From: Rhizophagus irregularis | Lineage: Eukaryota | DNA length: 64,000 bases | NCBI RefSeq assembly: GCF_026210795.1 | Contig: NC_089436.1 | Coordinates: forward strand, 1,550,001 to 1,614,000 | Reading direction: 5' to 3' | Shown: positions 1 to 64,000 of the stretch, piece by piece | Numbering within the stretch: position 1 is the first letter of the stretch | Layout: every line of letters begins with the position of its first letter | Notes under the pieces: generated by a model | What the model saw: the letters and a program-made list of their open reading frames with translations, nothing else | Databases searched by the model: none | Told to the model about the DNA's origin: nothing | Made by a program: the position numbers and the translations under genes

Positions 1-720
1 TTACACCTCCATTAGATATACGCAAGGTTTTTATTTCAGCAGGACGGATGCAGAGCATTATCGTTACATCGGCAAGGGCTTGTAAGCCAGGGGCTCTGGA
101 TACATCATATATATCCAATCTCTCCTTAACTGATTCTAACGAGAAGTGGTCCGGAAAATCGATCCCTTCATCTTCACATTGTTTACTACGCTCCTTTTGG
201 ATTTTATTAGCTGAGCGGGTTATGTCTGGAATCAATGTAGCTGAGATAATTTTTTCTGAGGCTTTGAGGTTTCGCAACTCTCTTCGAAGCCTAGAGATTC
301 GTGATAAGCCAGCGCTAGCATTAGAAGCAGATTCAGCTAAGGCTTTTGCTATACTTTAACTTCTACTTCACTAAGATTATCCCGAATGATACGCTGGGCC
401 AAATCTCTAATAGTCTCTTTCGGTGAAATTTGACATGTATTCACTGTGTCCGGTTCTACTTCTTGGGTGATATCGGGAGTATCAGGAGCATTGGGTAAGG
501 CTCCTCCTTTTTTCCGACCAGCTGTTAGCTTAGGAATTAATGTAAATACCTGTTCTTCGCTAAAGTTGTATCCTTTTTTGAGACGTCGTCGTGCCTGATC
601 CCTCTTAACTTTGTCCGTTAAAAGAATATCCAACGCCGGTGCGTGCTTACTTAGCTCTTCGATACTCATCTCGGTATTGAGCTCGTTTTCTGTTATATAT
701 CTAGTAGCGATGCCAGCCAT
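1..720 (-). CDS. Putative tyrosine-recombinase/protelomerase-like protein with one frameshift near 354; runs off the window start
   Basis: ATG at 720 (MAGIATRY...). The frame stops at 349, but the -1 frame reads on open to base 1: IAKALAESASNASAGLSRISRLRRELR...QALADVTIMLCIRPAEIKTLRISNGGV. The hydrophobic helix followed by R-x-x-E resembles box I of tyrosine recombinases and telomere resolvases. Confidence 0.5.
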
Positions 721-1134
721 GTTATTATTTGGTAATATGTAAGATATTTGGTTATACCTAGGTTGTTTGGTATATACTATGCGGAGAAAGTTCAATTCGA
801 AAAAAAATAAATAATTCTCCCTATCTAAGGACTGCGGGAGAGGGTCGGAGGGGTTTCGGATGAACAAAAAAAGAATATTATAACTTCTGCGGGCTCTCTA
901 TGAGGCCACGAACTCCAGCCGGAATAGCTTTTATATATATTTGAAAATTGCGGGTAGATAGGATATGCGAAAAAATAATAATAATTTGGGATTTTATATC
1001 GCCTAATTGTAAAGAACGAAAGTCCCATCCCTACTAATATTTCATAACCCACTCTTATTCGCTCTTTACCAAAGCATACCATTCTCTGCGCTTGCGCTGA
1101 ATATGCTTATATTTTTTGCCACTATTGGTCAAAC

Positions 1135-4100
1135 CTACCATAAGTAACCGTTCTCTTGGAGTATGCTAATACCTTTTTGCCACTCCTCATCATCATAAAC
1201 ATATGTCCGGGGCTTTCCCACATTCTCGAAGTTGCGGAGATATATTTCTTCACTTATTAATCTTTCCCTTCTAGACATCCAAAATATATCGTTTACGTCC
1301 ATACCGTCTGCTTTCGCAAAATCGACGGCATCTGCGTCCGACATCATCCTGTCTCGATATTCATGGAATAGTCTGATATCTTTTTCTGTGATGGTCACGA
1401 ATACGTCTGGGTCTTCACCATGATCGATAGCCCATTTCCTGAGGCGCTCTTCTCGCTCTTGTCTAGCCGGGGATGTGGAAGAAGCTTTTTTATTGCTAGG
1501 TTCGGGTTTATCTATTAGTGACTCAGGTGATTCGGAAGTCTTAGTACTCTCGGATGTCCCAGATGTTGAGGCGATTGGGGGTTCAGCTTTCTTATCTCTT
1601 GGAAGGAGATTCTCTTCTGGCTGGGGCGGGATTATTTTTGGAGGAATTATTTCTGGCATATTGAATATGGGTATGTCTGTGGCCTCGTTTGTGGGTAAGT
1701 CAGGTTGAGGTATGTCAGAAAATTCTTCGATATCACCTAAGCCAGATTCACGGAGCTTAGCTATGATCTTGGAGCGGTCAAGAATGTATTGCCATTCTCT
1801 TTTCCCACCACCTGTTTGCACTTGTTTGCTTTCAATACCAATTTCAGAAAACTTTTTTCCAGCAACTTTACTAGTCAATAGTTTTTCACCATTCTCTCCA
1901 CACCATTCAAGATACTTTTGATATAATGATGTACGACTTTGCGTGGATGTTCCACCCTCAGCCCTAGATGTAATATAGTCAATTATAAATCGAATGGGAC
2001 TAGGAAGCTGATCACGCATTGTATCTACTTTCATTTTTGTAGAAGGAATTTTTCCTGGTTTGAATTTCGATAAATCACGGCTAAGAAGGTATGACATGAC
2101 TACTCCTGGCGCATCAGGGTGGTCTAAAATTTCCCCCAGCTGATCAAAATATGGTATATTACCTCTACAGCGTGCCGAGACATCAAAACAAACTATACGA
2201 GAATCTCCTATATCTATTTTGAGCGGAGCATCCTGATTGCTTGTAACCATATACCCAGCAAAATCATTTAATCGCTTAAGTTCAAGACCCTTTCGCTCTA
2301 TAGATACTTTTCCTTCTGTTATGAGAGATTTAAGATGTCCATTAAATCTATGCCAATCACCATTAGACATACCTGTTTCATTCATGACAATAAGCTTTCG
2401 AGCTTGAATGGCGCTATTAAAACGCCCAAGAATTTTTTCTAAATCCGATGTTGCATAATGAAGATGTTGCCCCAAGACTTTGTCCCCAATAAAGTCAGTA
2501 ATAATATTTTTTCCGCACTGTTGTAGTGTGGATTTTAGTACTAAGATGGTTCGAGGCTTCTTCTGTGGCTTCTGTACTAAATATGCCCACCAGTTCCAGA
2601 TATACTCATTGAGTTCTTCGTTTCCATCACAAATTATGTTTAATACATGCCAGAGAATCGGATTCATAATTTCTTTATTAATTTCTGGCGCTGGTTTAGC
2701 CAAAAATCCTAAGAAAAGGTTAAAGAAATCCGTAACTGGCTGAGAAACATTTATGGGGTATGGAAGGAAATTATAATCTTCATAAACTATTAGACCTTTA
2801 ATAACTGCCTGGTCTATCAATGATTTTAACTTCACTGCTTCACCCCCATATTCGATTATTTTAATCTCAAACTTGGCAAGCTTTAGCTCGGCTCCCATAT
2901 CGAAGTAAAGCCCATTTTCTGGATCCTTATGTTTTAATATCCAGATCGGTATTTTCTTTTGAATATAGGCAATGGTTGATTGGATTGCTTCATAAACTTC
3001 AGCGCGGGAGAATTTCTTACCTGAAGTACACATATGTATTAAATCCCACCATACGAAATGGTCTTTTGGGTTTGAAATTCTAGATTGCTCTAATCTTACT
3101 GGAACTGGGAGTTTCTTTTCTCGCTCCAAAACCGTTTCGCTAATGGTAAGCTTTACTGAGGGATTCCTAGTTCCAGGTTCTCTTTCATGGTTTCCACGAT
3201 GGCAATAAAATCTATATGTTTTTTTATTTCGTAGGATATATGCATTATCACTTTCATGTTCCCGATTACATATTGGGCAGTGTGATGGAGAGTTGCGTAC
3301 TAATGGAAATAAGTCAGGGATGTTATCTGAAGGAAATGAGAGAGTGTAACCTTCAATAGAATTATCTCTAAGTAATGTTTCTATGAAATCGAATTCAGCC
3401 TGGTCATTTTCGATATCAGCATTAGTAATTTCATTTCCTTTGGTCGGGTATCTCTTAACTTCTGGCTCCGAAATAGTCAAAAGAGGACTATCAATGATTC
3501 TAGAATCATCGTTAGGCGGACGAATCATGAAGTCAAAGATAGTTCCATCTTTTGGGTATATAGCCTTTTTTATACGAACATGCTCCTCTTTTTTTTTATC
3601 GTATTTGGGCGTTCCAAGCATCCGCAAGGAGAAAGATTTGAAAGAACCTATATTTGCTATATTATCAATTATCCCTTTTTTCTGTAATCCCACTGGAAGT
3701 TTTTTACGAACAAGTTCGGTGAAAACTGAAACCTGAGCAATATTTTTAAGCCTCATGCCGAAAGTCAAGATATGGTATGACATTTTTTGGGTATCACTAC
3801 TACTAGCAATAGTTCTAGTTTTATTCTCCCATTCCGGAAATATCTCATGACACGTCTTTGTAAAAGCAAGAATAAGTGATTCTAATATCTCTTTGCCCGA
3901 GAGTTTAGGGTCAAGACTGTCATATACTTCTCGTCGCAAATCAAAGTCGATAATAGGCCGGAGTGGCTCATCTCCATCAATAATTTCGTGCAATGAATGG
4001 CCTTCACGTTCTAAGAGTATGGCTTCTATTCCATCCTCATTGTCTGCCCCTAGAAAATGCCTTGGTCTAACATTATTATCACGAATTTTATATTGGCATT

Positions 4101-4172
4101 GTCCTATATCGGAGGCTTTAAACCCACAATAGTACGGGGCGGGGCGTCTTCGAAGAAGTCGGATTGGGTCAT
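1135..4172 (-). CDS. AEP primase-polymerase + Zn ribbon + SF3 (D5-like) helicase + C-terminal winged helix
   Basis: Intronless ORF of about 1010 aa. AEP motifs RPIIDFD, SYH, IID...SLRMLG; Zn ribbon HCPICNREH...YCH; Walker A STLQQCGKN, Walker B LIVMNE, motif C VTSN, DSR; C-terminal LYQKYLEWCGENG. The likely ATG at 4172 is one base out of frame (see findings). Confidence 0.9.
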
Positions 4173-4292
4173 TTTTTTTTCTCAAGCAAGTTAAGATAAT
4201 TTATAGCTATACCAAAACTCAGGGTATATTATTCGCAAGAAAAAAGTTCAAAATGAAAATAATTCCCCAAGATTATTAATTGATATATATAA

Positions 4293-4592
4293 ATGGAAGG
4301 CGAAAAAAAGGAGACACGAGTTCTCAAAAAAGAACCACCATCCTGGAATTTTTATTATTGTCCATATATTCTTAGAACTGGAGAAGTATGTAATCGGAGA
4401 TGCTTTGATCCAAAGGGATGTAAAGTCCATCGGAATTCTAGGCAAGTTCTTTGCAAAGAATGTAGTGACCCGACAAGATCCAAATATGACTATTGCGATA
4501 CGCATGCAAAAAAACATAGATCGAAGGAACATTACCATCGGAAAAAGCTGGCTAAGCAAGCTGATGGTCCCAAAGAGATTCCGCTCAAGTAA
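4293..4592 (+). CDS. Small Cys/His-rich zinc-finger-like protein, divergent from the primase-helicase
   Basis: 99-aa ORF with ATG in A-rich context: CPYILRTGEVCNRRC...GCKVH...CKEC...YCDTH and a basic C-terminus. Confidence 0.6.
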   Translation: MEGEKKETRVLKKEPPSWNFYYCPYILRTGEVCNRRCFDPKGCKVHRNSRQVLCKECSDPTRSKYDYCDTHAKKHRSKEHYHRKKLAKQADGPKEIPLK

Positions 4593-4633
4593 TTTTAGGC
4601 TAATCGAGAGAACTTAAACAAGAATAAGAAGTT

Positions 4634-5150
4634 GTCACTATCCCTATGGCCTTTTGGACGAACCTACAATAAATTGTAGAATTTCTTGGTGACACTCTTG
4701 GTGATGCTCTCGGTGACAAAATTTATAGCTATTTCACATTTTTAGAGCCATCAGAAGGTTTCTAGATAGGTGTCACTATGACACTAAGAGTCACTAAGAA
4801 AAATCCGAGTTCCATAACTTTTTTTCATTTTTTTTTTTAGCATATATGTATCACGCATATGTTATATATGTATCATACTATATCGCATATAAGCCATAGG
4901 AGTAGCATAGAAAAAATTCAATTTTTTTTCCTAGAACTTTACTTTTTCTTAGTGACTCTTAGTGACTTAGTGACAAATATAAAAGAAGAGAACCGAGCGT
5001 CCCCAAACACCGAAAAAGGCATACAAGGGTGTCACTAAGAGCGTCACTAAGAGAGTCACTAACAAATTTTCTTGGTGACGGCATACATACAGGATGGATT
5101 CGATATTTTTTTTTCCTATAACTTTACTTTTACTAGGGACACTAGGGACG
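4634..5150. repeat. Iteron-like array of GTCAC(T/C)AAG units in alternating orientation
   Basis: Triplets at 4685-4717 (reverse), 4771-4800 (forward), 4948-4974 (reverse), 5031-5062 (forward); singles at 4634 and about 5071; degenerate CTAGGGAC pair at 5133-5149. Confidence 0.75.
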
Positions 5151-6199
5151 CTAAAAATCGGCATACACACTGCTTCGACCCAGAATAAACTATGATCGGG
5201 CCTCAGAAGTGCTTACAACATCCCGCCGATATACCTCGAAAACCTCAGAAGCATAATACCTCCGGCCTCACTCTTGGAGACAAATAGGTAGACGAAAGTA
5301 GAATTGAACTTAGCCAGCAATATTGTGTAAGCCATCTAGTGTGATTTGTTGTCCAGTTTCAGGATTTATGATTTGTACTTGTTTAGACATTTTTTTTTTT
5401 GCACAAATGCATATACATTGGGTTCTGGAAACATTCCCAGAACATTCCCGTTACTAGTCCGCAACTATGAAAGGGTGTTCGGTGCCGTAACAGGATCACG
5501 TGACCATGGCGCAGTAGGCGCAGTCAAAATTCGCTCCATAATTTCGGCCAGTACTATTCCACAATTTCGGCCAGATCTTTGAACATAATAACTCGGTACC
5601 CAAGCTGGCCTAAAACTGGCAAAATAATAGAACCTTTCTAGCTCCCTGCCAGTTCCATGACAGCTCCACAGAAGTTCCAGGACACTATCAAGTCACCATC
5701 ATGGTGCCAAGCTGGATCCTCGAATCACATGCCCAAAAGATCGGCCGAAATTATGGTATAGTGCCGGCCGAAATTAATCGCAGATCTACTGCGCCACCCG
5801 ACATGATATTTTTTACCATATTTTGGCATTTTGATGGATAACAAAATAGGTGAAGAAGGAAAGCACCCTCGAATCCTTAACAGGTAACCAAAGAGGTACA
5901 GAATGGCAGAAACTTCATCATAAAACTTGGGATCCAAACAATTGCAAACAAGCCGGACCTTCAACATAAAGTTTAACAACCAATCAACCTGTAATCCCAA
6001 TATCATAAATTATATTGGAAGCTGATTATTCGTGTATAGGATTAAATAAAAATAGGTACATTTCGATTATTTAGTAATAGTAATATTTAGGTTATTTAAT
6101 CACATGATCACAAATAATAAATGAAAAAAGCTAAAGAAAAGCGAATTCAAAGGAAAGGAATATAGTAAGAAAAATAACTAGATACAGAAAATTGTCACA

Positions 6200-6431
6200 A
6201 ACAGGTTATTTAGTTAGATTATTTAATCATATTTAGGTTATTAACTTTAGATTATTTAGATATATTTAATTTATTTAGATATATTTAGATTAATTAGTTA
6301 TATTTAGATTATTTAGTTATATTTAGATTATTTATAGTCATACTTAGATTATTTTATTACTAAATAATCTAGTCTAAGCCGTTTATGACTAAATAATATA
6401 ATTATATTATTTAGTCATAAATGGCTGCATA
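6200..6431. repeat. TTAGATTAT-type microrepeats ending in a 50-bp palindrome; probable terminus of another element abutting the hAT
   Basis: Repeated ttagattattta units. Palindrome at 6377-6426 with 24-bp arms, 1 mismatch and an AT centre. It ends ...GGCTGCATA, directly before the truncated hAT coding sequence. Confidence 0.6.
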
Positions 6432-7789
6432 CGACATCGTCAAGGAGAAGTTTGCGGAACGTTTATTAAAACGTGTTAATATTTTGACAACCTTTTTTAG
6501 AAGTTCTCATCAGGCTAATGCAAAACTTGCTCAAATAATTAAAGAAAAAGGAATTAGTGGAGGAGGATTAAAATTATATTGCAAGACACGCTGGACTACT
6601 GCTAGTGAATCCGTAAATTCAGTAATAAATTTGGAATCAGCACTAGAAGAAATGGCCAGCGATCACGATAAAGTGCTAACAAATGATAAAATAAAACCGA
6701 TTATTCAATCGAGAAATTTTTTTTCAAATTTACGAGTTCTTGGATTTGTTCTGGATCCTCTAAGAAAAGCGGTACTTTCATTAGAATCGAGAAGAGCTAC
6801 ACTTGCAGATTGTTTCCTGAGCTTGGCAAGACTTGCAGCTACATTAAAAAAGTTACCCAAATCATTAAATCCTGCATTTCGAAGTCATTGTATCAAAGTA
6901 ATAAATGAAAGATTTGATGAATTCGATGATGATAAGTATATTACTTGTTTTTTTATGGATCCCAGATTTAGAAACGCGCCACTTAAAAAATGCGCCCTCA
7001 TGAGAATTATCAAATGTGCAGCTTCAATCGGGAAAAATTTAGGTTTCGACCGTTACGAAGCTGAAACTTTATGTGATCAAATACAGAAATATATTAATGA
7101 GCAAGAGCCATTTGACCTAGATATCGGTTTTGCTAAAGATAATCCCATGAATTGGTGGAAATATATTAATACTGAACAGAACAGATGCCCCGCCTAAGAA
7201 TTGCAAGTTATCTATTTGCAATACGTCCTAACTCAGCAACTTGCGAACGTGGATTTTCGACTTTAGGATGGCTATTTCATAAACGTCGCTTAAATCTTAA
7301 TGTGGATAAACTAGAATCCATGTGCAAATTAATTTTGTATTGGAAATCCAATTCAAAAACTGAACTTGGATTTTATGGAATTGATCAAAAAAAGAATACT
7401 CGTCTTATGATGATGAGATCAATATACGTATTGCAGAAGCTTTTGCAGAAGATGACGATGAGGAATATAATGAGGAGCAAGCTTCTACTCAGAGATTAAC
7501 TACAAGCGGCGAAACAATACCTGAAGACAATTGCCGTGTAGTAATCGAAAGTCTATGGATTGATCAATTTGTTAATTTATCGCATGATTCAATTACTAGT
7601 GAAATCGGCGATATTCCAAGAGATATATTGGATGATTCAGATGAAAATAATGCGGAAGATGATGAAGTTGATGATAGTGGTAATAACAAGAGACCTGGAG
7701 AAGGTGACTATGATTATGATATAGATGATGTATTAGGTATGGATGACGGTGATAATAATGACGATAATTATGATGATAATGAGGAATAA
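6432..7789 (+). pseudogene. hAT-family transposase, 5'-truncated, two frameshifts (about 7185 and 7408)
   Basis: KTRWTT motif, FFMDPRF, NPMNWW, PNSATCERGFSTLG...RRLNL dimerisation region, acidic tail ending ...NEE* at 7789. Confidence 0.88.
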
Positions 7790-7964
7790 TAATAATGAGA
7801 AATAATTACAATAGTTAATCCAATGAGAATTAATTCTAATATCATGTGATTTAAATAATGATACTATTTAGGAAATAAATGATGTAATTATGCAGGGCAA
7901 AATATTCGCGATCAAAGTCCAGTTAACATATAATTATGCAGGCAATGCAGGCAATTGTAATTTT

Positions 7965-8120
7965 ATATTATATTTTAAAACATTGCAATTTAATTAAGGA
8001 ATAAGGATAAGCATATTATATTTTAAAAATAGTGCAATTTAATTAAGAAATAAGGATAAGCATATTATATTTTAAAAATAGTGCAATTTAATTAAGGAAT
8101 AAGGATAAGCATATTATATT
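7965..8120. repeat. Tandem repeat, about 49-bp unit x3
   Basis: aataaggataagcatattatattttaaaaatagtgcaatttaattaag repeated. Confidence 0.8.
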
Positions 8121-8458
8121 AGAATCAATAAGTTTTAAGGACTTCGTTAATTAAATTTATTACATTAGATTAATAAATTTTAAGAACTGCGTTACAAAAA
8201 AAAATTTAGAACTGCGTTAATTAAATTTATTACATTAGAATCAAAACTGTGTTTATTTTGTTACAAATACTTTAATTATGTAGAATGTTATTATGTTCAT
8301 CAGTTCATGTTTTAAACATTATAACGAATTTTAAAATTATTATAAATATTATGAAATTTGAATTTTTTTTTTGCAATTCAAAACCAAATTGTATTTTAAT
8401 TTTCAAATTGTATTTAATTTTCAAATTTCAAGTTACGAAAAAATCATAAAAATAAAAA

Positions 8459-9550
8459 ATGGCAGCATTAGTACCTTTTGTCCTACCGCCACCACCAGTA
8501 TTCCAATGGACGATTAACGCAACTAGGCAATTAATCGCGGAGCGGAGAAACTTACATCAGCAATTCGAAAGAATTGCAAACCGTCATCATGTAAATGCAT
8601 GGACAATAATAGCAAATAGGGTGTTCATTGCAACGGGATTTGCAGCGACACCCAGGCAATGCCAAACAAAATGGAATGCCCTCAAACGAGGTTATGAAAA
8701 CCTCAGTAGGATAATAAATAATAATGATGACGACATCTTTACAGAAACTTTAAGTTTTCAAGTGATATTATTTCGATATCATTTCAATATTATTTCAATA
8801 TCGATTTAATATCGATATGATATCGAAATAAAGTATTATCACTTCGATATCATTTCGATATTAAATCGATATTGAAATGATATCAAAATGATAATAGAAA
8901 TGATATCGAAACAACATCTTTAAGTTTAATTTAAAGATATCATTTCGATATCATTTTAATTATCATTTCGATATCATTTCAATATCAATCTAATATCGAA
9001 ATGATATCGAAGTGATAATACTTTATTTCGATATCATATTGATATTAAATCGATATTAAAATGATATCGAAATGATATCGAAATGATGCCGTTAAGATAA
9101 ACTTAACGATATCGATTCTATATTGATTAAAAATGGTAAGTTTCTGTAAAGATTCCTATTATAAGCCCAAATAGTTTCGATAGAGCGTGTTTTGCTGATA
9201 TGAACGATGAATTCTGGTTACAAACCGGTAATTATTATTAATTATTATTTTAAATTAATTTTATTTAGGCAATTCATTCAATTCATTAATATTTTTATTG
9301 GATTTTAGATCTGTTTAGACGAGAGTATCGACGGCAGCATGCTGCGCGTGATCGACGTCGATATGAATATAGATTGCGAAGGGAAAGAAGAAGGTCGCGA
9401 TCTAGGTCTCGATCAAGAAGTAGATCAAGAAGTAGAGATAGAAGACGAGATAGAAGTAGAGATAGAAGACGAGATAGAAGTAGAGATAGAAGACGGGACA
9501 GAAGTAGAGATAGAAGAAGAGGTAGAAGCAGGTCCCCACATAGAAGATAA
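8459..9550 (+). pseudogene. Myb/SANT-like (trihelix) DNA-binding protein with an RS/RD-rich tail, disrupted by a MITE
   Basis: WTINATRQLI...W...QCQTKWNALKRGY. Removing 8737-9153 restores DDIPIISPNSFDRACF...FWLQT. Intron 9228-9308 (GT..AG) leads to exon DLFRREY...RSRSRSRSRDRRRD...SPHRR*. Confidence 0.75.
8737..9151. mobile_element. MITE with TIR CTTTACAGAAACTT, AT flanks and internal GATATC repeats
   Basis: Perfect 14-bp TIRs; excision restores the host reading frame. Confidence 0.85.
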
Positions 9551-10539
9551 AGATATTATTAAATTTTAATTTTTATTATATTTTTAATCGTATATTTTAT
9601 TAGTTTAATATTAAATATTATAAAATAAATATTTACATACAAAAAATCATATTGTCTTTAATCTTTATTCTTATAAATTGTTTAAATGCCGAAACTCTAA
9701 TTAAATCATATAGAAAGTATTGCCGAAACGCCGAAACAGTTTCGGCAAGTTACGGCAGTTTCGCGATTTTGATAGGTTTCGCAGTTTCGGCATTTCTTGA
9801 TGATTTCGCGAAACTAGTTTCGGCAGTTTCGCGTACGCCATTCTGCCGAAACCCTCTAGTTTCGGCAAGCAACCTTAATAAAAGTATAGAATTATTCTCT
9901 TTCTTACAAAATAAATTATTTGTATTCTAACTATTTGATACTAACTATTTGATAAATATAAATAAATACTGCTATTAATGAATATATAAATATTATATTA
10001 TTTTATGATTATTACCTAAAATTTATGGTTATAAGATTTTTGCATGATACTGAATTACTGATTATTTATTTATTATTTACTTACTTACTTCTGATTTTTC
10101 TTACCCATTTTTTTCTTTTCTTTTTCTTTGTAAAATATTTGTTAAATAATAAAAAAATTTATATATAAATGTAAAATTGATAATAAGCATATTACTATAT
10201 TATAAAGATCTTACCTATTATTAAGATAAGGTATTTTATGATCTAAGGTAAAGTTTACATATAAAACTCTTTAAAAATCCTATTATAAAAGAAAATTTTA
10301 TATTACATTGTTATGATTTTTTCCTTTTTAATTAATTAACCAATAAAATTTAAGCAAATCCTAAAGTAGGATTTCATATAAAAGTGAAATTTTTACTGAT
10401 AATATATCTTAATAATAGATGGGATTCTGTATTAGTATACATTATATTTATTTTTTTATTTTATACATCGGGAAATTTTTTAAGATGCAGAACTGCAGAG
10501 ATCTGTAAAATTAGCAGATCTCCGCATTTTTTTTGTGAA

Positions 10540-10880
10540 TTTATGCTGAAGTCTGCGATTTTGCAGATTTCTGCTTTTTATTTATTACAAAATTATGCAA
10601 TAATCTGCAATTTTGCAAGTTTCTGATTTTTTATGTATGCATTTCTGCGGTAATCTGCGATTTTGCAGATTTCTGCTTTTATTTTTTACAAAATTATGCA
10701 ATAATCTGCAATTTTGCAAGTTTCTGATTTTTTATGTATGCATTTCTGCGGTAATCTGCGATTTTGCAGATTTCTGCTTTTATTTTTTACAAAATTATGC
10801 AATAATCTGCAATTTTGCAAGTTTCTGATTTTTTATGTATGTATTTCTGCGGTAATCTGCGATTTTACAGATTTCCGCTT
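10540..10880. repeat. Subterminal tandem repeat, 101-bp unit x about 3
   Basis: Identical units produce the duplicated short ORFs at 10613 and 10714. Confidence 0.85.
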
Positions 10881-11423
10881 TTATAACCACTATATTACTA
10901 ACTGAAGAAAACTCTGTACTAATACTAACTGACGAAAATTATGAGATAAATTGCTATTTTTTACAGTTTGTTTAATTGCTTTAATTTACTAGCAACCCGT
11001 AAAATATCTATGATATCCTACTATTAAAGACTCCCTCTTTTTGTCGATCTGAAAGGCTTTTCATAAAACTAGCGAAAAAAGCTAAAGTGGCGTTTTAAAT
11101 ATACTGTATGGATGATGAAACATCATTTTTCTTTTTTATTTTGAAGATTTAGAACATATATTTATTTAATAGAAAGCAATTTTCTTTGTTAAACCTTAGA
11201 ATTATATGAACCTCCTGATTGATAGATTTAACTGGAATAATGTTATATTCTTCAGTATAGTATAATTGGAAGTAACCATAGACTATAGGCTCTATTGGAT
11301 GAATGTCAAACCAACGAACAAGAGCAAGTTCGTATGGCTCTTTATATGATCCTCGAAAGAATTTTAAAAATAGCAATACCTTGAAAAGAAATAATTTGTA
11401 AAGAACTACAAAGTAAAATCGTA

Positions 11424-12384
11424 CAGTCAACTCCCTTTATAGTCACTCCCGTTATAGTCACATTCTACTATATAGTCACACCAGTTGTATGTTCAAAACA
11501 CTTTATTATTAAAATCTATCCTATATAGTCACAATCTATCTATAGTCACTATCACACCTATCCTCAAAAATCTTATATTAAAAAGAACCGTTTATAATCA
11601 CAGTTATATAAAGAATATATTAAATAACTTGGCATCTAATAATCGTACAAAGATGTATCATAGCTTGTTAGAATCGTCTCACTGAGACGAATCGAATGGT
11701 GGTAGTTTTATCCTTTTCCGATCACTGGCGGACGAGTTATTCAACAAAATGTTAAACATCGGCATTATAATATTTCTTGATTTACGTTTACTGCGCCATT
11801 TAACATTTTGCTAGATTTCTCAGTACCTAGTGATTGTAAAAAGACGATTTATAGCTCGTTGGAATCGCCTCATCGAGACGAATCGAATGGTGGTAAGCTC
11901 ATCTCTCTGTGATCAATATTGACGGAGTTCCTACTTAAAAACCATTTAATATTTTTTAATTTCGGAAATTGATCTAGTGATTGGATTTCGATGTATTTTA
12001 TACCATTAGATTCGTCGCATTAAGACGAATCGAATGGTAGTAAGATCGTCTCTCTAGGATCAATATTGGCAGAGTTATTACACAAAAACCATTAATATTT
12101 TTTTAATTTCGGAAATTAATCTAGTGATTGGATTTCGACGTATTTTATACCATTAGAACCGTCTCATCAAGACGAATCGAATGGCGGTAAGATCATCTCT
12201 CTGCGATTAATATTGGCGAAGTTACGATACAATAAAGTTTTAAGTATAATTCTGGCTAAAATTATGTTAATTTTTGGCCGGAATTATGACATACAAATAT
12301 AAGAAATTTTTTATATAGTCACATCTCTTTATAATCACCAAATATGGACTGTCCCAAATGTGTGACTATAAAGAGAGTTGACTG
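11424..12384. mobile_element. Non-autonomous Tc1/mariner/pogo-like element, copy 1, in an intron of the transposase
   Basis: TIR CAGTCAACTC(C/T)CTTTATAGTCAC, TA on both flanks, near-identical to 56016-57049. Confidence 0.88.
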
Positions 12385-13191
12385 TACTTACAAATTTTTA
12401 AAGTTCACTTACTTTTCCGTACCAAGCACCTTCGTCTTGTCCTTGATCCTCCGCATGAGTTACTGTGACATTGCTAAACCATTCTTTTCCTTGAAATTCA
12501 CCCGTTGATCTTAGAATTTCTCCACTTTCTAGATGAACTGAATCATAAATTTTGATAAAAAAATCATTTTCTGAATCTTGCGAGGATGTGTCTAAAAAAG
12601 TATCCAACGCTGTAATTATTTGTGCCAATTCTTCAATATAATTTGGATGTGGCAGATTTTCAGATTTTTTTAAAGATTTTATTTTTTCATCAATGGAGTC
12701 TAGATTTAATTCCCAAAGAATTTTTCAAACCCTTCAGTTTTACAACGAATGACTTTCATGCCGCTGGTAGTTGGAGTTAATTCTTTACGCTTTACCTGCA
12801 AAAATATTAATAGTTTAGTATTTATGGTTGGAGAAAAGTTAAAAAAATCTTATAAAACTTTTACTAACAGCGTTCACCAGTTGTTGCATCACGTGTTTTC
12901 TATTTGTTGCTCGATATGGAATTTTAATATATAATTTATGGAGCATTTCGTAAGTCTCCGTTAATAGGCTATTCAGTACATTATATTTGACAATATAATG
13001 GCAGGTACTGAAATAATTAAATTAAATTAAAATTTGTATAAATTAATAGCCATCTTCAAATTATATTATCTGCATGATAACGCCAACTATGCAGCTTTGG
13101 AAAACTGTAATCCGTAGTAGATAATAGGGAGAATATCCTTTTAAACTCTATGCACCAATCAATGATTGCTTCCTATTTTAGTTAGTAGTTA

Positions 13192-13300
13192 CACAGGTCG
13201 AAAAGTGAAAAATCAGGCACCAATCGGTCACCAATCAGGTACCTGATTGGTGACCGATTGGTGACTGATTGATGCCTGATTTTTCACTTTTCGACCTGTG
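13192..13300. mobile_element. 109-bp foldback MITE with TTA target duplication
   Basis: CACAGGTCGAAAAGTGAAAAATCAGGCA...TGCCTGATTTTTCACTTTTCGACCTGTG, with TTA on both sides; intronic. Confidence 0.85.
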
Positions 13301-14499
13301 TTAGATCATCTATTAACTTTAAAGAAAGTTAATTTTTTTAAATTTTTTCTTCTTACTTCAAAGATATTCAGTTCATTTTCGGTATATGATTCTTGTCTGC
13401 TCATAGTATACATTTTATTAAACTTCGTGTAAAGTTCACAAAGTTCTTTACAAGTTATTTCATTTTCTTCGCTGAAAATTTCATCTAAAGCAAAAATCAC
13501 TATCTTCATAATATGACGATAGTCTGATGCTGTCATTACTTTTAGTTGACTTACTTTACTTAACAATTTAAGGCCTGAAAAACATGGAATTTGTCGAAGG
13601 CGTTCATCAAAAATCTTCTGTAATTCCAACCCTCTGACCTTTTTTAAGATTTCCTGCGTAAACTCCAGTTGATATTTAAAAAGTCTAAGGTCGATATAAT
13701 GCATACGGTCGGAAATGCATGCTTCGTAAATATTCAGATTTCTGTAAAAAAATTTATATATGTAAAAAAATTTTTACAACGTCGTCATTACTTATAAAAT
13801 TTAGTAATATTTACGGAAATTTCCAGAAGGCATTTTTGACGTAATGTACAGAATACTCCTTTCCTTGTTCAGCGCTAACCATTTTTTTCATATTTTCATG
13901 AGTTCTGGAAAGTATATCTTCTTGTGTAAGTTTCATATTGTTTAAGTTATTTTGCAGAACCATACAAGTATCATCGGTAATATTTTGAGAGTCGGGATCC
14001 ACGTGAAATCCTTATTTTCCATAAATAGTAAGGATTCGTATGGATCCTTCCCCACCTCAGCGGATCTTTGGAATTAAAAAGTTCAAGGGATCCTAAAGGG
14101 TTTGAAGTTTTAATTCAAAGATCTTTAAGGATTTAATATAATCGAATTTTTCACTTAATATCACTATATTAGTTATTATTTTACATTAATGCTTTATTGT
14201 AAATTATTATATATTATTAAATTATAGGTTATGATAATACATTTTTAACGCGCTATATTGACTTTTTTTTATGTACAAATTCTTTTTACACTGAAATTAC
14301 CGAAATTAAGCTGTACTATTCATATTTTCTATTATTTAGAAAATTAAAAATATATTCTGTTATTATTAATTTAAATTTGTTTGATTTTTCGATCATATGA
14401 TTACAAATACTTGTACGATGCACAAATCTTGAAATATGCTTTAAATTCACTATAAACAATAGTATAATTACAATTAGTATTTATAAATGTTATAAGATT

Positions 14500-16180
14500 A
14501 TTATCATTATTATAAATTAAAATAGAAGACTACCTTTATTCATCAATTGTTTGATCTTGATCGATATTGTAATTTTCGCCAAGTTCTTTATCGACTTGAT
14601 CATTCTCTTGATCTTCATCACGATCATCATAACGGTGGTCATCACTCTCGCTAGTATCATCTGAATTATCACATGTTTTACCTAATTCATCTTGTCTAAC
14701 TTGTTTGGTAATCTCGGATGTTATTTCTTTAAAATTATGGATACAATCTTATAAATAATATTATCAATATCTGCTTAACTAATGCATATTGCTATCAATC
14801 TCTTACATACCAGATATAAGTCAAATCGTTTATGGAGAGCATTATCACTAACAGATATTCGTGGATGTCTCAGATTTAAAACAATTTCACAAACTGCCAA
14901 TGTAAAAGCAGTATCCATCAATGTAGTCTTCTTTCTCTCCCATGCCTTTTTCTTAATTGCTTCAATATACGGAAGGGTACCATCATCATCACTTATAAAT
15001 AAACATTTAAACGCATTTTTGGTATTATTTGAATTTTTAAAAGTTGCAATATCTCCAGCTCCTGCAGAAGTATTAATTCGAGTTAAAAGATTTTCACCAA
15101 AGATGTCAAACATTGCAGATCGAACATCTTTGGCCTTATCACATCTTCTGCTTTTAATTACATCACGGCACTAAAGAGAACATTTAATATATTAGTTAAA
15201 GTATAATAATTTATACCAAAAATATTAATATTATAACTTACTAGAGGTCTGACACGTTCCAAATAAAAATGATTCCACTGTAGGCCAAGTTGTTCAATAT
15301 AACCTGGCTTTTCTTGTTCAAGTATACTTTCGAAGCCTTTCTTGAATTCTGAATCATCAGGATAAAGACCAAGAATAGGTAGTTGAGTTTTGCAAGTTTT
15401 TGACGCCAAGCTCTACAAAAATAAAATGAGTTTGTATATCAAATCCTTTGCTAAAAATTATTATTTAATAATTGCTCAAGTTTACCTTCCAATAGGAATC
15501 TTCAGGAGTAATTAATTGGTTAATTTTCTCTGAAATAATATTTAATTTTTCATTTGTTTCTTTTTGGAACGCGTCTTGCGAAGCCTTCATTTCATATATT
15601 GCTTCATATATATGCTTATTTTGGCCCAAACTCCTCTTTAGACCCTCAATCATGTGCGAATAAAATGTCTTAGTAGTATCGGCTGAAAAAAGACCAAATC
15701 AATATTATATGATAAATAATTAATAATTAATATCATAAATTCGAATACTTGGAGCATTTTCCATCGATCTCAAAGTATTCATATTAGATGATGCATCAGC
15801 TAGTGCAGCTAATGCTTCTTCTCTGTCCTCATCACGCATCTCCTGTTCTTGTATTTGTGAAAGATTACAAGAATCTTCAAAATTACGCACTCCTCTGGAT
15901 TGTGAACTTGACGCAACAAGTTCAACATTTGCATCTTGTCGTTTTCGTTGAGTTGAGGATTTAATAGACCTTGCTGCAGCTAAACGAGCAGCAATTTTAT
16001 CTGCTTCACTCGTTGCTGTCTTAGAATTAGTTATATTAGAAGAATTTTTGCGTCTCGAGATTCTTTGATTAACTATATTAAATAAAAACAAACAAAAATG
16101 TTTTCTTAATAACGGTAATATTAAGGCTTAACCATAGTGCCATGCTAAATAAAAAAATATTTACCTTTTTCTTTAGGCAT
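14500..16180 (-). CDS. Multi-exon accessory gene of Plavaka element 2, unknown function; end approximate
   Basis: ATG at 16180 (MPKEK|intron). Exons match ORF-track pieces 15720-16091, 15465-15653, 15158-15409 and 14775-15113; acidic C-terminus. Similar to the gene at 21888-23684. Confidence 0.6.
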
Positions 16181-16391
16181 GTCAGAAAATTCTAAGCGAA
16201 TTTATTGAAACTTAAAAAGTAGAAGTTTAAGTTACTTTAAACTCCAAATATAATACGAACAAATTATTATCAAAAATGGTAATTACCCATATGGTGATTA
16301 AGATCTGATCAAAAATGGATCAAAAAATATTTTTTTTTAAACTGTTACCAAAGTTATATAATTATTTTTTTAACGTGTAATTATTATAATT

Positions 16392-19300
16392 ATGTATCAA
16401 TGTAACTTTTGTAAACGTTGTTTTTCACGAAAACAAGACCTGACCCAATATTGTCACCAGCTTCACACATATACCAACTATTCTCGTACATTAAATTGGG
16501 TTCAGGATCAACAATCAAGTTCTAATAATAATATACGGCAAAAAACTATTGATAATAATGTTTGGAATGAAATTGAAGGTTTAGATATTTTTTTACAAAT
16601 AACAAGTGCTGACGACAAACAAAATAATGAGGTAATTTTCATAATTCTTTCAAATCATTGTAAATTAATTGCTAATTATTAACTGATTTGTTAAGAAATC
16701 AGATTTGAACAATACAGCAGATGCACCTATGGCCTTCAATAAATATGAAAATGATGATTATACAGATGATGAATATCATGAAATTACCCGATCGCGAGAA
16801 AGTAAAAGCATCTCTTCTACAGCATCAAGCGAAGATTTTTGTGGTGTGAGTTTAGCTGATGCGTATAAAGACTTGAATAACAATCCAGAACAAACATTAT
16901 GGCCTAGTGAAACGTACAAAGAATTTATGATGGCTGTAACACAATATCGTCTTTCTGACGCAGCCGCTGATTCTATGTTACGTATACTAAAAAAACATTG
17001 TACTGATCAACTTCCTGGATCTACTAGGAAAGGGCGTACATTTATTGACAATATGGATGTTAAAGGTTTACAATTTAAAGAAAAAGAACTCATTATATTT
17101 GAAGAAGAAATTTATAAATTACATTATAGGCCAATTTATGATGCAATAAAAAGTTTGGTTTCGAATTCTGATTTGACTAAAGATTTTCTTTTCGATTATG
17201 ATGAACAATGGGAATATGGTCTTGTAAGTATTTTTATAATGTATATATTGATGTATTATATTTTAAAAGATTAATAATAATTTTATTCTAGAATGGATCA
17301 CTCGTACGTGTTTATTCTGAACAGAATACAGCAGACTGATGGCGTGAAAGATATAATTCATTTAGCAAAATTTTATCAGTTATGATTTATATTGATGGAA
17401 CTACTCTTGATACTCTTGGGCGAAAATCTGAGTATCCTATTTTCTTAACCCTTGGAAATATTCCAAATTTACATTGCAACTTACCTGATGCAAAAGTTTT
17501 TATCGGATTTTTACCTCATTTAACTACGCGAGATAATAAATTGCGAAATTCAAAGGAATTTAAGCAGAAGCAACGGGATTTGAAGCATCGTGCTTTGAAA
17601 TATTTATTAGGTCCACTTCTTAAGGAGGATGGTATATACTTAGCAGTAAATGGAAAAGTTGAGCACTTTACCATTTATTTGTCTAGTATAATTGCAGATA
17701 TGCTAGAAGCACAGGATATTTGTTGTACTTACAAGTCATATCGTACACGATGTCCTTGCTATAAATGTCTTATGCCCGGTGATCAATTAAATAATATGAA
17801 TATTAAACAGGATATGATAGATTTACGTAATCATGAAAACATGCAAGAAGCTATTGCTTCTCACAATGCAGAAAATTATTCCATTCACGAATATGATAAT
17901 TTTTTCTGGAATTTTAGGTATTAATTTATTTGAATTTATTTGACGATTCCTTTTTTTTTGATTTAATTTAAAATTATAATTTTTTTAATTTTTTTAGAAT
18001 AATGAACATATATGATGCAGCAGCACTAGATCATATGCATTTACAAGAAATCGGATTATTTCCATATATGCTTGATTATACAAGAGGTATGCTCATGCAT
18101 CAGTATGGAAAACAAATAATCAGTAAAATGGACAATCGACTGGCTACTATTACACGATTTAATAATTTAAGAATATTAAAAAAAGGTTATCAACAAGGTA
18201 CAAAATTTACGGGAGGTGAAATGCGAGATGTTATGAAGATTATTGTATTTGTTCTTGATGAGCTGTACACAACAGATAATAAAATCAATAACTAAACAGA
18301 TAGTAATTTATATACTATTGCTTCATGTAAAAATCTTATTATATGTTACATTAAATTTATTAAGATGTATATTACGTCACGAAAAAAGAAATTTAATGAA
18401 GATGATTTAAAAATCTTTGAAGTATGATTATTTCTTTACATAATAATAGTATAATATTACAAATAATTTTTTTACTAATTTGCTTTTTAATATAGCGTGA
18501 AATAATAGATTGGTCTAATGATTTTGTAAATATATTTGCGCAATTCTCCTCTAGTGGACTTCAGTTACCAAAGCTTCATATGTGGAGATATCATACTATT
18601 CATACCATTCGGCGATATGGTGCATTAAATGGGCTGACAACTGAGACGTACAAAACGCTTCACAAAAATTGGATTAAAAATCCATATAGAATGTCTAATA
18701 AAAAGAATACACATAATCAAATGTTAAAGACGGTATGTTATAATGCAATTTTCAGCCAAATAAATGTAAAAGATTTTTTTAACAATTTAAATATATTATT
18801 AGATTCGACGACAAATAATTACAAATACCATTACGAAAAAAACTATAAGTTTGAAACTAAATTCTATGAAATCACTCCTTTGGGAATTGCCAATAAGTGA
18901 AATATATACTTTTCAAGAAAAGCTTAAGCATGAAGAAAATATAAATGAATTGTGTATTGAAGGAATGGAACATTTAATTGCTTGTTTAGATATATACTTA
19001 GATGATATATCTAATGCATCAGCAAATGAAGAAATTTATTTGAAGATTTATGCTAACGGAACACTGTCAAATGGAGAAATCGTATATGCAACAAGTAAAT
19101 TTCATGGTTACGCAAGATTTAGTGACGTTGCAATTGCAATGGGTGATACAGATTACTTAACTGACGGTGGATTATGTTATGGCAAGGCAAGTATTTATAT
19201 AATTTATTTTAACTAAAACTAAACACTATTTAATATTTTTATTTATTTTACAGGTATTAATGTTAATTGAAGTTTCGTTCCTTCCTAATCATCCTTATTT

Positions 19301-19487
19301 ATCTCTTGCTTTAGTACATTGGTATAATTACTATTCTAAATGATATCCCATAATGTATGAATGTCCCCATATGAAATTTGTAAATTATTATGATTTAATA
19401 CCATTTGAATCCATTGCAGGTTTAGTGCATATGGTAAACCGGTTTGATTTTAATAATGAATTTTTCGTAAATAAGTTTATTTTTTGA
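16392..19487 (+). pseudogene. Multi-exon Plavaka-family transposase of element 2
   Basis: MYQCNFCKRCF C2H2-like start; WPSETYKEFM; HYRPIYDAI; IYIDGTTLDTLG...YPIFLTLGNIP; IIADMLE; CPCYKC; DHMHLQEIGLF; PKLHMWRYH; RFSDVAI; NKFIF*. Stops at 17338, 18293 and 19341. Confidence 0.9.
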
Positions 19488-21469
19488 AAATATATATAGT
19501 AAATAGTAGTATCCAATATAATATATAACATTTAATAATAAAGTAATTATAATATTAATAATATTAACAATAATATTCATATTAAATTAATTGAAAAATT
19601 TTTAAAAAAATCCTTAGAGTTTTTTTTTTAAGGATCTTTAAAGAATCTGACAATTAATAAATTCCTAAAAGATCCTTAAAAATTAGTAAAGAATTTTTAG
19701 GATTCCATGAATTTGCGAATCTTTAGGGATTCTATAGAAAATTATGGAATCCTTGTGGATCCTGTTCCAAAAAATATTACTGATGATAGCATGGCATTTT
19801 ACATCGCGCTCCTTTATATGTAACAGTCACATCATCTGCTTTGAGCATATCCGCAAGAAAAAAAGAAATTTGTGCAGCAAATGTTTTTGCTTGTCCATTA
19901 ATCCCAAAACATAACGTATTAGGTTTCTCCAGTAAAGGCCAAAGCATGATATTAAAGCATTTGTGAAATATTTCACGCTGCAAACTTCAAAAGACTTCGG
20001 TAATTTTAATGCCTGAATCTTGAACTTTAGGCAAAAAACCTAAAAGTATTTTAGATTCTAGTAGGTTTCAAACCCAATTTGGAACATTTCTAAGCGTTAA
20101 AAATACTGGATGGCCTGATGTCTTGCCCAGTCCATCGAAAGTGGTTCTATTCAAATATAAGATGATAGACAATAGGTGATTTAATAGCGGAAGAATCTTT
20201 TCCGTTTCCAGCCACCAGTCACCTTCATATGGCTCACCAAACACTCTTATTTCGCTTCCATCATCCTAAGAATATAAACAACCAAAAATCTGAGTGATGA
20301 TCTTTAGTTTTTTTTAGTCATTCATAATTATTAAATTTACCCTTTTTTTCTTTAGAATTCCCTTATAGACAAAATTATTAGCTACTTCTGGTCGTTGCAG
20401 AAGAGCTTGAATAGCGCGAAATATGGGACAATAGTAGAATGTAATGTCAATACTGCTGTAGGTTGAAACAACTTTTTCTTTGAAGTCTAATGAAGTGAAG
20501 TTATTTGATTGAGATGGTCTTTGCCATTTTTGGTTGATTTCGGTAATGGAGATTCTTCCAGATTGCTATATTTATTAAAGAATTTAATTATTTGATCTCC
20601 AATTTTATTAGATATATTACCCTCTACAATTAATCTCATGAAATCTCTGTATGCATCATTTGGCCACTTTGCTACGCATTCTGGTAAATTTTTTCCTTCA
20701 ATAGCATCTAAAGCATCATCTAACGATGCTCCTTGAAGATCTTCAGGATCTAGATCAATATTGTCGAGATTTACTGGTATTTCTGTTCCCAACTCCTCAA
20801 AATTTTCTTCAAAAATTTCTTCAGCTCTCTCTTCTATATTTTCTGTTTTTGATCTTTTTCGCAGATTATAATGTGGTTTAGATTCTAAATTGTCTGCATC
20901 TTGAGTTGGAATTTCATTGATTATTATATCCTACATCTCACCAATATTATCATTTTGGTATGTGGATTTTTCATGCAAAGTAAATGTATCTGGCATTGTA
21001 ATAGGTGTGTTCCATAACTGAACATCATGTTCTAGCATAACCGCTGTTCTTGATAATTGTCGCGAGAATCTTTGAACGTGTTCACTTGGTTCACTTGGTT
21101 GAGAAGTTGTTGTTCTTTTATGGTATTTGGCATTAGCGTGCTGTCTCAAACCGCTGGGAGTTGAAAAATATCTTTTGCAAATTTAACATTTATATCTGAC
21201 CATTTTTCTTTAAAAATCAATGCGAGTTTAGAAATTAATGCAGGAAAATTTTTTCAATTAGTTTCACGCGAGAAATATTTATGAAGATTTACTTTTGGTA
21301 TATTTTTTTTTTACTGATTATCAAGCGAATATAAATTTTATTACTGATAATTGATTATTTTTGTTTACTAAAAGATAATTAATTTATTTACTGATTAGTA
21401 ATTAATTTTTTTCATTTACTGATATTTTTAATTCAGGAGTAACTGATTTTTTTACCAATTCATTAACAA

Positions 21470-21790
21470 TTAATTTATTTAATTTACTGATCCTTAAATA
21501 TATTTTAATTCAGGATTAACTGATTTTTTTAAAAAATTCTGGCAAAACTTTTAACTTTACACAATTTTTCAATTATTTATAATGTAAGAATTTTTTTATT
21601 TTTTTTCGGTTGGCTGAATCGTCGCAATAATTAATTTATTTAATTTACTGATCCTTAAATATATTTTAATTCAGGAGTAACTGATTTTTTAAAAAAATTC
21701 CAGCAAAACTTTTAACCTTACACAATTTTTCAATTATTTATAATGTAAGAATTTTTTCATTTTTTTCGGTTGGCTGAATCGTCGCATATT
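21470..21790. repeat. About 160-bp direct duplication in the intergenic region of element 1
   Basis: Two near-identical copies ending ...ggttggctgaatcgtcgca at about 21626 and 21786. Confidence 0.75.
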
Positions 21791-21887
21791 AACATTTTTT
21801 TTTCAATTTTCGAATTAATTGTTATTTGAATTTTTCTCTGCAATATTTTTCCTATACAAATTTTACAAATTTAGAATTTAAGTGATT

Positions 21888-23684
21888 ATGGCGTCTAAAA
21901 GGTCAAAAAATGCAAAAAAACTCAAAAAAAAGAAAGCAAGCACTTGACGTTCTTGAAGGATAAAGAAGAAAACAAGCACTTGACGTTCCTGAAGGACAGA
22001 ATGAAAGCCAACAAAATATATTTGCACAAATGTTATCAGGTAGTTAGTCGTCAAGATGCTGATATTTTGCAATTTAACATTATAATTAACTTTTGCTGAA
22101 CGCCAACAGTAGAATCTTCAGAAAATTCCTAAAGATCCACGCAGAGATTGTGAAAAATCACCTACTGGTCCTTTCGTACTCATTACTCCATTTTGATGTA
22201 GATCGTGAAAGATTTTTAGTTAAATCTGTTTCTTTTACTCCAGCAAATCGTGAGAAATCCTCAACAAATCGCGAGAATTTTTTAGTCAGGACTGCGCATA
22301 CTGAAACTTCCGTTTCAACTACATTGACACCATCTGTAACTTCTATAAGTTATGAAAGAACTTTGAAAATGCCAACTCCCATACTTAGTCCAATGCAAAT
22401 TGACCTTGATAAAGAAATTGATTATTATAACGTCGATGACGATGATAACGAAGAATATAATGATAACCGCGATAAAAGTGATACCCGTGAGCCTTTACCA
22501 AAACCACATATTGTAGAGGGTGAACGTTACCTAATTGTGAAAGAGTTTAATTATGCCATGAATGTATTAGATGGAAAGGTAAACGCCATCTACAAACTGT
22601 GTTGATATATTGGAGATCAGCAACAAAAAAGTATTCAAGATACGCAAAATGTTGCAAAAAGTGATGTATTAAGCGATGATTTCTGGAATGTAAGTTAATT
22701 AAAAATTATCAACTTGATTTTAATCTAAAGATACTTATAATAACCAAATATAAAAATGTAGCTAAAGAACTTATTCCAACGTCTTTATATCATTCAGATA
22801 TAGAGTACCGAAAGGCTTTAGAAACATATTTATCTAAATATGCAGAATATTACATTAAAAATATTGGGCAAAACGCATGGATTTCTTTATTTTCAGATAA
22901 ATTATTGGCAGAGGTATGTGAAATATTAATAATCGTTAAAAAAAAGTATTTTTTTATATTTATTTAACTTTTTTTTTAGATAAAAACTAAATGCAGAAGC
23001 AGGAGAAATGATTTTGCCGCAAGTATCAGGAGTGCCATGTTTTCCGTCTTTGGAGAACAGCGATTGAAACGCATAGATAACAATTCTCCTTCTATGAAGA
23101 TCGCTGAATGGAAACAGAATCAAAAAACGCGTAATGCATTTTATGAACTTTTCAAAAATCATGATATTCTAACGAAAATTGGCCATTCAGTTTTCAAACA
23201 ATATAGGGATAAAGAACTTCCTTTTACACATTGTGCGTATATTCTATCAATATGTGACATCTTGTTAAATCCCAATAGCTATAGTATTAAGTGTAATGAC
23301 AAGTCTGTTATGAAAAGAGTCAAATTTTTTCTAGTAAATAATTTTCGCAAATTTTCGCAGTTCTTTTAATCTTTTAATATTTTACAGATATTAATCTATA
23401 ATTAATTAACAGCAAGCGTTTAGAAATAAAACGCAAATAACTCCTCGTATAATGGAGGAATTAGCTGAAAAAGAAGCAAAAGAAGTTAGTCAAAGAACCA
23501 ATTAATACGAGTCAGCAGTCGCAGAAGAGAGCAGCGATTCAGTTAAAAATGAAAATTATGATGATTTTGTAAGTTAAAGTTATTATTTATGTTCGATTAT
23601 ACACTTAATTGAATTATTTTACTAAGCTAAATCATCATTTTTTTTTAGATTAATAATCTAGATTCGCAATTTCCTCAGGATTAA
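21888..23684 (+). pseudogene. Multi-exon accessory gene of Plavaka element 1, degraded
   Basis: MASKRSK start, GT-AG introns, exon IRSAMFSVFGEQRLKRID...CAYILSICDILLNP homologous to the accessory gene of element 2; internal stops. Confidence 0.65.
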
Positions 23685-23689
23685 TTGTA

Positions 23690-24690
23690 TTTCTTTGGAA
23701 TACTTTAATTTTTTTATAATTCATATTTTTTATTTTTTTTAATCATATTTCTTTGAAATACTAATTTTTTTTTATAATTCGTAATTTTATATTTTTTAAT
23801 CGTATTTCTTTGAAATACTTTAATTTTTTTATATTATTTTTTTCATATTTTTTAATTGTATTTCTTTAAAATACTTTAATTTTTTTTATATTATTTTTTT
23901 ATATTTTTTAATTGTATTTCTTTGAAATACTTTAATTTTTTTATATCATTTTTTTTATATTTTTTAATTGTATTTCTTTGAAATACTTTAATTTTTTTAT
24001 ATCATTTTTTTTATATTTTTTAATCGTATTTCTTTGAAATACTTTAATTTTTTATAATTTGTAATTTTATATTTTTTAATTGTATTTCTTTGAAATACTT
24101 TAATTTTTTTTATAATTTGTAATTTTATATTCTTTAATTGTATTTCTTTGAAATACTTTAATTTTTTTTATAATTTGTAATTTTATATTCTTTAATTGTA
24201 TTTCTTTGAAATACTTTAATTTTTATAATTCGTAATTTATATTCTTTAATTGTATTTCTTTGAAATACTTTAATTTTTTTTATAATTTGTAATTTTATAT
24301 TCTTTAATTGTATTTCTTTGAAATACTTTAATTTTTTTTATAATTCGTAATTTATATTTTTTAATTGTATTTCTTTGAAATACTTTAATTTTTTTTATAA
24401 TTCGTAATTTTATATTCTTTAATTGTATTTCTTTGAAATACTTTAATTTTTTTATAATTCGTAATTTTATATTTTTTAATTGTATTTCTTTGAAATACTT
24501 TAATTTTTTTTATAATTCGTAATTTTATATTCTTTAATTGTATTTTTTTGAAATACTTTAATTTTTTTTATAATTCGTAATTTTATATTCTTTAATTGTA
24601 TTTCTTTGAAATACTTTAATTTTTTTTATAATTCGTAATTTTATATTTTTTAATTGTATTTCTTTGAAATACTTTAATTTTTATAATTCG
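23690..24690. repeat. AT-rich minisatellite, about 60-bp unit, about 16-17 copies
   Basis: aattgtatttctttgaaatactttaatttttttataattcgtaattttatat repeated. Confidence 0.9.
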
Positions 24691-24903
24691 TATTTTTGCA
24701 CAGAATTTTACGTTGTTTTTTTTTGGTAGAAATAAAGAATTGATTATGATTAATTAATATAAATGGACTATAAATTATCATATATTAATTGTATTTTATA
24801 TTTCGATTTATTTCAAAGGTTTTTATTTAAAAATCCGCGCAGAACATTATTATTTATAAAATCTGCGCAGTTTTTTATTAGAATTTTCCTCTAATGTTTT
24901 GCG

Positions 24904-25926
24904 TAAAGCTCCGCATGAGCCGATCCGGCTCACGAGCTGGCTCGAGCTTTTCAATCTGGCCAAAGCTGAGCCACAATTAAATTGGCTCAGTGGCTCGCGA
25001 CCAAGCGAAATGAGCTCGAGCGGTGATAGGCTCGGCTCAAAAGCTCAAGCCAAGTAATAGGCTCGGCTCAAAAAGCTCGAGCTGGCTTGAGTTATCATAC
25101 AAAAAACGTTGCGAAAACGTTTTTTGTATAATATTATATTAAAAAAAACGTTTCGCAACGTTTTTTTAATTCTTTAATAAAAAACGTTGCAAAAACGTTT
25201 TTTTAATTCTTTAATAAAAAAACGTTGCAAAAACGTTTTTTTAATTCTTTAATAAAAAACGTTGCAAAAACGTTTTTCACTATATTATATTGGAAAAAAA
25301 CGTTTCGCACGTTTTTTTAATTCTTTAAGTAAAAACGTTGCAAAAACGTTTTTTCACTATATTATTTTAGAAAAAAATGTTTTGCAACATTTTTTTAAAT
25401 TCTTTAGTAAAAAAACGTTGCGAAAACGTTTTTTTCACTATCTAATATTAGAAAAAAATGTTTCGCAACATTTTTTTAAGTTCTTTTAATAAAAAACGCT
25501 TGCGCGCTTTTTTCACTATATTATTTTAGAAAAAACGTTTCGCAACGCTTTTTTAAATTCTTTAATAAAAAAACATTGCGAAAACGTTTTTTCACAATAT
25601 TATATTAGAAAAAAACATTTCGCAACATTTTTTAAAGTTCTTTAATAAAAAAACGTTGCGAAAACGTTTTTTTCACTATATTATTTTAGAAAAAAACGTT
25701 TCGCAACGTTTTTTTTAATTCTTTAATAAAAAAACGTTGCAAAACGTTTTTCTGAAGATAAAGCTCGAGCCTGGCTTGGCTCGAGCCATGAAAATCATCT
25801 GGTTTCATTCCGCTTTAGCTGAGCTGAAATTTTTATGGCACGACATCATTCCAGGCCAGAATTTTTTTCGAGCTGAGCCGACCAGACTTGTGCTTAAGGC
25901 TCCAAACCGGCTCATGCGGAGCTTTA
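24904..25926. mobile_element. hAT-type MITE with a perfect 8-bp TSD
   Basis: TIR TAAAGCTCCGCATGAGCCG / CGGCTCATGCGGAGCTTTA; TSD GTTTTGCG at 24896-24903 and 25927-25934; GGCTC/GAGC subterminal repeats. Confidence 0.9.
25096..25757. repeat. AAAACGTTGCGAAAACGTTTT array, probably a further nested MITE
   Basis: Many palindromic AACGTT units, weak terminal inverted similarity and AT flanks; interrupts the GAGC-rich hAT MITE. Confidence 0.6.
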
Positions 25927-26050
25927 GTTTTGCGTCAGGGTATAAGATCTGTGCAAATATAATTTCTGAAAATCTGCGCAGATCTGCTCCCCAAAAAATT
26001 TCCCGATGTTTATATTTTATCTATACATATGTTATATAGCATACTATTTA

Positions 26051-26434
26051 CTGTATTCTTCCGTTTTTAAGCACCACCTTTTTAGGAGAAAATTTTTGTG
26101 AAAGTTTAGGGTGGTGCTTAAATTCAGAAGTTTTTTTTTTACACTTTTTTTTTGCACTTTTAGTCATATTTGTAATGTAATGGATGGGTCAGAAAATGAT
26201 TTGTTTGGACAAGATGAAAAAGAGGAGGAAATTGATGAAAATGAAAGGGAAATTGTAGATATAGATAGTAATTCAGCTGATGAATTAGATGAATTGTAAA
26301 ATGATGCATCATAAAAATAAAATTTATTTTGAATAAAATATAAAAAAATTTTCAAATTTGAGGTGGTGCTTATTTTTGTTTTTCAAGTTTTTTTGGCAAA
26401 AGTCGGGATGGTGCTTAAAAATGAAAGAATACGG
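26051..26434 (+). mobile_element. Internally deleted pogo/Tc1-like element
   Basis: TIR C(T/C)GTATTCTT..TTTTTAAGCACCA with TA flanks; residual ICNVMDGSENDLF plus acidic tail resembles pogo transposase C-termini. Confidence 0.7.
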
Positions 26435-29400
26435 TAAATCTAATAATAAGTGATATTATTAAATTGGATTTTGCAAAAAATATATTGAAAAATACAGTTA
26501 GTGTTGTTTTTTACATTAAATATCAAAATAAATTTTTTCTGCTTATTGGAAAAAAAGAAAAAAGAAAAGCAAATTTAATATTGCTTTTTAAAGTAAATGT
26601 TTGAAACCCTTTTCTATTTATTAGGAAGTACAAAAAGTTCACAAGAACTATTTCTAAAAAAAATGAAGTTAGTTAATATTATTTCTTAAAAGTAGATATT
26701 AAAAAACTCTTCCTCACTTATCAGAAGGTTTAGAAAATTTGAAAAGTACAAGAAAATATTTCTAAAAAGAAGAAAAAGAAGTTAATTAGTTCATGATATA
26801 CTTTTTTTTAGGAATAGTTCTTTCTGATAAGGAAAGTTTTTTAATATTAACTTTAAAAACAAATATAATTAACTTCTTATTAAAGTTTTTTTCCTAAAAA
26901 AAAAAGTTATTCATTTACAGCATATATATTTATGGCATTATAGCACTAAATTAAAAAATAACATTACAGTGTCAAATTAAATTACGGCATTATGGTATTT
27001 ATAATATATAGCATTTTATTACAATTTACAGAATGATTTATGATATATATTGAAATGCTAAATTGTTTTAATTAAAGAATTTACATCTATAATTTCCAGT
27101 TTTTTCATTATAATTGATTAATAAATCATCTAATCACACTAATTCAAATATTACAATAAATCAAAAAATTGCTTTAATTGAAATTATTCAGTACCTTTAA
27201 AAATAAAATAATCAAAAAAAAGATTTAATATTTTAATTAATACTATTCTTATTTTATATTGCAAAATAAAAAAATCATATATTATTAAATGTTTTATAAT
27301 CTACAGTATAATTTTAAATTTCTGAAATGTCTATAATAATCATAGCTTAGAACTTTTTATGTTATTTTCTTTTTCATAAAGTCCAACTTGTAGAATACTA
27401 CTGTACTGGTATACCTCCTAGATCTGCCTAGTTATGGAAGTGTAAATAAGGATAAAGTAATTCTGATCTTATATTTGTGTTAAATAATTTGGTATAATTA
27501 TAGATTCATAGTAAAGGCAGTAACATTTATTCATTTATTATAAATTATAACCCCTTACCTCTTACATATATAATATATAAAATCTTATATTACACTATAT
27601 ACATTAAGACTTTTCTTTACCTCCTTACCCCTAAAATATTATGTAATAAATATCATTATTCTAATTAATGTAACTACCATTGAATCTGTTTATCTATATA
27701 AAAAATCTCAGAAAAATATAAGTAAAGTATAAGCTGCAACATTAAATAACTATAATATAAAATATCAATAGTAATAATATAGAATAATGAAGTTCATATA
27801 ACTAAAGTATTGAACACTATAATATGAAACATAATTTTTGTTTTTTTTTTATAATGAAATAGTTTCACAAACCTATTATTAAAGATAATTCTTTTCATTA
27901 AATCTGTTAGTAAAAATAAAAGTTTATAACTAAATTAAAGTTTTTCAAATTTCTATAAAGTGATTAAAATAAAATACTTTAAAAAAAAAGTTGGAGAAAG
28001 GGGTTTTTTTTTTTTTTCATTCTAAATATTCACTTTTTTTTTGATATGAGATGTAAAAAAAAAAATAATTTTTTAAGGGATAAATGATGATTAATTTGGA
28101 ATGACCAATGATTTTATTGTATTTATTTAAAATAGATTTACAAAGGAATTTTAGAATTTGTAAAAAAAAAAGGAATTTCGAGTAATCATAATTAATTTTG
28201 GAATGATCAATGATCATTATATTATTATTGTATTCATTTTAAATGGATTTATAGAATTTTGTAAGAAGGAATATCGAATAAATTAATTTGGAAATGACCA
28301 ATGATCATTGTAATCATTTAAATAGATTTATAAGGAATTTTAAAAAGAATTTTTATTTTTATCAAATAGAAAGTGCATCGTGATGATTTTGACACAAGGA
28401 TAGTTGACAACCCTAAACCAAAATTAAATAGCTGTAAAAGTAATGCGAGATCGATGGGATTTGAGGCAATAATCATATGATCTCGGTGTAGGGGGGGATG
28501 AAGTTTCATCAACTTTAGGATCTCTAACAAAGGATCAAAAGAAATTTACAAGAAATAATCAATTTAATAATTATAAATAACAAATGAGTAAATGTAGTAA
28601 ATATAGTAAATGATTCAAAAACACGTAAAAGATCGTCATTCAGTTGTGTTTGATTTTTAAAACTGTCGGATCTGTCGTATGGCGTAAAGTAAAACTTTTA
28701 GATATGCGAAGGTATTTAGTGCAACAATAAAGTATGAACTTTACGGAAATTCCCCTTAAAAATCATAAGAAGTAATGATAATAAGCAAACTTTTTTTTTT
28801 TATAATAATCAATTCAAAATAAAAATTCCCTTTAGAATTAATTCTTTTATCCGATTATCAAAAAATGATAAATTAAAATGAGGGATACTTTGGGTATTAT
28901 ACTGTATTTGATCGACGAACACATTTTCGGTATCAACCGATAAATCGGTGTTTATCGGTTGCATCGGATTGTAACATTTCCGGGTAAAACCGGTTGAAAC
29001 TGGTTAAATACTTTTAATTATTTAATTATTTGGTATAAGGTATACCTATGAAGTTTTGTTACCTAATTTATATATTATAATAAATTACAATATCAAATAT
29101 TCTAATTGGAACATTTCAAAGAATTTAAATGAAGGAATTTAAATGATTCCTTTCAATCAAGAATTTTTAATTTTTTTTTGAAAAAAAGTAAAAAAAAAAA
29201 AAAATACACAAAGATGAAACAAATAATTTTTTTTTTCTCCATTCGTTGATAGAAAGAAAATTTTCTCATTAAAAAAAATATATATATATAAAATATAACC
29301 TTTTCGCATGATGCATGTATAATTGATGAATAACTCAGTATAATAATAGATTGAACTGGTTATTTTTAATATGTTGTGAACAGGGGACACAATCACAAAT

Positions 29401-30414
29401 CACAAAAACAAATCTCGTAACCTAAACCAAATACGTTTGTCGTGAGAAATCATAAACAAGTTTAGGCAACCGTCCGAGCATAAGGTTTTATAATATAAAT
29501 ATATAAACAAACAATTTTCCTTGTCAAATGTTCTTTTGATTATCTTTTTTGGTCGATCAAAGAAACATTCATTAATAGCAAATCATTTATTTTTTTGTCG
29601 AATCTCCTTTTAAGTAAAAGTTTTTATTTTTTTTTTAAAAAAAAATATTTTTGGTAATAGAATAACTATTAAAAAATAAATTATCTGTGGTGTATCCCTG
29701 TGATTGATTGCTTTGCATGATTGTAATCGATTCGCATGGATTTCATGATTCTTAAGAGAGACCAGAGAGGCCTTTTTTTTTTTATGAGTACTACATAAAT
29801 AAAAAGAGACCCGAGATCACATGTGATACACTACTGTGCCATAATTTGAACTTTTGTCGTCGTTTTCACGTTTATATATATAAAAAAAAAAAAAAAGGAA
29901 AAAAGACAAATTCATTAGATAACAAATCACATATTCAAATATTATGATTCGATATCCATTACATCACAACTTACATTTTAATAAGTAAGTTATTTTAAAA
30001 AAAAAAAAAGGTAAAAATTTTCTCGATGCAATAAATTAAGAAGGGGTTAATATCTATCAAAGATATTTTGATTCGAAAGATGGAAAAATAAATTAAGGGT
30101 TTTCATTACATAGTATCTACTTTTAACATAATTACATAACTACTTACAATATATATATGTGTATATATATGTGTATAATAAAATATATCTTACAAAAAAA
30201 AAAGAATAATAGATAAATTGTTTGTGTTTGTTCGTGTTTGTGAATATAGGATAAAATATACGAAATAATAAAAAAAAAATATATATATAAATAATAAGTA
30301 CGAAAAAAAATTTTATAACTTATCGAATAAAGTTAAGCACGTTAAAAAAAAATCGATAAAGAATAACCGAAATTACGATATAACGAACGATATGACGCGT
30401 GACGCTGCTTGACG

Positions 30415-32200
30415 CTATGAGTCAAATAATATCATGAATCTTGGAAGTGTGGCCTATAAATTTAAATTTGAAATTAATCAATTAATAAATTAATCAATTA
30501 ATCAATTATAGATATTAACGTAATAAGATGTAATACGACGTAAATACGTACCTTATTTTTGTTAACCACGAGAATGTAATTATGTTCTTGAGCGACAATA
30601 TCAACAACAAACATAACTTTAGTATGATGATTACCATCAGTATAATCACGAGATATTAAAGCGCTATTAGCAAACCACATTTCTATTAAGAAAAAGAAAG
30701 AAAGAAATTAATTAACATTAATTAAAGGGAAGCAGAATTCTTTTCATACTTACTTTTGTTATGCTTTGAAAATTTCTTCCTATTACCATTTTGAATAATA
30801 CCACACATTCCACAACCTTTTTTACAAAAAGATTTTTCAGATAAAGGATAATTTCTTTCTAAAAAACGATCAGGATCACAACCAGTAGAAGTAGTAGTTC
30901 CATGAAACATGCTATAAGTTACATCATCAACATTTTTTCCAGCAAGTTTTGCAACTTTATTTTTATACTTTTCATGAAGTTTTATTAATTTAGATGGCAT
31001 ATCCAATCTAATTATTCCCTTAATAACACCACGAGGTATTTCAGAATAAAACATTTTTTTAACAGTAATATAATCATTATCACTTTTTTTCAACAAAATC
31101 ATTTGAGTTCTCGTAAGAAGAGGAAAATTACTCTCAGATATAATAGATTTAGATTTATTATTAGGTACACTGTATTGTGAAGAACGACCTGAAGGACCTG
31201 GTAAACGAACATTACAAGAGTCACAAATCGTTCTTGTTGGATGATTCATAAAAGTACAATTAAAACATTCCACTTCAATAAAACTTATACGACGGATTTG
31301 AATTTCAGTAGATGATGAAGGAGAAGGATTTGAAGAATTCGAAGAAAGATGTATTGAAGATGATAAAATTGGTTGAAATATTAAAGAAGAAGTAGAAGAG
31401 ATAGATTCAGGAAATATTTTTATTTTTTCATCAATATTTTCATCAATTTCTTCAAAAGATTTTTCTTCAATAATAGGAAAAGCATTATATAATTCTTCAT
31501 GTATAGATTCTAATTTATTTTCATTTTCTTCTAAATCAACAGTTAAATCATTTGATTCATTCCAATTATTTTTAATTTCATTTAAATCTTCCAAATCTTC
31601 CAAATCATTAGTTGATTGATCATCATTTTTACATAATTGATCAAAATCATCAAATATAAAATCAAAATTAAAAGAATCTTCAATTAATTCAGGTAAAGTA
31701 ATTTTAGGTTGATGATAATGATATTTATCATTATGATTATTATGATTATTATTATTATTATTATTATTAAAATTTGTCGTTATACTTATTCGTGATAAAC
31801 GAGAACTTAATCTTGTCGTTATACCAAAAAGTGAATTTCTTCTAGAAGAATTTAATTTTTCATATTTTGATGATTTGAATTTTGAAGTTTTATGACCTTC
31901 GATAGTTGATAACATGGTTAAAGATTTCGTATTCTCACTATTTAAAGTACCACTAGCTTCAATATTTTCTGGTAACCATATTAAATTTCTACTATTTCTT
32001 TTTGAACTTAATCCATTATCATCCAATGTATTTTGAGTTATTTTTGGTATTTTATCATTCCATACTATTTGTTCATTAGTAGATTCATTATCATCATCAG
32101 TTGGTGTATTACTTTTTGTTGTAGTAACCAATTTTTTGGTCCATGATTTTAATTTAACTAGTATTTGTTTCTGTTTCTTTTTAGGTGAATTTTGATCCAT
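30415..32200 (-). CDS. PARP-like ADP-ribosyltransferase-fold protein with RanBP2-type Zn finger (paralogue A); exons 32200-30754, 30682-30552, 30453-30415
   Basis: CFNCTFMN...CDSC finger; MFHGT...C...CGMCGIIQNG; spliced KMWFANSALISRDY...MFVVDIV...ILVVNKNKATLPRFMILFDS*; canonical GT-AG introns keep the frame. Confidence 0.8.
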
Positions 32201-34760
32201 ATGTGAGAAAAAAAAAAAGGAAAAAAATAAAGAAAAAAAAAATAATAAACAAAAAATAAAACAAAAAAAAATAAAAATAAAACAAAATAAATAAATAAAT
32301 AAAACGAAAAAAAAAAGGGAATATTTTTTACTTAAATATATATATAAAGAAATTTTTTAATTTTTTTTTTTCTCAAAAAAAAAGGGTTGATAAGGAAAAA
32401 AAGAAAGATGCATGAAAGAATAAAAAAAAAAGAGAGAAAAAAGAGAGAACTTTTTTTTTTAAAAAAAAAAAAAATGGAAAATTTCAAGAGGTATATTTAT
32501 GTAAATAAACGGGATTACAATTTCAAAAACGGAAATCTTATTTAATTATTAACCAAATTTGGTACATACTAACAAAATATAAAAAAAAAAAAAATTTTAA
32601 AAATACTTATATAGATATTTATACCTATATATATATATATAATATTTTTAATAAGAATTATGTTATTATAAACATTATAAACAACACATGAATATACATA
32701 TTTAAAATAATTTTTTTCTTTTTCTTTTTTTTTTTGTCCTTTATACAAAATTTTTGTTATGTACGCCATACATATATATATATCTACGGGTATCCGGCTT
32801 AAATATTAACAATGGCCAAAAAATAGAATGTAAACTTTAACTTACCTAAACTATCATTAAGAAACCAATTATCGCGTGGTAAATGAGTAGTTGATAATAA
32901 AAAAAAAAGAATTTTAACCTTTAAATTCGAATAAGGGGATAAGAATGTATTGCATTGCATTTTTCTCCAAAAGTTTTCATTAAAAAGAACCGTTCGCAAA
33001 AATAAAACTTTAAAATAACATTGCATTACTTTCTGATATTGACAACAATCCGAACAATCTTTTTCTTTTTAAAAAAAATATTGAAGAAAAAGATCCGATT
33101 TTATTAAACTATTTAATGTTATTATACTCCATACTATTATACTTTACTACTTTACTAGGTAACTCTCTTTAACCATAAATGATCCAAACATGTCCCTTAC
33201 ATATTTGATTACTTTTTTACCCCTGGTAAGTTTCAGTTATTTAATATATATGGCGATTTAGTTACGTCAATAATTGTTCAGTAGTTGAAGGCTTGGAAGG
33301 TGACTTGTTTTGCCCAAAAACAATTAAACAATAATAAATCACGTGATCATTTACTGATATTCCCATTTGGACAATGCCGTTATACACTTATACCGATTGA
33401 GAAAAAATTTATGATTTTTTTTTTTACATTATAATTTATTAATTTATTAATGCATATTTCCCGAACGGGAATTACATCAATTTAGAACTTTTAAAATAAT
33501 TGGTTGGTCTATTTGGTCTAATTTGTTTATTTTGTTTATTGGTCTATTGTATTTAGTTTCTAATTCTGTTGGTCAACTCGAAAAATTCACGTACGGATCT
33601 TTTTTTATGGTTCCCACGTGATTATACGAAACATTTTTTAATTTTAAACAACAAAATTGATGGATAATAAATCGATAAAATGATATGATGGATAATAATC
33701 AAATAATCGATAAGTGATAAATGATAATAATCGATAAATGATTGGAATAATAATCGATAATTTATATCGATAATTTATAATCGAATAATCGAATGATAAT
33801 AAATAATCAATGAATGATAAAATTTATTATTATTATTTATCTGTAATTAGAATAATTCATATTATTATGAATAATTTTAATTTTTTTTTAATTAAAAAAA
33901 AAAATAAAAAAAAAAACATTATTTTTTTTTTTCATAGTTTCATATATTTTTTTAATAATCTTCCTTTTTTTTTCTCTCTTCATAATTTTTTGGAAAATTA
34001 CACATGAAATATGCATCATTGTTATTTATTTACAAAGTTATAAATGATGCAGTTTGTAAAATAGGATTTCAACTTTTTTATTGTTTTTATATAAATATAT
34101 AAAGGAAAAAAAAAAAAAATTTCAACCGACCCTTTTTCATAAAAAGATAATGTAATGGAAATAATAAATAAAATAAAATAAATAAAATAAATAAAAAAAA
34201 AATAAATCCCGAAAAAAAAAATGGATAATTCCCAAATAGAAAAAAATAATTCAAATGGGAAAAAAAAATAAATTCAAATGGAACAAAATGGAAATTTTTT
34301 TTTTTTTACCAGAATTTAAAATTTTATCAAAACTTTTTTTTTTTTTACTATCATAACTCCATTTTTATTTTATTCATTTAAAACTGAAATATTTTATTCA
34401 TTTTAATTTAAAAAAAAAAAAAATTTTTTTCGTGGTACATACCTTTATCGTAATAATATGCACATTAATAAAATACCTTTTTCGGATTATTTACCGTCAT
34501 ATAACATATATAACAAACTATGACTCACCGGTTCACCCATCCCTTTCTTTAATAAAATTTAATGGGGATTGGACTGCGCCTCATGTATTAATGATCCAAT
34601 CAATTTTCTTTTTATTATTAATATTCCGAATTCGAATTAGAGATAAAAAAAATTGCAAATCAGGTAAATATTTTGAAAATCAATGAATGATTGAATGATA
34701 ATTATGATAAATTTTATATCACATTTTTGATTACCCGTTCAAATATTAAATAAAAACCTT

Positions 34761-34773
34761 AAAAAAAAAAAAG

Positions 34774-34820
<47 letters not shown>
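34761..34820 (+). repeat. Poly(A) tract of about 60 bp
   Basis: Nearly pure A run with a single G. Confidence 0.9.
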
Positions 34821-34823
<3 letters not shown>

Positions 34824-35366
34824 AGAGAATATAATTTAAATTTTTTTTTTAAAATAATTTTTTTTTTTTTTTTTTGAACAAAAAAAAATTAAAAATAAAA
34901 ATAAAAAAAATTAAAAATAATAAAAAGAATAAATTTTTTTTAAAATAACATTTTCAACATTATATGTATGTATGCATCATTATAAAAATTTTATGGGTCA
35001 CTTTTTTTTTTTCTTTGTCAATTTTTTTTATTCAAGTGTAACGTTTGTAGAACGATAAACAACTTTCAAGAGTTTACTTAAAGTACAAACTTTTTTACAA
35101 CCCCAAAATGTAAGGACCAACTTACTTTTAAGGTATGTCGGATCATTTTTTTTTTTTTTCTTCTTTTATTTCTCTTTTGATCTTTTCTTGTATTCGTTTA
35201 ATTTTTTATATATATATACATAACATATATATATATATATACTTTTTGTGTTTTTTTTTTTTTTTTTAAACTTTTTTAAATTTCTTTCGATAGATAAAAA
35301 CGTTAACCAAATTTTAACTTTATTTTTTTTTTATAGTGCTTATAAAAAAATTCAAAAAAAAAAGTT

Positions 35367-38300
35367 ATGGATTGTACAGAATTTCCATCAAATTCTTCTT
35401 CCTCTTCTTCTTCACAATTTACAAATACAACTTCTTTCTCACCATCACCGTCAACTCAATTTTCTCCTACATATTATACTACTTATTCTCCTTATCCTTT
35501 ATCATCATCTTCATTATCTAACACTTCATCATTTCTTAATAAAATTAAATCTATTAGTCAACAACAAAGAAGAAATAATCAATTTTCAATATGTAAAAAA
35601 TCCGATTGTAATAATAGATTTATTAATGATGATGGTAATAAAATTGGGGGTTATTGTAGTATGATGTGTCAAGTAAATGATTGGACTCAATCTAGTAATA
35701 ATAATAATAATAATAATAATTATAATAATAATCATAATAATATTACTGTATTAAATGGTGAGACTCGTTTAAATTCTAGATTAAATAATAGATTATGTGG
35801 AAATTTTTTAAATTCTCAAAGTGGAAATGGAACAAATTTATTAAATATATCAAATCCTTCAAGAATTACAAAGAGGCAACCAATTAAACAACAACAACAA
35901 CAACAACCATTTAAACGTACAAAATTATTTAAATCCGGTATAAATACTTTAATACCTTCTACTACAACTACTACTTCTTCTTCTTCTTCTCCTTCTTCTT
36001 CTTCTTCTTCTCCATCTCCTTCTTCATCATCTATAACAACAACGAATACTACATCAAATGGGAATATTATTATGAATAATAATGATACTACAATATCTTC
36101 TTCTCCTTCTTCTTCTTCATCCATTATGCCAAATTTATCATTAAATTCTTTACCTGAAAATTTTAACTTATCTTCTTCTCCTATTCCTCCTCCTTCTACT
36201 TCTTCTACGGAAGATTTCTCATCAAATCAATTTAGTACTTTGGATTATCCTTGTGATCATAAAATTTATAATAATCAAAATTTATATACTTTGGATAATC
36301 AAAATTCTACTCAACAACAACAACAACAACAACAAAAAATTGATCAAAATCAAACCTCATTAAATTCTAATAATAACGTTAATATCGTTGAAAATATTTC
36401 TTCAAATTTTACTGATTCTATTAACAATAATGATAATTATTGTAACGTTTATTGTGGTGATTCTTATAATCTTTCGGATTATGATGTTACAACTGATTAT
36501 AATGTTACTGAAAATGATTTATATTTTAATAATGATGGAATTGAAGATAATTCTATTTATTATTCTCAAACTCCACAATCATTACAACAACCACCACAAC
36601 AATCTCAACCACAACAACAATCTCAATTACCACAGCCACCACAATCACAACTGCCACAACCATCACAGCTACCACAGCAATCACAACTACCACAACAATC
36701 ACAACAATCACAACAATTACAACAACCACCTTCACAGCAATTACAATCTCCTCAATTACAACAATTACCATCACAACAATTACAATCACCATCATCACGA
36801 CAACAACAACAGTTACAACAATTGCCTCCACAACAACTATCATCGCAACAATTACAATCACAACAACTACCATCGCAACAATTACAATCACAACAATTAC
36901 TATCCCGACAATTACAATCACGACAATTACAATCACAACAATTACAATCACAACAATTACAACCACAACAATTACAACCACAACAATTACAACAACCGCC
37001 TCCACAACAACCATCGCATCAACCACAACAGTTGCAACAACTACAACCACAACAATTACAGTCACCATCACAACGACAATTGCAACAATTACAACCACAA
37101 CAATTACAGTCACCGTCACAACGACAATTGCAACAATTACAACCACAACAATTACAACAATTATCACAACAGTTGCAACAACCGCCTTCACAACAATTGC
37201 AACAATTGCCATCACAACAATTACAACAACAATTGCAACGACCGCCTTCACAGCAATTGACTTCACAGCAATTGACTTCACAATTATTTACTTCACGACA
37301 ATTACCTTCACAGCAATTGACTTCACAGCAATTTGCCTCACAACAATTGGCCTCACAACAATTGGCCTCACAACGATTGGCCACACAGCAATTGGTCTCA
37401 CAACAATTGGCCTCGCAGCAATTGGCCTCGCAGCAATTGGCCTCACAACAATTTGCCTCACAACAATTTGCCTCGCAACAATTGGCCTCACAGCAATTGG
37501 CTTCACAGCAATTAGCTTCACAACAATTGGCTTCACAACAATTGCAGCAACAACAACAACTACAACAAATGCCACCTCAAGTATTCCAACGATTACCAAC
37601 ACAACAATTACCACAGCAACAGCAACAATTACTTCAACAGTCTCAACAACAGTTAAATTTTAATCCAACATCAAGATTGGTTGTAATGACAAGATGTTCA
37701 GTTTGTACATTAATATGTTATTCTAGCTCTGGGATATGTGAATTATGTCAAGCTCAACTATCTTCACAAGGATTTACTCCTTATACAAATGATAATAACA
37801 ATAATTATTATGATTATAACGTTCAGGCTTCACGAATTCAGGCACAAGCAGTTAAAGCAGTACAAGCTGCAAAAGCAACCCAACTTCATGCCGCACAAAT
37901 TCAAGCAGCAAGAGCTGCACAAAGTCGGGCTGTTCAAATTCGAGCATTACAAATGTTAAGATCTCAACAAATTCAAAGAGCTAGAGCACAACAATTTCCA
38001 TCCCAATTTCAAGCTCAAATTCAAGCTCAAATTCAAGCTGCAAAAATGGCACAAGCTCAAGTAACACAAACACAACTTAATCAATCACAACCAATATATA
38101 ATAATAATTATGGTATGCCACCTACATCTTCATCCGATACATCATCTTCGGATACTTCTGCTAATGCAATTATTTCAACAAATAAATCAAAATTAGCAAA
38201 AACTCAATTAAAAGTTCTTCCTTTACATGATAATGAATTTATTCAAATACAAAGATATTTCCTTAAAGGATTACCACATGCTCGTATACATACTATAATT

Positions 38301-38966
38301 AAGTTACAAATGCCTACTAAATTAGTTGAAGCTCATGAACAATACAAAAAAACATTATTAAATAATCCTTCATATGGTTCTAATATGACGACAAATAATT
38401 TAATAAGTAGTATGAAAAGCAATAACAATTTGGATAAACATACAAATACAATGTTCCATGGTACAAAAATTAGTTGTAATCCTCAACGATTTATTAATGG
38501 GAATAGTAATTTTTGTTTATTTAGTTGTGGTATGTGTGGTATAATACAAAATGGTAATCAAGGAAAATATAGTAGATTTAACGGAAGTAAGTACTGATCT
38601 TTTTTAAATAGAGAGAGTGGAATTGAAAGTCTTTTTTAGAAAAAAATTAATTATTATTTTTTATTTTAGGAATGTGGTTTGCTAATAATTCTGCCATATC
38701 ATTGGGTTATTGTGGTTTATCAACTTCTAGAACTATGTTTAATTGTACTCCTTTTTCTTCTAAAAATTCTTTAATGGCTATGTTTGTTGTTGATGTTGTT
38801 TCTCTTCAAACTAGTGATATTATTATTGTTGATGTAGATGCGGTAAGTTTATATTTTTTTTTAAAAAAAAAAGAATTTTAATTTTATATGAATTTAATTT
38901 ATTTTTTGTTACTTTTAATAGGCTACTTTACCTAAATATTTGATATTATTTGAACCTGGATTTTAA
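35367..38966 (+). CDS. PARP-like ADP-ribosyltransferase-fold protein with Zn fingers and a long Q-rich region (paralogue B); exons 35367-38586, 38670-38842, 38922-38966
   Basis: N-terminal CKKSDC...YCSMMC; CSVC...CELC finger; MFHGT...CGMCGIIQNG; spliced RMWFANNSAISLGY...MFVVDVV...IIIVDVDAATLPKYLILFEPGF*; same intron positions as paralogue A. Confidence 0.82.
36570..37640 (+). repeat. Coding CAA-rich repeats: (SQQLQ)n, (PQQLQ)n and (SQQLA)n 15-bp units
   Basis: Visible in both DNA and translation; explains the spurious N-, V- and C-rich overlapping ORFs. Confidence 0.9.
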
Positions 38967-39487
38967 GTAAAATAATTTAAAAAAAAAAGATCAAGGGAAG
39001 AGAAGAGAAATATGTAAATATTATCTATATATTTTTTTTTTTGTTATATAAAAAATTTATGTGAATAATCAAATTGTATAATAATATTATTGGACATTAT
39101 TTATACGGTATTTTACATATTTTTGTCACTATTTTTTTTTTTTTTTTTTTGTTATTAGTAAATATATCAGATATATAAATAAAAAAAAATTGTAAATATC
39201 GAAATATAGTTTTAAATTATTAGTTTGTAATATATTTAAATAATAATAAAGTTTACATTCATATTAACCCATGTATGTATAATAATGGGATTTAAAAATT
39301 TTTAAATTTATTCGATATCTTTTTAATTCCTAATTAAGTTAAAAATAAATTAAAATTCATTGTCCAAACTCCGAAGTGCTTATATTGTTGTACATTATCA
39401 CGTGCCGGTGAAACTATAAGTCAGTTGCGTAAACGATCGTCTGATTTTGATTTCTACCTAATCGTACTATTTTTTTAACGAACCATC

Positions 39488-40600
39488 ATGACTTTTAACA
39501 CTAAACTGGTTGATTTATTGAGAGGATCTTTATGTAAATGCTTTTCCAGTTGAAATTGATTCTACAAGGGTATTGGTACCCTTAAGACAACTATCAAGAA
39601 TAATGCGTAAACATCAATGGTCTATATTCGTAGGCATTAATCGAGTTAATTGAGGAAAGTCATTATGGACCAAATGATCCAGCTTATAATGGTTGTACAA
39701 AGCAAAGGATCTTAACTATTCAAAGTCAATATTCACCTTGGAGATATCATAGACGAGAATATTGTTTTGTATCCAAGCTGATCTTAATAATACTTATTGG
39801 TCTGGAAATGAAAAACCTACAAAATTAGCGATAATGAGCAACCAGTACATATTCTCCATGCAACTTCCCATTGTTAAGTCATAAAAAATTTAGTTCAATA
39901 TGATATATGACAAAGATTATGGTTCCAGAATAAGATGAGCTTTTTAAGAGGATGGATTGTTGAAATTTGGTTTTGGAGATAAGATAATAAACTGGCCAAA
40001 AAGCTGCAATGTCTAAAAAAAAAAGAAACATTAATATTATTATTTTGCATCTGAATCTTGTACTTAAAGTAATCCACCTTTTTAGCGATGGCGCCTCACT
40101 CTCCAAAGGAGCAATGTATTGTAGATCCAGAAATATTTGCTTCCATCCAACATCAAGGAAGTAGAATTACCTAATTACATTTTGAAATTTTATTAACGGA
40201 TATTAACGATAAAGATATTCATGAAGAGATACCAAAAGAACTACAAATTCAATATCTTTCAGACTCGTCAAAAGAGTCTGACGGTGATATCAACGGAATC
40301 GTATACGGTCTCCATCACCAGCTTTTTTGTGCAACTACAGTAAAATACAAGAATAAGATCAAGGTTGTAATTTTCCTCGTTGATACTGGGTCTACATAAC
40401 CTATATCAGCGAGGAAGCATTAAACGTGTTTGGCATATTATTAGAGCAAATTCAAATTAATAGTAGACGAGTGATGATTTTGATGTTGCATTCGCACTTT
40501 AAGGAAATTGGTGTTATGAGGATGGAGTTTTGATGTTAAATGCAGATCTACATGTTTGTAATAGTAACTTTTTCTTAAATTTTAATCCAATCTGTCACAG
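39488..40600 (+). pseudogene. Degraded gene with Crinkler-like N-terminus and retropepsin-like C-terminus
   Basis: ...TLNWLIY*EDLYVNAFPVEIDS... near 39500; KVVIFLVDTGS, then a frameshift to TYISEEALNVFG near 40360-40435; many stops. Confidence 0.45.
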
Positions 40601-41431
40601 TAGACTTTAAAAATAATCATGTTCTTTTTTTAATGTAATATAATTTATATTTGATTTTTTAATGTAATTTAACATCTGCAACTTAAATAAATAAAAATTA
40701 TATATATCATATACATGCCAATTAGGCGAAATTTTATTTATTTTCATTGATAAAGGGCAAACTAAGTAAAACGAAAAAAATGATAGAAGTAGAGTTCAAG
40801 AAAGGAATTTGCCACCACAATCACATGCCTTATTTTTTTGGTAAGATTATCATTAATTTCAAGAAAAGCTCATTAGCGATTTTATTATCACGTGCAGAAA
40901 GGTCATTGGAAAATTGGTTACTGATAACATAAATCAAGAAATATATGCAAGAGTCGAAAATGTGAAGTCTTCAAAGTTGCTCCACAAGGCGTTATTTGCA
41001 ACATAAGTGCAGGCATAATTTCAGATAAAAAAAAATAGGTTCAGGTATGATAGATCAGTTTTATGTTATTTTTTTACGATTTATTAGTATGATTTATCAT
41101 AAAGTGATGGGCCAATTATTTTATATTCTAACCATTAATATAATATTAAGAAAAGAAATTAAAAATCAATTGATTATAAAAATCGTAAGAATTGAAACTA
41201 TTAACAAAACATGGTAAAACAATATAATATAGTGATGGCTCAGAACTGATATTTATTTATTAAAAAATTTGTCAATTATATTAATTTAAAAATTGTAATG
41301 ATAATTTAAAAATTTGGTAATGATAAATATATAAAAAAAATCAGATTTCTGAATTCTTTTTAATAGGAAAATTGAAATTATATTTAAAGAAAAAAACTAA
41401 ATTATAAGTAAAATCTTTAGATTTAATAAAT

Positions 41432-41608
41432 TATTGTCCGGAGCGAAAGCGAAGGAACTATACGTTTATGAACGTTAATCACATTATTTATTCACAGTAT
41501 TGAAATCCATGCTTACGTCACTGAAATTTGTGCTACATCGATAAATAAAAAATTTAAAAATAGATGTTACAACAAAATTTTATCGCTCCACGTTTTCCGT
41601 TTCCTAGT
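41432..41608 (+). mobile_element. Short degenerate copy of the Helentron-like element at 59498-60735
   Basis: 5' TTATTGTCCGGAGCGAAAGCGAAGGAACTA and 3' GCTCCACGTTTTCCGTTTCCTAGTT match the two ends of the longer copy. Confidence 0.55.
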
Positions 41609-41859
41609 TATCGCCGTTTTCAAAATGATGTACACAGTTAAATTTGAATAAAAAAAAAGAAAACTGAAATTGGTTGAAAACTGGACAAAATATGGAGTCA
41701 AAAGGGAGGAGAATCGTCCCAGAGTGCTAACAATCGCTTGGAAATCAAAACGTCAGAGAGGTAAAGAAAATTTCATTTGGAGCAACATTAATGGTTATAC
41801 GACAACCAAAGTAAAATTATTGAATCTACGACAGAAGTTCGACTTGATGAACCAGGCAA

Positions 41860-42780
41860 CCAGCGCATGCTTCCACGGGATATGAACAGGGATCTATTGA
41901 TGAAAATGGAAGACTGAGATCACGGCAATTGTGTCGAAATGAACGCGTAGCTCCTCCTATCACTGTGGAGGCTATATCGTCCTACAGCATTAACAATCTC
42001 ATTGAAATCAGAGTGCCAGAGACACCGTCAGAGAGTGAAAAAGGTTTCGTTTGAAGCATCAATGGTAGGTTTTACAACAACCAAATAAGGGATAGTGAGA
42101 AACTGACAGATGTTCAACTCAAAGAACCAGCGCATATTTCTGAATAGGAATCTGTTGATGAATGTAGAACCCTGGGTTATGGCAACTGTGCAGAAATCAA
42201 TGCGGTACTTCAGATACTCCCGTGGAAGGAAGATCTTCCCATAAGGATGCGCACAATTTTAACAGAAATCAACAAATGAGGGAGTCATGCAAGAATTGTT
42301 GGCTGATGATGCAATACAATGCGAACACACGCTTCTTAACTTGCTGAAAAGTAAATATCCATTCCGTGAAGAAACAAACCAAAATATTCTGTATGATTAT
42401 GAAATTCGTAGACTTGCTGACTTTTATAATATTACTGATTTTTATCCTGTTCTGGCATGTTATGATATAATTTTTCTGGTTAAAAGGCCTTGATGGTGCC
42501 ATCTACATGTGGTCTCGTACAGATGAATCGATGATATTTGGAGGACATAATTTGAAAGAGGCTCTGGAAAATTATCTTTTCATCAAGAAAATCTTTGCTA
42601 CATTTAAGATTACATCCATGAACTTATACAATGAAAAAAAAAGCTGATAAGTGGTACGAAAAGAATGAAAAAACTAGTGACCGATGAGTTACTAAAGTCG
42701 ATAAAATTAAATAAAAAAGAAAGGGTCAAAAAAAGGCGAGAAACAAAAGAAGCGGCAAAACAAGAATAAAAGAAACATTA
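41860..42780 (+). pseudogene. Degraded gene(s): duplicated GNC(A/V)E segment followed by a SUKH/US22-like region
   Basis: Two related segments near 41860-41975 and 42125-42230, then LKSKYPF...DGAIYMWSRTDESMIFGGHNLKEALENYLFH; frameshifts and stops. Confidence 0.35.
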
Positions 42781-43859
42781 ATGCAGAAATTATTACCATT
42801 TATTTTATATAGTCGTTTATAGTGTTCGCTTTATTTAGTTTTCTTTTAATTAATTCTTTTAATTAATGTATCTGAGAATAATAAAGATATATGCGAATTT
42901 AACTTACATTTGCTAAATATGGCGAAAATTTTATGTAATATACATATTAGCAGCGATCCTTAAGAAAAATTGAATGAAATATATGACATGCTTTCAAGGG
43001 AGGGAGTACGCGTATCCTAGACCATTTAATACGAGTCCCTGCGCCATGTTAAATCGTATTACTATCTACTACTGCTACTATTATTATCGCAAACAAACCG
43101 ATGTCTTCCTTGGTGTCCTTTGGTGTCGATATTGTGGCGAGACTAAGGCCAATCTCATTTGCGTAGGATGCGTAGGAGATTTATTGCTTTTTTCCTCCTG
43201 TGATCGAAAATGGCCACGAACTCGTGCCAGTACATTTCAATCTTTTCAATGTAAACAGAGCGATGTCTTATGGATACGAACTTGCGGAGGAAAGTCGGTC
43301 GGAACTTGGAACCGGCTAGAAAAGAATATAAAATCCCGCTTTCTCCTGTACCCAAGAATTTGTGTAATAAAAGTTCGATACGATATTGCGCCAGATACCG
43401 AGAATTCGACGTATGAAGCAGAAGCAGAAAACAGTAGAATGTGCAACTGAAACACGTGTATTTATTTTCTCAGCAAATATCAGTAACACATCCGCTTTGT
43501 ACAGCCGAATTGTTTTCTGGTATCTGTTCCAAGGACAGTAGCTTGATCGTGACATTTTGTTGTTCACGCACACGTGATTTTTTTTATTTGATTTAACTTG
43601 ATAGTCGTAGTAATTTGAAATTAATCACTTTTGGTAATAAAAAATTTTATTAATACATGCGAAAAATAAATATAAAGGTTTAGGACTTGCCCGAGATACA
43701 TGACGTCTATGCTAATGTCTAATGTATAACCCTACAATCTAACTAACCACCTGACATTTACGTGACCTGGAAATTCACCCCGCCTTCTTTACGAAATGTC
43801 TATTAAATACACATTTATTAATGATAAGAAACTAGGATTACAGGAAATCGTAATACGGG

Positions 43860-45320
43860 AATTTGTGAAATAATAAATCCTTACGATAATTTAAGCTGTT
43901 CCTCGTCGAAAAGGTTTCTCTTCTTTTTTACGTCTGCCCGACTTGCATTCCGAAGTCAATCAGTCACCTTATCGTTAATTAAGATGTTTTCCTCCCAAAT
44001 GTCATTGTGGAGTATGCCATGCTTGTGGATTGCTTCTAATACCTTTGCCGTTTCGTTATTTTATGCTTTTAAATCTCGACTTCTTTTTGCATTTCTATAC
44101 GGTGGGCATTCGATAAGTCTACACTCTTCAAAGCAATCGTATCGCCACGAAATTCGCATAGGAGCGTTTTTCCACTTCGTCCTTTACCTAGTATTCTCTT
44201 AAACTTGAAGTCCGTGAAGCTAAAATTTTGCTAGTCTACAGGGGCGTTAGAAGATGATTGTTGATTGCCGGAAGTTTGTTGTTGACTTAATGAGGAACTG
44301 GAAGTTAACTTTGAGTGTGATCGAAGAGTACGTGAATTATTGTCTCCGTGAGCCGGTACTAGTACTAGATGATGAGGGGATTTAGGATTCTCTTTTGCCT
44401 TGCGAGTTAGACAAGCATATGCTTTGAGTACCGATGGAGAATAGAAGAGTTTTTGAGATCCAGAGCTCCGATATGCTCTCGGCGTAGAAACCAGTGATCA
44501 ATCATAGGTGGTAAGAATACCATATCTAAACTCGTTTTCTCTCATATAATTATAGATTTGTTAAACTACATCTTTGCCTTTACTTGTATGATAAAACTCG
44601 GGAAATGTCTGTTCGCCCATATCTTCTAAAACATGCTTTCTTTTAAAACATGCTTTCTTTTAGCCCCGATCACCAAGATCAATAATTCCGCACGATGGCA
44701 GTTGAAATCTGGTACGTCAGTGGTATGAGTTGGTCGTCTTGAATATATGCAGTCTGGTCCCATGAGCCTATTTAATATCATATAAATATTGACGTCAATA
44801 GCAACACGAACAGCCTCCTCATTTATTACCATCTTATCTTGGATAAATTGTGGTCTCTTGAATCTCAGCTATTGATCGAAGCGGAACAAGTACACTTGTC
44901 GGTGAGCCGCCATTAACCTTCGTATTGGACTTTGATATAGTACATTACGGAGAATACGTGATGGGTGGTGGAATACACAACGCTTCTTCCAAGCTGAGAA
45001 CTGGAACCGAATACGTGTTAATTTTACGAGAGCAAATGACGAAAAATTTCATATTGTACCAGATACTTACGTGGCAATTTTACGATATATGGATATGCTC
45101 CTCTGGAGGAGTGACGAAAGTACTTCGAATCTTTTTTGTTGCAAGGAGTTCGTCCTGGTCTTGGAGTGAAAGATTACTCAGCGGATCCACTAATTTCCAC
45201 CTTCCATGACTTAATGATTTTGGTTGGAACGCTATCGGAAAAATGGCTTTTTGTTCTCTTTAATTACCTCCTTGAGGTGACTGACTAACTTTCCACTATC
45301 AATATCGATAGCGAAAGCAT
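43860..45320 (-). pseudogene. Degraded protein-kinase-like gene
   Basis: Minus strand near 44040-43940 reads VLEAIHKHGILHNDIWEENILIND, then a frameshift to LIDFG (catalytic loop and DFG). Limits approximate. Confidence 0.65.
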
Positions 45321-48300
45321 TCGCGGTTGTATTACCTTTGACGAGAGTAAAGTGATAGACATAGCAACTTATATATGTTTTTTTTATGAAATGCTATTGG
45401 TGCAAAGTGCCATATATGAGGAAAAATTTTTTATTTGCGAAAAAAAAGGGCGTACAGTAAGGGTGTACGATATTACTGGCCCGAGTTTAGGAGTTATGCA
45501 CTTGCACGTGATAGCGTTAACGTTAATTCCGGCCAGTTGATTTGCCGTGTGGCATCGGCAGGTGTCGTTTTATGCTATTATTCAGGGTAGTGATTGGTCC
45601 AACTTGAAGAAATCCCATTAACTTAAATGCAAATCAAATTAATTTAATCTGATTTAACTTGAATTAAATCAAATTTCTTTTAAATTTCAGATCAGATTAA
45701 TTTGATCTATATAAAACCTTACATTTAATAATTCAATTTAATAAATTTTTTTAATTTATAGTTCTTATTATACTATATAAAATAAAAAAATTTATTAAAA
45801 TTGGATTATTCTAAAATAATTGTAAGTACCTTTTTTTGCAATTATATAATTAATAAAATTGATAAAAATGCTTATTTTTGCAAACCTTATAATAATCTTT
45901 TTTACGTGTTTAAAAAATATTTTTTATTTTTTAAAGAAATAACTATGCTAAAAAAAAATATTTTTACATTAATACCATTTGTTTCTTTAATAGATGCAAA
46001 AGGTTTCTTTTATACTTACCATACTTACCACATTTTTATTTTAAAGCTAAAATTTGTTTTTTATAAAGCTATTTATTAATATAAAATTTAAATAATAATA
46101 TTAATAAGAAAAAAAATTAATAAAAAAATATAATTTTAGTATTTTATAGTAATTGTGTAATTTTTGATTTTTAGAGGTATTTATAGAATGCTTATTTTTA
46201 ATTTTTATAAATACTATCGCAAAAAGATACTTATTTTTATAATTTTACAGTATTAATGAATTATTATATATATTATATAAGGATTTTATTTTTTATTTTA
46301 TCTGTAATACATAATACATTGCATTTTAGTAAAATTATATAATGCTGGGCAAAATTAAAACATATGATATTTAATTAAAATGTGAAAAATAGATTTTTTA
46401 CAACTAAAAAAATTTTAAATTCTCAAAATACATATAAAAAATAAAAAAGAAGATGTAATACAGATAACAAAAAAAGGGTGTAATATATCACAAGTATAAT
46501 AAATTATAAAATCCATATATATATAATAAAATATAAAATTATACAATTATTTTCATATTTAATTATTCAATTTAAATAATTTTTTTCAATTTATAGTTTT
46601 TTTTTAAATAAAATAAAAAAAATTCATTAAAATTAGATTACTAAATATTAAAATAATTGCAAATTATATATAATTTATTAATAAAAAATGTAATATTTCT
46701 ATAAAAATTATATTGTAAATTCTGATTACAAAATCTAATTTTTTACCCTTATCAAATCAGCTGATTTCCAATACATTTTAAATAATTATATTTAATAATT
46801 AACAATAGTATAAATATAAAACTTTAAATAGTTTTAATTTAGTTTTATTTTTCAGTTTTTCTAATTAGTTGAAATCATTTTTATGCAATAATTTACTATC
46901 CAATGATCATAAAAAGATAATTTATAATTCATTAAAATCCTTTTATTAGGACTTTTTTAAATAATATTAAAATTATCTTTTTAGCATCAATAAATAGTAA
47001 AATAATTTTTTAAAAAAACTTTATAGCAATTTATTATTTATTAATACTAAAAAAAATGAGTTTGGTATCATTCAGATGCTTTTAATGAAAGGATTCTAAT
47101 AAGTTATAAATCATCTTTCTATAATTACTGAATGGCAAGTTATTGCATAAAGACAATTCTGACTAATCAGAAAATTAAAATAATTTGTTTTTTTATTTTT
47201 TATTTTTTTTTTAATGATTTATATATGCTTTATTGATATTAAGTTTATATACCATACAAACAAATTATCATAAGCTATATCCATCCAAAAGGATGCAGTC
47301 ATCAAAAATTAAATAATTTATTAAATTTAGATATTTAAATTATCTTTAACTAAAATGGATAATATAATAAAAATTATATCAGTATGATTCTAATGGAATA
47401 AATATTGGTTAAATTTTTTATAACTAAAAATTGTTTACTAAAAATAAAAAGGTTGGTGCTAAAAAATAAAAATTAATTTTTACATTTTAATATAACAAAA
47501 TTACTTATTATTAAAATTGGCTATTTCTACATTTCAATATGCTAAATTACTTTACATTAGTACCATTTATATATAGCTTAATAATTAATTAGCTTTTTCT
47601 TATATAAAGACTCTATATTATAAGAGGAGTAATTTATTAATAATTTTAGTATTATTATGATTAAAAATGTCATCTATAATAATAAAAAATTATTATTTTT
47701 CTTTGTAAAAGTAATTGTTATAAATATTTTTACTGGTAGTTATTATCTTACTTAGACTCAAACTACTTAAAAAAATAAAAGCAAATAAGTTATTTAACAT
47801 AAAAATAAAAGAAAAGTAATAGATAAGTTCAGTCTATATAGGAATACTAGCAATATTACAAGTTTTAGATGGAATGGAAAAGAGTTTTTAATTTGATATC
47901 AGAAATTGGTTTTTTTTTATAATAATACATAACCATGGCTATTATAATTTTATCATTATATTTCAGCATATGCAAAAATGTATTTTGCTATTTAATTGGT
48001 ATAACATAAATATCTTTCCTTTCATTTAATTCTACTTTTGTATAAAATTATAATTTTAAAAGTAATAAAATAAAAAAAAAATTAATATTTTATTCCTCAT
48101 TTTTTAATTATTTATATCATCTGATGACCATTTTTTTTTTAAAGTGCATCTTTAAAGTGGCGTCCAAAATAAAAAGAAAAATAAATGTTTATTTGTCTGA
48201 TAAAATGCGTACAAGTATTCTCATTCAAAAAAAAACTAAACTATATCGAGTACCGAGGGTTATATCGAATTACAGAAGAATAAGAATAGGACGCGCATGA

Positions 48301-49305
48301 GATCAGCATCTCATTAAATTGATCATTTTTTTAAATTACACAATTCGTTCTATGTAGATCCAATAGATAACTCATTTTTAATACTCTAAATAAGCCTTTA
48401 AATTACCCATGGATAAATTATTTCATCCTTTTAGGGTTGTAAATGATAACATGTGCGATGATTACTCGTGAAAACATTATTTGTGATACTAAATTTCGTC
48501 ATTAAACCTTTCATCTTTCGGAGAGAAAATCGCGTATCTTTATACGATTATTGTAAAGTTCTTGGCAATTTTATGAATTAGTCATTCATATTGTATAATT
48601 GGATTAATTTATTTTCATTAAATTTTATATGAGTTAAACTTAACAGTGATAAAAAGAATATGATAAATGATCACAATTCGCCAATCATTTTTTTTCTTTT
48701 ATTTGCTACGCCACGAAAATTTAAATTTTCTGCGCCACGAACACAAAATTGTTGCCAAGAAATTCGAATCTGCACAATTAATATCACCATCAAAAAAAAA
48801 AACTTTGTCCTTTTATATCGCGTTAATCACGTGAAATAGCTTGGCAAAAACCATCGAATTATTTATATTGGAGTCCTTTTTTTCTTTACACTAGTTTCCT
48901 TAATTGAACAACCTGCTTTTTTTAATATTGGCGTTAATAGGTCTACTTTTTTGCTTGGCATTATTAAATCATGTGATGCCAAGAACAAGTACTTATAGAA
49001 TCCATAAATCGCAAATGGAAAAATATATATTTTTTTTTTTTTTGGACGCTTGAAATTCAGATTAAAAATTTTTTTTAAAAAAAGAAATAGGAAGCAGTGA
49101 AATAATAATATCTTTCAAAATAATTTTACTCTTTAAGATATATGGTTTTTTTATTGAATGATTTTCGGTAGAACACGATTATATAAATGGTTTATTTTAG
49201 TACACTTATACCTTTAATGGATAATAATTCAATTTAAATAAAAAAAAAATTTCTTTTCTTTCAGTCGTAAATTTCAAATTTTTTCACATTAATATTAGTA
49301 AAGCT

Positions 49306-50190
49306 ATGTCACCATCGCCATTTGTTTTCATAACTTCAAAACCAACTTTATTTCCTTCAATCATTTTTAGTATCCTTTTCCTGCTTGCATCAAGCCTTCA
49401 CCTTTTTCGTATAATACAAACCCGACGTCGTGTCTACAAATTATTATTCATATTTAGTTTTTTAAGAACAGTATTATTTATTATACGGATTGCATGGTCA
49501 AAAAACCAAGATTCATTTGAACTTGCGATATCTTCTGGAATTTTCACTGCAGGCGCATTTTTCATAATAATTTTAGCAATATATATTCTTTTAGAGGATT
49601 GGATTCTTACCCTCTCAAATGCAATTCAAATTACGGATAGTAATTCAAATTCACAAAGGCGCTCAAAATTAACAAATTATGAACATTACACCTTAAAAAC
49701 GGCAGAATGCCTTCTTCCAGCATTTTCAGCATTATTCGTAGTAGGATCAATAAAAGAATTCAATACAGATATGTCTGACGAATTGGACACTTCAATAGAA
49801 AAAGGTGATACCATAATAAAATTTTCCATGATAAGTTTCTTAATTAGCGTATCACTTTATATGCTTCTTGTCACATATTTCGCAATAAAGTATAGTAATA
49901 TACCTATTCACAAACAATTAAAGGTTTTGGTATTATATATTGTTGGAGCTTTATTATTGATTGAGCTGGTTTACGGAACTTTTATGATTTTCTCTCCGCC
50001 TACCGATAAGATTAATAAGTATAGTTGGGTCTTTTATTTGTTCGAGTCACTTCCAGAGGTTTTAATTTTGGCTATTTTGGGGGGTGTTATTTTAGGTGAA
50101 TGGTTTTTTGAGGAAGAGAATATTGAATTGGTTGATAGCATTAAAACTGTTTCAATTGGGTCGATTGGGAATGGAAATGCAAGCGTCTGA
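49306..50190 (+). CDS. RTA1-like seven-transmembrane protein
   Basis: Intact single-exon 294-aa ORF with about 7 hydrophobic segments; FSFLRTVLFIIRIAW and FYLFESLPEV resemble fungal RTA1-type proteins. Confidence 0.72.
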   Translation: MSPSPFVFITSKPTLFPSIIFSILFLLASSLHLFRIIQTRRRVYKLLFIFSFLRTVLFIIRIAWSKNQDSFELAISSGIFTAGAFFIIILAIYILLEDWILTLSNAIQITDSNSNSQRRSKLTNYEHYTLKTAECLLPAFSALFVVGSIKEFNTDMSDELDTSIEKGDTIIKFSMISFLISVSLYMLLVTYFAIKYSNIPIHKQLKVLVLYIVGALLLIELVYGTFMIFSPPTDKINKYSWVFYLFESLPEVLILAILGGVILGEWFFEEENIELVDSIKTVSIGSIGNGNASV

Positions 50191-50894
50191 GTGAATATAT
50201 TTCATAAACAATTACATCGCTGGCGAATGTTAACGTCATCAAAAAGCGCACATACTGTAGATATAATTAACTTGAATACAAATAGACGAAAATTAAGGAG
50301 GAGGAATTTGACGCAGTAAATTTGATGCTGCGCTGGGCGCTGGTTACAATCAAATCGGGATGAACGACGTTAGAGTTGGCGAGATTAAAAGATAATAATA
50401 ATAAAGTATTTTCTGTCCTTCATTTATTTTGGAGGTTAAAATGTAAATGAAAACTACGTAATTACTACAGTTTTAAATACTACTTTTTTTGTAAATTTTT
50501 TCTTTTAGTATATTTTGTAGTTGAAAGATACCTAATCATGTAATAAATTTTCACATTCAAAATTTTCTTACACTTAAGCATAATAGAAAAAAAAAAATTG
50601 TATCAATAATCTAACTATATACGGAAAAACGGAAAAATGACCACCCATATCTACCATGTGATTTCAAATGATTATTTCAACGTGATCGAATAAAGTGGAA
50701 TTTCCTTGTAAATTTCAGGATGATCTATAATTACTGGTACGCACAGGATAATCGTTCTGGTCAAGGACTGTAGTCACGATGATTTTTTGATTCTACAGAT
50801 TTGATCGAAAAGGAGTGCAGTTTTTTGATCGAATCCTCGAATCTTAATGTCAGATTTGAACCAATAAAATAAACGTCTTCTGGACGCGTTGTAA

Positions 50895-50910
50895 AAAATC
50901 ACGTGATTTT
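50895..50910. promoter_or_regulatory. Palindromic E-box (AAAATCACGTGATTTT) upstream of the macrodomain gene
   Basis: TCACGTGA followed by TATAAA about 15 bp downstream. TCACGTGA also occurs at 33339 (between the ART pair) and 48827. Confidence 0.35.
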
Positions 50911-51234
50911 CTCGTATGTGTCATATAAAGGTAATTAGTTTTTTTAAAAAAAATCGATGTTGATTCATAATCTAACTTGATCTCAAAATTCTAATTTTCT
51001 TTTTTCTTTTATATTCGTAAAGGTAAAATATATACACTTTTCTGTTCAAAATAATTTTCAGCTATTTGGATATTAAAAATTAATAATTCATTACTAATAT
51101 AAAATATTCAGGCCAAATAACTTTTTTTAATGTACGATATTTTCGCACCTTGTCATTTTTTTTTTTTATTGTAAAGTTTGTATTATAATTGAGATACCTT
51201 CTAAAAAATTTTTTATTTGAATTGTATTATTTAG

Positions 51235-51771
51235 ATGTCTGATACAACTTATTCTTATCCCTCAACTCCCCCGCCGCAAGAAACCCCGGCTCCACCGCCA
51301 ACTCCTGCAACTCCATTATCATCGACAACATCAATTGAAAAATTTACTTTTACAGAACGACAAGGAGACTTATTCACTGATGCACCACCAACTGACGCGT
51401 TAGCTCATTGCGTATCTCAAGATCTTAGAATGGGTAAAGGTATCGCATATATTTTCAAGAAAAAATATGAAGGATTAAATGAATTGAAAGCTCAACAATG
51501 TAAAGTCGGTCAAGTTGCTTATCTTCAACGTGATAATCGTTATATTTTTTATTTAATTACTAAATATTATGTTTACGATAAACCTGATCGTAAAGAATTT
51601 GAAACAAGTTTGGTGGAATTGAGAAGGTTGTGTGAACAACTTGGTGTTAGAGGTTTAAGTGTTCCTCGGATTGGAACTGGATTGGATGGGTTATCTTTGA
51701 GTTATGTTAAAAGTGCTATTAACGAAGCCTTTGAAGGGAGTAATATCAAAGTTACTATGTTTTATTTGTAG
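51235..51771 (+). CDS. OARD1: TARG1/OARD1/Poa1-type macrodomain ADP-ribose glycohydrolase
   Basis: GDLF, LAHCVSQDLRMGKGIA..FKKKY, YLITK, PRIGTGLDGL; Pro-rich N-terminus; intact. Confidence 0.9.
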   Translation: MSDTTYSYPSTPPPQETPAPPPTPATPLSSTTSIEKFTFTERQGDLFTDAPPTDALAHCVSQDLRMGKGIAYIFKKKYEGLNELKAQQCKVGQVAYLQRDNRYIFYLITKYYVYDKPDRKEFETSLVELRRLCEQLGVRGLSVPRIGTGLDGLSLSYVKSAINEAFEGSNIKVTMFYL

Positions 51772-51991
51772 TATAATTTGGATGATTTCATTTTTCTTCT
51801 TATGTTCATATATATAAGCAATGATTCTTTATCATAATCTTTTAATCATAATTTGATCTTGAATAAATATTGTGCAAAGTAATTCAAATTCGAAACTTTA
51901 TTAACATTGTAGAATAAATAAACCTCTTGATGGAAAAAGTCAATTACTGACTCAGGAATAGCACGATTCAAGTAATATAATATTAATAATC

Positions 51992-52552
51992 TTATTCCCA
52001 ATAATCAGGATCATAATTTTCAATTAGTTTAGGATCAGCCTTATTTTGACTCTGCCATTCACTGATTCCACCTTGTAACACTTGAACTTTTTGATTAGTT
52101 CCCATGTTTTCTGTTACTTCTTTGAAAATTCTTGCACATTTTGGCCCACGAACTTGAGATAAAGCGCATGTGAAAACTATTCTAGGTACTAAATAACAGA
52201 AAGTAAGAAGATAAAGATTTATTTGATTAAATAAAAAATATTCTGATAGTTTACCTTGGTTGTATTTGGAAATAAGACCATCAACATCATCAAGAAATTT
52301 TGTAGAAGGGCTGTTAATGCTATTTGGTATATTACCTCCCTATTTTGAAGGAAGATTACAAAGAAAATAGATTGAGAAGAATCTTGTTGTTAAGAATTTT
52401 TGATATAAAAATATAATTTTAAATAACTGACAAGTATTTACTTCGTAATCATCATCTCTAACATCAACCACCAAATAATCTTTTCCAGGAACTTTAGTAG
52501 TATCTTTTATAATCTCAACTAATTCAGATGGTTTGATGAATTCGTCCGACAT
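51992..52552 (-). CDS. YCH1: Cdc25-like rhodanese-fold phosphatase/arsenate reductase (Ibp1/Ych1/Acr2 family); exons 52552-52442, 52339-52255, 52188-51992
   Basis: YLVVDVRDDDYE|GGNIPNSINSP...|VPRIVFTCALSQVRGPKCA...LQGGISEW...ENYDPDYWE*; CX5R loop; possible in-frame upstream ATG at 52756. Confidence 0.88.
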
Positions 52553-55504
52553 TTTTCCTCGTAGTAAAAATGTTTGATATTTATTAGACTGCCTAAGGTG
52601 ATCAAGTTTATGAAAAGGTGAATTGTAACAGTTAGCTTGACTTGAAAAAGAATAAGAAAAGATAGAAATATATAAACGTTTTGACGAAAAATTATTAAGG
52701 TTTGAATTGGAGAAAGAATAAAAATAACGTGCAAGATTTGCAAGAGAGTAAGTCATCGAGTCATTTATATTATCAAGCCGTACCGATTATTTATGTGGAA
52801 AGGTCTTACAGAAAAACGCCCTTATACGGATACAGATGTGGATGTCATACAATAACTCGGCAAGTCCTTTTCTTTGACTTTTGCGTTAGGATGTAATTAT
52901 CTTAAAGTGGAAACTGAGATGCCTATCAATAACTCTAATACGCAGAAATATTGTGTCATTTTAATTTTTTTTGTTAACAATATAAATAATATGTTATGTT
53001 TTATCTTTAGATATTGATCAGGTTTTTAATTTATTACTTCTATTATTAATAAATTAGGATTATTAAATTTATGTTATGTATAAACGAAACTATACTTTAA
53101 TTGATGGATTCAATGCTTATGTTCTATCTCGGCCAAAATTATTTGGGCACTTTGTTTTGCCAAAATTATGCAGATCATCACATGTTGATGTAATAACATG
53201 TAAATACCACACTATTTAAATTGTCTTAATAATAATAATAAGCAAAAATTATGAAAATCCAGTTACTAGAACAAAAGATATTATAAAATAAACTTCTAGA
53301 CAATTTAAAGTATAATTACATGCTAAATATTAATCCCATAAATATAAAATTATTATCCTTTAAATCCTTTAATAAGACAAGTATAATAAATTCAATTTTT
53401 AAAATTTAAACTATGCAAATCTATATAAACTTCTAATACTTACATAGTATTTACAATTGTATAAGAATATATTTCTACAAAAAATAAAAAAAAAATATTT
53501 TATTCTTTAAAATATTAAAAAAATTTCTTTTTCCTCCTTAATTATCTTTTTTTTTTCCTTAATTATCTTTAAATTTTATGTTAAAAAATGTATTTTTACA
53601 AAAAAATAAAAAAAAATGTTGAAAATATTCTTAAATAAATTAATCAATATTTATCTTGGTAAAACTTACCAAAGGACTATTTAAATAAAATTGCTAATAT
53701 GTACTGCGCTTTTCTAATTTATTTCTGTTTACACTGATTAGTGATTAGTTATAAATAATCTAATGTGATCAATTTTTTTTCAAAACCAATTTTGATGACA
53801 TTTATTTGACTGGTTATCAGACTAATATAAATATGACTAGTGAGTCAAAAATAAACTTATTCTTGGCAAACTTTTTAATATCTTTTAAGCATAAATGTAA
53901 ATACAATTCAATTACAATTTATAACTTTAAGAAATAAATATTGCAAATTTCATGAAACTTATAATAGACAGAAATGGAAAATAAAATCTAATAATGAATT
54001 GAAAGACATGATTGAGAAACAGTTTAATCTAACAGGTGATACTTTTATTTTGATGGAATATGCAATAAATAAACTAAATGATATGGATTTCAAATTAAAA
54101 GTTATGAAAGTTAATCTAAATAACATAAAGACTAGATTGAGCAAAACGAATGCTTTGCTAAATAATACAGTCAGCACTGTTAATGTTCTAAGAGATGAAT
54201 AGGTTTGAACAGAAATTTTAAGGACTTTTCAGAATTGGATTGGAATTTTTTTTTAATAAACTAAATACTAAGTTCCAGAGAGTGAGAGGCAATTAGGATG
54301 GTATTAATAAAGCACTTAAAGATTATTATTACAAAAAAATTGACGTGAATAATTAATATGAATGTGTCATAAAATTAAATGAAGTATTAAGTAAAATTAA
54401 TCTGAATTTCAAAGACTGTATTGTTAATGAAAATGAAAAGGGATAGTAATGACATATTTCATTATAAATGGTAGAAAAGAGCAAAAGCAAGAAAAATATT
54501 AAATCAATACTTTTCTAATAACTTTGAAAAATTTTAAATATCATTACAAAAACTTTTTAGCACAGACATATGAAGTACTTGGAATGGATATAGTATCATT
54601 TAATAGTTTAATGGTATGTACAGCCATTTATTTATTGTTACTTTACCTACATTTTTTAATTTTGTATTATAACCAATAAATTTTAATTTTATAGGAATTA
54701 CTTTAATAGTCTTTACAAAAAAAAATAAAACTATTATGTTCAAAAAATTGTTGAAAGAAACAAATATCCTCTCCAGGTTTTTTAAAGATAATTTTTATTA
54801 GGAAAAATTACAAAAAATTTCTTAAAGCTTGCATAAGATTAGTTAAAGTAGTAATTTCAGTTATAATTATAATAGTAATTGCTTAAATTAGTTTTTTTTT
54901 TAAATGAAATTCTATGTGATTATTTATGTATTCATTAATGTAAATAAACACTAGTATAAGTTATACAGAAAATAATCATATCCATAGTCACTATATTATT
55001 TTTTAATCATACAGAATATCATAAGCTATGTAATAAAATTAATATAGTTTTTTTCGCTTCTATCAGTAAAAGTTTCATTCATAGTTTGGGCATTTATTTT
55101 TTATATATATATGGATATGAGGTGTATGTAATTTATCAGAATATCATTGATCTTTGAGTTCATCAGCCAAATTTTCGCTTGATTATACAACTTTTTAAAA
55201 ATAAAATAATCACTTCATCAGGAGTTGTATTTTTTATAAAATCTATGCAACATCTATAAACCTATATATATCCAATATAAATTTGTTATATAAATTTTTA
55301 TAAATCCATAATATATATAAATAATTTATTTATTTTTTACATAAATATAAAATTATTATAAATAATTCATATAAAATCTATATAAATATAAAATTATTTA
55401 AATATAAATATATGTATAATTATAGCCAAATAAATTTATACAAATATTTTGAATAAAATTACTTAAATATAGAATTATTTAAATATAAATTTATATATAA
55501 TATA

Positions 55505-55985
55505 TAGACCCCTACACTAATTTACCGGATTTCATGAAATTTACTTAGTAATATATAGTAAAATTGATGATTTTTGCGCTGCATAAAAGTTTATGAATTT
55601 TTAATAAAATTCAGCCAGAATTTTTTTTTTAAAAAGCCAATCAATTATAATTGTTAAGTATTAAAACAAAAAAGAAAAATTTTTAAAATATAAAAAAATT
55701 TTCTCATTGCAAAGTATAAGCAATAATTTTTCTATATGTTTTTTTCATTTTTACATATAAAATTATCTCATCCATTACTTTACAAATAAATATTTCTTTG
55801 CATTTTAAAATAGAATATTTCTGATTACATTTTTAAAAACTATAATCAATTGGCTTTCAAATAAAAAAAATTTGGCCAAATTTTATTGCGAACTCGTAAA
55901 TTTTTATGCAGCCCGAAAATCATCAATTTTACTATATATTACTAAGTAAATTTCATGAAATCTGGTAAATTAGTGTAGGGGTCTG
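55505..55985. mobile_element. MITE with long (about 120-bp) TIRs and TA flanks
   Basis: AGACCCCTACACTAATTTACC... and ...GGTAAATTAGTGTAGGGGTCTG are inverted copies. Confidence 0.85.
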
Positions 55986-56015
55986 TATAATTAAATAAAT
56001 AATATTATACAAATA

Positions 56016-57049
56016 CAGTCAACTCCCTCTATAGTCACTTCCGTTATAGTCACATTCTACTATATAGTCACACCAGTTGAATGTTCAAAACACTTTATTA
56101 TTAAAATCTATCCTATATATCACAATCTATCTATAGTCACTATCACACCTATCCTCAAAAATCTTATATTAAAAAGAACCATTTATAATCACAGTTATAT
56201 AAAAAATATATTAAATAACTTGGCATCTAATAATCGTACAAAGATGTATCATAGCTTGTTAGAATCGTCTCACTGAGACGAATCGAATGGTGGTAGTTTT
56301 ATCCTTTTCCGATCACTGGCTGACGAGTTATTCAACAAAATGTTAAATATCGGCATTATAATATTTCTTGATTTATGTTTACTGCGCCATTTAACATTTT
56401 GCTAGATTTCTCAGTACCTAGTGATTGTAAAAAGACGATTTATAGCTCGTTGGAATCACCTCATCGAGATGAATCAAATGGTGGTAAGCTCAATATTGAC
56501 GGAGTTATTACTTAAAAACAATTTAATATTTTTTAATTTCGTAAATTGATCTAGTGATTGGATTTCGATGTATCTTATACCATTAGATTCGTCTCATCAA
56601 GACGAATCGAATGGTAGTAAGATCGTCTTTCTAAGATCAATATTGGCAGAGTTATTACACAAAAACCATTAATATTTTTTTAATTTCGGAAATTAATCTA
56701 GTGGTTGGATTTCGACGTATTTTATACCATTAGAACCGTCTCATCAAGACAAATCGAATGGCGGTAAGATCATCTCTCTACGATTAATATTGGCGAGTTA
56801 CGATACAATAAAGTTTTAAGTATAATTTTGGCTAAAATTATGTTAATTTTTGGCCGGAATCATTAAATCCTTAGGGAATCACTAAATCCTTACATCATGA
56901 TTTAGTGAGGATGATGCAATGAACGACCTACCTTCATAACCTTCAATAGAGGGTGCGGAAAGTAGTGGCCACTAAACGTACAATACACTTGTAAAATAAT
57001 CACCAAATATGGATTGTCCCAAATGTGTGACTATAAAGAGAGTTGACTG
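56016..57049. mobile_element. Non-autonomous Tc1/mariner/pogo-like element, copy 2
   Basis: Same TIR and body as 11424-12384, TA flanks; differs by an alternative segment at about 56860-56995. Confidence 0.88.
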
Positions 57050-58203
57050 TATATACTAATTACATACATATAAAATTCAAGTACATATTTTGTATAAAAT
57101 TTTCATATAAATTTCACTTGTTTAAGACCTTATCAGATAGACTTTCAATAAAATTAATTGTTAATTTATTTTTGACAACTATTTTATTTTATTTAGAATA
57201 TCAATGTTAGGATAAATAAAATCAGATTAGAGTTAAAGGTAAAGTATATATCAATTATTTTTATTAGTAAATTGTTATTTAAAAAGTTACACTTTTTTTG
57301 ATTAAATCTTATTTCTTTAGAGATAAAATTTAGTATAAAATTTTTTTTACGTTTACTTTTCAAGAACTTCTAGTTTTTAAGTATAATAAAAAAGTTTATA
57401 TAATTTAGTTATTTTATATTTAAAATAATAAAAATATAATGTTGTAATGCTCATATGATCCCAATTTTTTACATAAAAGAAAATAATTTAATAAAAAGAT
57501 GAAGCTATATCTAAACTATTTAAAAGTTAAAACACTTTATTTTTGCTAATATATATATGAACTATATTCACTTTATAAATAAATATTTCTAATATACTAA
57601 TCTATTAATAATAAATGGTATGTTTTGTTATAATTATGATAGATATAGTAATGCCTTTTAACATTTCTTATATCTGGTATATGACACTTATTGCTTAAGA
57701 TCCTAATAATCAATATGTTATACAATGATCAAATAGTTGTTGATCAGTTATTGACTATTCTACTGATCTTCATATTCTGGATTTATATAATAAAGTAAAA
57801 GCATTTAATTTCAATACAAATAATATCTATAATGAAGAATATAATTATAATTCTGATTATATTATTTTTCACAATCAAGAAGAAAAATGGGCATTAATTC
57901 CATTATTATCTGAATATGTTATTTTTCAAAAAATGGTTTAAATTATCAATTTTAAAGAAAAATAATCAATTATTGTTCTTATAGGAAAAGTTTGACTTGG
58001 ATACATCCTATATAAATAAAAAAGCTCAAGATATTAAACAGCTTGCATTTCACTGTATACAGTTCCTTCTTGATATAACGAACCTTGCATCTTAATTGAT
58101 CAGGACTTCATTATAAACAACTTTATTAACACTATAATGAATTCTTTAGTATAGGTATATCAGTCATATTACTCATATAGATCATGTGATTTGTTGATCT
58201 GAT

Positions 58204-58649
58204 TAAGGTTGCTTGCCGAAATTAGGTAATTTAGGCCAAGGCTGAAACTTTTTTGTAGCCGAAAGTTTAGGCAATCAAAAATAAATTTGCCGAAATTTAT
58301 AATGCCAAAATTATTGCCGAAAGTCCGAAATTTGACCGAAATTATTGGTATAATTCTGGCCATTTTTAGGATGTAATTCTGGCCAGAAATGATCGACATT
58401 GTAAATTTCCTTTTTTGGAAAGTTATGTAACCTTTGTGAAACTGATTTCACCAATTTTACTGGGAAACAAAATTTCCTTTTTTTGGAAATTGGTGTAATG
58501 GCACGTGACACAATATCATAATTTCGGCTGAATTTTAATTTTGGCCAAAATTAAGACTGAGTTTCGGCCTAATTTCAGCATTTTCGGCATTTGATTTGAT
58601 TGGCCGAAACCTTTTGGAATTTCCTTTTTAGTTTCGGCAGGCAACCTTA
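58204..58649. mobile_element. hAT-type MITE sharing its TIR with the hAT at 6432-9877
   Basis: TAAGGTTGCTTGCCGAAA / TTTCGGCAGGCAACCTTA; 8-bp flanks GATCTGAT and GAACTGAT (1 mismatch); CCGAAA subterminal repeats. Confidence 0.85.
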
Positions 58650-58669
58650 GAACTGATTACTGATAATTT

Positions 58670-59305
58670 AATTACTAACATTTTTTTTATTTTTTTTATT
58701 GTAGTGAATTTTCCAGACTTTAAAATGGTCATCTGAAACGAGAAGTAAGTGGGAACAACTCATTTTTTTTATTAATTTTATTTAAGAACATTTACTAATG
58801 TTTTTTTTTTATTTTTTTTATTGTAGTAAACTTCCTGGACTTCAAAATGAACGCCTGGAATGAGAAGTAAGTGGGAATAACTCTTTTTTTTATTAATTTT
58901 GTTTAAGAACATTTACTAATGTTTTTTTTATTTTTTTTTATTGTAATAAACTTTTCAGACTTTGAAATGGACACCTAGAATGAGAAGTAAGTAGAGATAA
59001 CTCTTTTTTTATTAATTTCATTTAAAAATATTTATTACTTTTTTACTTTTTTTATTGTAGTGAACTTCCTGGACTTTGAAATGGGTGTTTAGAATGAGAA
59101 GTAAGTGGGAATAACTCATTTTTTTTATTAATTTCATTTAAGAACATTTACTAATATTCTTTTTTTATTTTTTTATTATAGTGAACTTCCTGGATTTTGA
59201 AATAGGCGTTTGAAACAAGAAGTAAGTGGGAAACTCATTTTTTTTTATTAATTTCATATAACATTATTTACTAATGTTTCTTTTTTTATTTTTTTTATTG
59301 TAGGA
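58670..59305 (+). repeat. Tandem repeat, about 120-bp unit x5, each unit an intron plus a 40-nt micro-exon
   Basis: ACTAA(T/C)...poly(T)...TTGTAG | TGAACTTCCTGGACTTTGAAATG...GAGAA | GTAAGT repeated. Confidence 0.8.
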
Positions 59306-59497
59306 AATGTTTTCTGAAGTGTTCTACTTTTTTTTGTAAATTTCAGCTTGGAACTTGGAAATGGAAACTGATGAATATTTTTAAAGAGTTGAAAGTAGGT
59401 TTTTAATTTTTTTTATGTAAAAATGTTTATTATAATTCCTTTTTTTGTAGAAAATAATTTAATGTTGTTTACAATAACTGACTATATAATAAATAAA

Positions 59498-60735
59498 CTA
59501 GGAAAACGGGAACCGTTGTAAGTCCGGAGCAATAAGTCGTTTCGTCACCCAAAAGCTGCCTAAAATCTGCAACTAAAAAAACAAACAAAATATTAGCAGA
59601 CGTTACATTTTGTTAAAAATAAAAAAAAAAGACAAAGAAAAAATATTTAAACACATACCGTAATGCATCTAGGGAGAACCAGATTTCCAACCTTACCGAA
59701 ATTCATGTCCATAGATATTTGAAGAAACTGTCTAAAAAAAAGTAATAAAACGAATTGTTACTAGTAAAAGTTTCGTTATTTTGTTGAAACAAATAACAAA
59801 GTAAAAAAAATATCTTACCTAAATCTAACGCGTCCAGATGACTCTAAAAAAAGTGAAGATGAATGAAATATTAGCAAACATTTCGCTAAAAGAATTGATT
59901 TAAGTAAAAAGAATACTTAAACTACCAAAATATATGTCAAGAGGCTCAAAGAATCGCCTACGAAAAGAAAAAAAGAAAGAACTATTAGTAACATTTAAAT
60001 TAAAAGAAAAATAAAAAAAAAGTCTGAAAGGGACCGAAGTTTACGCAAAATTTATTCGCTAAAAAACCATTTTTCCTTGGTGCTGCTGGTAACTTTCAGT
60101 ATTTTGTTTTAAACATCAACCATCTAAAAAAAGAGAAAAATTGAATGTTAACAATGCTTTGTTAGAATAAATAAATTCGAAAAAATACATTTGCAGATGT
60201 TCACCAAGTTTCTATGTATCCAAAGGGCTAAGAAACAATGCCTAAAAAAGAAAAAAAATGTTAAAAACTGGTTATCAAGATAAAAAAATTAAAGAAAAAA
60301 AAATGAAAACCTGAAATATCACGCTCGAGGAAAACTAAACACCAGAAAAAGTGAGAGAAGTAAGGGGAAGGGTAAGACGAAGGAAATAGGAAAGTACTTT
60401 TTTTTTCATGTGACTTATTTGTTTGATTATTGATCTTATCAGATGTGATACGCGGAGTAACGCGACGCGACAAAATTTTTTCAAATACAGGGTCTTTTTT
60501 TTTATATAATGAACATGATACATTTTGCTTTATCAAGTAATCGATGACATTGCATACAATGTTACTAAAAATAAAAAGTATAAAGGGAAATAAGCAGGGG
60601 CATTATGTTTCAAAAAGGAAATTGTGCGATGACGACGTAGGTGGAAGGAAGGAAAAATTACATGGGTTAAACCGGTACTACAAATTTATCTAGTTCCGTA
60701 CAATAAATAGTCCTTCGCTACGCTCCGGACAATAA
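59498..60735 (-). mobile_element. Helentron/HINE-like non-autonomous rolling-circle element
   Basis: Minus strand: 5' TTATTGTCCGGAGC, 3' inverted GCTCCGGAC, hairpin AACGG-TTC-CCGTT, terminal CTAG followed by TTT; second short copy at 41432. Confidence 0.6.
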
Positions 60736-63700
60736 TTATTGTTTGTTAATGATATGTTAATTTAACCAGAAGTATTCTTTAGGATCCTATTACTACTGTA
60801 ATAAATATAAATTAATAACAATTCATATTGAATCCTAATACAACTGAATTAATGTAAATTAACATAATTCTGCCTAAATATTAAATAAAATAGCCAGAAT
60901 TATCAATCCTGATACGATCCTGATATAATCCTGATCTATAATATTTAGTGCATCAATCTAATTATTAATAGAATTATTTAATTACATGCAAATAAAAACT
61001 GCAAAATTCTTTGTTATACTGAAAAAAAAATTTGTTATAAAAAAATCTGTTATATCAAGAGATATTTTTATATATTCACATACTTTACTTCATACTATGT
61101 TATACAGTAAATAAATAGTAAATTTCGTTATATCAAGATTTTTTTTATATTTAAAATCGATACCATACTGAAAATCTGTTATATCGTTATATTGAAATTT
61201 GCTATAGAGAAGGGGGACTGTATTAAAAAAATATAGCCTTGAATTAAACAATACAATTTAATTACTGCTTAGTTTTTATGATTCTTAAATAATAAATAAA
61301 CTTCAAAAACTTATTTATGATAAGTTTCTTTTATGATATCCAACTATTTTTCAATAAAAATCTTCAATTATTTCACCAGAAAATTTGCTATGCAATGCAA
61401 AAAAAAAAGAAGAAATACTTCATTGTAGTTTAAAATAAGAACAAAAGAACTGATACTTAAAATTTATAAATATATAATTATGATGTAGTTTTCTTTAATT
61501 CAATTGTAAGATTAGTACATATAATAAACCATTTTAATTATTAAAATGAATTTTTTGTAAATAAATTTTACTTTTAATAAATATCACTTTATTAATTATA
61601 AGTAAATATGTAATATTATTTAAAATTAAAATTAATAATTAGTAATTAAAAATTTATTTAATAAAAGTTTTTAAAAAATCCTTCATATTGTGTAGAAAGT
61701 TTTAGGAAAAATAAGATTGCACATGACTAATTGATCACAATTAATTTATTGATCACAATATTATATTACATTATACAGATCATTTGACAAAAATAATATA
61801 ACCCAATATTAAGCAAACTGTATGGTATATATTATATATGACAATTACTAATCATTTATTTAACCTAGAAATATCTATTTAATTTTTAACTTATTTCATA
61901 ATATATTAAGGAAAATATTCATTGTAAAGAAAATATATTAACTAGAACCTTACTATTGCTAATTTTTATTTCTTTTTACTATATAGAACAACTCTATATT
62001 TGTATTTTTATAATTTATTTATATTATATAGATTCATTATAATAAACATTACATCATCAAATAAATGCTTATTTTAGGATATACACCTATTTTTTAACTA
62101 ATTAATAATTCAAAATCAATAATTTTATACCATTAAATTCATCTTAATTATACTTTTCATCAAATTGATGAATTACTAACTAAATTGTATTTTAAGACAT
62201 AATTAATTCATAGTAATTTTATAATAAATAGTGAATTAATCTGTTTGCCAAAATATAATGTAATTAATTAGCGGAGAAGTATAATCTTAATAAGAAAAAT
62301 CTAATGGTAATAAATTTATTTTTCTAATTTTAATCTTTACTAAGATACAATGCAAAGTGATTTTTTATATAATATAAATAAGAGATGTCCTACATACAGT
62401 TTATATATTATAGATATATTTATAATTTTAATTTTGTAATAATATCTTAATATTTTTTTATAAATTTTTATATGCCAAAATAATAAGACTATATTATATT
62501 TATTTTGTATGGAAAAAAATCACATATTTAAAGAAGTTTTGCGATCTATTATTATTGAATTAATAAAATTAAAATTTTAATTAGTAAAATAAATCTTTTT
62601 TTTACTTTAAAAATTATTATACTAGTTATTAATTTTATTATTAAAATTCAGGTTGCGTACTAATAAATATTAGGAAAAAAATGTACGGGGGTTCTATTAA
62701 AAATTTAAAATCTATTTTCGAATCAGAATTCTTAAAACTACAGATGGAAAATGTTAAAGCCCAAAATGATAAGATTGTTACCATATGAAAAATTGTGAAA
62801 AAATGAAAAAAGTCAACAAGTAGTGCGACACAAATAACGTGTAATATTTATATTAATGAATTTATTTTTAATACCGATTTATTTAAAAATTCATCCTAAC
62901 TATACTTATTTTGAAACGAGTATTAATTTGGCAATTTTGGCGCGACAATACTTTTAATTTTTACATAAACATAGATGTCAATGTGATTTTATGCCGATTA
63001 AAAATAAGCAATATTATAATAAGCAGTTATGAGACCATGTTAATACCAAATATAGATGATTTTATGCAGATTTACATACTAGTAAAACAGGATAACGTAT
63101 TACTTGTAAACGCCTGATTATTTACCAAACAACGGATTAAGGTATAAAGGAGATCTACGATAATATCTAATTTTCTTTAAATATTATACATAAATTATAA
63201 ATAATTTTTGTTGCACTTCCCAAAATAATAATAACAAGACAACAAGAAATGTCTTATCTTATCATTATGTTTATCCCGATTTTTTTAATAATATAACCAT
63301 AAAAATAAGGATATACAAAAATTATAGTTACGGCATTTTTCATCGAACAGTGCCTTTCTTAAAGTTACCGATAAAAAAAAAAAATCTTTACTTCACTTAG
63401 AAAGCTTTTAATCAAACTTTCTTATCTAAGCACCTTCTTTCGAACCATCAAAAGGAAAGAAAGATTTCATAGTAAAATGATAAAATTGACGTTCTATGAT
63501 ATTTACCATATTGAAAAATACCATATCAAAATCCGGTTGAAACAATCTGGCTTATGACCAGAAATGTCAATTTTAATGGGATGTATATATCCAGCTATTT
63601 AAATAAAAAAAATATCTATTTTTTTTTAAATTAGCTGGTTTCGTGCATTATTTATAGTTTCAAGTAAGGTAATTTGCAATGATCACAAATAAAGTATTTT

Positions 63701-64000
63701 AAATATCTTTAAATATTTAAAGTTGTTCTAGCGATCTATGTTGTATTCATCATTTTGTATGGTCACACATAATATATGCATCTTTAAATTTGAAAGACCT
63801 TTTTGTCAAATGTTGATGCAGAAGAGTAGATTAGTTCTATTTATAGAATTAGATCATTTTATCTTTTATCTTCACCCACTTACTGTGCAAACATTGTGTT
63901 TATATAAATAAATGCACTTTCTCCCATTCACCCCTTAAGCTTCGGTTTGATCAAATTATTTCAATTTTTTCTCTCCAGGCTAAAATATATATATATATAT

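Follow-up and report, generated by a model that had tools for sequence, protein, structure and literature searches.

The left end of a 64,000-bp stretch of the Rhizophagus irregularis genome (NC_089436.1, positions 1,550,001 to 1,614,000; hereafter the window) raises the question of whether a compact, GC-richer block in the genome of an arbuscular mycorrhizal fungus represents host genes, viral remains or part of a self-replicating element. The block spans window positions 1-5160 and contains an AEP/SF3 primase-helicase, a co-oriented gene (gene 2) and a divergent zinc-finger ORF, together with a symmetric array of repeats 390 bp long. Its compact, GC-richer character, proposed in an earlier sequence-only reading, is borne out by a GC content of 36-43% across 1-6000 vs 26.5% across 6427-64000. 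By inspection, the 58 kb to the right of the block consist of low-GC host and transposon DNA. A further rise in GC at 43-45 kb was considered as a second copy of the module and ruled out. In one polyA RNA run carrying the same species label, from a strain that may not be that of the window, depth was below 0.6 over 1-5200. The features of the block, including a candidate but unproven right boundary of the element at ~5155-5160, are as follows.

1..720, minus strand: predicted protelomerase-family gene (gene 2), 5' two-thirds (residues 1-246 of ~387), from the fold of the intact homolog P0006
721..1134, no strand: helicase-protelomerase spacer, kept across independent copies (window and nine loci)
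1135..4172, minus strand: AEP primase, zinc finger, SF3 helicase and winged helix, from domain searches and motifs
~1780-1960, minus strand: winged helix of the primase-helicase
2236-2247, minus strand: SF3 motif C, from motif
2377-2391, minus strand: SF3 motif B, from motif
2506-2523, minus strand: SF3 Walker A-like QQCGKN, from motif
3199-3279, minus strand: CxxC/H/C zinc finger of the primase-helicase, from motif
3937-3951, minus strand: DFD motif of the AEP primase, C962R/UL52-like, from motif
4293..4592, plus strand: divergent Cys/His-rich zinc-finger ORF, 99 aa
4680..5068, no strand: 390-bp imperfect dyad, from motif scan
5062..5160, no strand: more degenerate repeat units and candidate right boundary, where sequence common to other family copies thins at ~5155-5160

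An open frame of 1016 codons at 1135-4185 (minus strand) matched DUF5906 (E 1e-18), PHROG primases and, under the cut-off, Pox_D5 (E 0.003), and its first 345 amino acids clustered with AEP_C962R in the ESM Atlas (score 0.98). AEP domain, zinc finger, SF3 ATPase and winged helix are all present in one chain, with motif roles assigned as is usual for the AEP and SF3 families. The AEP-SF3 domain assignment of the sequence-only reading therefore stands, but the gene is not intact, a frameshifted start having been overlooked: a break near 4140-4143 separates the ATG at 4172 from the frame of the long ORF, whose own first Met falls after AEP motif I. Ahead of gene 2, the spacer holds a TTTTTTCGAATTGAAC block conserved in the window and nine loci, which may represent the gene 2 promoter.

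Gene 2 had been noted as a co-oriented gene with an R-x-x-E motif, and is indeed found starting at 720 on the minus strand and encoding CIRPAE. Its catalytic Arg codon at 44-46 is the sole member of the R-K-R-H-Y set within the window, as the gene leaves the window after residue 246 of ~387 with the remainder to the left. A frameshift is present near 353-355 and, because both large genes are frameshifted, the window copy of the module is probably dead. Structure was modelled on the intact homolog P0006 and not on the window copy, using 74 sequences (pLDDT 86); with only 28 close relatives the model had been too poor to use (pLDDT 54). The best six Foldseek matches in the PDB were all TelA (top E 3e-4), with Cre behind. 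VIA re-ranking of the Foldseek matches gave Z scores of 14.0 for TelA (rmsd 5.4, 268 aligned), 12.9 for TelK, 9.0 for ResT and 8.0 or less for integrases. The top viral structure match was the EhV86 telomere resolvase, and the nearest named clusters to the gene 2 family in the ESM Atlas were ResT and FirrV-1-B51 (PF16684). The recombinase fold expected of the second gene was thus recovered, in protelomerase form, by both Foldseek and VIA; the family is predicted to belong to the protelomerase branch of the tyrosine-recombinase fold and, in the model, groups structurally with protelomerases and not with integrase-type tyrosine recombinases.

The catalytic R-K-R-H-Y set is present in the family, with R226 retained in 62, K251 in 66, R322 in 60, H351 in 63 and Y363 in 56 of 74 aligned homologs (alignment gaps in 4, 6, 3, 9 and 16 of 74, respectively). 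In a non-significant alignment, R, K, R and H are in register with GRR, AKK, DSR and GH of TelN, with Y offset. No sequence-level match of the family to PF16684 was detected, profile-profile comparison with six phage protelomerases was not significant (probability 0.15%), and searches of gene 2 against Pfam, PHROG, NCBIfam, PDB sequences and phages (tblastn) returned nothing. Similarly, the recombinase Pfams of Cryptons and Starships (DUF3504 and DUF3435) gave no match in 28 and 14 family members.

Co-location of the two genes, on which the sequence-only reading partly rested, was observed in other copies. Of 80 metagenome loci, 10 have the helicase C-terminus directly upstream of gene 2; among the 22 that extend at least 450 bp in that direction, the number is 9; the helicase-linked loci include nine distinct ones with 67-89% identity. 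Consecutive locus tags RhiirA4_477441 and RhiirA4_477442 correspond to a helicase-protelomerase pair, and the two are fused in the gene models of 10 of 317 fetched proteins. In one further case among the 317 the start of the primase is fused to a family-B polymerase, the single gene model on which the link of PolB to the module rests. Full-length gene 2 loci are intact in 8 of 28 cases, and dN/dS values of 0.11-0.34 for 27 pairs among eight intact copies indicate that the family is under purifying selection. Neighbours across 48 loci included a coiled-coil ORF (26), F-box/LRR genes (6) and aspartic-protease-like genes (6).

The divergent Cys-rich ORF described earlier is confirmed at 4293-4592 (plus strand); it matched no Pfam family above cut-off, and other copies of the module also have a homolog next to their protelomerase gene. 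For the adjacent short-repeat array, motif enrichment was upheld, with 12 matches to GTCACYAAGAG in the window vs 0.48 expected and 10 of them within 4683-5079, but the array is not a simple tandem run. Instead, its motif clusters are inverted to form a dyad, in which four GTCACYAAGA(G) clusters alternate in orientation around an AT-rich core (axis at ~4874), and it may represent a candidate replication origin or iteron array. The window contains 16 dyad regions, and therefore a dyad is not special here. The array motif was present in none of the 80 family loci, most of which lack that end, and a motif scan of IMG/VR gave no match. A frame at 5313-5390 resembling the 2-cysteine-adaptor gene of the family was missed by a three-sequence profile and was rejected.

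We favour, with a probability of roughly 0.5, the interpretation that this module, repeated in Glomeromycota, forms the core of a mobile replicon that lacks a capsid, descends from an asfarvirus-like giant virus and uses a protelomerase-type enzyme; the window copy is a frameshifted one. An intact element would exit the chromosome in circular or linear form, and the primase-helicase would load at the symmetric array via its winged helix and fire two forks; their extension would fall to a viral PolB carried by the element or to a polymerase of the host. Once the end junction had been replicated, the protelomerase would cut it and reseal the ends as hairpin telomeres, as happens in phage N15, a step that would parallel the N15-like linearisation proposed for phaeoviruses (PMC13236599). 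Re-entry into the chromosome could occur by the reverse (telomere-fusion) reaction or by host end-joining, followed by decay, and the window copy would depend on enzymes supplied in trans. Contig depth over the element was about 1-2x that of a nearby low-depth contig among the rows listed, depth here not being copy number; no strand-switch joints inside the element were present among the joints listed, which cover contigs only, and neither ends of the element nor target-site footprints were detected.

Phage N15, with TelN, the RepA primase-helicase and telRL, likewise has a protelomerase-fold enzyme a few kb from a fused replication protein. Unlike N15, the module is eukaryotic nuclear, chromosome-integrated and multi-copy, its AEP/SF3 enzyme is of nucleocytovirus type, and no partition or virion genes were seen. 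No telRL-like palindrome is present in 1-5400, where the longest perfect arm (8 bp) is a poly-A/T tract; the dyad core has a perfect arm of 4 bp, against an arm of 11 bp in N15 telRL, whose symmetry is 52/56. A 50-bp palindrome at 6377-6426 was rejected as a telomere site, as it ends another repeat, one that is inserted in a hAT-like gene and is found elsewhere with different flanking sequence. The proposal of a mobile element and not host genes is supported by co-location and by the protelomerase fold, with the enzymes pointing to nucleocytoviruses (Asfuvirales-like) and not to P4 or N15.

This ancestry is also consistent with the copies being scattered remains of repeated asfarvirus-like giant virus integrations, or duplicated segments, with selection acting in the virus and no autonomous replication in the fungus, which we regard as somewhat unlikely. 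In support of both this and the favoured reading, the closest outside homolog (L081, 32% identity to P0006) is in a giant-virus context, on a virus-like contig carrying ankyrin and zinc-finger genes; its MAG also holds an ASFV-p72-like capsid gene on another contig and a PolB 36% identical to that of Gigaspora, and there the D5-type helicase profile had no match, with only a weak DUF5906 frame. The primase is C962R-like, some other copies have in its place a primase accompanied by an origin-binding helicase of UL9 type (PF02399), and most copies are broken. The available text of PMC10640383 describes a 1.5-Mb asfarvirus-related insertion in one Rhizophagus strain and, for each R. irregularis genome, 15-33 PolB copies of asfarvirus-like type, the dispersed PolB genes being read by its authors as repeated infection; host, asfarvirus-like ancestry and lack of a capsid gene are shared with the module. 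However, the same text reports no capsid, D5 or A32 gene in five R. irregularis strains, and in that portion recombinase, integrase and telomere enzyme are unmentioned. The compact block giving way to host and transposon DNA, and neighbours forming a small recurring set and not core viral genes, also argue against viral remains.

A Polinton-like virus (PLV) or Maverick end module, composed of an inverted repeat, primase-helicase and tyrosine recombinase, would make the protelomerase-fold protein an ordinary integrase acting on the array, and is unlikely. Entomopoxvirus-associated PLVs have the identical gene order and a related primase-helicase type, and the study describing them remarked on the abundance of primase-helicase homologs in R. 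irregularis (PMC11296320); Mavericks are expanded in Glomerales according to PMC11952901. At one locus (L078), one frame similar to a packaging ATPase and another similar to an RVE integrase were seen 8-10 kb downstream, by eye and without Pfam support. Against this, the recombinase here is protelomerase-like, its fold being far nearer protelomerases than integrases, with the entomopoxvirus recombinase ranked 25 among viral structure matches of the P0006 model. No capsid or packaging ATPase gene was recognised in the window or in 19 short loci with ORFs read, and protein scans of IMG/VR found no relative.

It is highly improbable that the genes are domesticated host genes, or that unrelated repeats have clustered by chance and the array is a separate MITE. 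For the genes this is largely refuted by conservation of order and spacer over nine distinct loci and by the high share of broken copies. The array alone could be a MITE because dyad MITE-like repeats are common in the window, but its family depth matches that of the genes approximately and is lower than that of the MITE next to it.

The favoured replicon resembles the endogenous elements of phaeoviruses (Ectocarpus EVEs, EsV-1, FirrV-1), in which integrated viral DNA likewise encodes a telomere resolvase. Those elements, however, are complete viruses of 350-400 kb that have a capsid and, in addition, a tyrosine-recombinase integrase of their own, whereas here a small high-copy module is found in which only a protelomerase-type gene was seen. 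Cryptons, Glomhopper and Starships are likewise dispersed fungal elements with a tyrosine-recombinase-fold enzyme, and variable cargo, a Starship trait, is common to the module; none of the three is known to carry a primase-helicase, their recombinase families gave no Pfam match here, and the terms telomer, primase and helicase are absent from the Glomhopper paper. Known protelomerases come from bacteria, phages and a small number of algal giant viruses. No published description of one in mycorrhizal fungi was found, in a search with subscription papers, Repbase and curated repeat libraries outside its scope, together with the supplements of PMC10640383 and PMC11952901, which may list these loci.

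More tentatively, the module may belong to an undescribed nuclear element, a giant-virus-derived capsid-less replicon maintained as a hairpin-ended linear plasmid, with the protelomerase as sole recombinase for resolution and integration and with F-box, RING and protease cargo, which would explain the 15-33 orphan PolB genes per Rhizophagus genome. A diverged, Pfam-invisible protelomerase family with hundreds of Glomeromycota homologs, tied to a primase-helicase, would bring N15-like replication into the eukaryotic nucleus. Such a reading gives a testable account of the capsid-less viral PolB copies and may account for part of the unclassified repeat fraction in these genomes. The module would illustrate a path from giant virus to transposon-like element, and is a candidate self-replicating vector for fungi that are hard to transform.

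A real element lies at the left edge of the window, rightly spotted in the sequence-only reading and now more specific than that reading could show. Its parts are as follows:

1..720 (-): gene 2, a candidate protelomerase-family gene
1135..4172 (-): primase-helicase gene
4293..4592 (+): divergent Cys-rich ORF, the Zn-finger gene
4680-5068: array of GTCACYAAGAG motif clusters

For both large proteins, named homologs come closest in Rhizophagus irregularis and other Glomeromycota. The block is GC-richer, as had been claimed, with 36-43% GC over the first 6 kb of the window versus 26.5% in the remainder. A second GC-richer stretch (42100-45500), with broken kinase-like and Crinkler-like frames seen by eye, is unrelated to the element. 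The frame at 1135-4185 (-) gave a DUF5906 match above cut-off (Pox_D5 below it) and also matched PHROG primases and the PDB primase entry 6k9c, and its N-terminal 345 residues fell among AEP_C962R and herpes UL52 clusters of the ESM Atlas, mostly nucleocytoviral; the DUF5906, PHROG and 6k9c matches and these clusters bear out the proposed AEP-SF3 primase-helicase. The motifs of an AEP domain, a Zn finger, Walker A/B/C and a winged helix were located, with the roles usual in these families. Alignment with the homolog P0122 placed residues 1-10 in the frame of the ATG at 4172 and residue 10 onward in another frame, which puts a frameshift near 4140-4143. A contig from sequencing run X2 is identical to 4018-4367 with no difference and no gap; this rules out an assembly error as the cause of the break, provided that X2 is not itself the source sample.

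Gene 2 begins at 720 (-), shifts frame near 353-355 and runs into the window edge at residue 246 of about 387. With its last 118 residues as query, a search returned 272 homologs from 1028 candidates; among the best 120 of the 272, named homologs were all from Glomeromycota and one was annotated 'integrase: PROVISIONAL'. A profile search found 532 clusters (150 listed), and no protein-family library searched gave the family a name. A structure model of the intact homolog P0006, made from 74 sequences (pLDDT 86), placed six TelA chains at the top in Foldseek, with VIA Z values of 14.0 for TelA, 12.9 for TelK, 9.0 for ResT, 8.0 for lambda integrase and about 7 for Cre. The EhV86 telomere resolvase was its top viral structure match, and Atlas neighbours of the family were ResT and FirrV-1-B51 clusters. 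Residues R226 (62/74 aligned rows), K251 (66/74), R322 (60/74), H351 (63/74) and Y363 (56/74) are kept. Counting against a protelomerase, a profile alignment of the family with six phage protelomerases was not significant, although R, K, R and H are in register in it. The tyrosine-recombinase-like fold suspected for this gene is upheld by the model, protelomerases being closest in both comparisons, and we conclude that the product is probably a diverged protelomerase-fold enzyme, which may have hairpin activity.

A metagenome scan found 137 relatives, of which 80 were kept. Helicase and gene 2 are also co-located in other copies, a helicase C-terminus lying immediately upstream in the same orientation at 10 of the 80 loci; these ten are 67-89% alike, apart from one near-identical pair, and share a common spacer. 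Where at least 450 bp upstream was available (22 loci), the neighbour was the helicase (9), a 2-cysteine-adaptor gene (6), a Zn-finger gene (3) or unrecognised (4). Loci L033 (1026-3650) and, by inspection, L005 (3-851) form a subfamily in which the SF3 enzyme gives way to a primase joined in one chain to an origin-binding helicase of UL9-like type, the Zn-finger gene lying in between. Ten of 317 fetched proteins were fused helicase-protelomerase gene models, and one joined a primase start to a family-B polymerase. Downstream, 26 of 48 loci carry a coiled-coil ORF, and beyond it genes of the F-box/LRR (6), aspartic-protease-like (6) or RING type. Of 28 full-length loci, 8 are intact, and dN/dS was 0.11-0.34 across 27 pairs of intact copies, dS being saturated in several pairs. 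In the window, a short frame past a poly-A run (5313-5390, -) contains an NPETG motif and may be left over from cargo; it did not match the 2-cysteine-adaptor profile made in this analysis.

The reported repeat array is present and forms a dyad (4680-5068) with 66% symmetry across 395 nt (E 2e-10; z -8.4 versus 100 shuffles). Pairing was 82-83% in the motif clusters, 47-50% in the spacers and 59% in the core, as would be expected if proteins bind at symmetric sites on either side of an AT-rich centre. The dyad does not resemble telRL (the N15 protelomerase site), its perfect arm being 4 bp versus 11 bp in N15. The distinctiveness of the dyad is weakened because the window holds 16 dyad regions and the motif occurred in 0/80 metagenome loci, most of which end short of the array side. 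Summed family depth is similar over the array and the genes and falls at 5161-5375 in each of the four runs compared; this suggests that array and genes travel together, the shared sequence ending near 5160. The array may act as an origin. Other dyads (5539-5776, 8710-9123, 13191-13301, 25098-25761, 46857-47174, 55370-56000 and further ones), several made of short inverted motif arrays, are probably non-autonomous repeats.

The excess coverage and fold-back junctions raised by the sequence-only reading were looked for in contig depths and in the joints listed. Contig depths, which are not copy numbers, were 43-57 over the element versus 29 for a nearby low-depth contig in run X1, 107-162 versus 77 in X3 and 41-70 versus 43 in X8, with no sign of an amplified episome, and no strand-switch joint within the element was among the joints listed. 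A neighbouring hAT-like repeat exceeded a depth of 1000. A near-perfect 50-bp palindrome (6377-6426) ends exactly at the cut of the high-copy hAT-like transposase frame (6426-10900); sequence before 6426 differs in intact hAT copies, and in one contig the palindromic end adjoins a different flank. Broken frames at 13300-20930 resemble Plavaka-type transposases in a motif.

Six distant gene 2 homologs lie on environmental contigs and a seventh, L081, beside ankyrin and Zn-finger genes on a 70%-GC contig of the bacterial MAG G001 (labelled Elusimicrobiota). Other G001 contigs of similar GC hold a capsid gene closest to ASFV p72 (E 1e-127), together with PolB pieces with 36% identity to Gigaspora PolB. 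Loci L081-L084 are on contigs of an asfarvirus-like giant virus inside this MAG (p72-like capsid, PolB, protelomerase-family gene); one frame there, without database match, resembles a myristoylated virion membrane protein. In a 20-row tree, 13 rows labelled fungal, five by likeness only, made up one side of a branch with support 98/97. The available text of PMC10640383 describes an asfarvirus-related insertion in R. irregularis and 15-33 PolB copies per genome, and reports capsid, A32 and D5 genes in none of five strains.

Among rival readings, giant-virus debris is possible, if doubtful, and the end module of a Polinton-like virus (PLV) appears unlikely. The element has the same order as the module in the accessible part of PMC11296320, whose authors pointed out R. 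irregularis primase-helicase homologs, possibly other proteins than those here. It is also built like phage N15 and, from the available text of PMC13236599, like resolvase-bearing phaeoviruses; these are likenesses of build or order, and membership in any of the three is not claimed. At L078 (9363-11018), frames like a Polinton-type packaging ATPase and an RVE integrase were seen by eye, 8-10 kb from the protelomerase-family gene and with no Pfam support. A set of host genes is very improbable.

The literature searched held no account of a protelomerase in mycorrhizal fungi; it also took in parts of 10.64898/2026.06.19.733378, PMC7805220, PMC5294986, PMC13465315, PMC11952901 and PMC13533422. 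We favour a capsid-less mobile replicon, at a probability of about 0.5. In this multi-copy fungal element, the tie between a predicted protelomerase-fold gene and a primase-helicase of nucleocytovirus type is real, and the linkage, selection and broken copies are what is seen in a mobile family that has kept its function over a long time while many copies died.

What the first reader, a model, noticed from the sequence alone, without database searches (positions are those of the whole stretch)
30415..38966. Head-to-head pair of atypical PARP-like ADP-ribosyltransferases with an H-W-I triad
Seen: two intact divergent genes 3.2 kb apart, with unrelated low-complexity N-termini but the same C4 zinc finger, HGT...CGMCGIIQNG, MWFAN..S..Y, MFVVD and ATLP motifs and identical intron positions. 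Known: diphtheria-toxin-like ARTs use H-Y-E (poly) or H-Y-I/L/V (mono). Here the G-I-Y-F Tyr aligns to Trp and the Glu to Ile in both paralogues, and the loop regions look very short. Inference: an ancient inverted duplication of a minimal mono-ART or NAD-binding pseudoenzyme, possibly a co-regulated sensor/executor pair like head-to-head immune genes.
Basis: partly seen in the sequence, partly recalled or inferred. Interest (0 to 1): 0.8.

Follow-up and report, generated by a model that had tools for sequence, protein, structure and literature searches.

The report
Tryptophan-triad PARP family of mycorrhizal fungi
Two back-to-back, transcribed genes of a mycorrhizal fungus encode proteins predicted to fold like human PARP10-15 enzymes but with tryptophan where a tyrosine normally lines the NAD pocket, a change shared by an apparently undescribed family across these fungi, and they likely tag proteins with single ADP-ribose units.

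Summary
Gene A (538 aa, minus strand) and gene B (1145 aa, plus strand) lie head to head, 3,166 bp apart, are spliced at matching sites, and are Rhizophagus irregularis genes. AlphaFold models of both C-terminal domains match PARP15/10/12/14 (Z 18.6; E 2e-11, 2e-10). Triads read H433-W485-I519 and H1031-W1076-I1124. The oddity is not confined to this pair: a search gave 76 representatives (2 spurious); all 21 with a named organism are Glomeromycotina. In 31 complete domains Trp is 30 of 31 and the third residue is never acidic, while His, Gly, Ser, the stacking Tyr and a four-Cys insert are kept. The donor loop is 5 residues short and about 30 residues of the acceptor half are missing. Both proteins carry an NZF-like finger. 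Consecutive locus tags suggest the linkage persists in Funneliformis caledonium and, with a B-like paralogue, in Entrophospora candida. Sensor/executor roles are unsupported: both genes have the same parts and alleles barely vary. Intron sites are family-wide, so they do not date the pair. Best reading: intracellular mono-ADP-ribosyltransferases, activity untested. No paper searched describes an H-W triad.

The parts
30754..32200 (-). Gene A exon 1 (codons 1-482): low-complexity acidic/Asn N-terminus, NZF-like finger, first half of ART domain
30552..30682 (-). Gene A exon 2: W485 strand, S493/Y496, MFVVD strand, I519 strand
30415..30453 (-). Gene A exon 3: last strand and stop
31214..31267 (-). 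Gene A NZF/RanBP2-like finger (residues 312-329; Thr-Phe present, Ser at the third ubiquitin-contact site)
   Evidence: model pLDDT about 90 over residues 311-330; Pfam zf-RanBP E 1.7e-5 in orthologue P0003
30418..31114 (-). Gene A ART domain (residues 363-538, introns included): H433 at 30904-30902, W485 at 30677-30675, I519 at 30575-30573; Cys insert C441/C459/C463/C466
32201..35366 (.). Divergent intergenic region with both 5' UTRs; one RNA contig shows a GT-AG 5' UTR intron of gene B at 34966-35050
   Evidence: joint seen in 1 of 4 runs
35367..38586 (+). Gene B exon 1 (codons 1-1073)
35592..35669 (+). Gene B N-terminal Cys finger, C-x4-C...YCS-x2-C (residues 76-101; TRASH/MYM-like, label recalled); pattern found in 27 of 76 representatives
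36579..37676 (+). Gene B glutamine-rich repeat region (169 Gln in residues 405-770)
37695..37748 (+). Gene B NZF-like finger (residues 777-794; Thr-Leu, Leu at third site; Thr-Phe in F. mosseae and F. caledonium orthologues)
38199..38963 (+). Gene B ART domain (residues 945-1145, introns included): H1031 at 38457-38459, W1076 at 38675-38677, I1124 at 38819-38821
38670..38842 (+). Gene B exon 2
38922..38966 (+). Gene B exon 3 and stop
   Evidence: same ending in P0091, P0092

Best explanation
Both genes are expressed members of a Glomeromycotina family of cut-down PARP-type domains with an H-W-[I/V/T] triad, and they likely work as intracellular mono-ADP-ribosyltransferases that are predicted to bind NAD+ and are likely steered to ubiquitin-marked targets by their NZF-like fingers. 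Shown: gene structure, splicing, family breadth, conserved residues. Predicted: PARP10/12/14/15-like fold. Inferred: His, Gly, Ser and the stacking Tyr hold nicotinamide as in active PARPs; Trp stands in for the triad Tyr as the aromatic wall of the pocket; loss of the Glu limits them to single ADP-ribose transfer; the missing acceptor loop and edge strand leave the acceptor face open for a bulky substrate. The two genes are old paralogues that stayed linked, possibly under shared regulation, without a need for sensor and executor roles.
For: Fold: Foldseek E 1.8e-11 to PARP12, VIA Z 18.6, rmsd 2.9 A over 156 residues to PARP15 and Z 18.1, 2.1 A over 147 to PARP10; gene B domain (via P0091, 189 of 191 identical) E 2.1e-10 to PARP12. 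Sequence profile hits PARP13/14/12/15 at E 1.5e-8 to 1.7e-6. In 31 complete domains: His 31, Gly 31, Trp 30 (1 gap), Ser 31, Tyr 28/Phe 3, third residue I21 V5 T3 Y1 S1, although members are only about 25-45% identical. PMC7532188 (passages) states that NAD-binding residues other than the Glu are conserved in active PARPs and that inactive ZAP and RCD1 lack two or more. NZF Thr-Phe/Tyr motif binds ubiquitin (PMC11372445, passages); among 35 such fingers in 14 of 76 representatives TY 10, TF 4, SY 5, SF 4, and Met/Ile/Leu/Val at the third site in 28. No signal peptide or membrane segment by hydropathy. Both genes spliced in 4 of 4 runs laid.
Against: No activity was measured. The triad Tyr is replaced by a larger residue, with no precedent found in print, and the model's pocket could not be inspected for an open or closed state. 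About 30 residues of the acceptor half are absent; in PARP15 the acceptor-loop region matters for catalysis (PMC12572374, passages). Neither window protein reaches Pfam PARP; only 6 of 58 members match it weakly. Gene A's finger has Ser at the third ubiquitin-contact site, both fingers lack the NZF Trp, B's lacks the Asn, and the finger is degenerate in Funneliformis A orthologues. Most representatives (62 of 76) have no NZF-like finger in the models held.
Confidence: 0.5

Rival explanations
1. The domains are pseudoenzymes, like PARP13, TASOR or plant RCD1: they keep the fold to bind NAD+, ADP-ribose, RNA or a protein partner and act as scaffolds in condensates built by the low-complexity N-termini.
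For: Triad Tyr and Glu both changed; acceptor half shortened; best sequence-profile hit is a PARP13 domain variant (E 1.5e-8); long disordered N-termini (pLDDT under 50 over 281 residues).
Against: His-Gly-Thr, Ser and the stacking Tyr are nearly invariant, unlike TASOR, where all but one key residue is lost (PMC7532188). The Tyr just before the conserved Ser in PARP13 aligns with Ile here; by my recalled numbering this is the residue that helps close the site in PARP15/PARP13 (PMC12572374).
Confidence: 0.27
2. They are active, but on nucleic acid ends or water: RNA/DNA ADP-ribosyltransferases or NAD+ hydrolases used against viruses, transposons or endobacteria.
For: Open acceptor face; basic donor loop (median net charge +3 in 59 domains) and domain pI 9.7 and 9.4; the closest folds PARP10 and PARP15 modify phosphorylated RNA ends in vitro (PMC8053099, passages); a TARG1-like hydrolase lies 12 kb away (E 2e-37); copy number varies among species.
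Against: Fingers carry the ubiquitin-type Thr-Phe/Tyr signature rather than pointing to RNA; basic charge is weak evidence; linkage of the TARG1-like gene in other species was not testable.
Confidence: 0.15
3. A and B are a co-regulated functional unit (heterodimer, or sensor and executor) like head-to-head immune gene pairs.
For: Head-to-head here; consecutive locus tags in F. caledonium (10091_t, 10092_t, both on a 43,323-bp contig) and E. candida (12485_t, 12486_t; a second accession pair also close); three representatives hold two ART domains in one chain (P0008, P0010, P0024); PARP15 needs ART-domain dimers for activity (PMC12572374).
Against: No asymmetry of pocket residues or of finger content; alleles near-identical (A domain 175-176 of 176 in 4 of 4 records; B domain 189-191 of 191); start codons 3.2 kb apart; B is covered about 2 to 10 times deeper than A in 4 of 4 runs, a poor measure; the Entrophospora neighbour is a B-like paralogue, sister to B only at SH-aLRT 80; in F. 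mosseae and F. geosporum the orthologues are on different contigs (assemblies are fragmented).
Confidence: 0.08

Closest known systems
Human mono-ARTs PARP10, PARP12, PARP14, PARP15 (ARTD clade 3)
   Same: Fold (Z 18.6, 18.1), N-terminal strand-helix lead-in, FHGT strand, FA strand, Ser and stacking Tyr, hydrophobic third residue.
   Different: Trp for the triad Tyr; donor loop 11 residues against 16 in PARP14; 28 residues after the third core strand against about 59 in the PARP14 chain; four-Cys insert after the His strand; NZF-like and TRASH-like fingers instead of macro, WWE or CCCH domains.
Pseudo-PARPs PARP13/ZAP, TASOR, plant RCD1/SRO
   Same: Same fold (Z 17.4, 13.2, 13.3); altered triad; long disordered regions.
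   Different: These lack two or more NAD-binding residues (PMC7532188); this family keeps His, Gly, Ser and the stacking Tyr.
Fungal PARP1-type and PARP-Ubc (PARP6-like) families
   Same: Fungal PARP-fold proteins; PARP-Ubc also links ADP-ribosylation and ubiquitin.
   Different: No WGR, regulatory or E2 domain by Pfam. The kingdom-wide preprint 10.64898/2026.07.25.740670 lists H-Y-E, H-Y-I, H-Y-L, H-Y-Y only; 'H-W' and 'tryptophan' occur 0 times in its main text.
Stand-alone PARP-domain clusters of Ascomycota, Basidiomycota and plants (ESM Atlas)
   Same: Nearest clusters by language-model features (0.94, 0.93, 0.93). I recall that many of these carry a Cys insert after HGT; not checked, no sequences given.
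   Different: They reach Pfam PARP (73-97% of members) and did not appear in the phmmer search with gene A exon 1; their triads were not seen.
Head-to-head sensor/helper NLR pairs and fungal allorecognition gene pairs (recalled)
   Same: Divergent paralogues that stay linked.
   Different: No domain asymmetry and no allelic polymorphism here.

Membership tests
ARTD/PARP catalytic domain | PARP-type ART fold | tested here: met
   Predicted models, domain pLDDT mostly over 90; top 18 VIA rows are PARP-family domains, Z 12-18.6; Foldseek
ARTD/PARP catalytic domain | His-Gly on strand 1 | tested here: met
   31 of 31 complete domains; aligned to PARP14 FHGT
ARTD/PARP catalytic domain | Triad Tyr on strand 2 | tested here: not met
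   Trp in A, B and 30 of 31 complete domains; aligned to the Tyr of PARP13/14
ARTD/PARP catalytic domain | Ser and nicotinamide-stacking Tyr after strand 2 | tested here: met
   Ser 31 of 31, Tyr 28 and Phe 3 of 31; aligned to PARP13
ARTD/PARP catalytic domain | Pfam PF00644 at gathering score | tested here: not met
   No hit for A or B exon 1 or P0091; 6 of 58 members weak, best E 2.6e-5
ARTD/PARP catalytic domain | NAD+ binding and ADP-ribose transfer | not testable with these tools
Poly-ARTs (PARP1/2, tankyrase; H-Y-E) | Catalytic Glu on strand 5 | tested here: not met
   Ile in A and B; I21 V5 T3 Y1 S1 of 31, no acidic residue; register partly recalled
Clade 3 mono-ARTs (PARP7, 10-15) | Macro, WWE, CCCH or RRM accessory domains | tested here: not met
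   None by Pfam in A, B exon 1 or 58 members. PMC4245714 notes RanBP2 fingers in Rhizarian clade 3 proteins
Clade 3 mono-ARTs (PARP7, 10-15) | Phylogenetic placement inside clade 3 | not tested
   No canonical PARP sequences were held; trees hold family members only
Pseudo-PARPs (PARP13, TASOR, RCD1) | Loss of two or more NAD-binding residues and a closed pocket | tested here: inconclusive
   His, Gly, Ser, Tyr kept; Tyr to Trp and Glu to Ile; pocket state not seen
NZF ubiquitin-binding finger | C-x2-C-x10-C-x2-C with Thr-Phe/Tyr | tested here: inconclusive
   Spacing met in both; Thr-Phe in A, Thr-Leu in B
NZF ubiquitin-binding finger | Hydrophobic third contact, Trp before first Cys, Asn between Cys pairs | tested here: not met
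   A: Ser, no Trp, Asn present. B: Leu, no Trp, no Asn (definition PMC11372445)
Sensor/executor gene pairs | Divergent orientation and conserved linkage | tested here: inconclusive
   Divergent here; consecutive tags in 2 other species, orientation unseen; different contigs in 2 species
Sensor/executor gene pairs | Asymmetric domains and polymorphic alleles | tested here: not met
   Same pocket and finger in both; alleles 99-100% identical

The most novel reading that the evidence does not exclude
This is the first natural His-Trp class of ADP-ribosyltransferase: minimal, active enzymes with no acceptor loop, spread through all arbuscular mycorrhizal fungi, and the A/B pair has stayed linked since before Glomerales and Entrophosporales split because the two act together, with a nearby TARG1-like eraser, as a ubiquitin-triggered ADP-ribosylation circuit in defence or symbiosis.
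Probability: 0.2. Interest if true: 0.8.

Novelty: new variant of a known kind. Interest (0 to 1): 0.55.

Why it matters
The triad Tyr is treated as fixed in active PARP-type enzymes, and fungi are described as having PARP1-type and PARP-Ubc families. An active H-W domain of about 175 residues without an acceptor loop would widen the rules used to call an ART active or dead and show what that loop is for. It would also give arbuscular mycorrhizal fungi, symbionts of most land plants, a multi-copy mono-ADP-ribosylation system that Pfam largely misses. If inactive, it is a new pseudoenzyme family under strong constraint.

Tried and rejected
Heterodimer fold of the A and B domains: score 0.00 in two runs, no verdict, alignments not used; no evidence either way. 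No whole genome is held, so R. irregularis paralogue number and genome-wide context are unknown. Synteny by DNA: metagenome scan gave 2 loci from 208 pattern matches, one intronless 1.6-kb family member and one 35-residue match that looks like chance; viral and prokaryotic scans gave 0 of 23 and 0 of 17. Profile search for longer relatives covered only 637-2000 aa and gave 3 known proteins. phmmer of P0007 against PDB found nothing relevant; NCBIfam nothing. No tool printed an alignment over the third triad residue. The run index listed no holder on record as RNA; only X24 is on record as RNA. Expression of the TARG1-like neighbour was not obtained. P0079 and P0080 were judged spurious. My regex tally of truncated models misclassified several rows, so I read them by eye. 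I dropped the idea that the PARP15 Y598L mutant shows tolerance at the triad Tyr: by recalled numbering Y598 is a different Tyr. The careful tree did not finish; quick trees were used. Earlier scan findings: nothing relevant. Literature: no H-W triad (0 papers), no paper on the locus ids (0), 1 unrelated paper for PARP plus Rhizophagus; searches listed none on this family by title. One review on ART natural history was not held, and the preprint's Table S6 (Gigaspora homologues) could not be seen.
Full report
Observation. The two genes are as described. Gene A runs 32200 to 30415 on the minus strand in three exons (538 aa); gene B runs 35367 to 38966 on the plus strand in three exons (1145 aa). 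The start codons are 3,166 bp apart, all introns are GT-AG, and the introns fall at the same aligned sites with phases 1 and 0. The C-terminal regions share 83 of 194 aligned residues; DNA similarity between the genes is limited to simple repeats and a few short stretches. Gene A is identical to an R. irregularis record (538 of 538) and B fragments match R. irregularis records fully. Laying four runs showed spliced transcripts of both genes: intron 30454-30551 in 7 and intron 38587-38669 in 25 raw poly-A reads, and in contigs of the three other runs; intron 30683-30753 shows as a piece break; the last intron of B was not shown on both sides. Only one of the four runs is on record as RNA.

Fold. 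Pfam does not recognise either protein as PARP, and only 6 of 58 relatives match PF00644 weakly. A profile of 37 relatives finds PARP13, 14, 12 and 15 in the PDB at E 1.5e-8 to 1.7e-6 and tankyrase weakly. The AlphaFold model of A has pLDDT mostly above 90 over residues 361-538 and a second confident patch at the finger. It matches PARP12 at E 1.8e-11 and PARP15, PARP10, tankyrase 2 and PARP13 at Z 18.6, 18.1, 17.4, 17.4; bacterial toxins score under 5. The B domain, folded from P0091 (189 of 191 identical), matches PARP12 at E 2.1e-10.

Active site. The profile alignment puts Trp on the Tyr of the PARP13 and PARP14 GxxYFA strand and keeps the following Ser and Tyr in register. The third residue is Ile519 in A and Ile1124 in B; this rests on the modelled strand order and a recalled count from the conserved Pro, since no tool printed that part. 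The donor loop has 11 residues against 16 in PARP14, and 28 residues follow the third core strand against about 59 in the PARP14 chain. The models go from that strand to the third-residue strand through about six residues, so the acceptor loop and one edge strand appear absent. Four Cys after the His strand (C441, C459, C463, C466) are conserved and likely bind zinc (inferred).

Family. A phmmer search with A exon 1 over 1.84 billion representatives gave 76 hits, two of them spurious. I looked up 25: 21 have an organism and all are Glomeromycotina (Rhizophagus relatives, Funneliformis, Gigaspora, Dentiscutata, Acaulospora, Diversispora, Entrophospora, Ambispora, Geosiphon, Paraglomus); 4 have none. 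The other 51 were not looked up. My pattern cut 73 domains from 69 of the 76. In the 31 with an intact last exon: His 31, Gly 31, Trp 30 (one gap), Ser 31, Tyr 28 or Phe 3, third residue I21 V5 T3 Y1 S1. Over all 73, 57 have Trp (3 doubtful alignments); of the other 16, 15 are models that stop, skip or drift at that strand and one second domain has Phe. So H-W-[I/V/T] defines the family. Nine models read through at intron site 1 and about 15 read through or end at site 2, in distant members, so the intron sites are family-wide and do not date the pair. No relative was found in viral or prokaryotic contigs, by a close-pattern scan only.

Other domains. A and B both have a C-x2-C-x10-C-x2-C finger; B and its relatives add an N-terminal Cys finger, a pattern found in 27 of 76 representatives. 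NZF fingers bind ubiquitin through Thr-Phe/Tyr plus a third hydrophobic residue (PMC11372445, passages). Among 35 fingers in 14 representatives, TY, TF, SY and SF make up 23 and the third site is Met, Ile, Leu or Val in 28. A has Thr-Phe but Ser; B has Thr-Leu and Leu. Ubiquitin binding is thus plausible for the family and weaker for these two. There is no signal peptide or membrane segment by hydropathy.

The pair. A orthologues form a clade at SH-aLRT 99 spanning Rhizophagus, Glomus, Funneliformis, Gigaspora, Cetraspora and Entrophospora; B orthologues group with Acaulospora members at 91, sister at 80 to a paralogue clade with the same fingers (46 chosen rows, quick tree). A and B together as one clade is neither shown nor rejected (p-AU 0.41). 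In F. caledonium the orthologues are 10091_t and 10092_t, each on a 43,323-bp contig. In E. candida the A orthologue 12485_t is followed by 12486_t, a member of the B-like paralogue clade, and a second accession pair lies equally close. Orientation there was not seen. Against: in F. mosseae and F. geosporum the orthologues are on different contigs of fragmented assemblies. Alleles are nearly invariant, both genes keep the same pocket, and B is covered more deeply than A in all four runs, a poor measure. Linkage looks old; a sensor/executor split has no support.

Mechanism. Active PARPs keep the NAD-binding residues other than the Glu, while ZAP and RCD1 lack two or more and TASOR nearly all (PMC7532188, passages). 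This family changes the Glu and swaps one aromatic residue for another, and holds the rest fixed at 25-45% overall identity. I therefore favour NAD+ binding and single ADP-ribose transfer to proteins, with the fingers bringing the enzyme to ubiquitin-marked targets (0.5). A pseudoenzyme is the main rival (0.27). Nucleic-acid modification or NAD+ hydrolysis is possible (0.15): the donor loop is basic, PARP10 and PARP15 domains modify RNA ends in vitro, and TARG1 reverses both protein and nucleic-acid marks (PMC8053099, passages); a TARG1-like gene lies 12 kb from B, which may be chance. A working heterodimer has precedent in PARP15 dimers (PMC12572374, passages) but little else (0.08).

Novelty. 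The kingdom-wide fungal PARP preprint (10.64898/2026.07.25.740670; abstract, passages and one section read) covers PARP1-type and PARP-Ubc families and H-Y triads only; its supplements were closed and may list Gigaspora members. PMC4245714 (passages) does not mention Rhizophagus. Searches for H-W triads and for the locus ids gave 0 papers; some searches were seen as listings and showed none on this family. One database entry is auto-named as a PARP-domain protein. Subscription journals are mostly not searched. Verdict: a new variant of a known kind, real and testable, with function unproven; interest 0.55.

Noticed in passing
window 51235-51771 (+): Intronless TARG1/OARD1-like macrodomain hydrolase (E 2e-37 to human C6orf130), 12 kb from gene B; a possible eraser. 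Expression and conserved linkage not obtained.
   Followed up: partly
window 49228-50190 (+): RTA1-like membrane protein (Pfam RTA1 E 1.3e-5).
   Followed up: no
window 51992-52786 (-): Intron-split gene that reads like a Cdc25/arsenate-reductase rhodanese (motif recalled).
   Followed up: no
window 1135-4200 (-): 1021-codon ORF that reads like a primase-helicase of a large DNA transposon or viral-type element (recalled resemblance).
   Followed up: no
window 6421-23369: hAT-like transposase fragment (E 0.006) and several ORFs resembling Plavaka-type transposases (recalled); the left half of the window is transposon-rich.
   Followed up: no
P0008, P0010 (Diversispora eburnea), P0024 (Ambispora leptoticha): Family members with two ART domains in one chain; the second domain of P0024 has Phe for Trp and lacks the Ser.
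   Followed up: partly
alignment A1 members: 3 of 58 members match Pfam MSC (E 7e-17) and 2 match HeH/LEM, suggesting fusion to a Man1/Src1-type nuclear-envelope protein; members not identified.
   Followed up: no
P0086 (R. irregularis RhiirB3_533068): Short B-like copy, 74 of 93 identical to B, so R. irregularis has further or partial paralogues.
   Followed up: no
window 39520-39880 (+): One annotation (P0082) splices gene B into downstream sequence instead of exon 3; likely a mis-prediction.
   Followed up: partly
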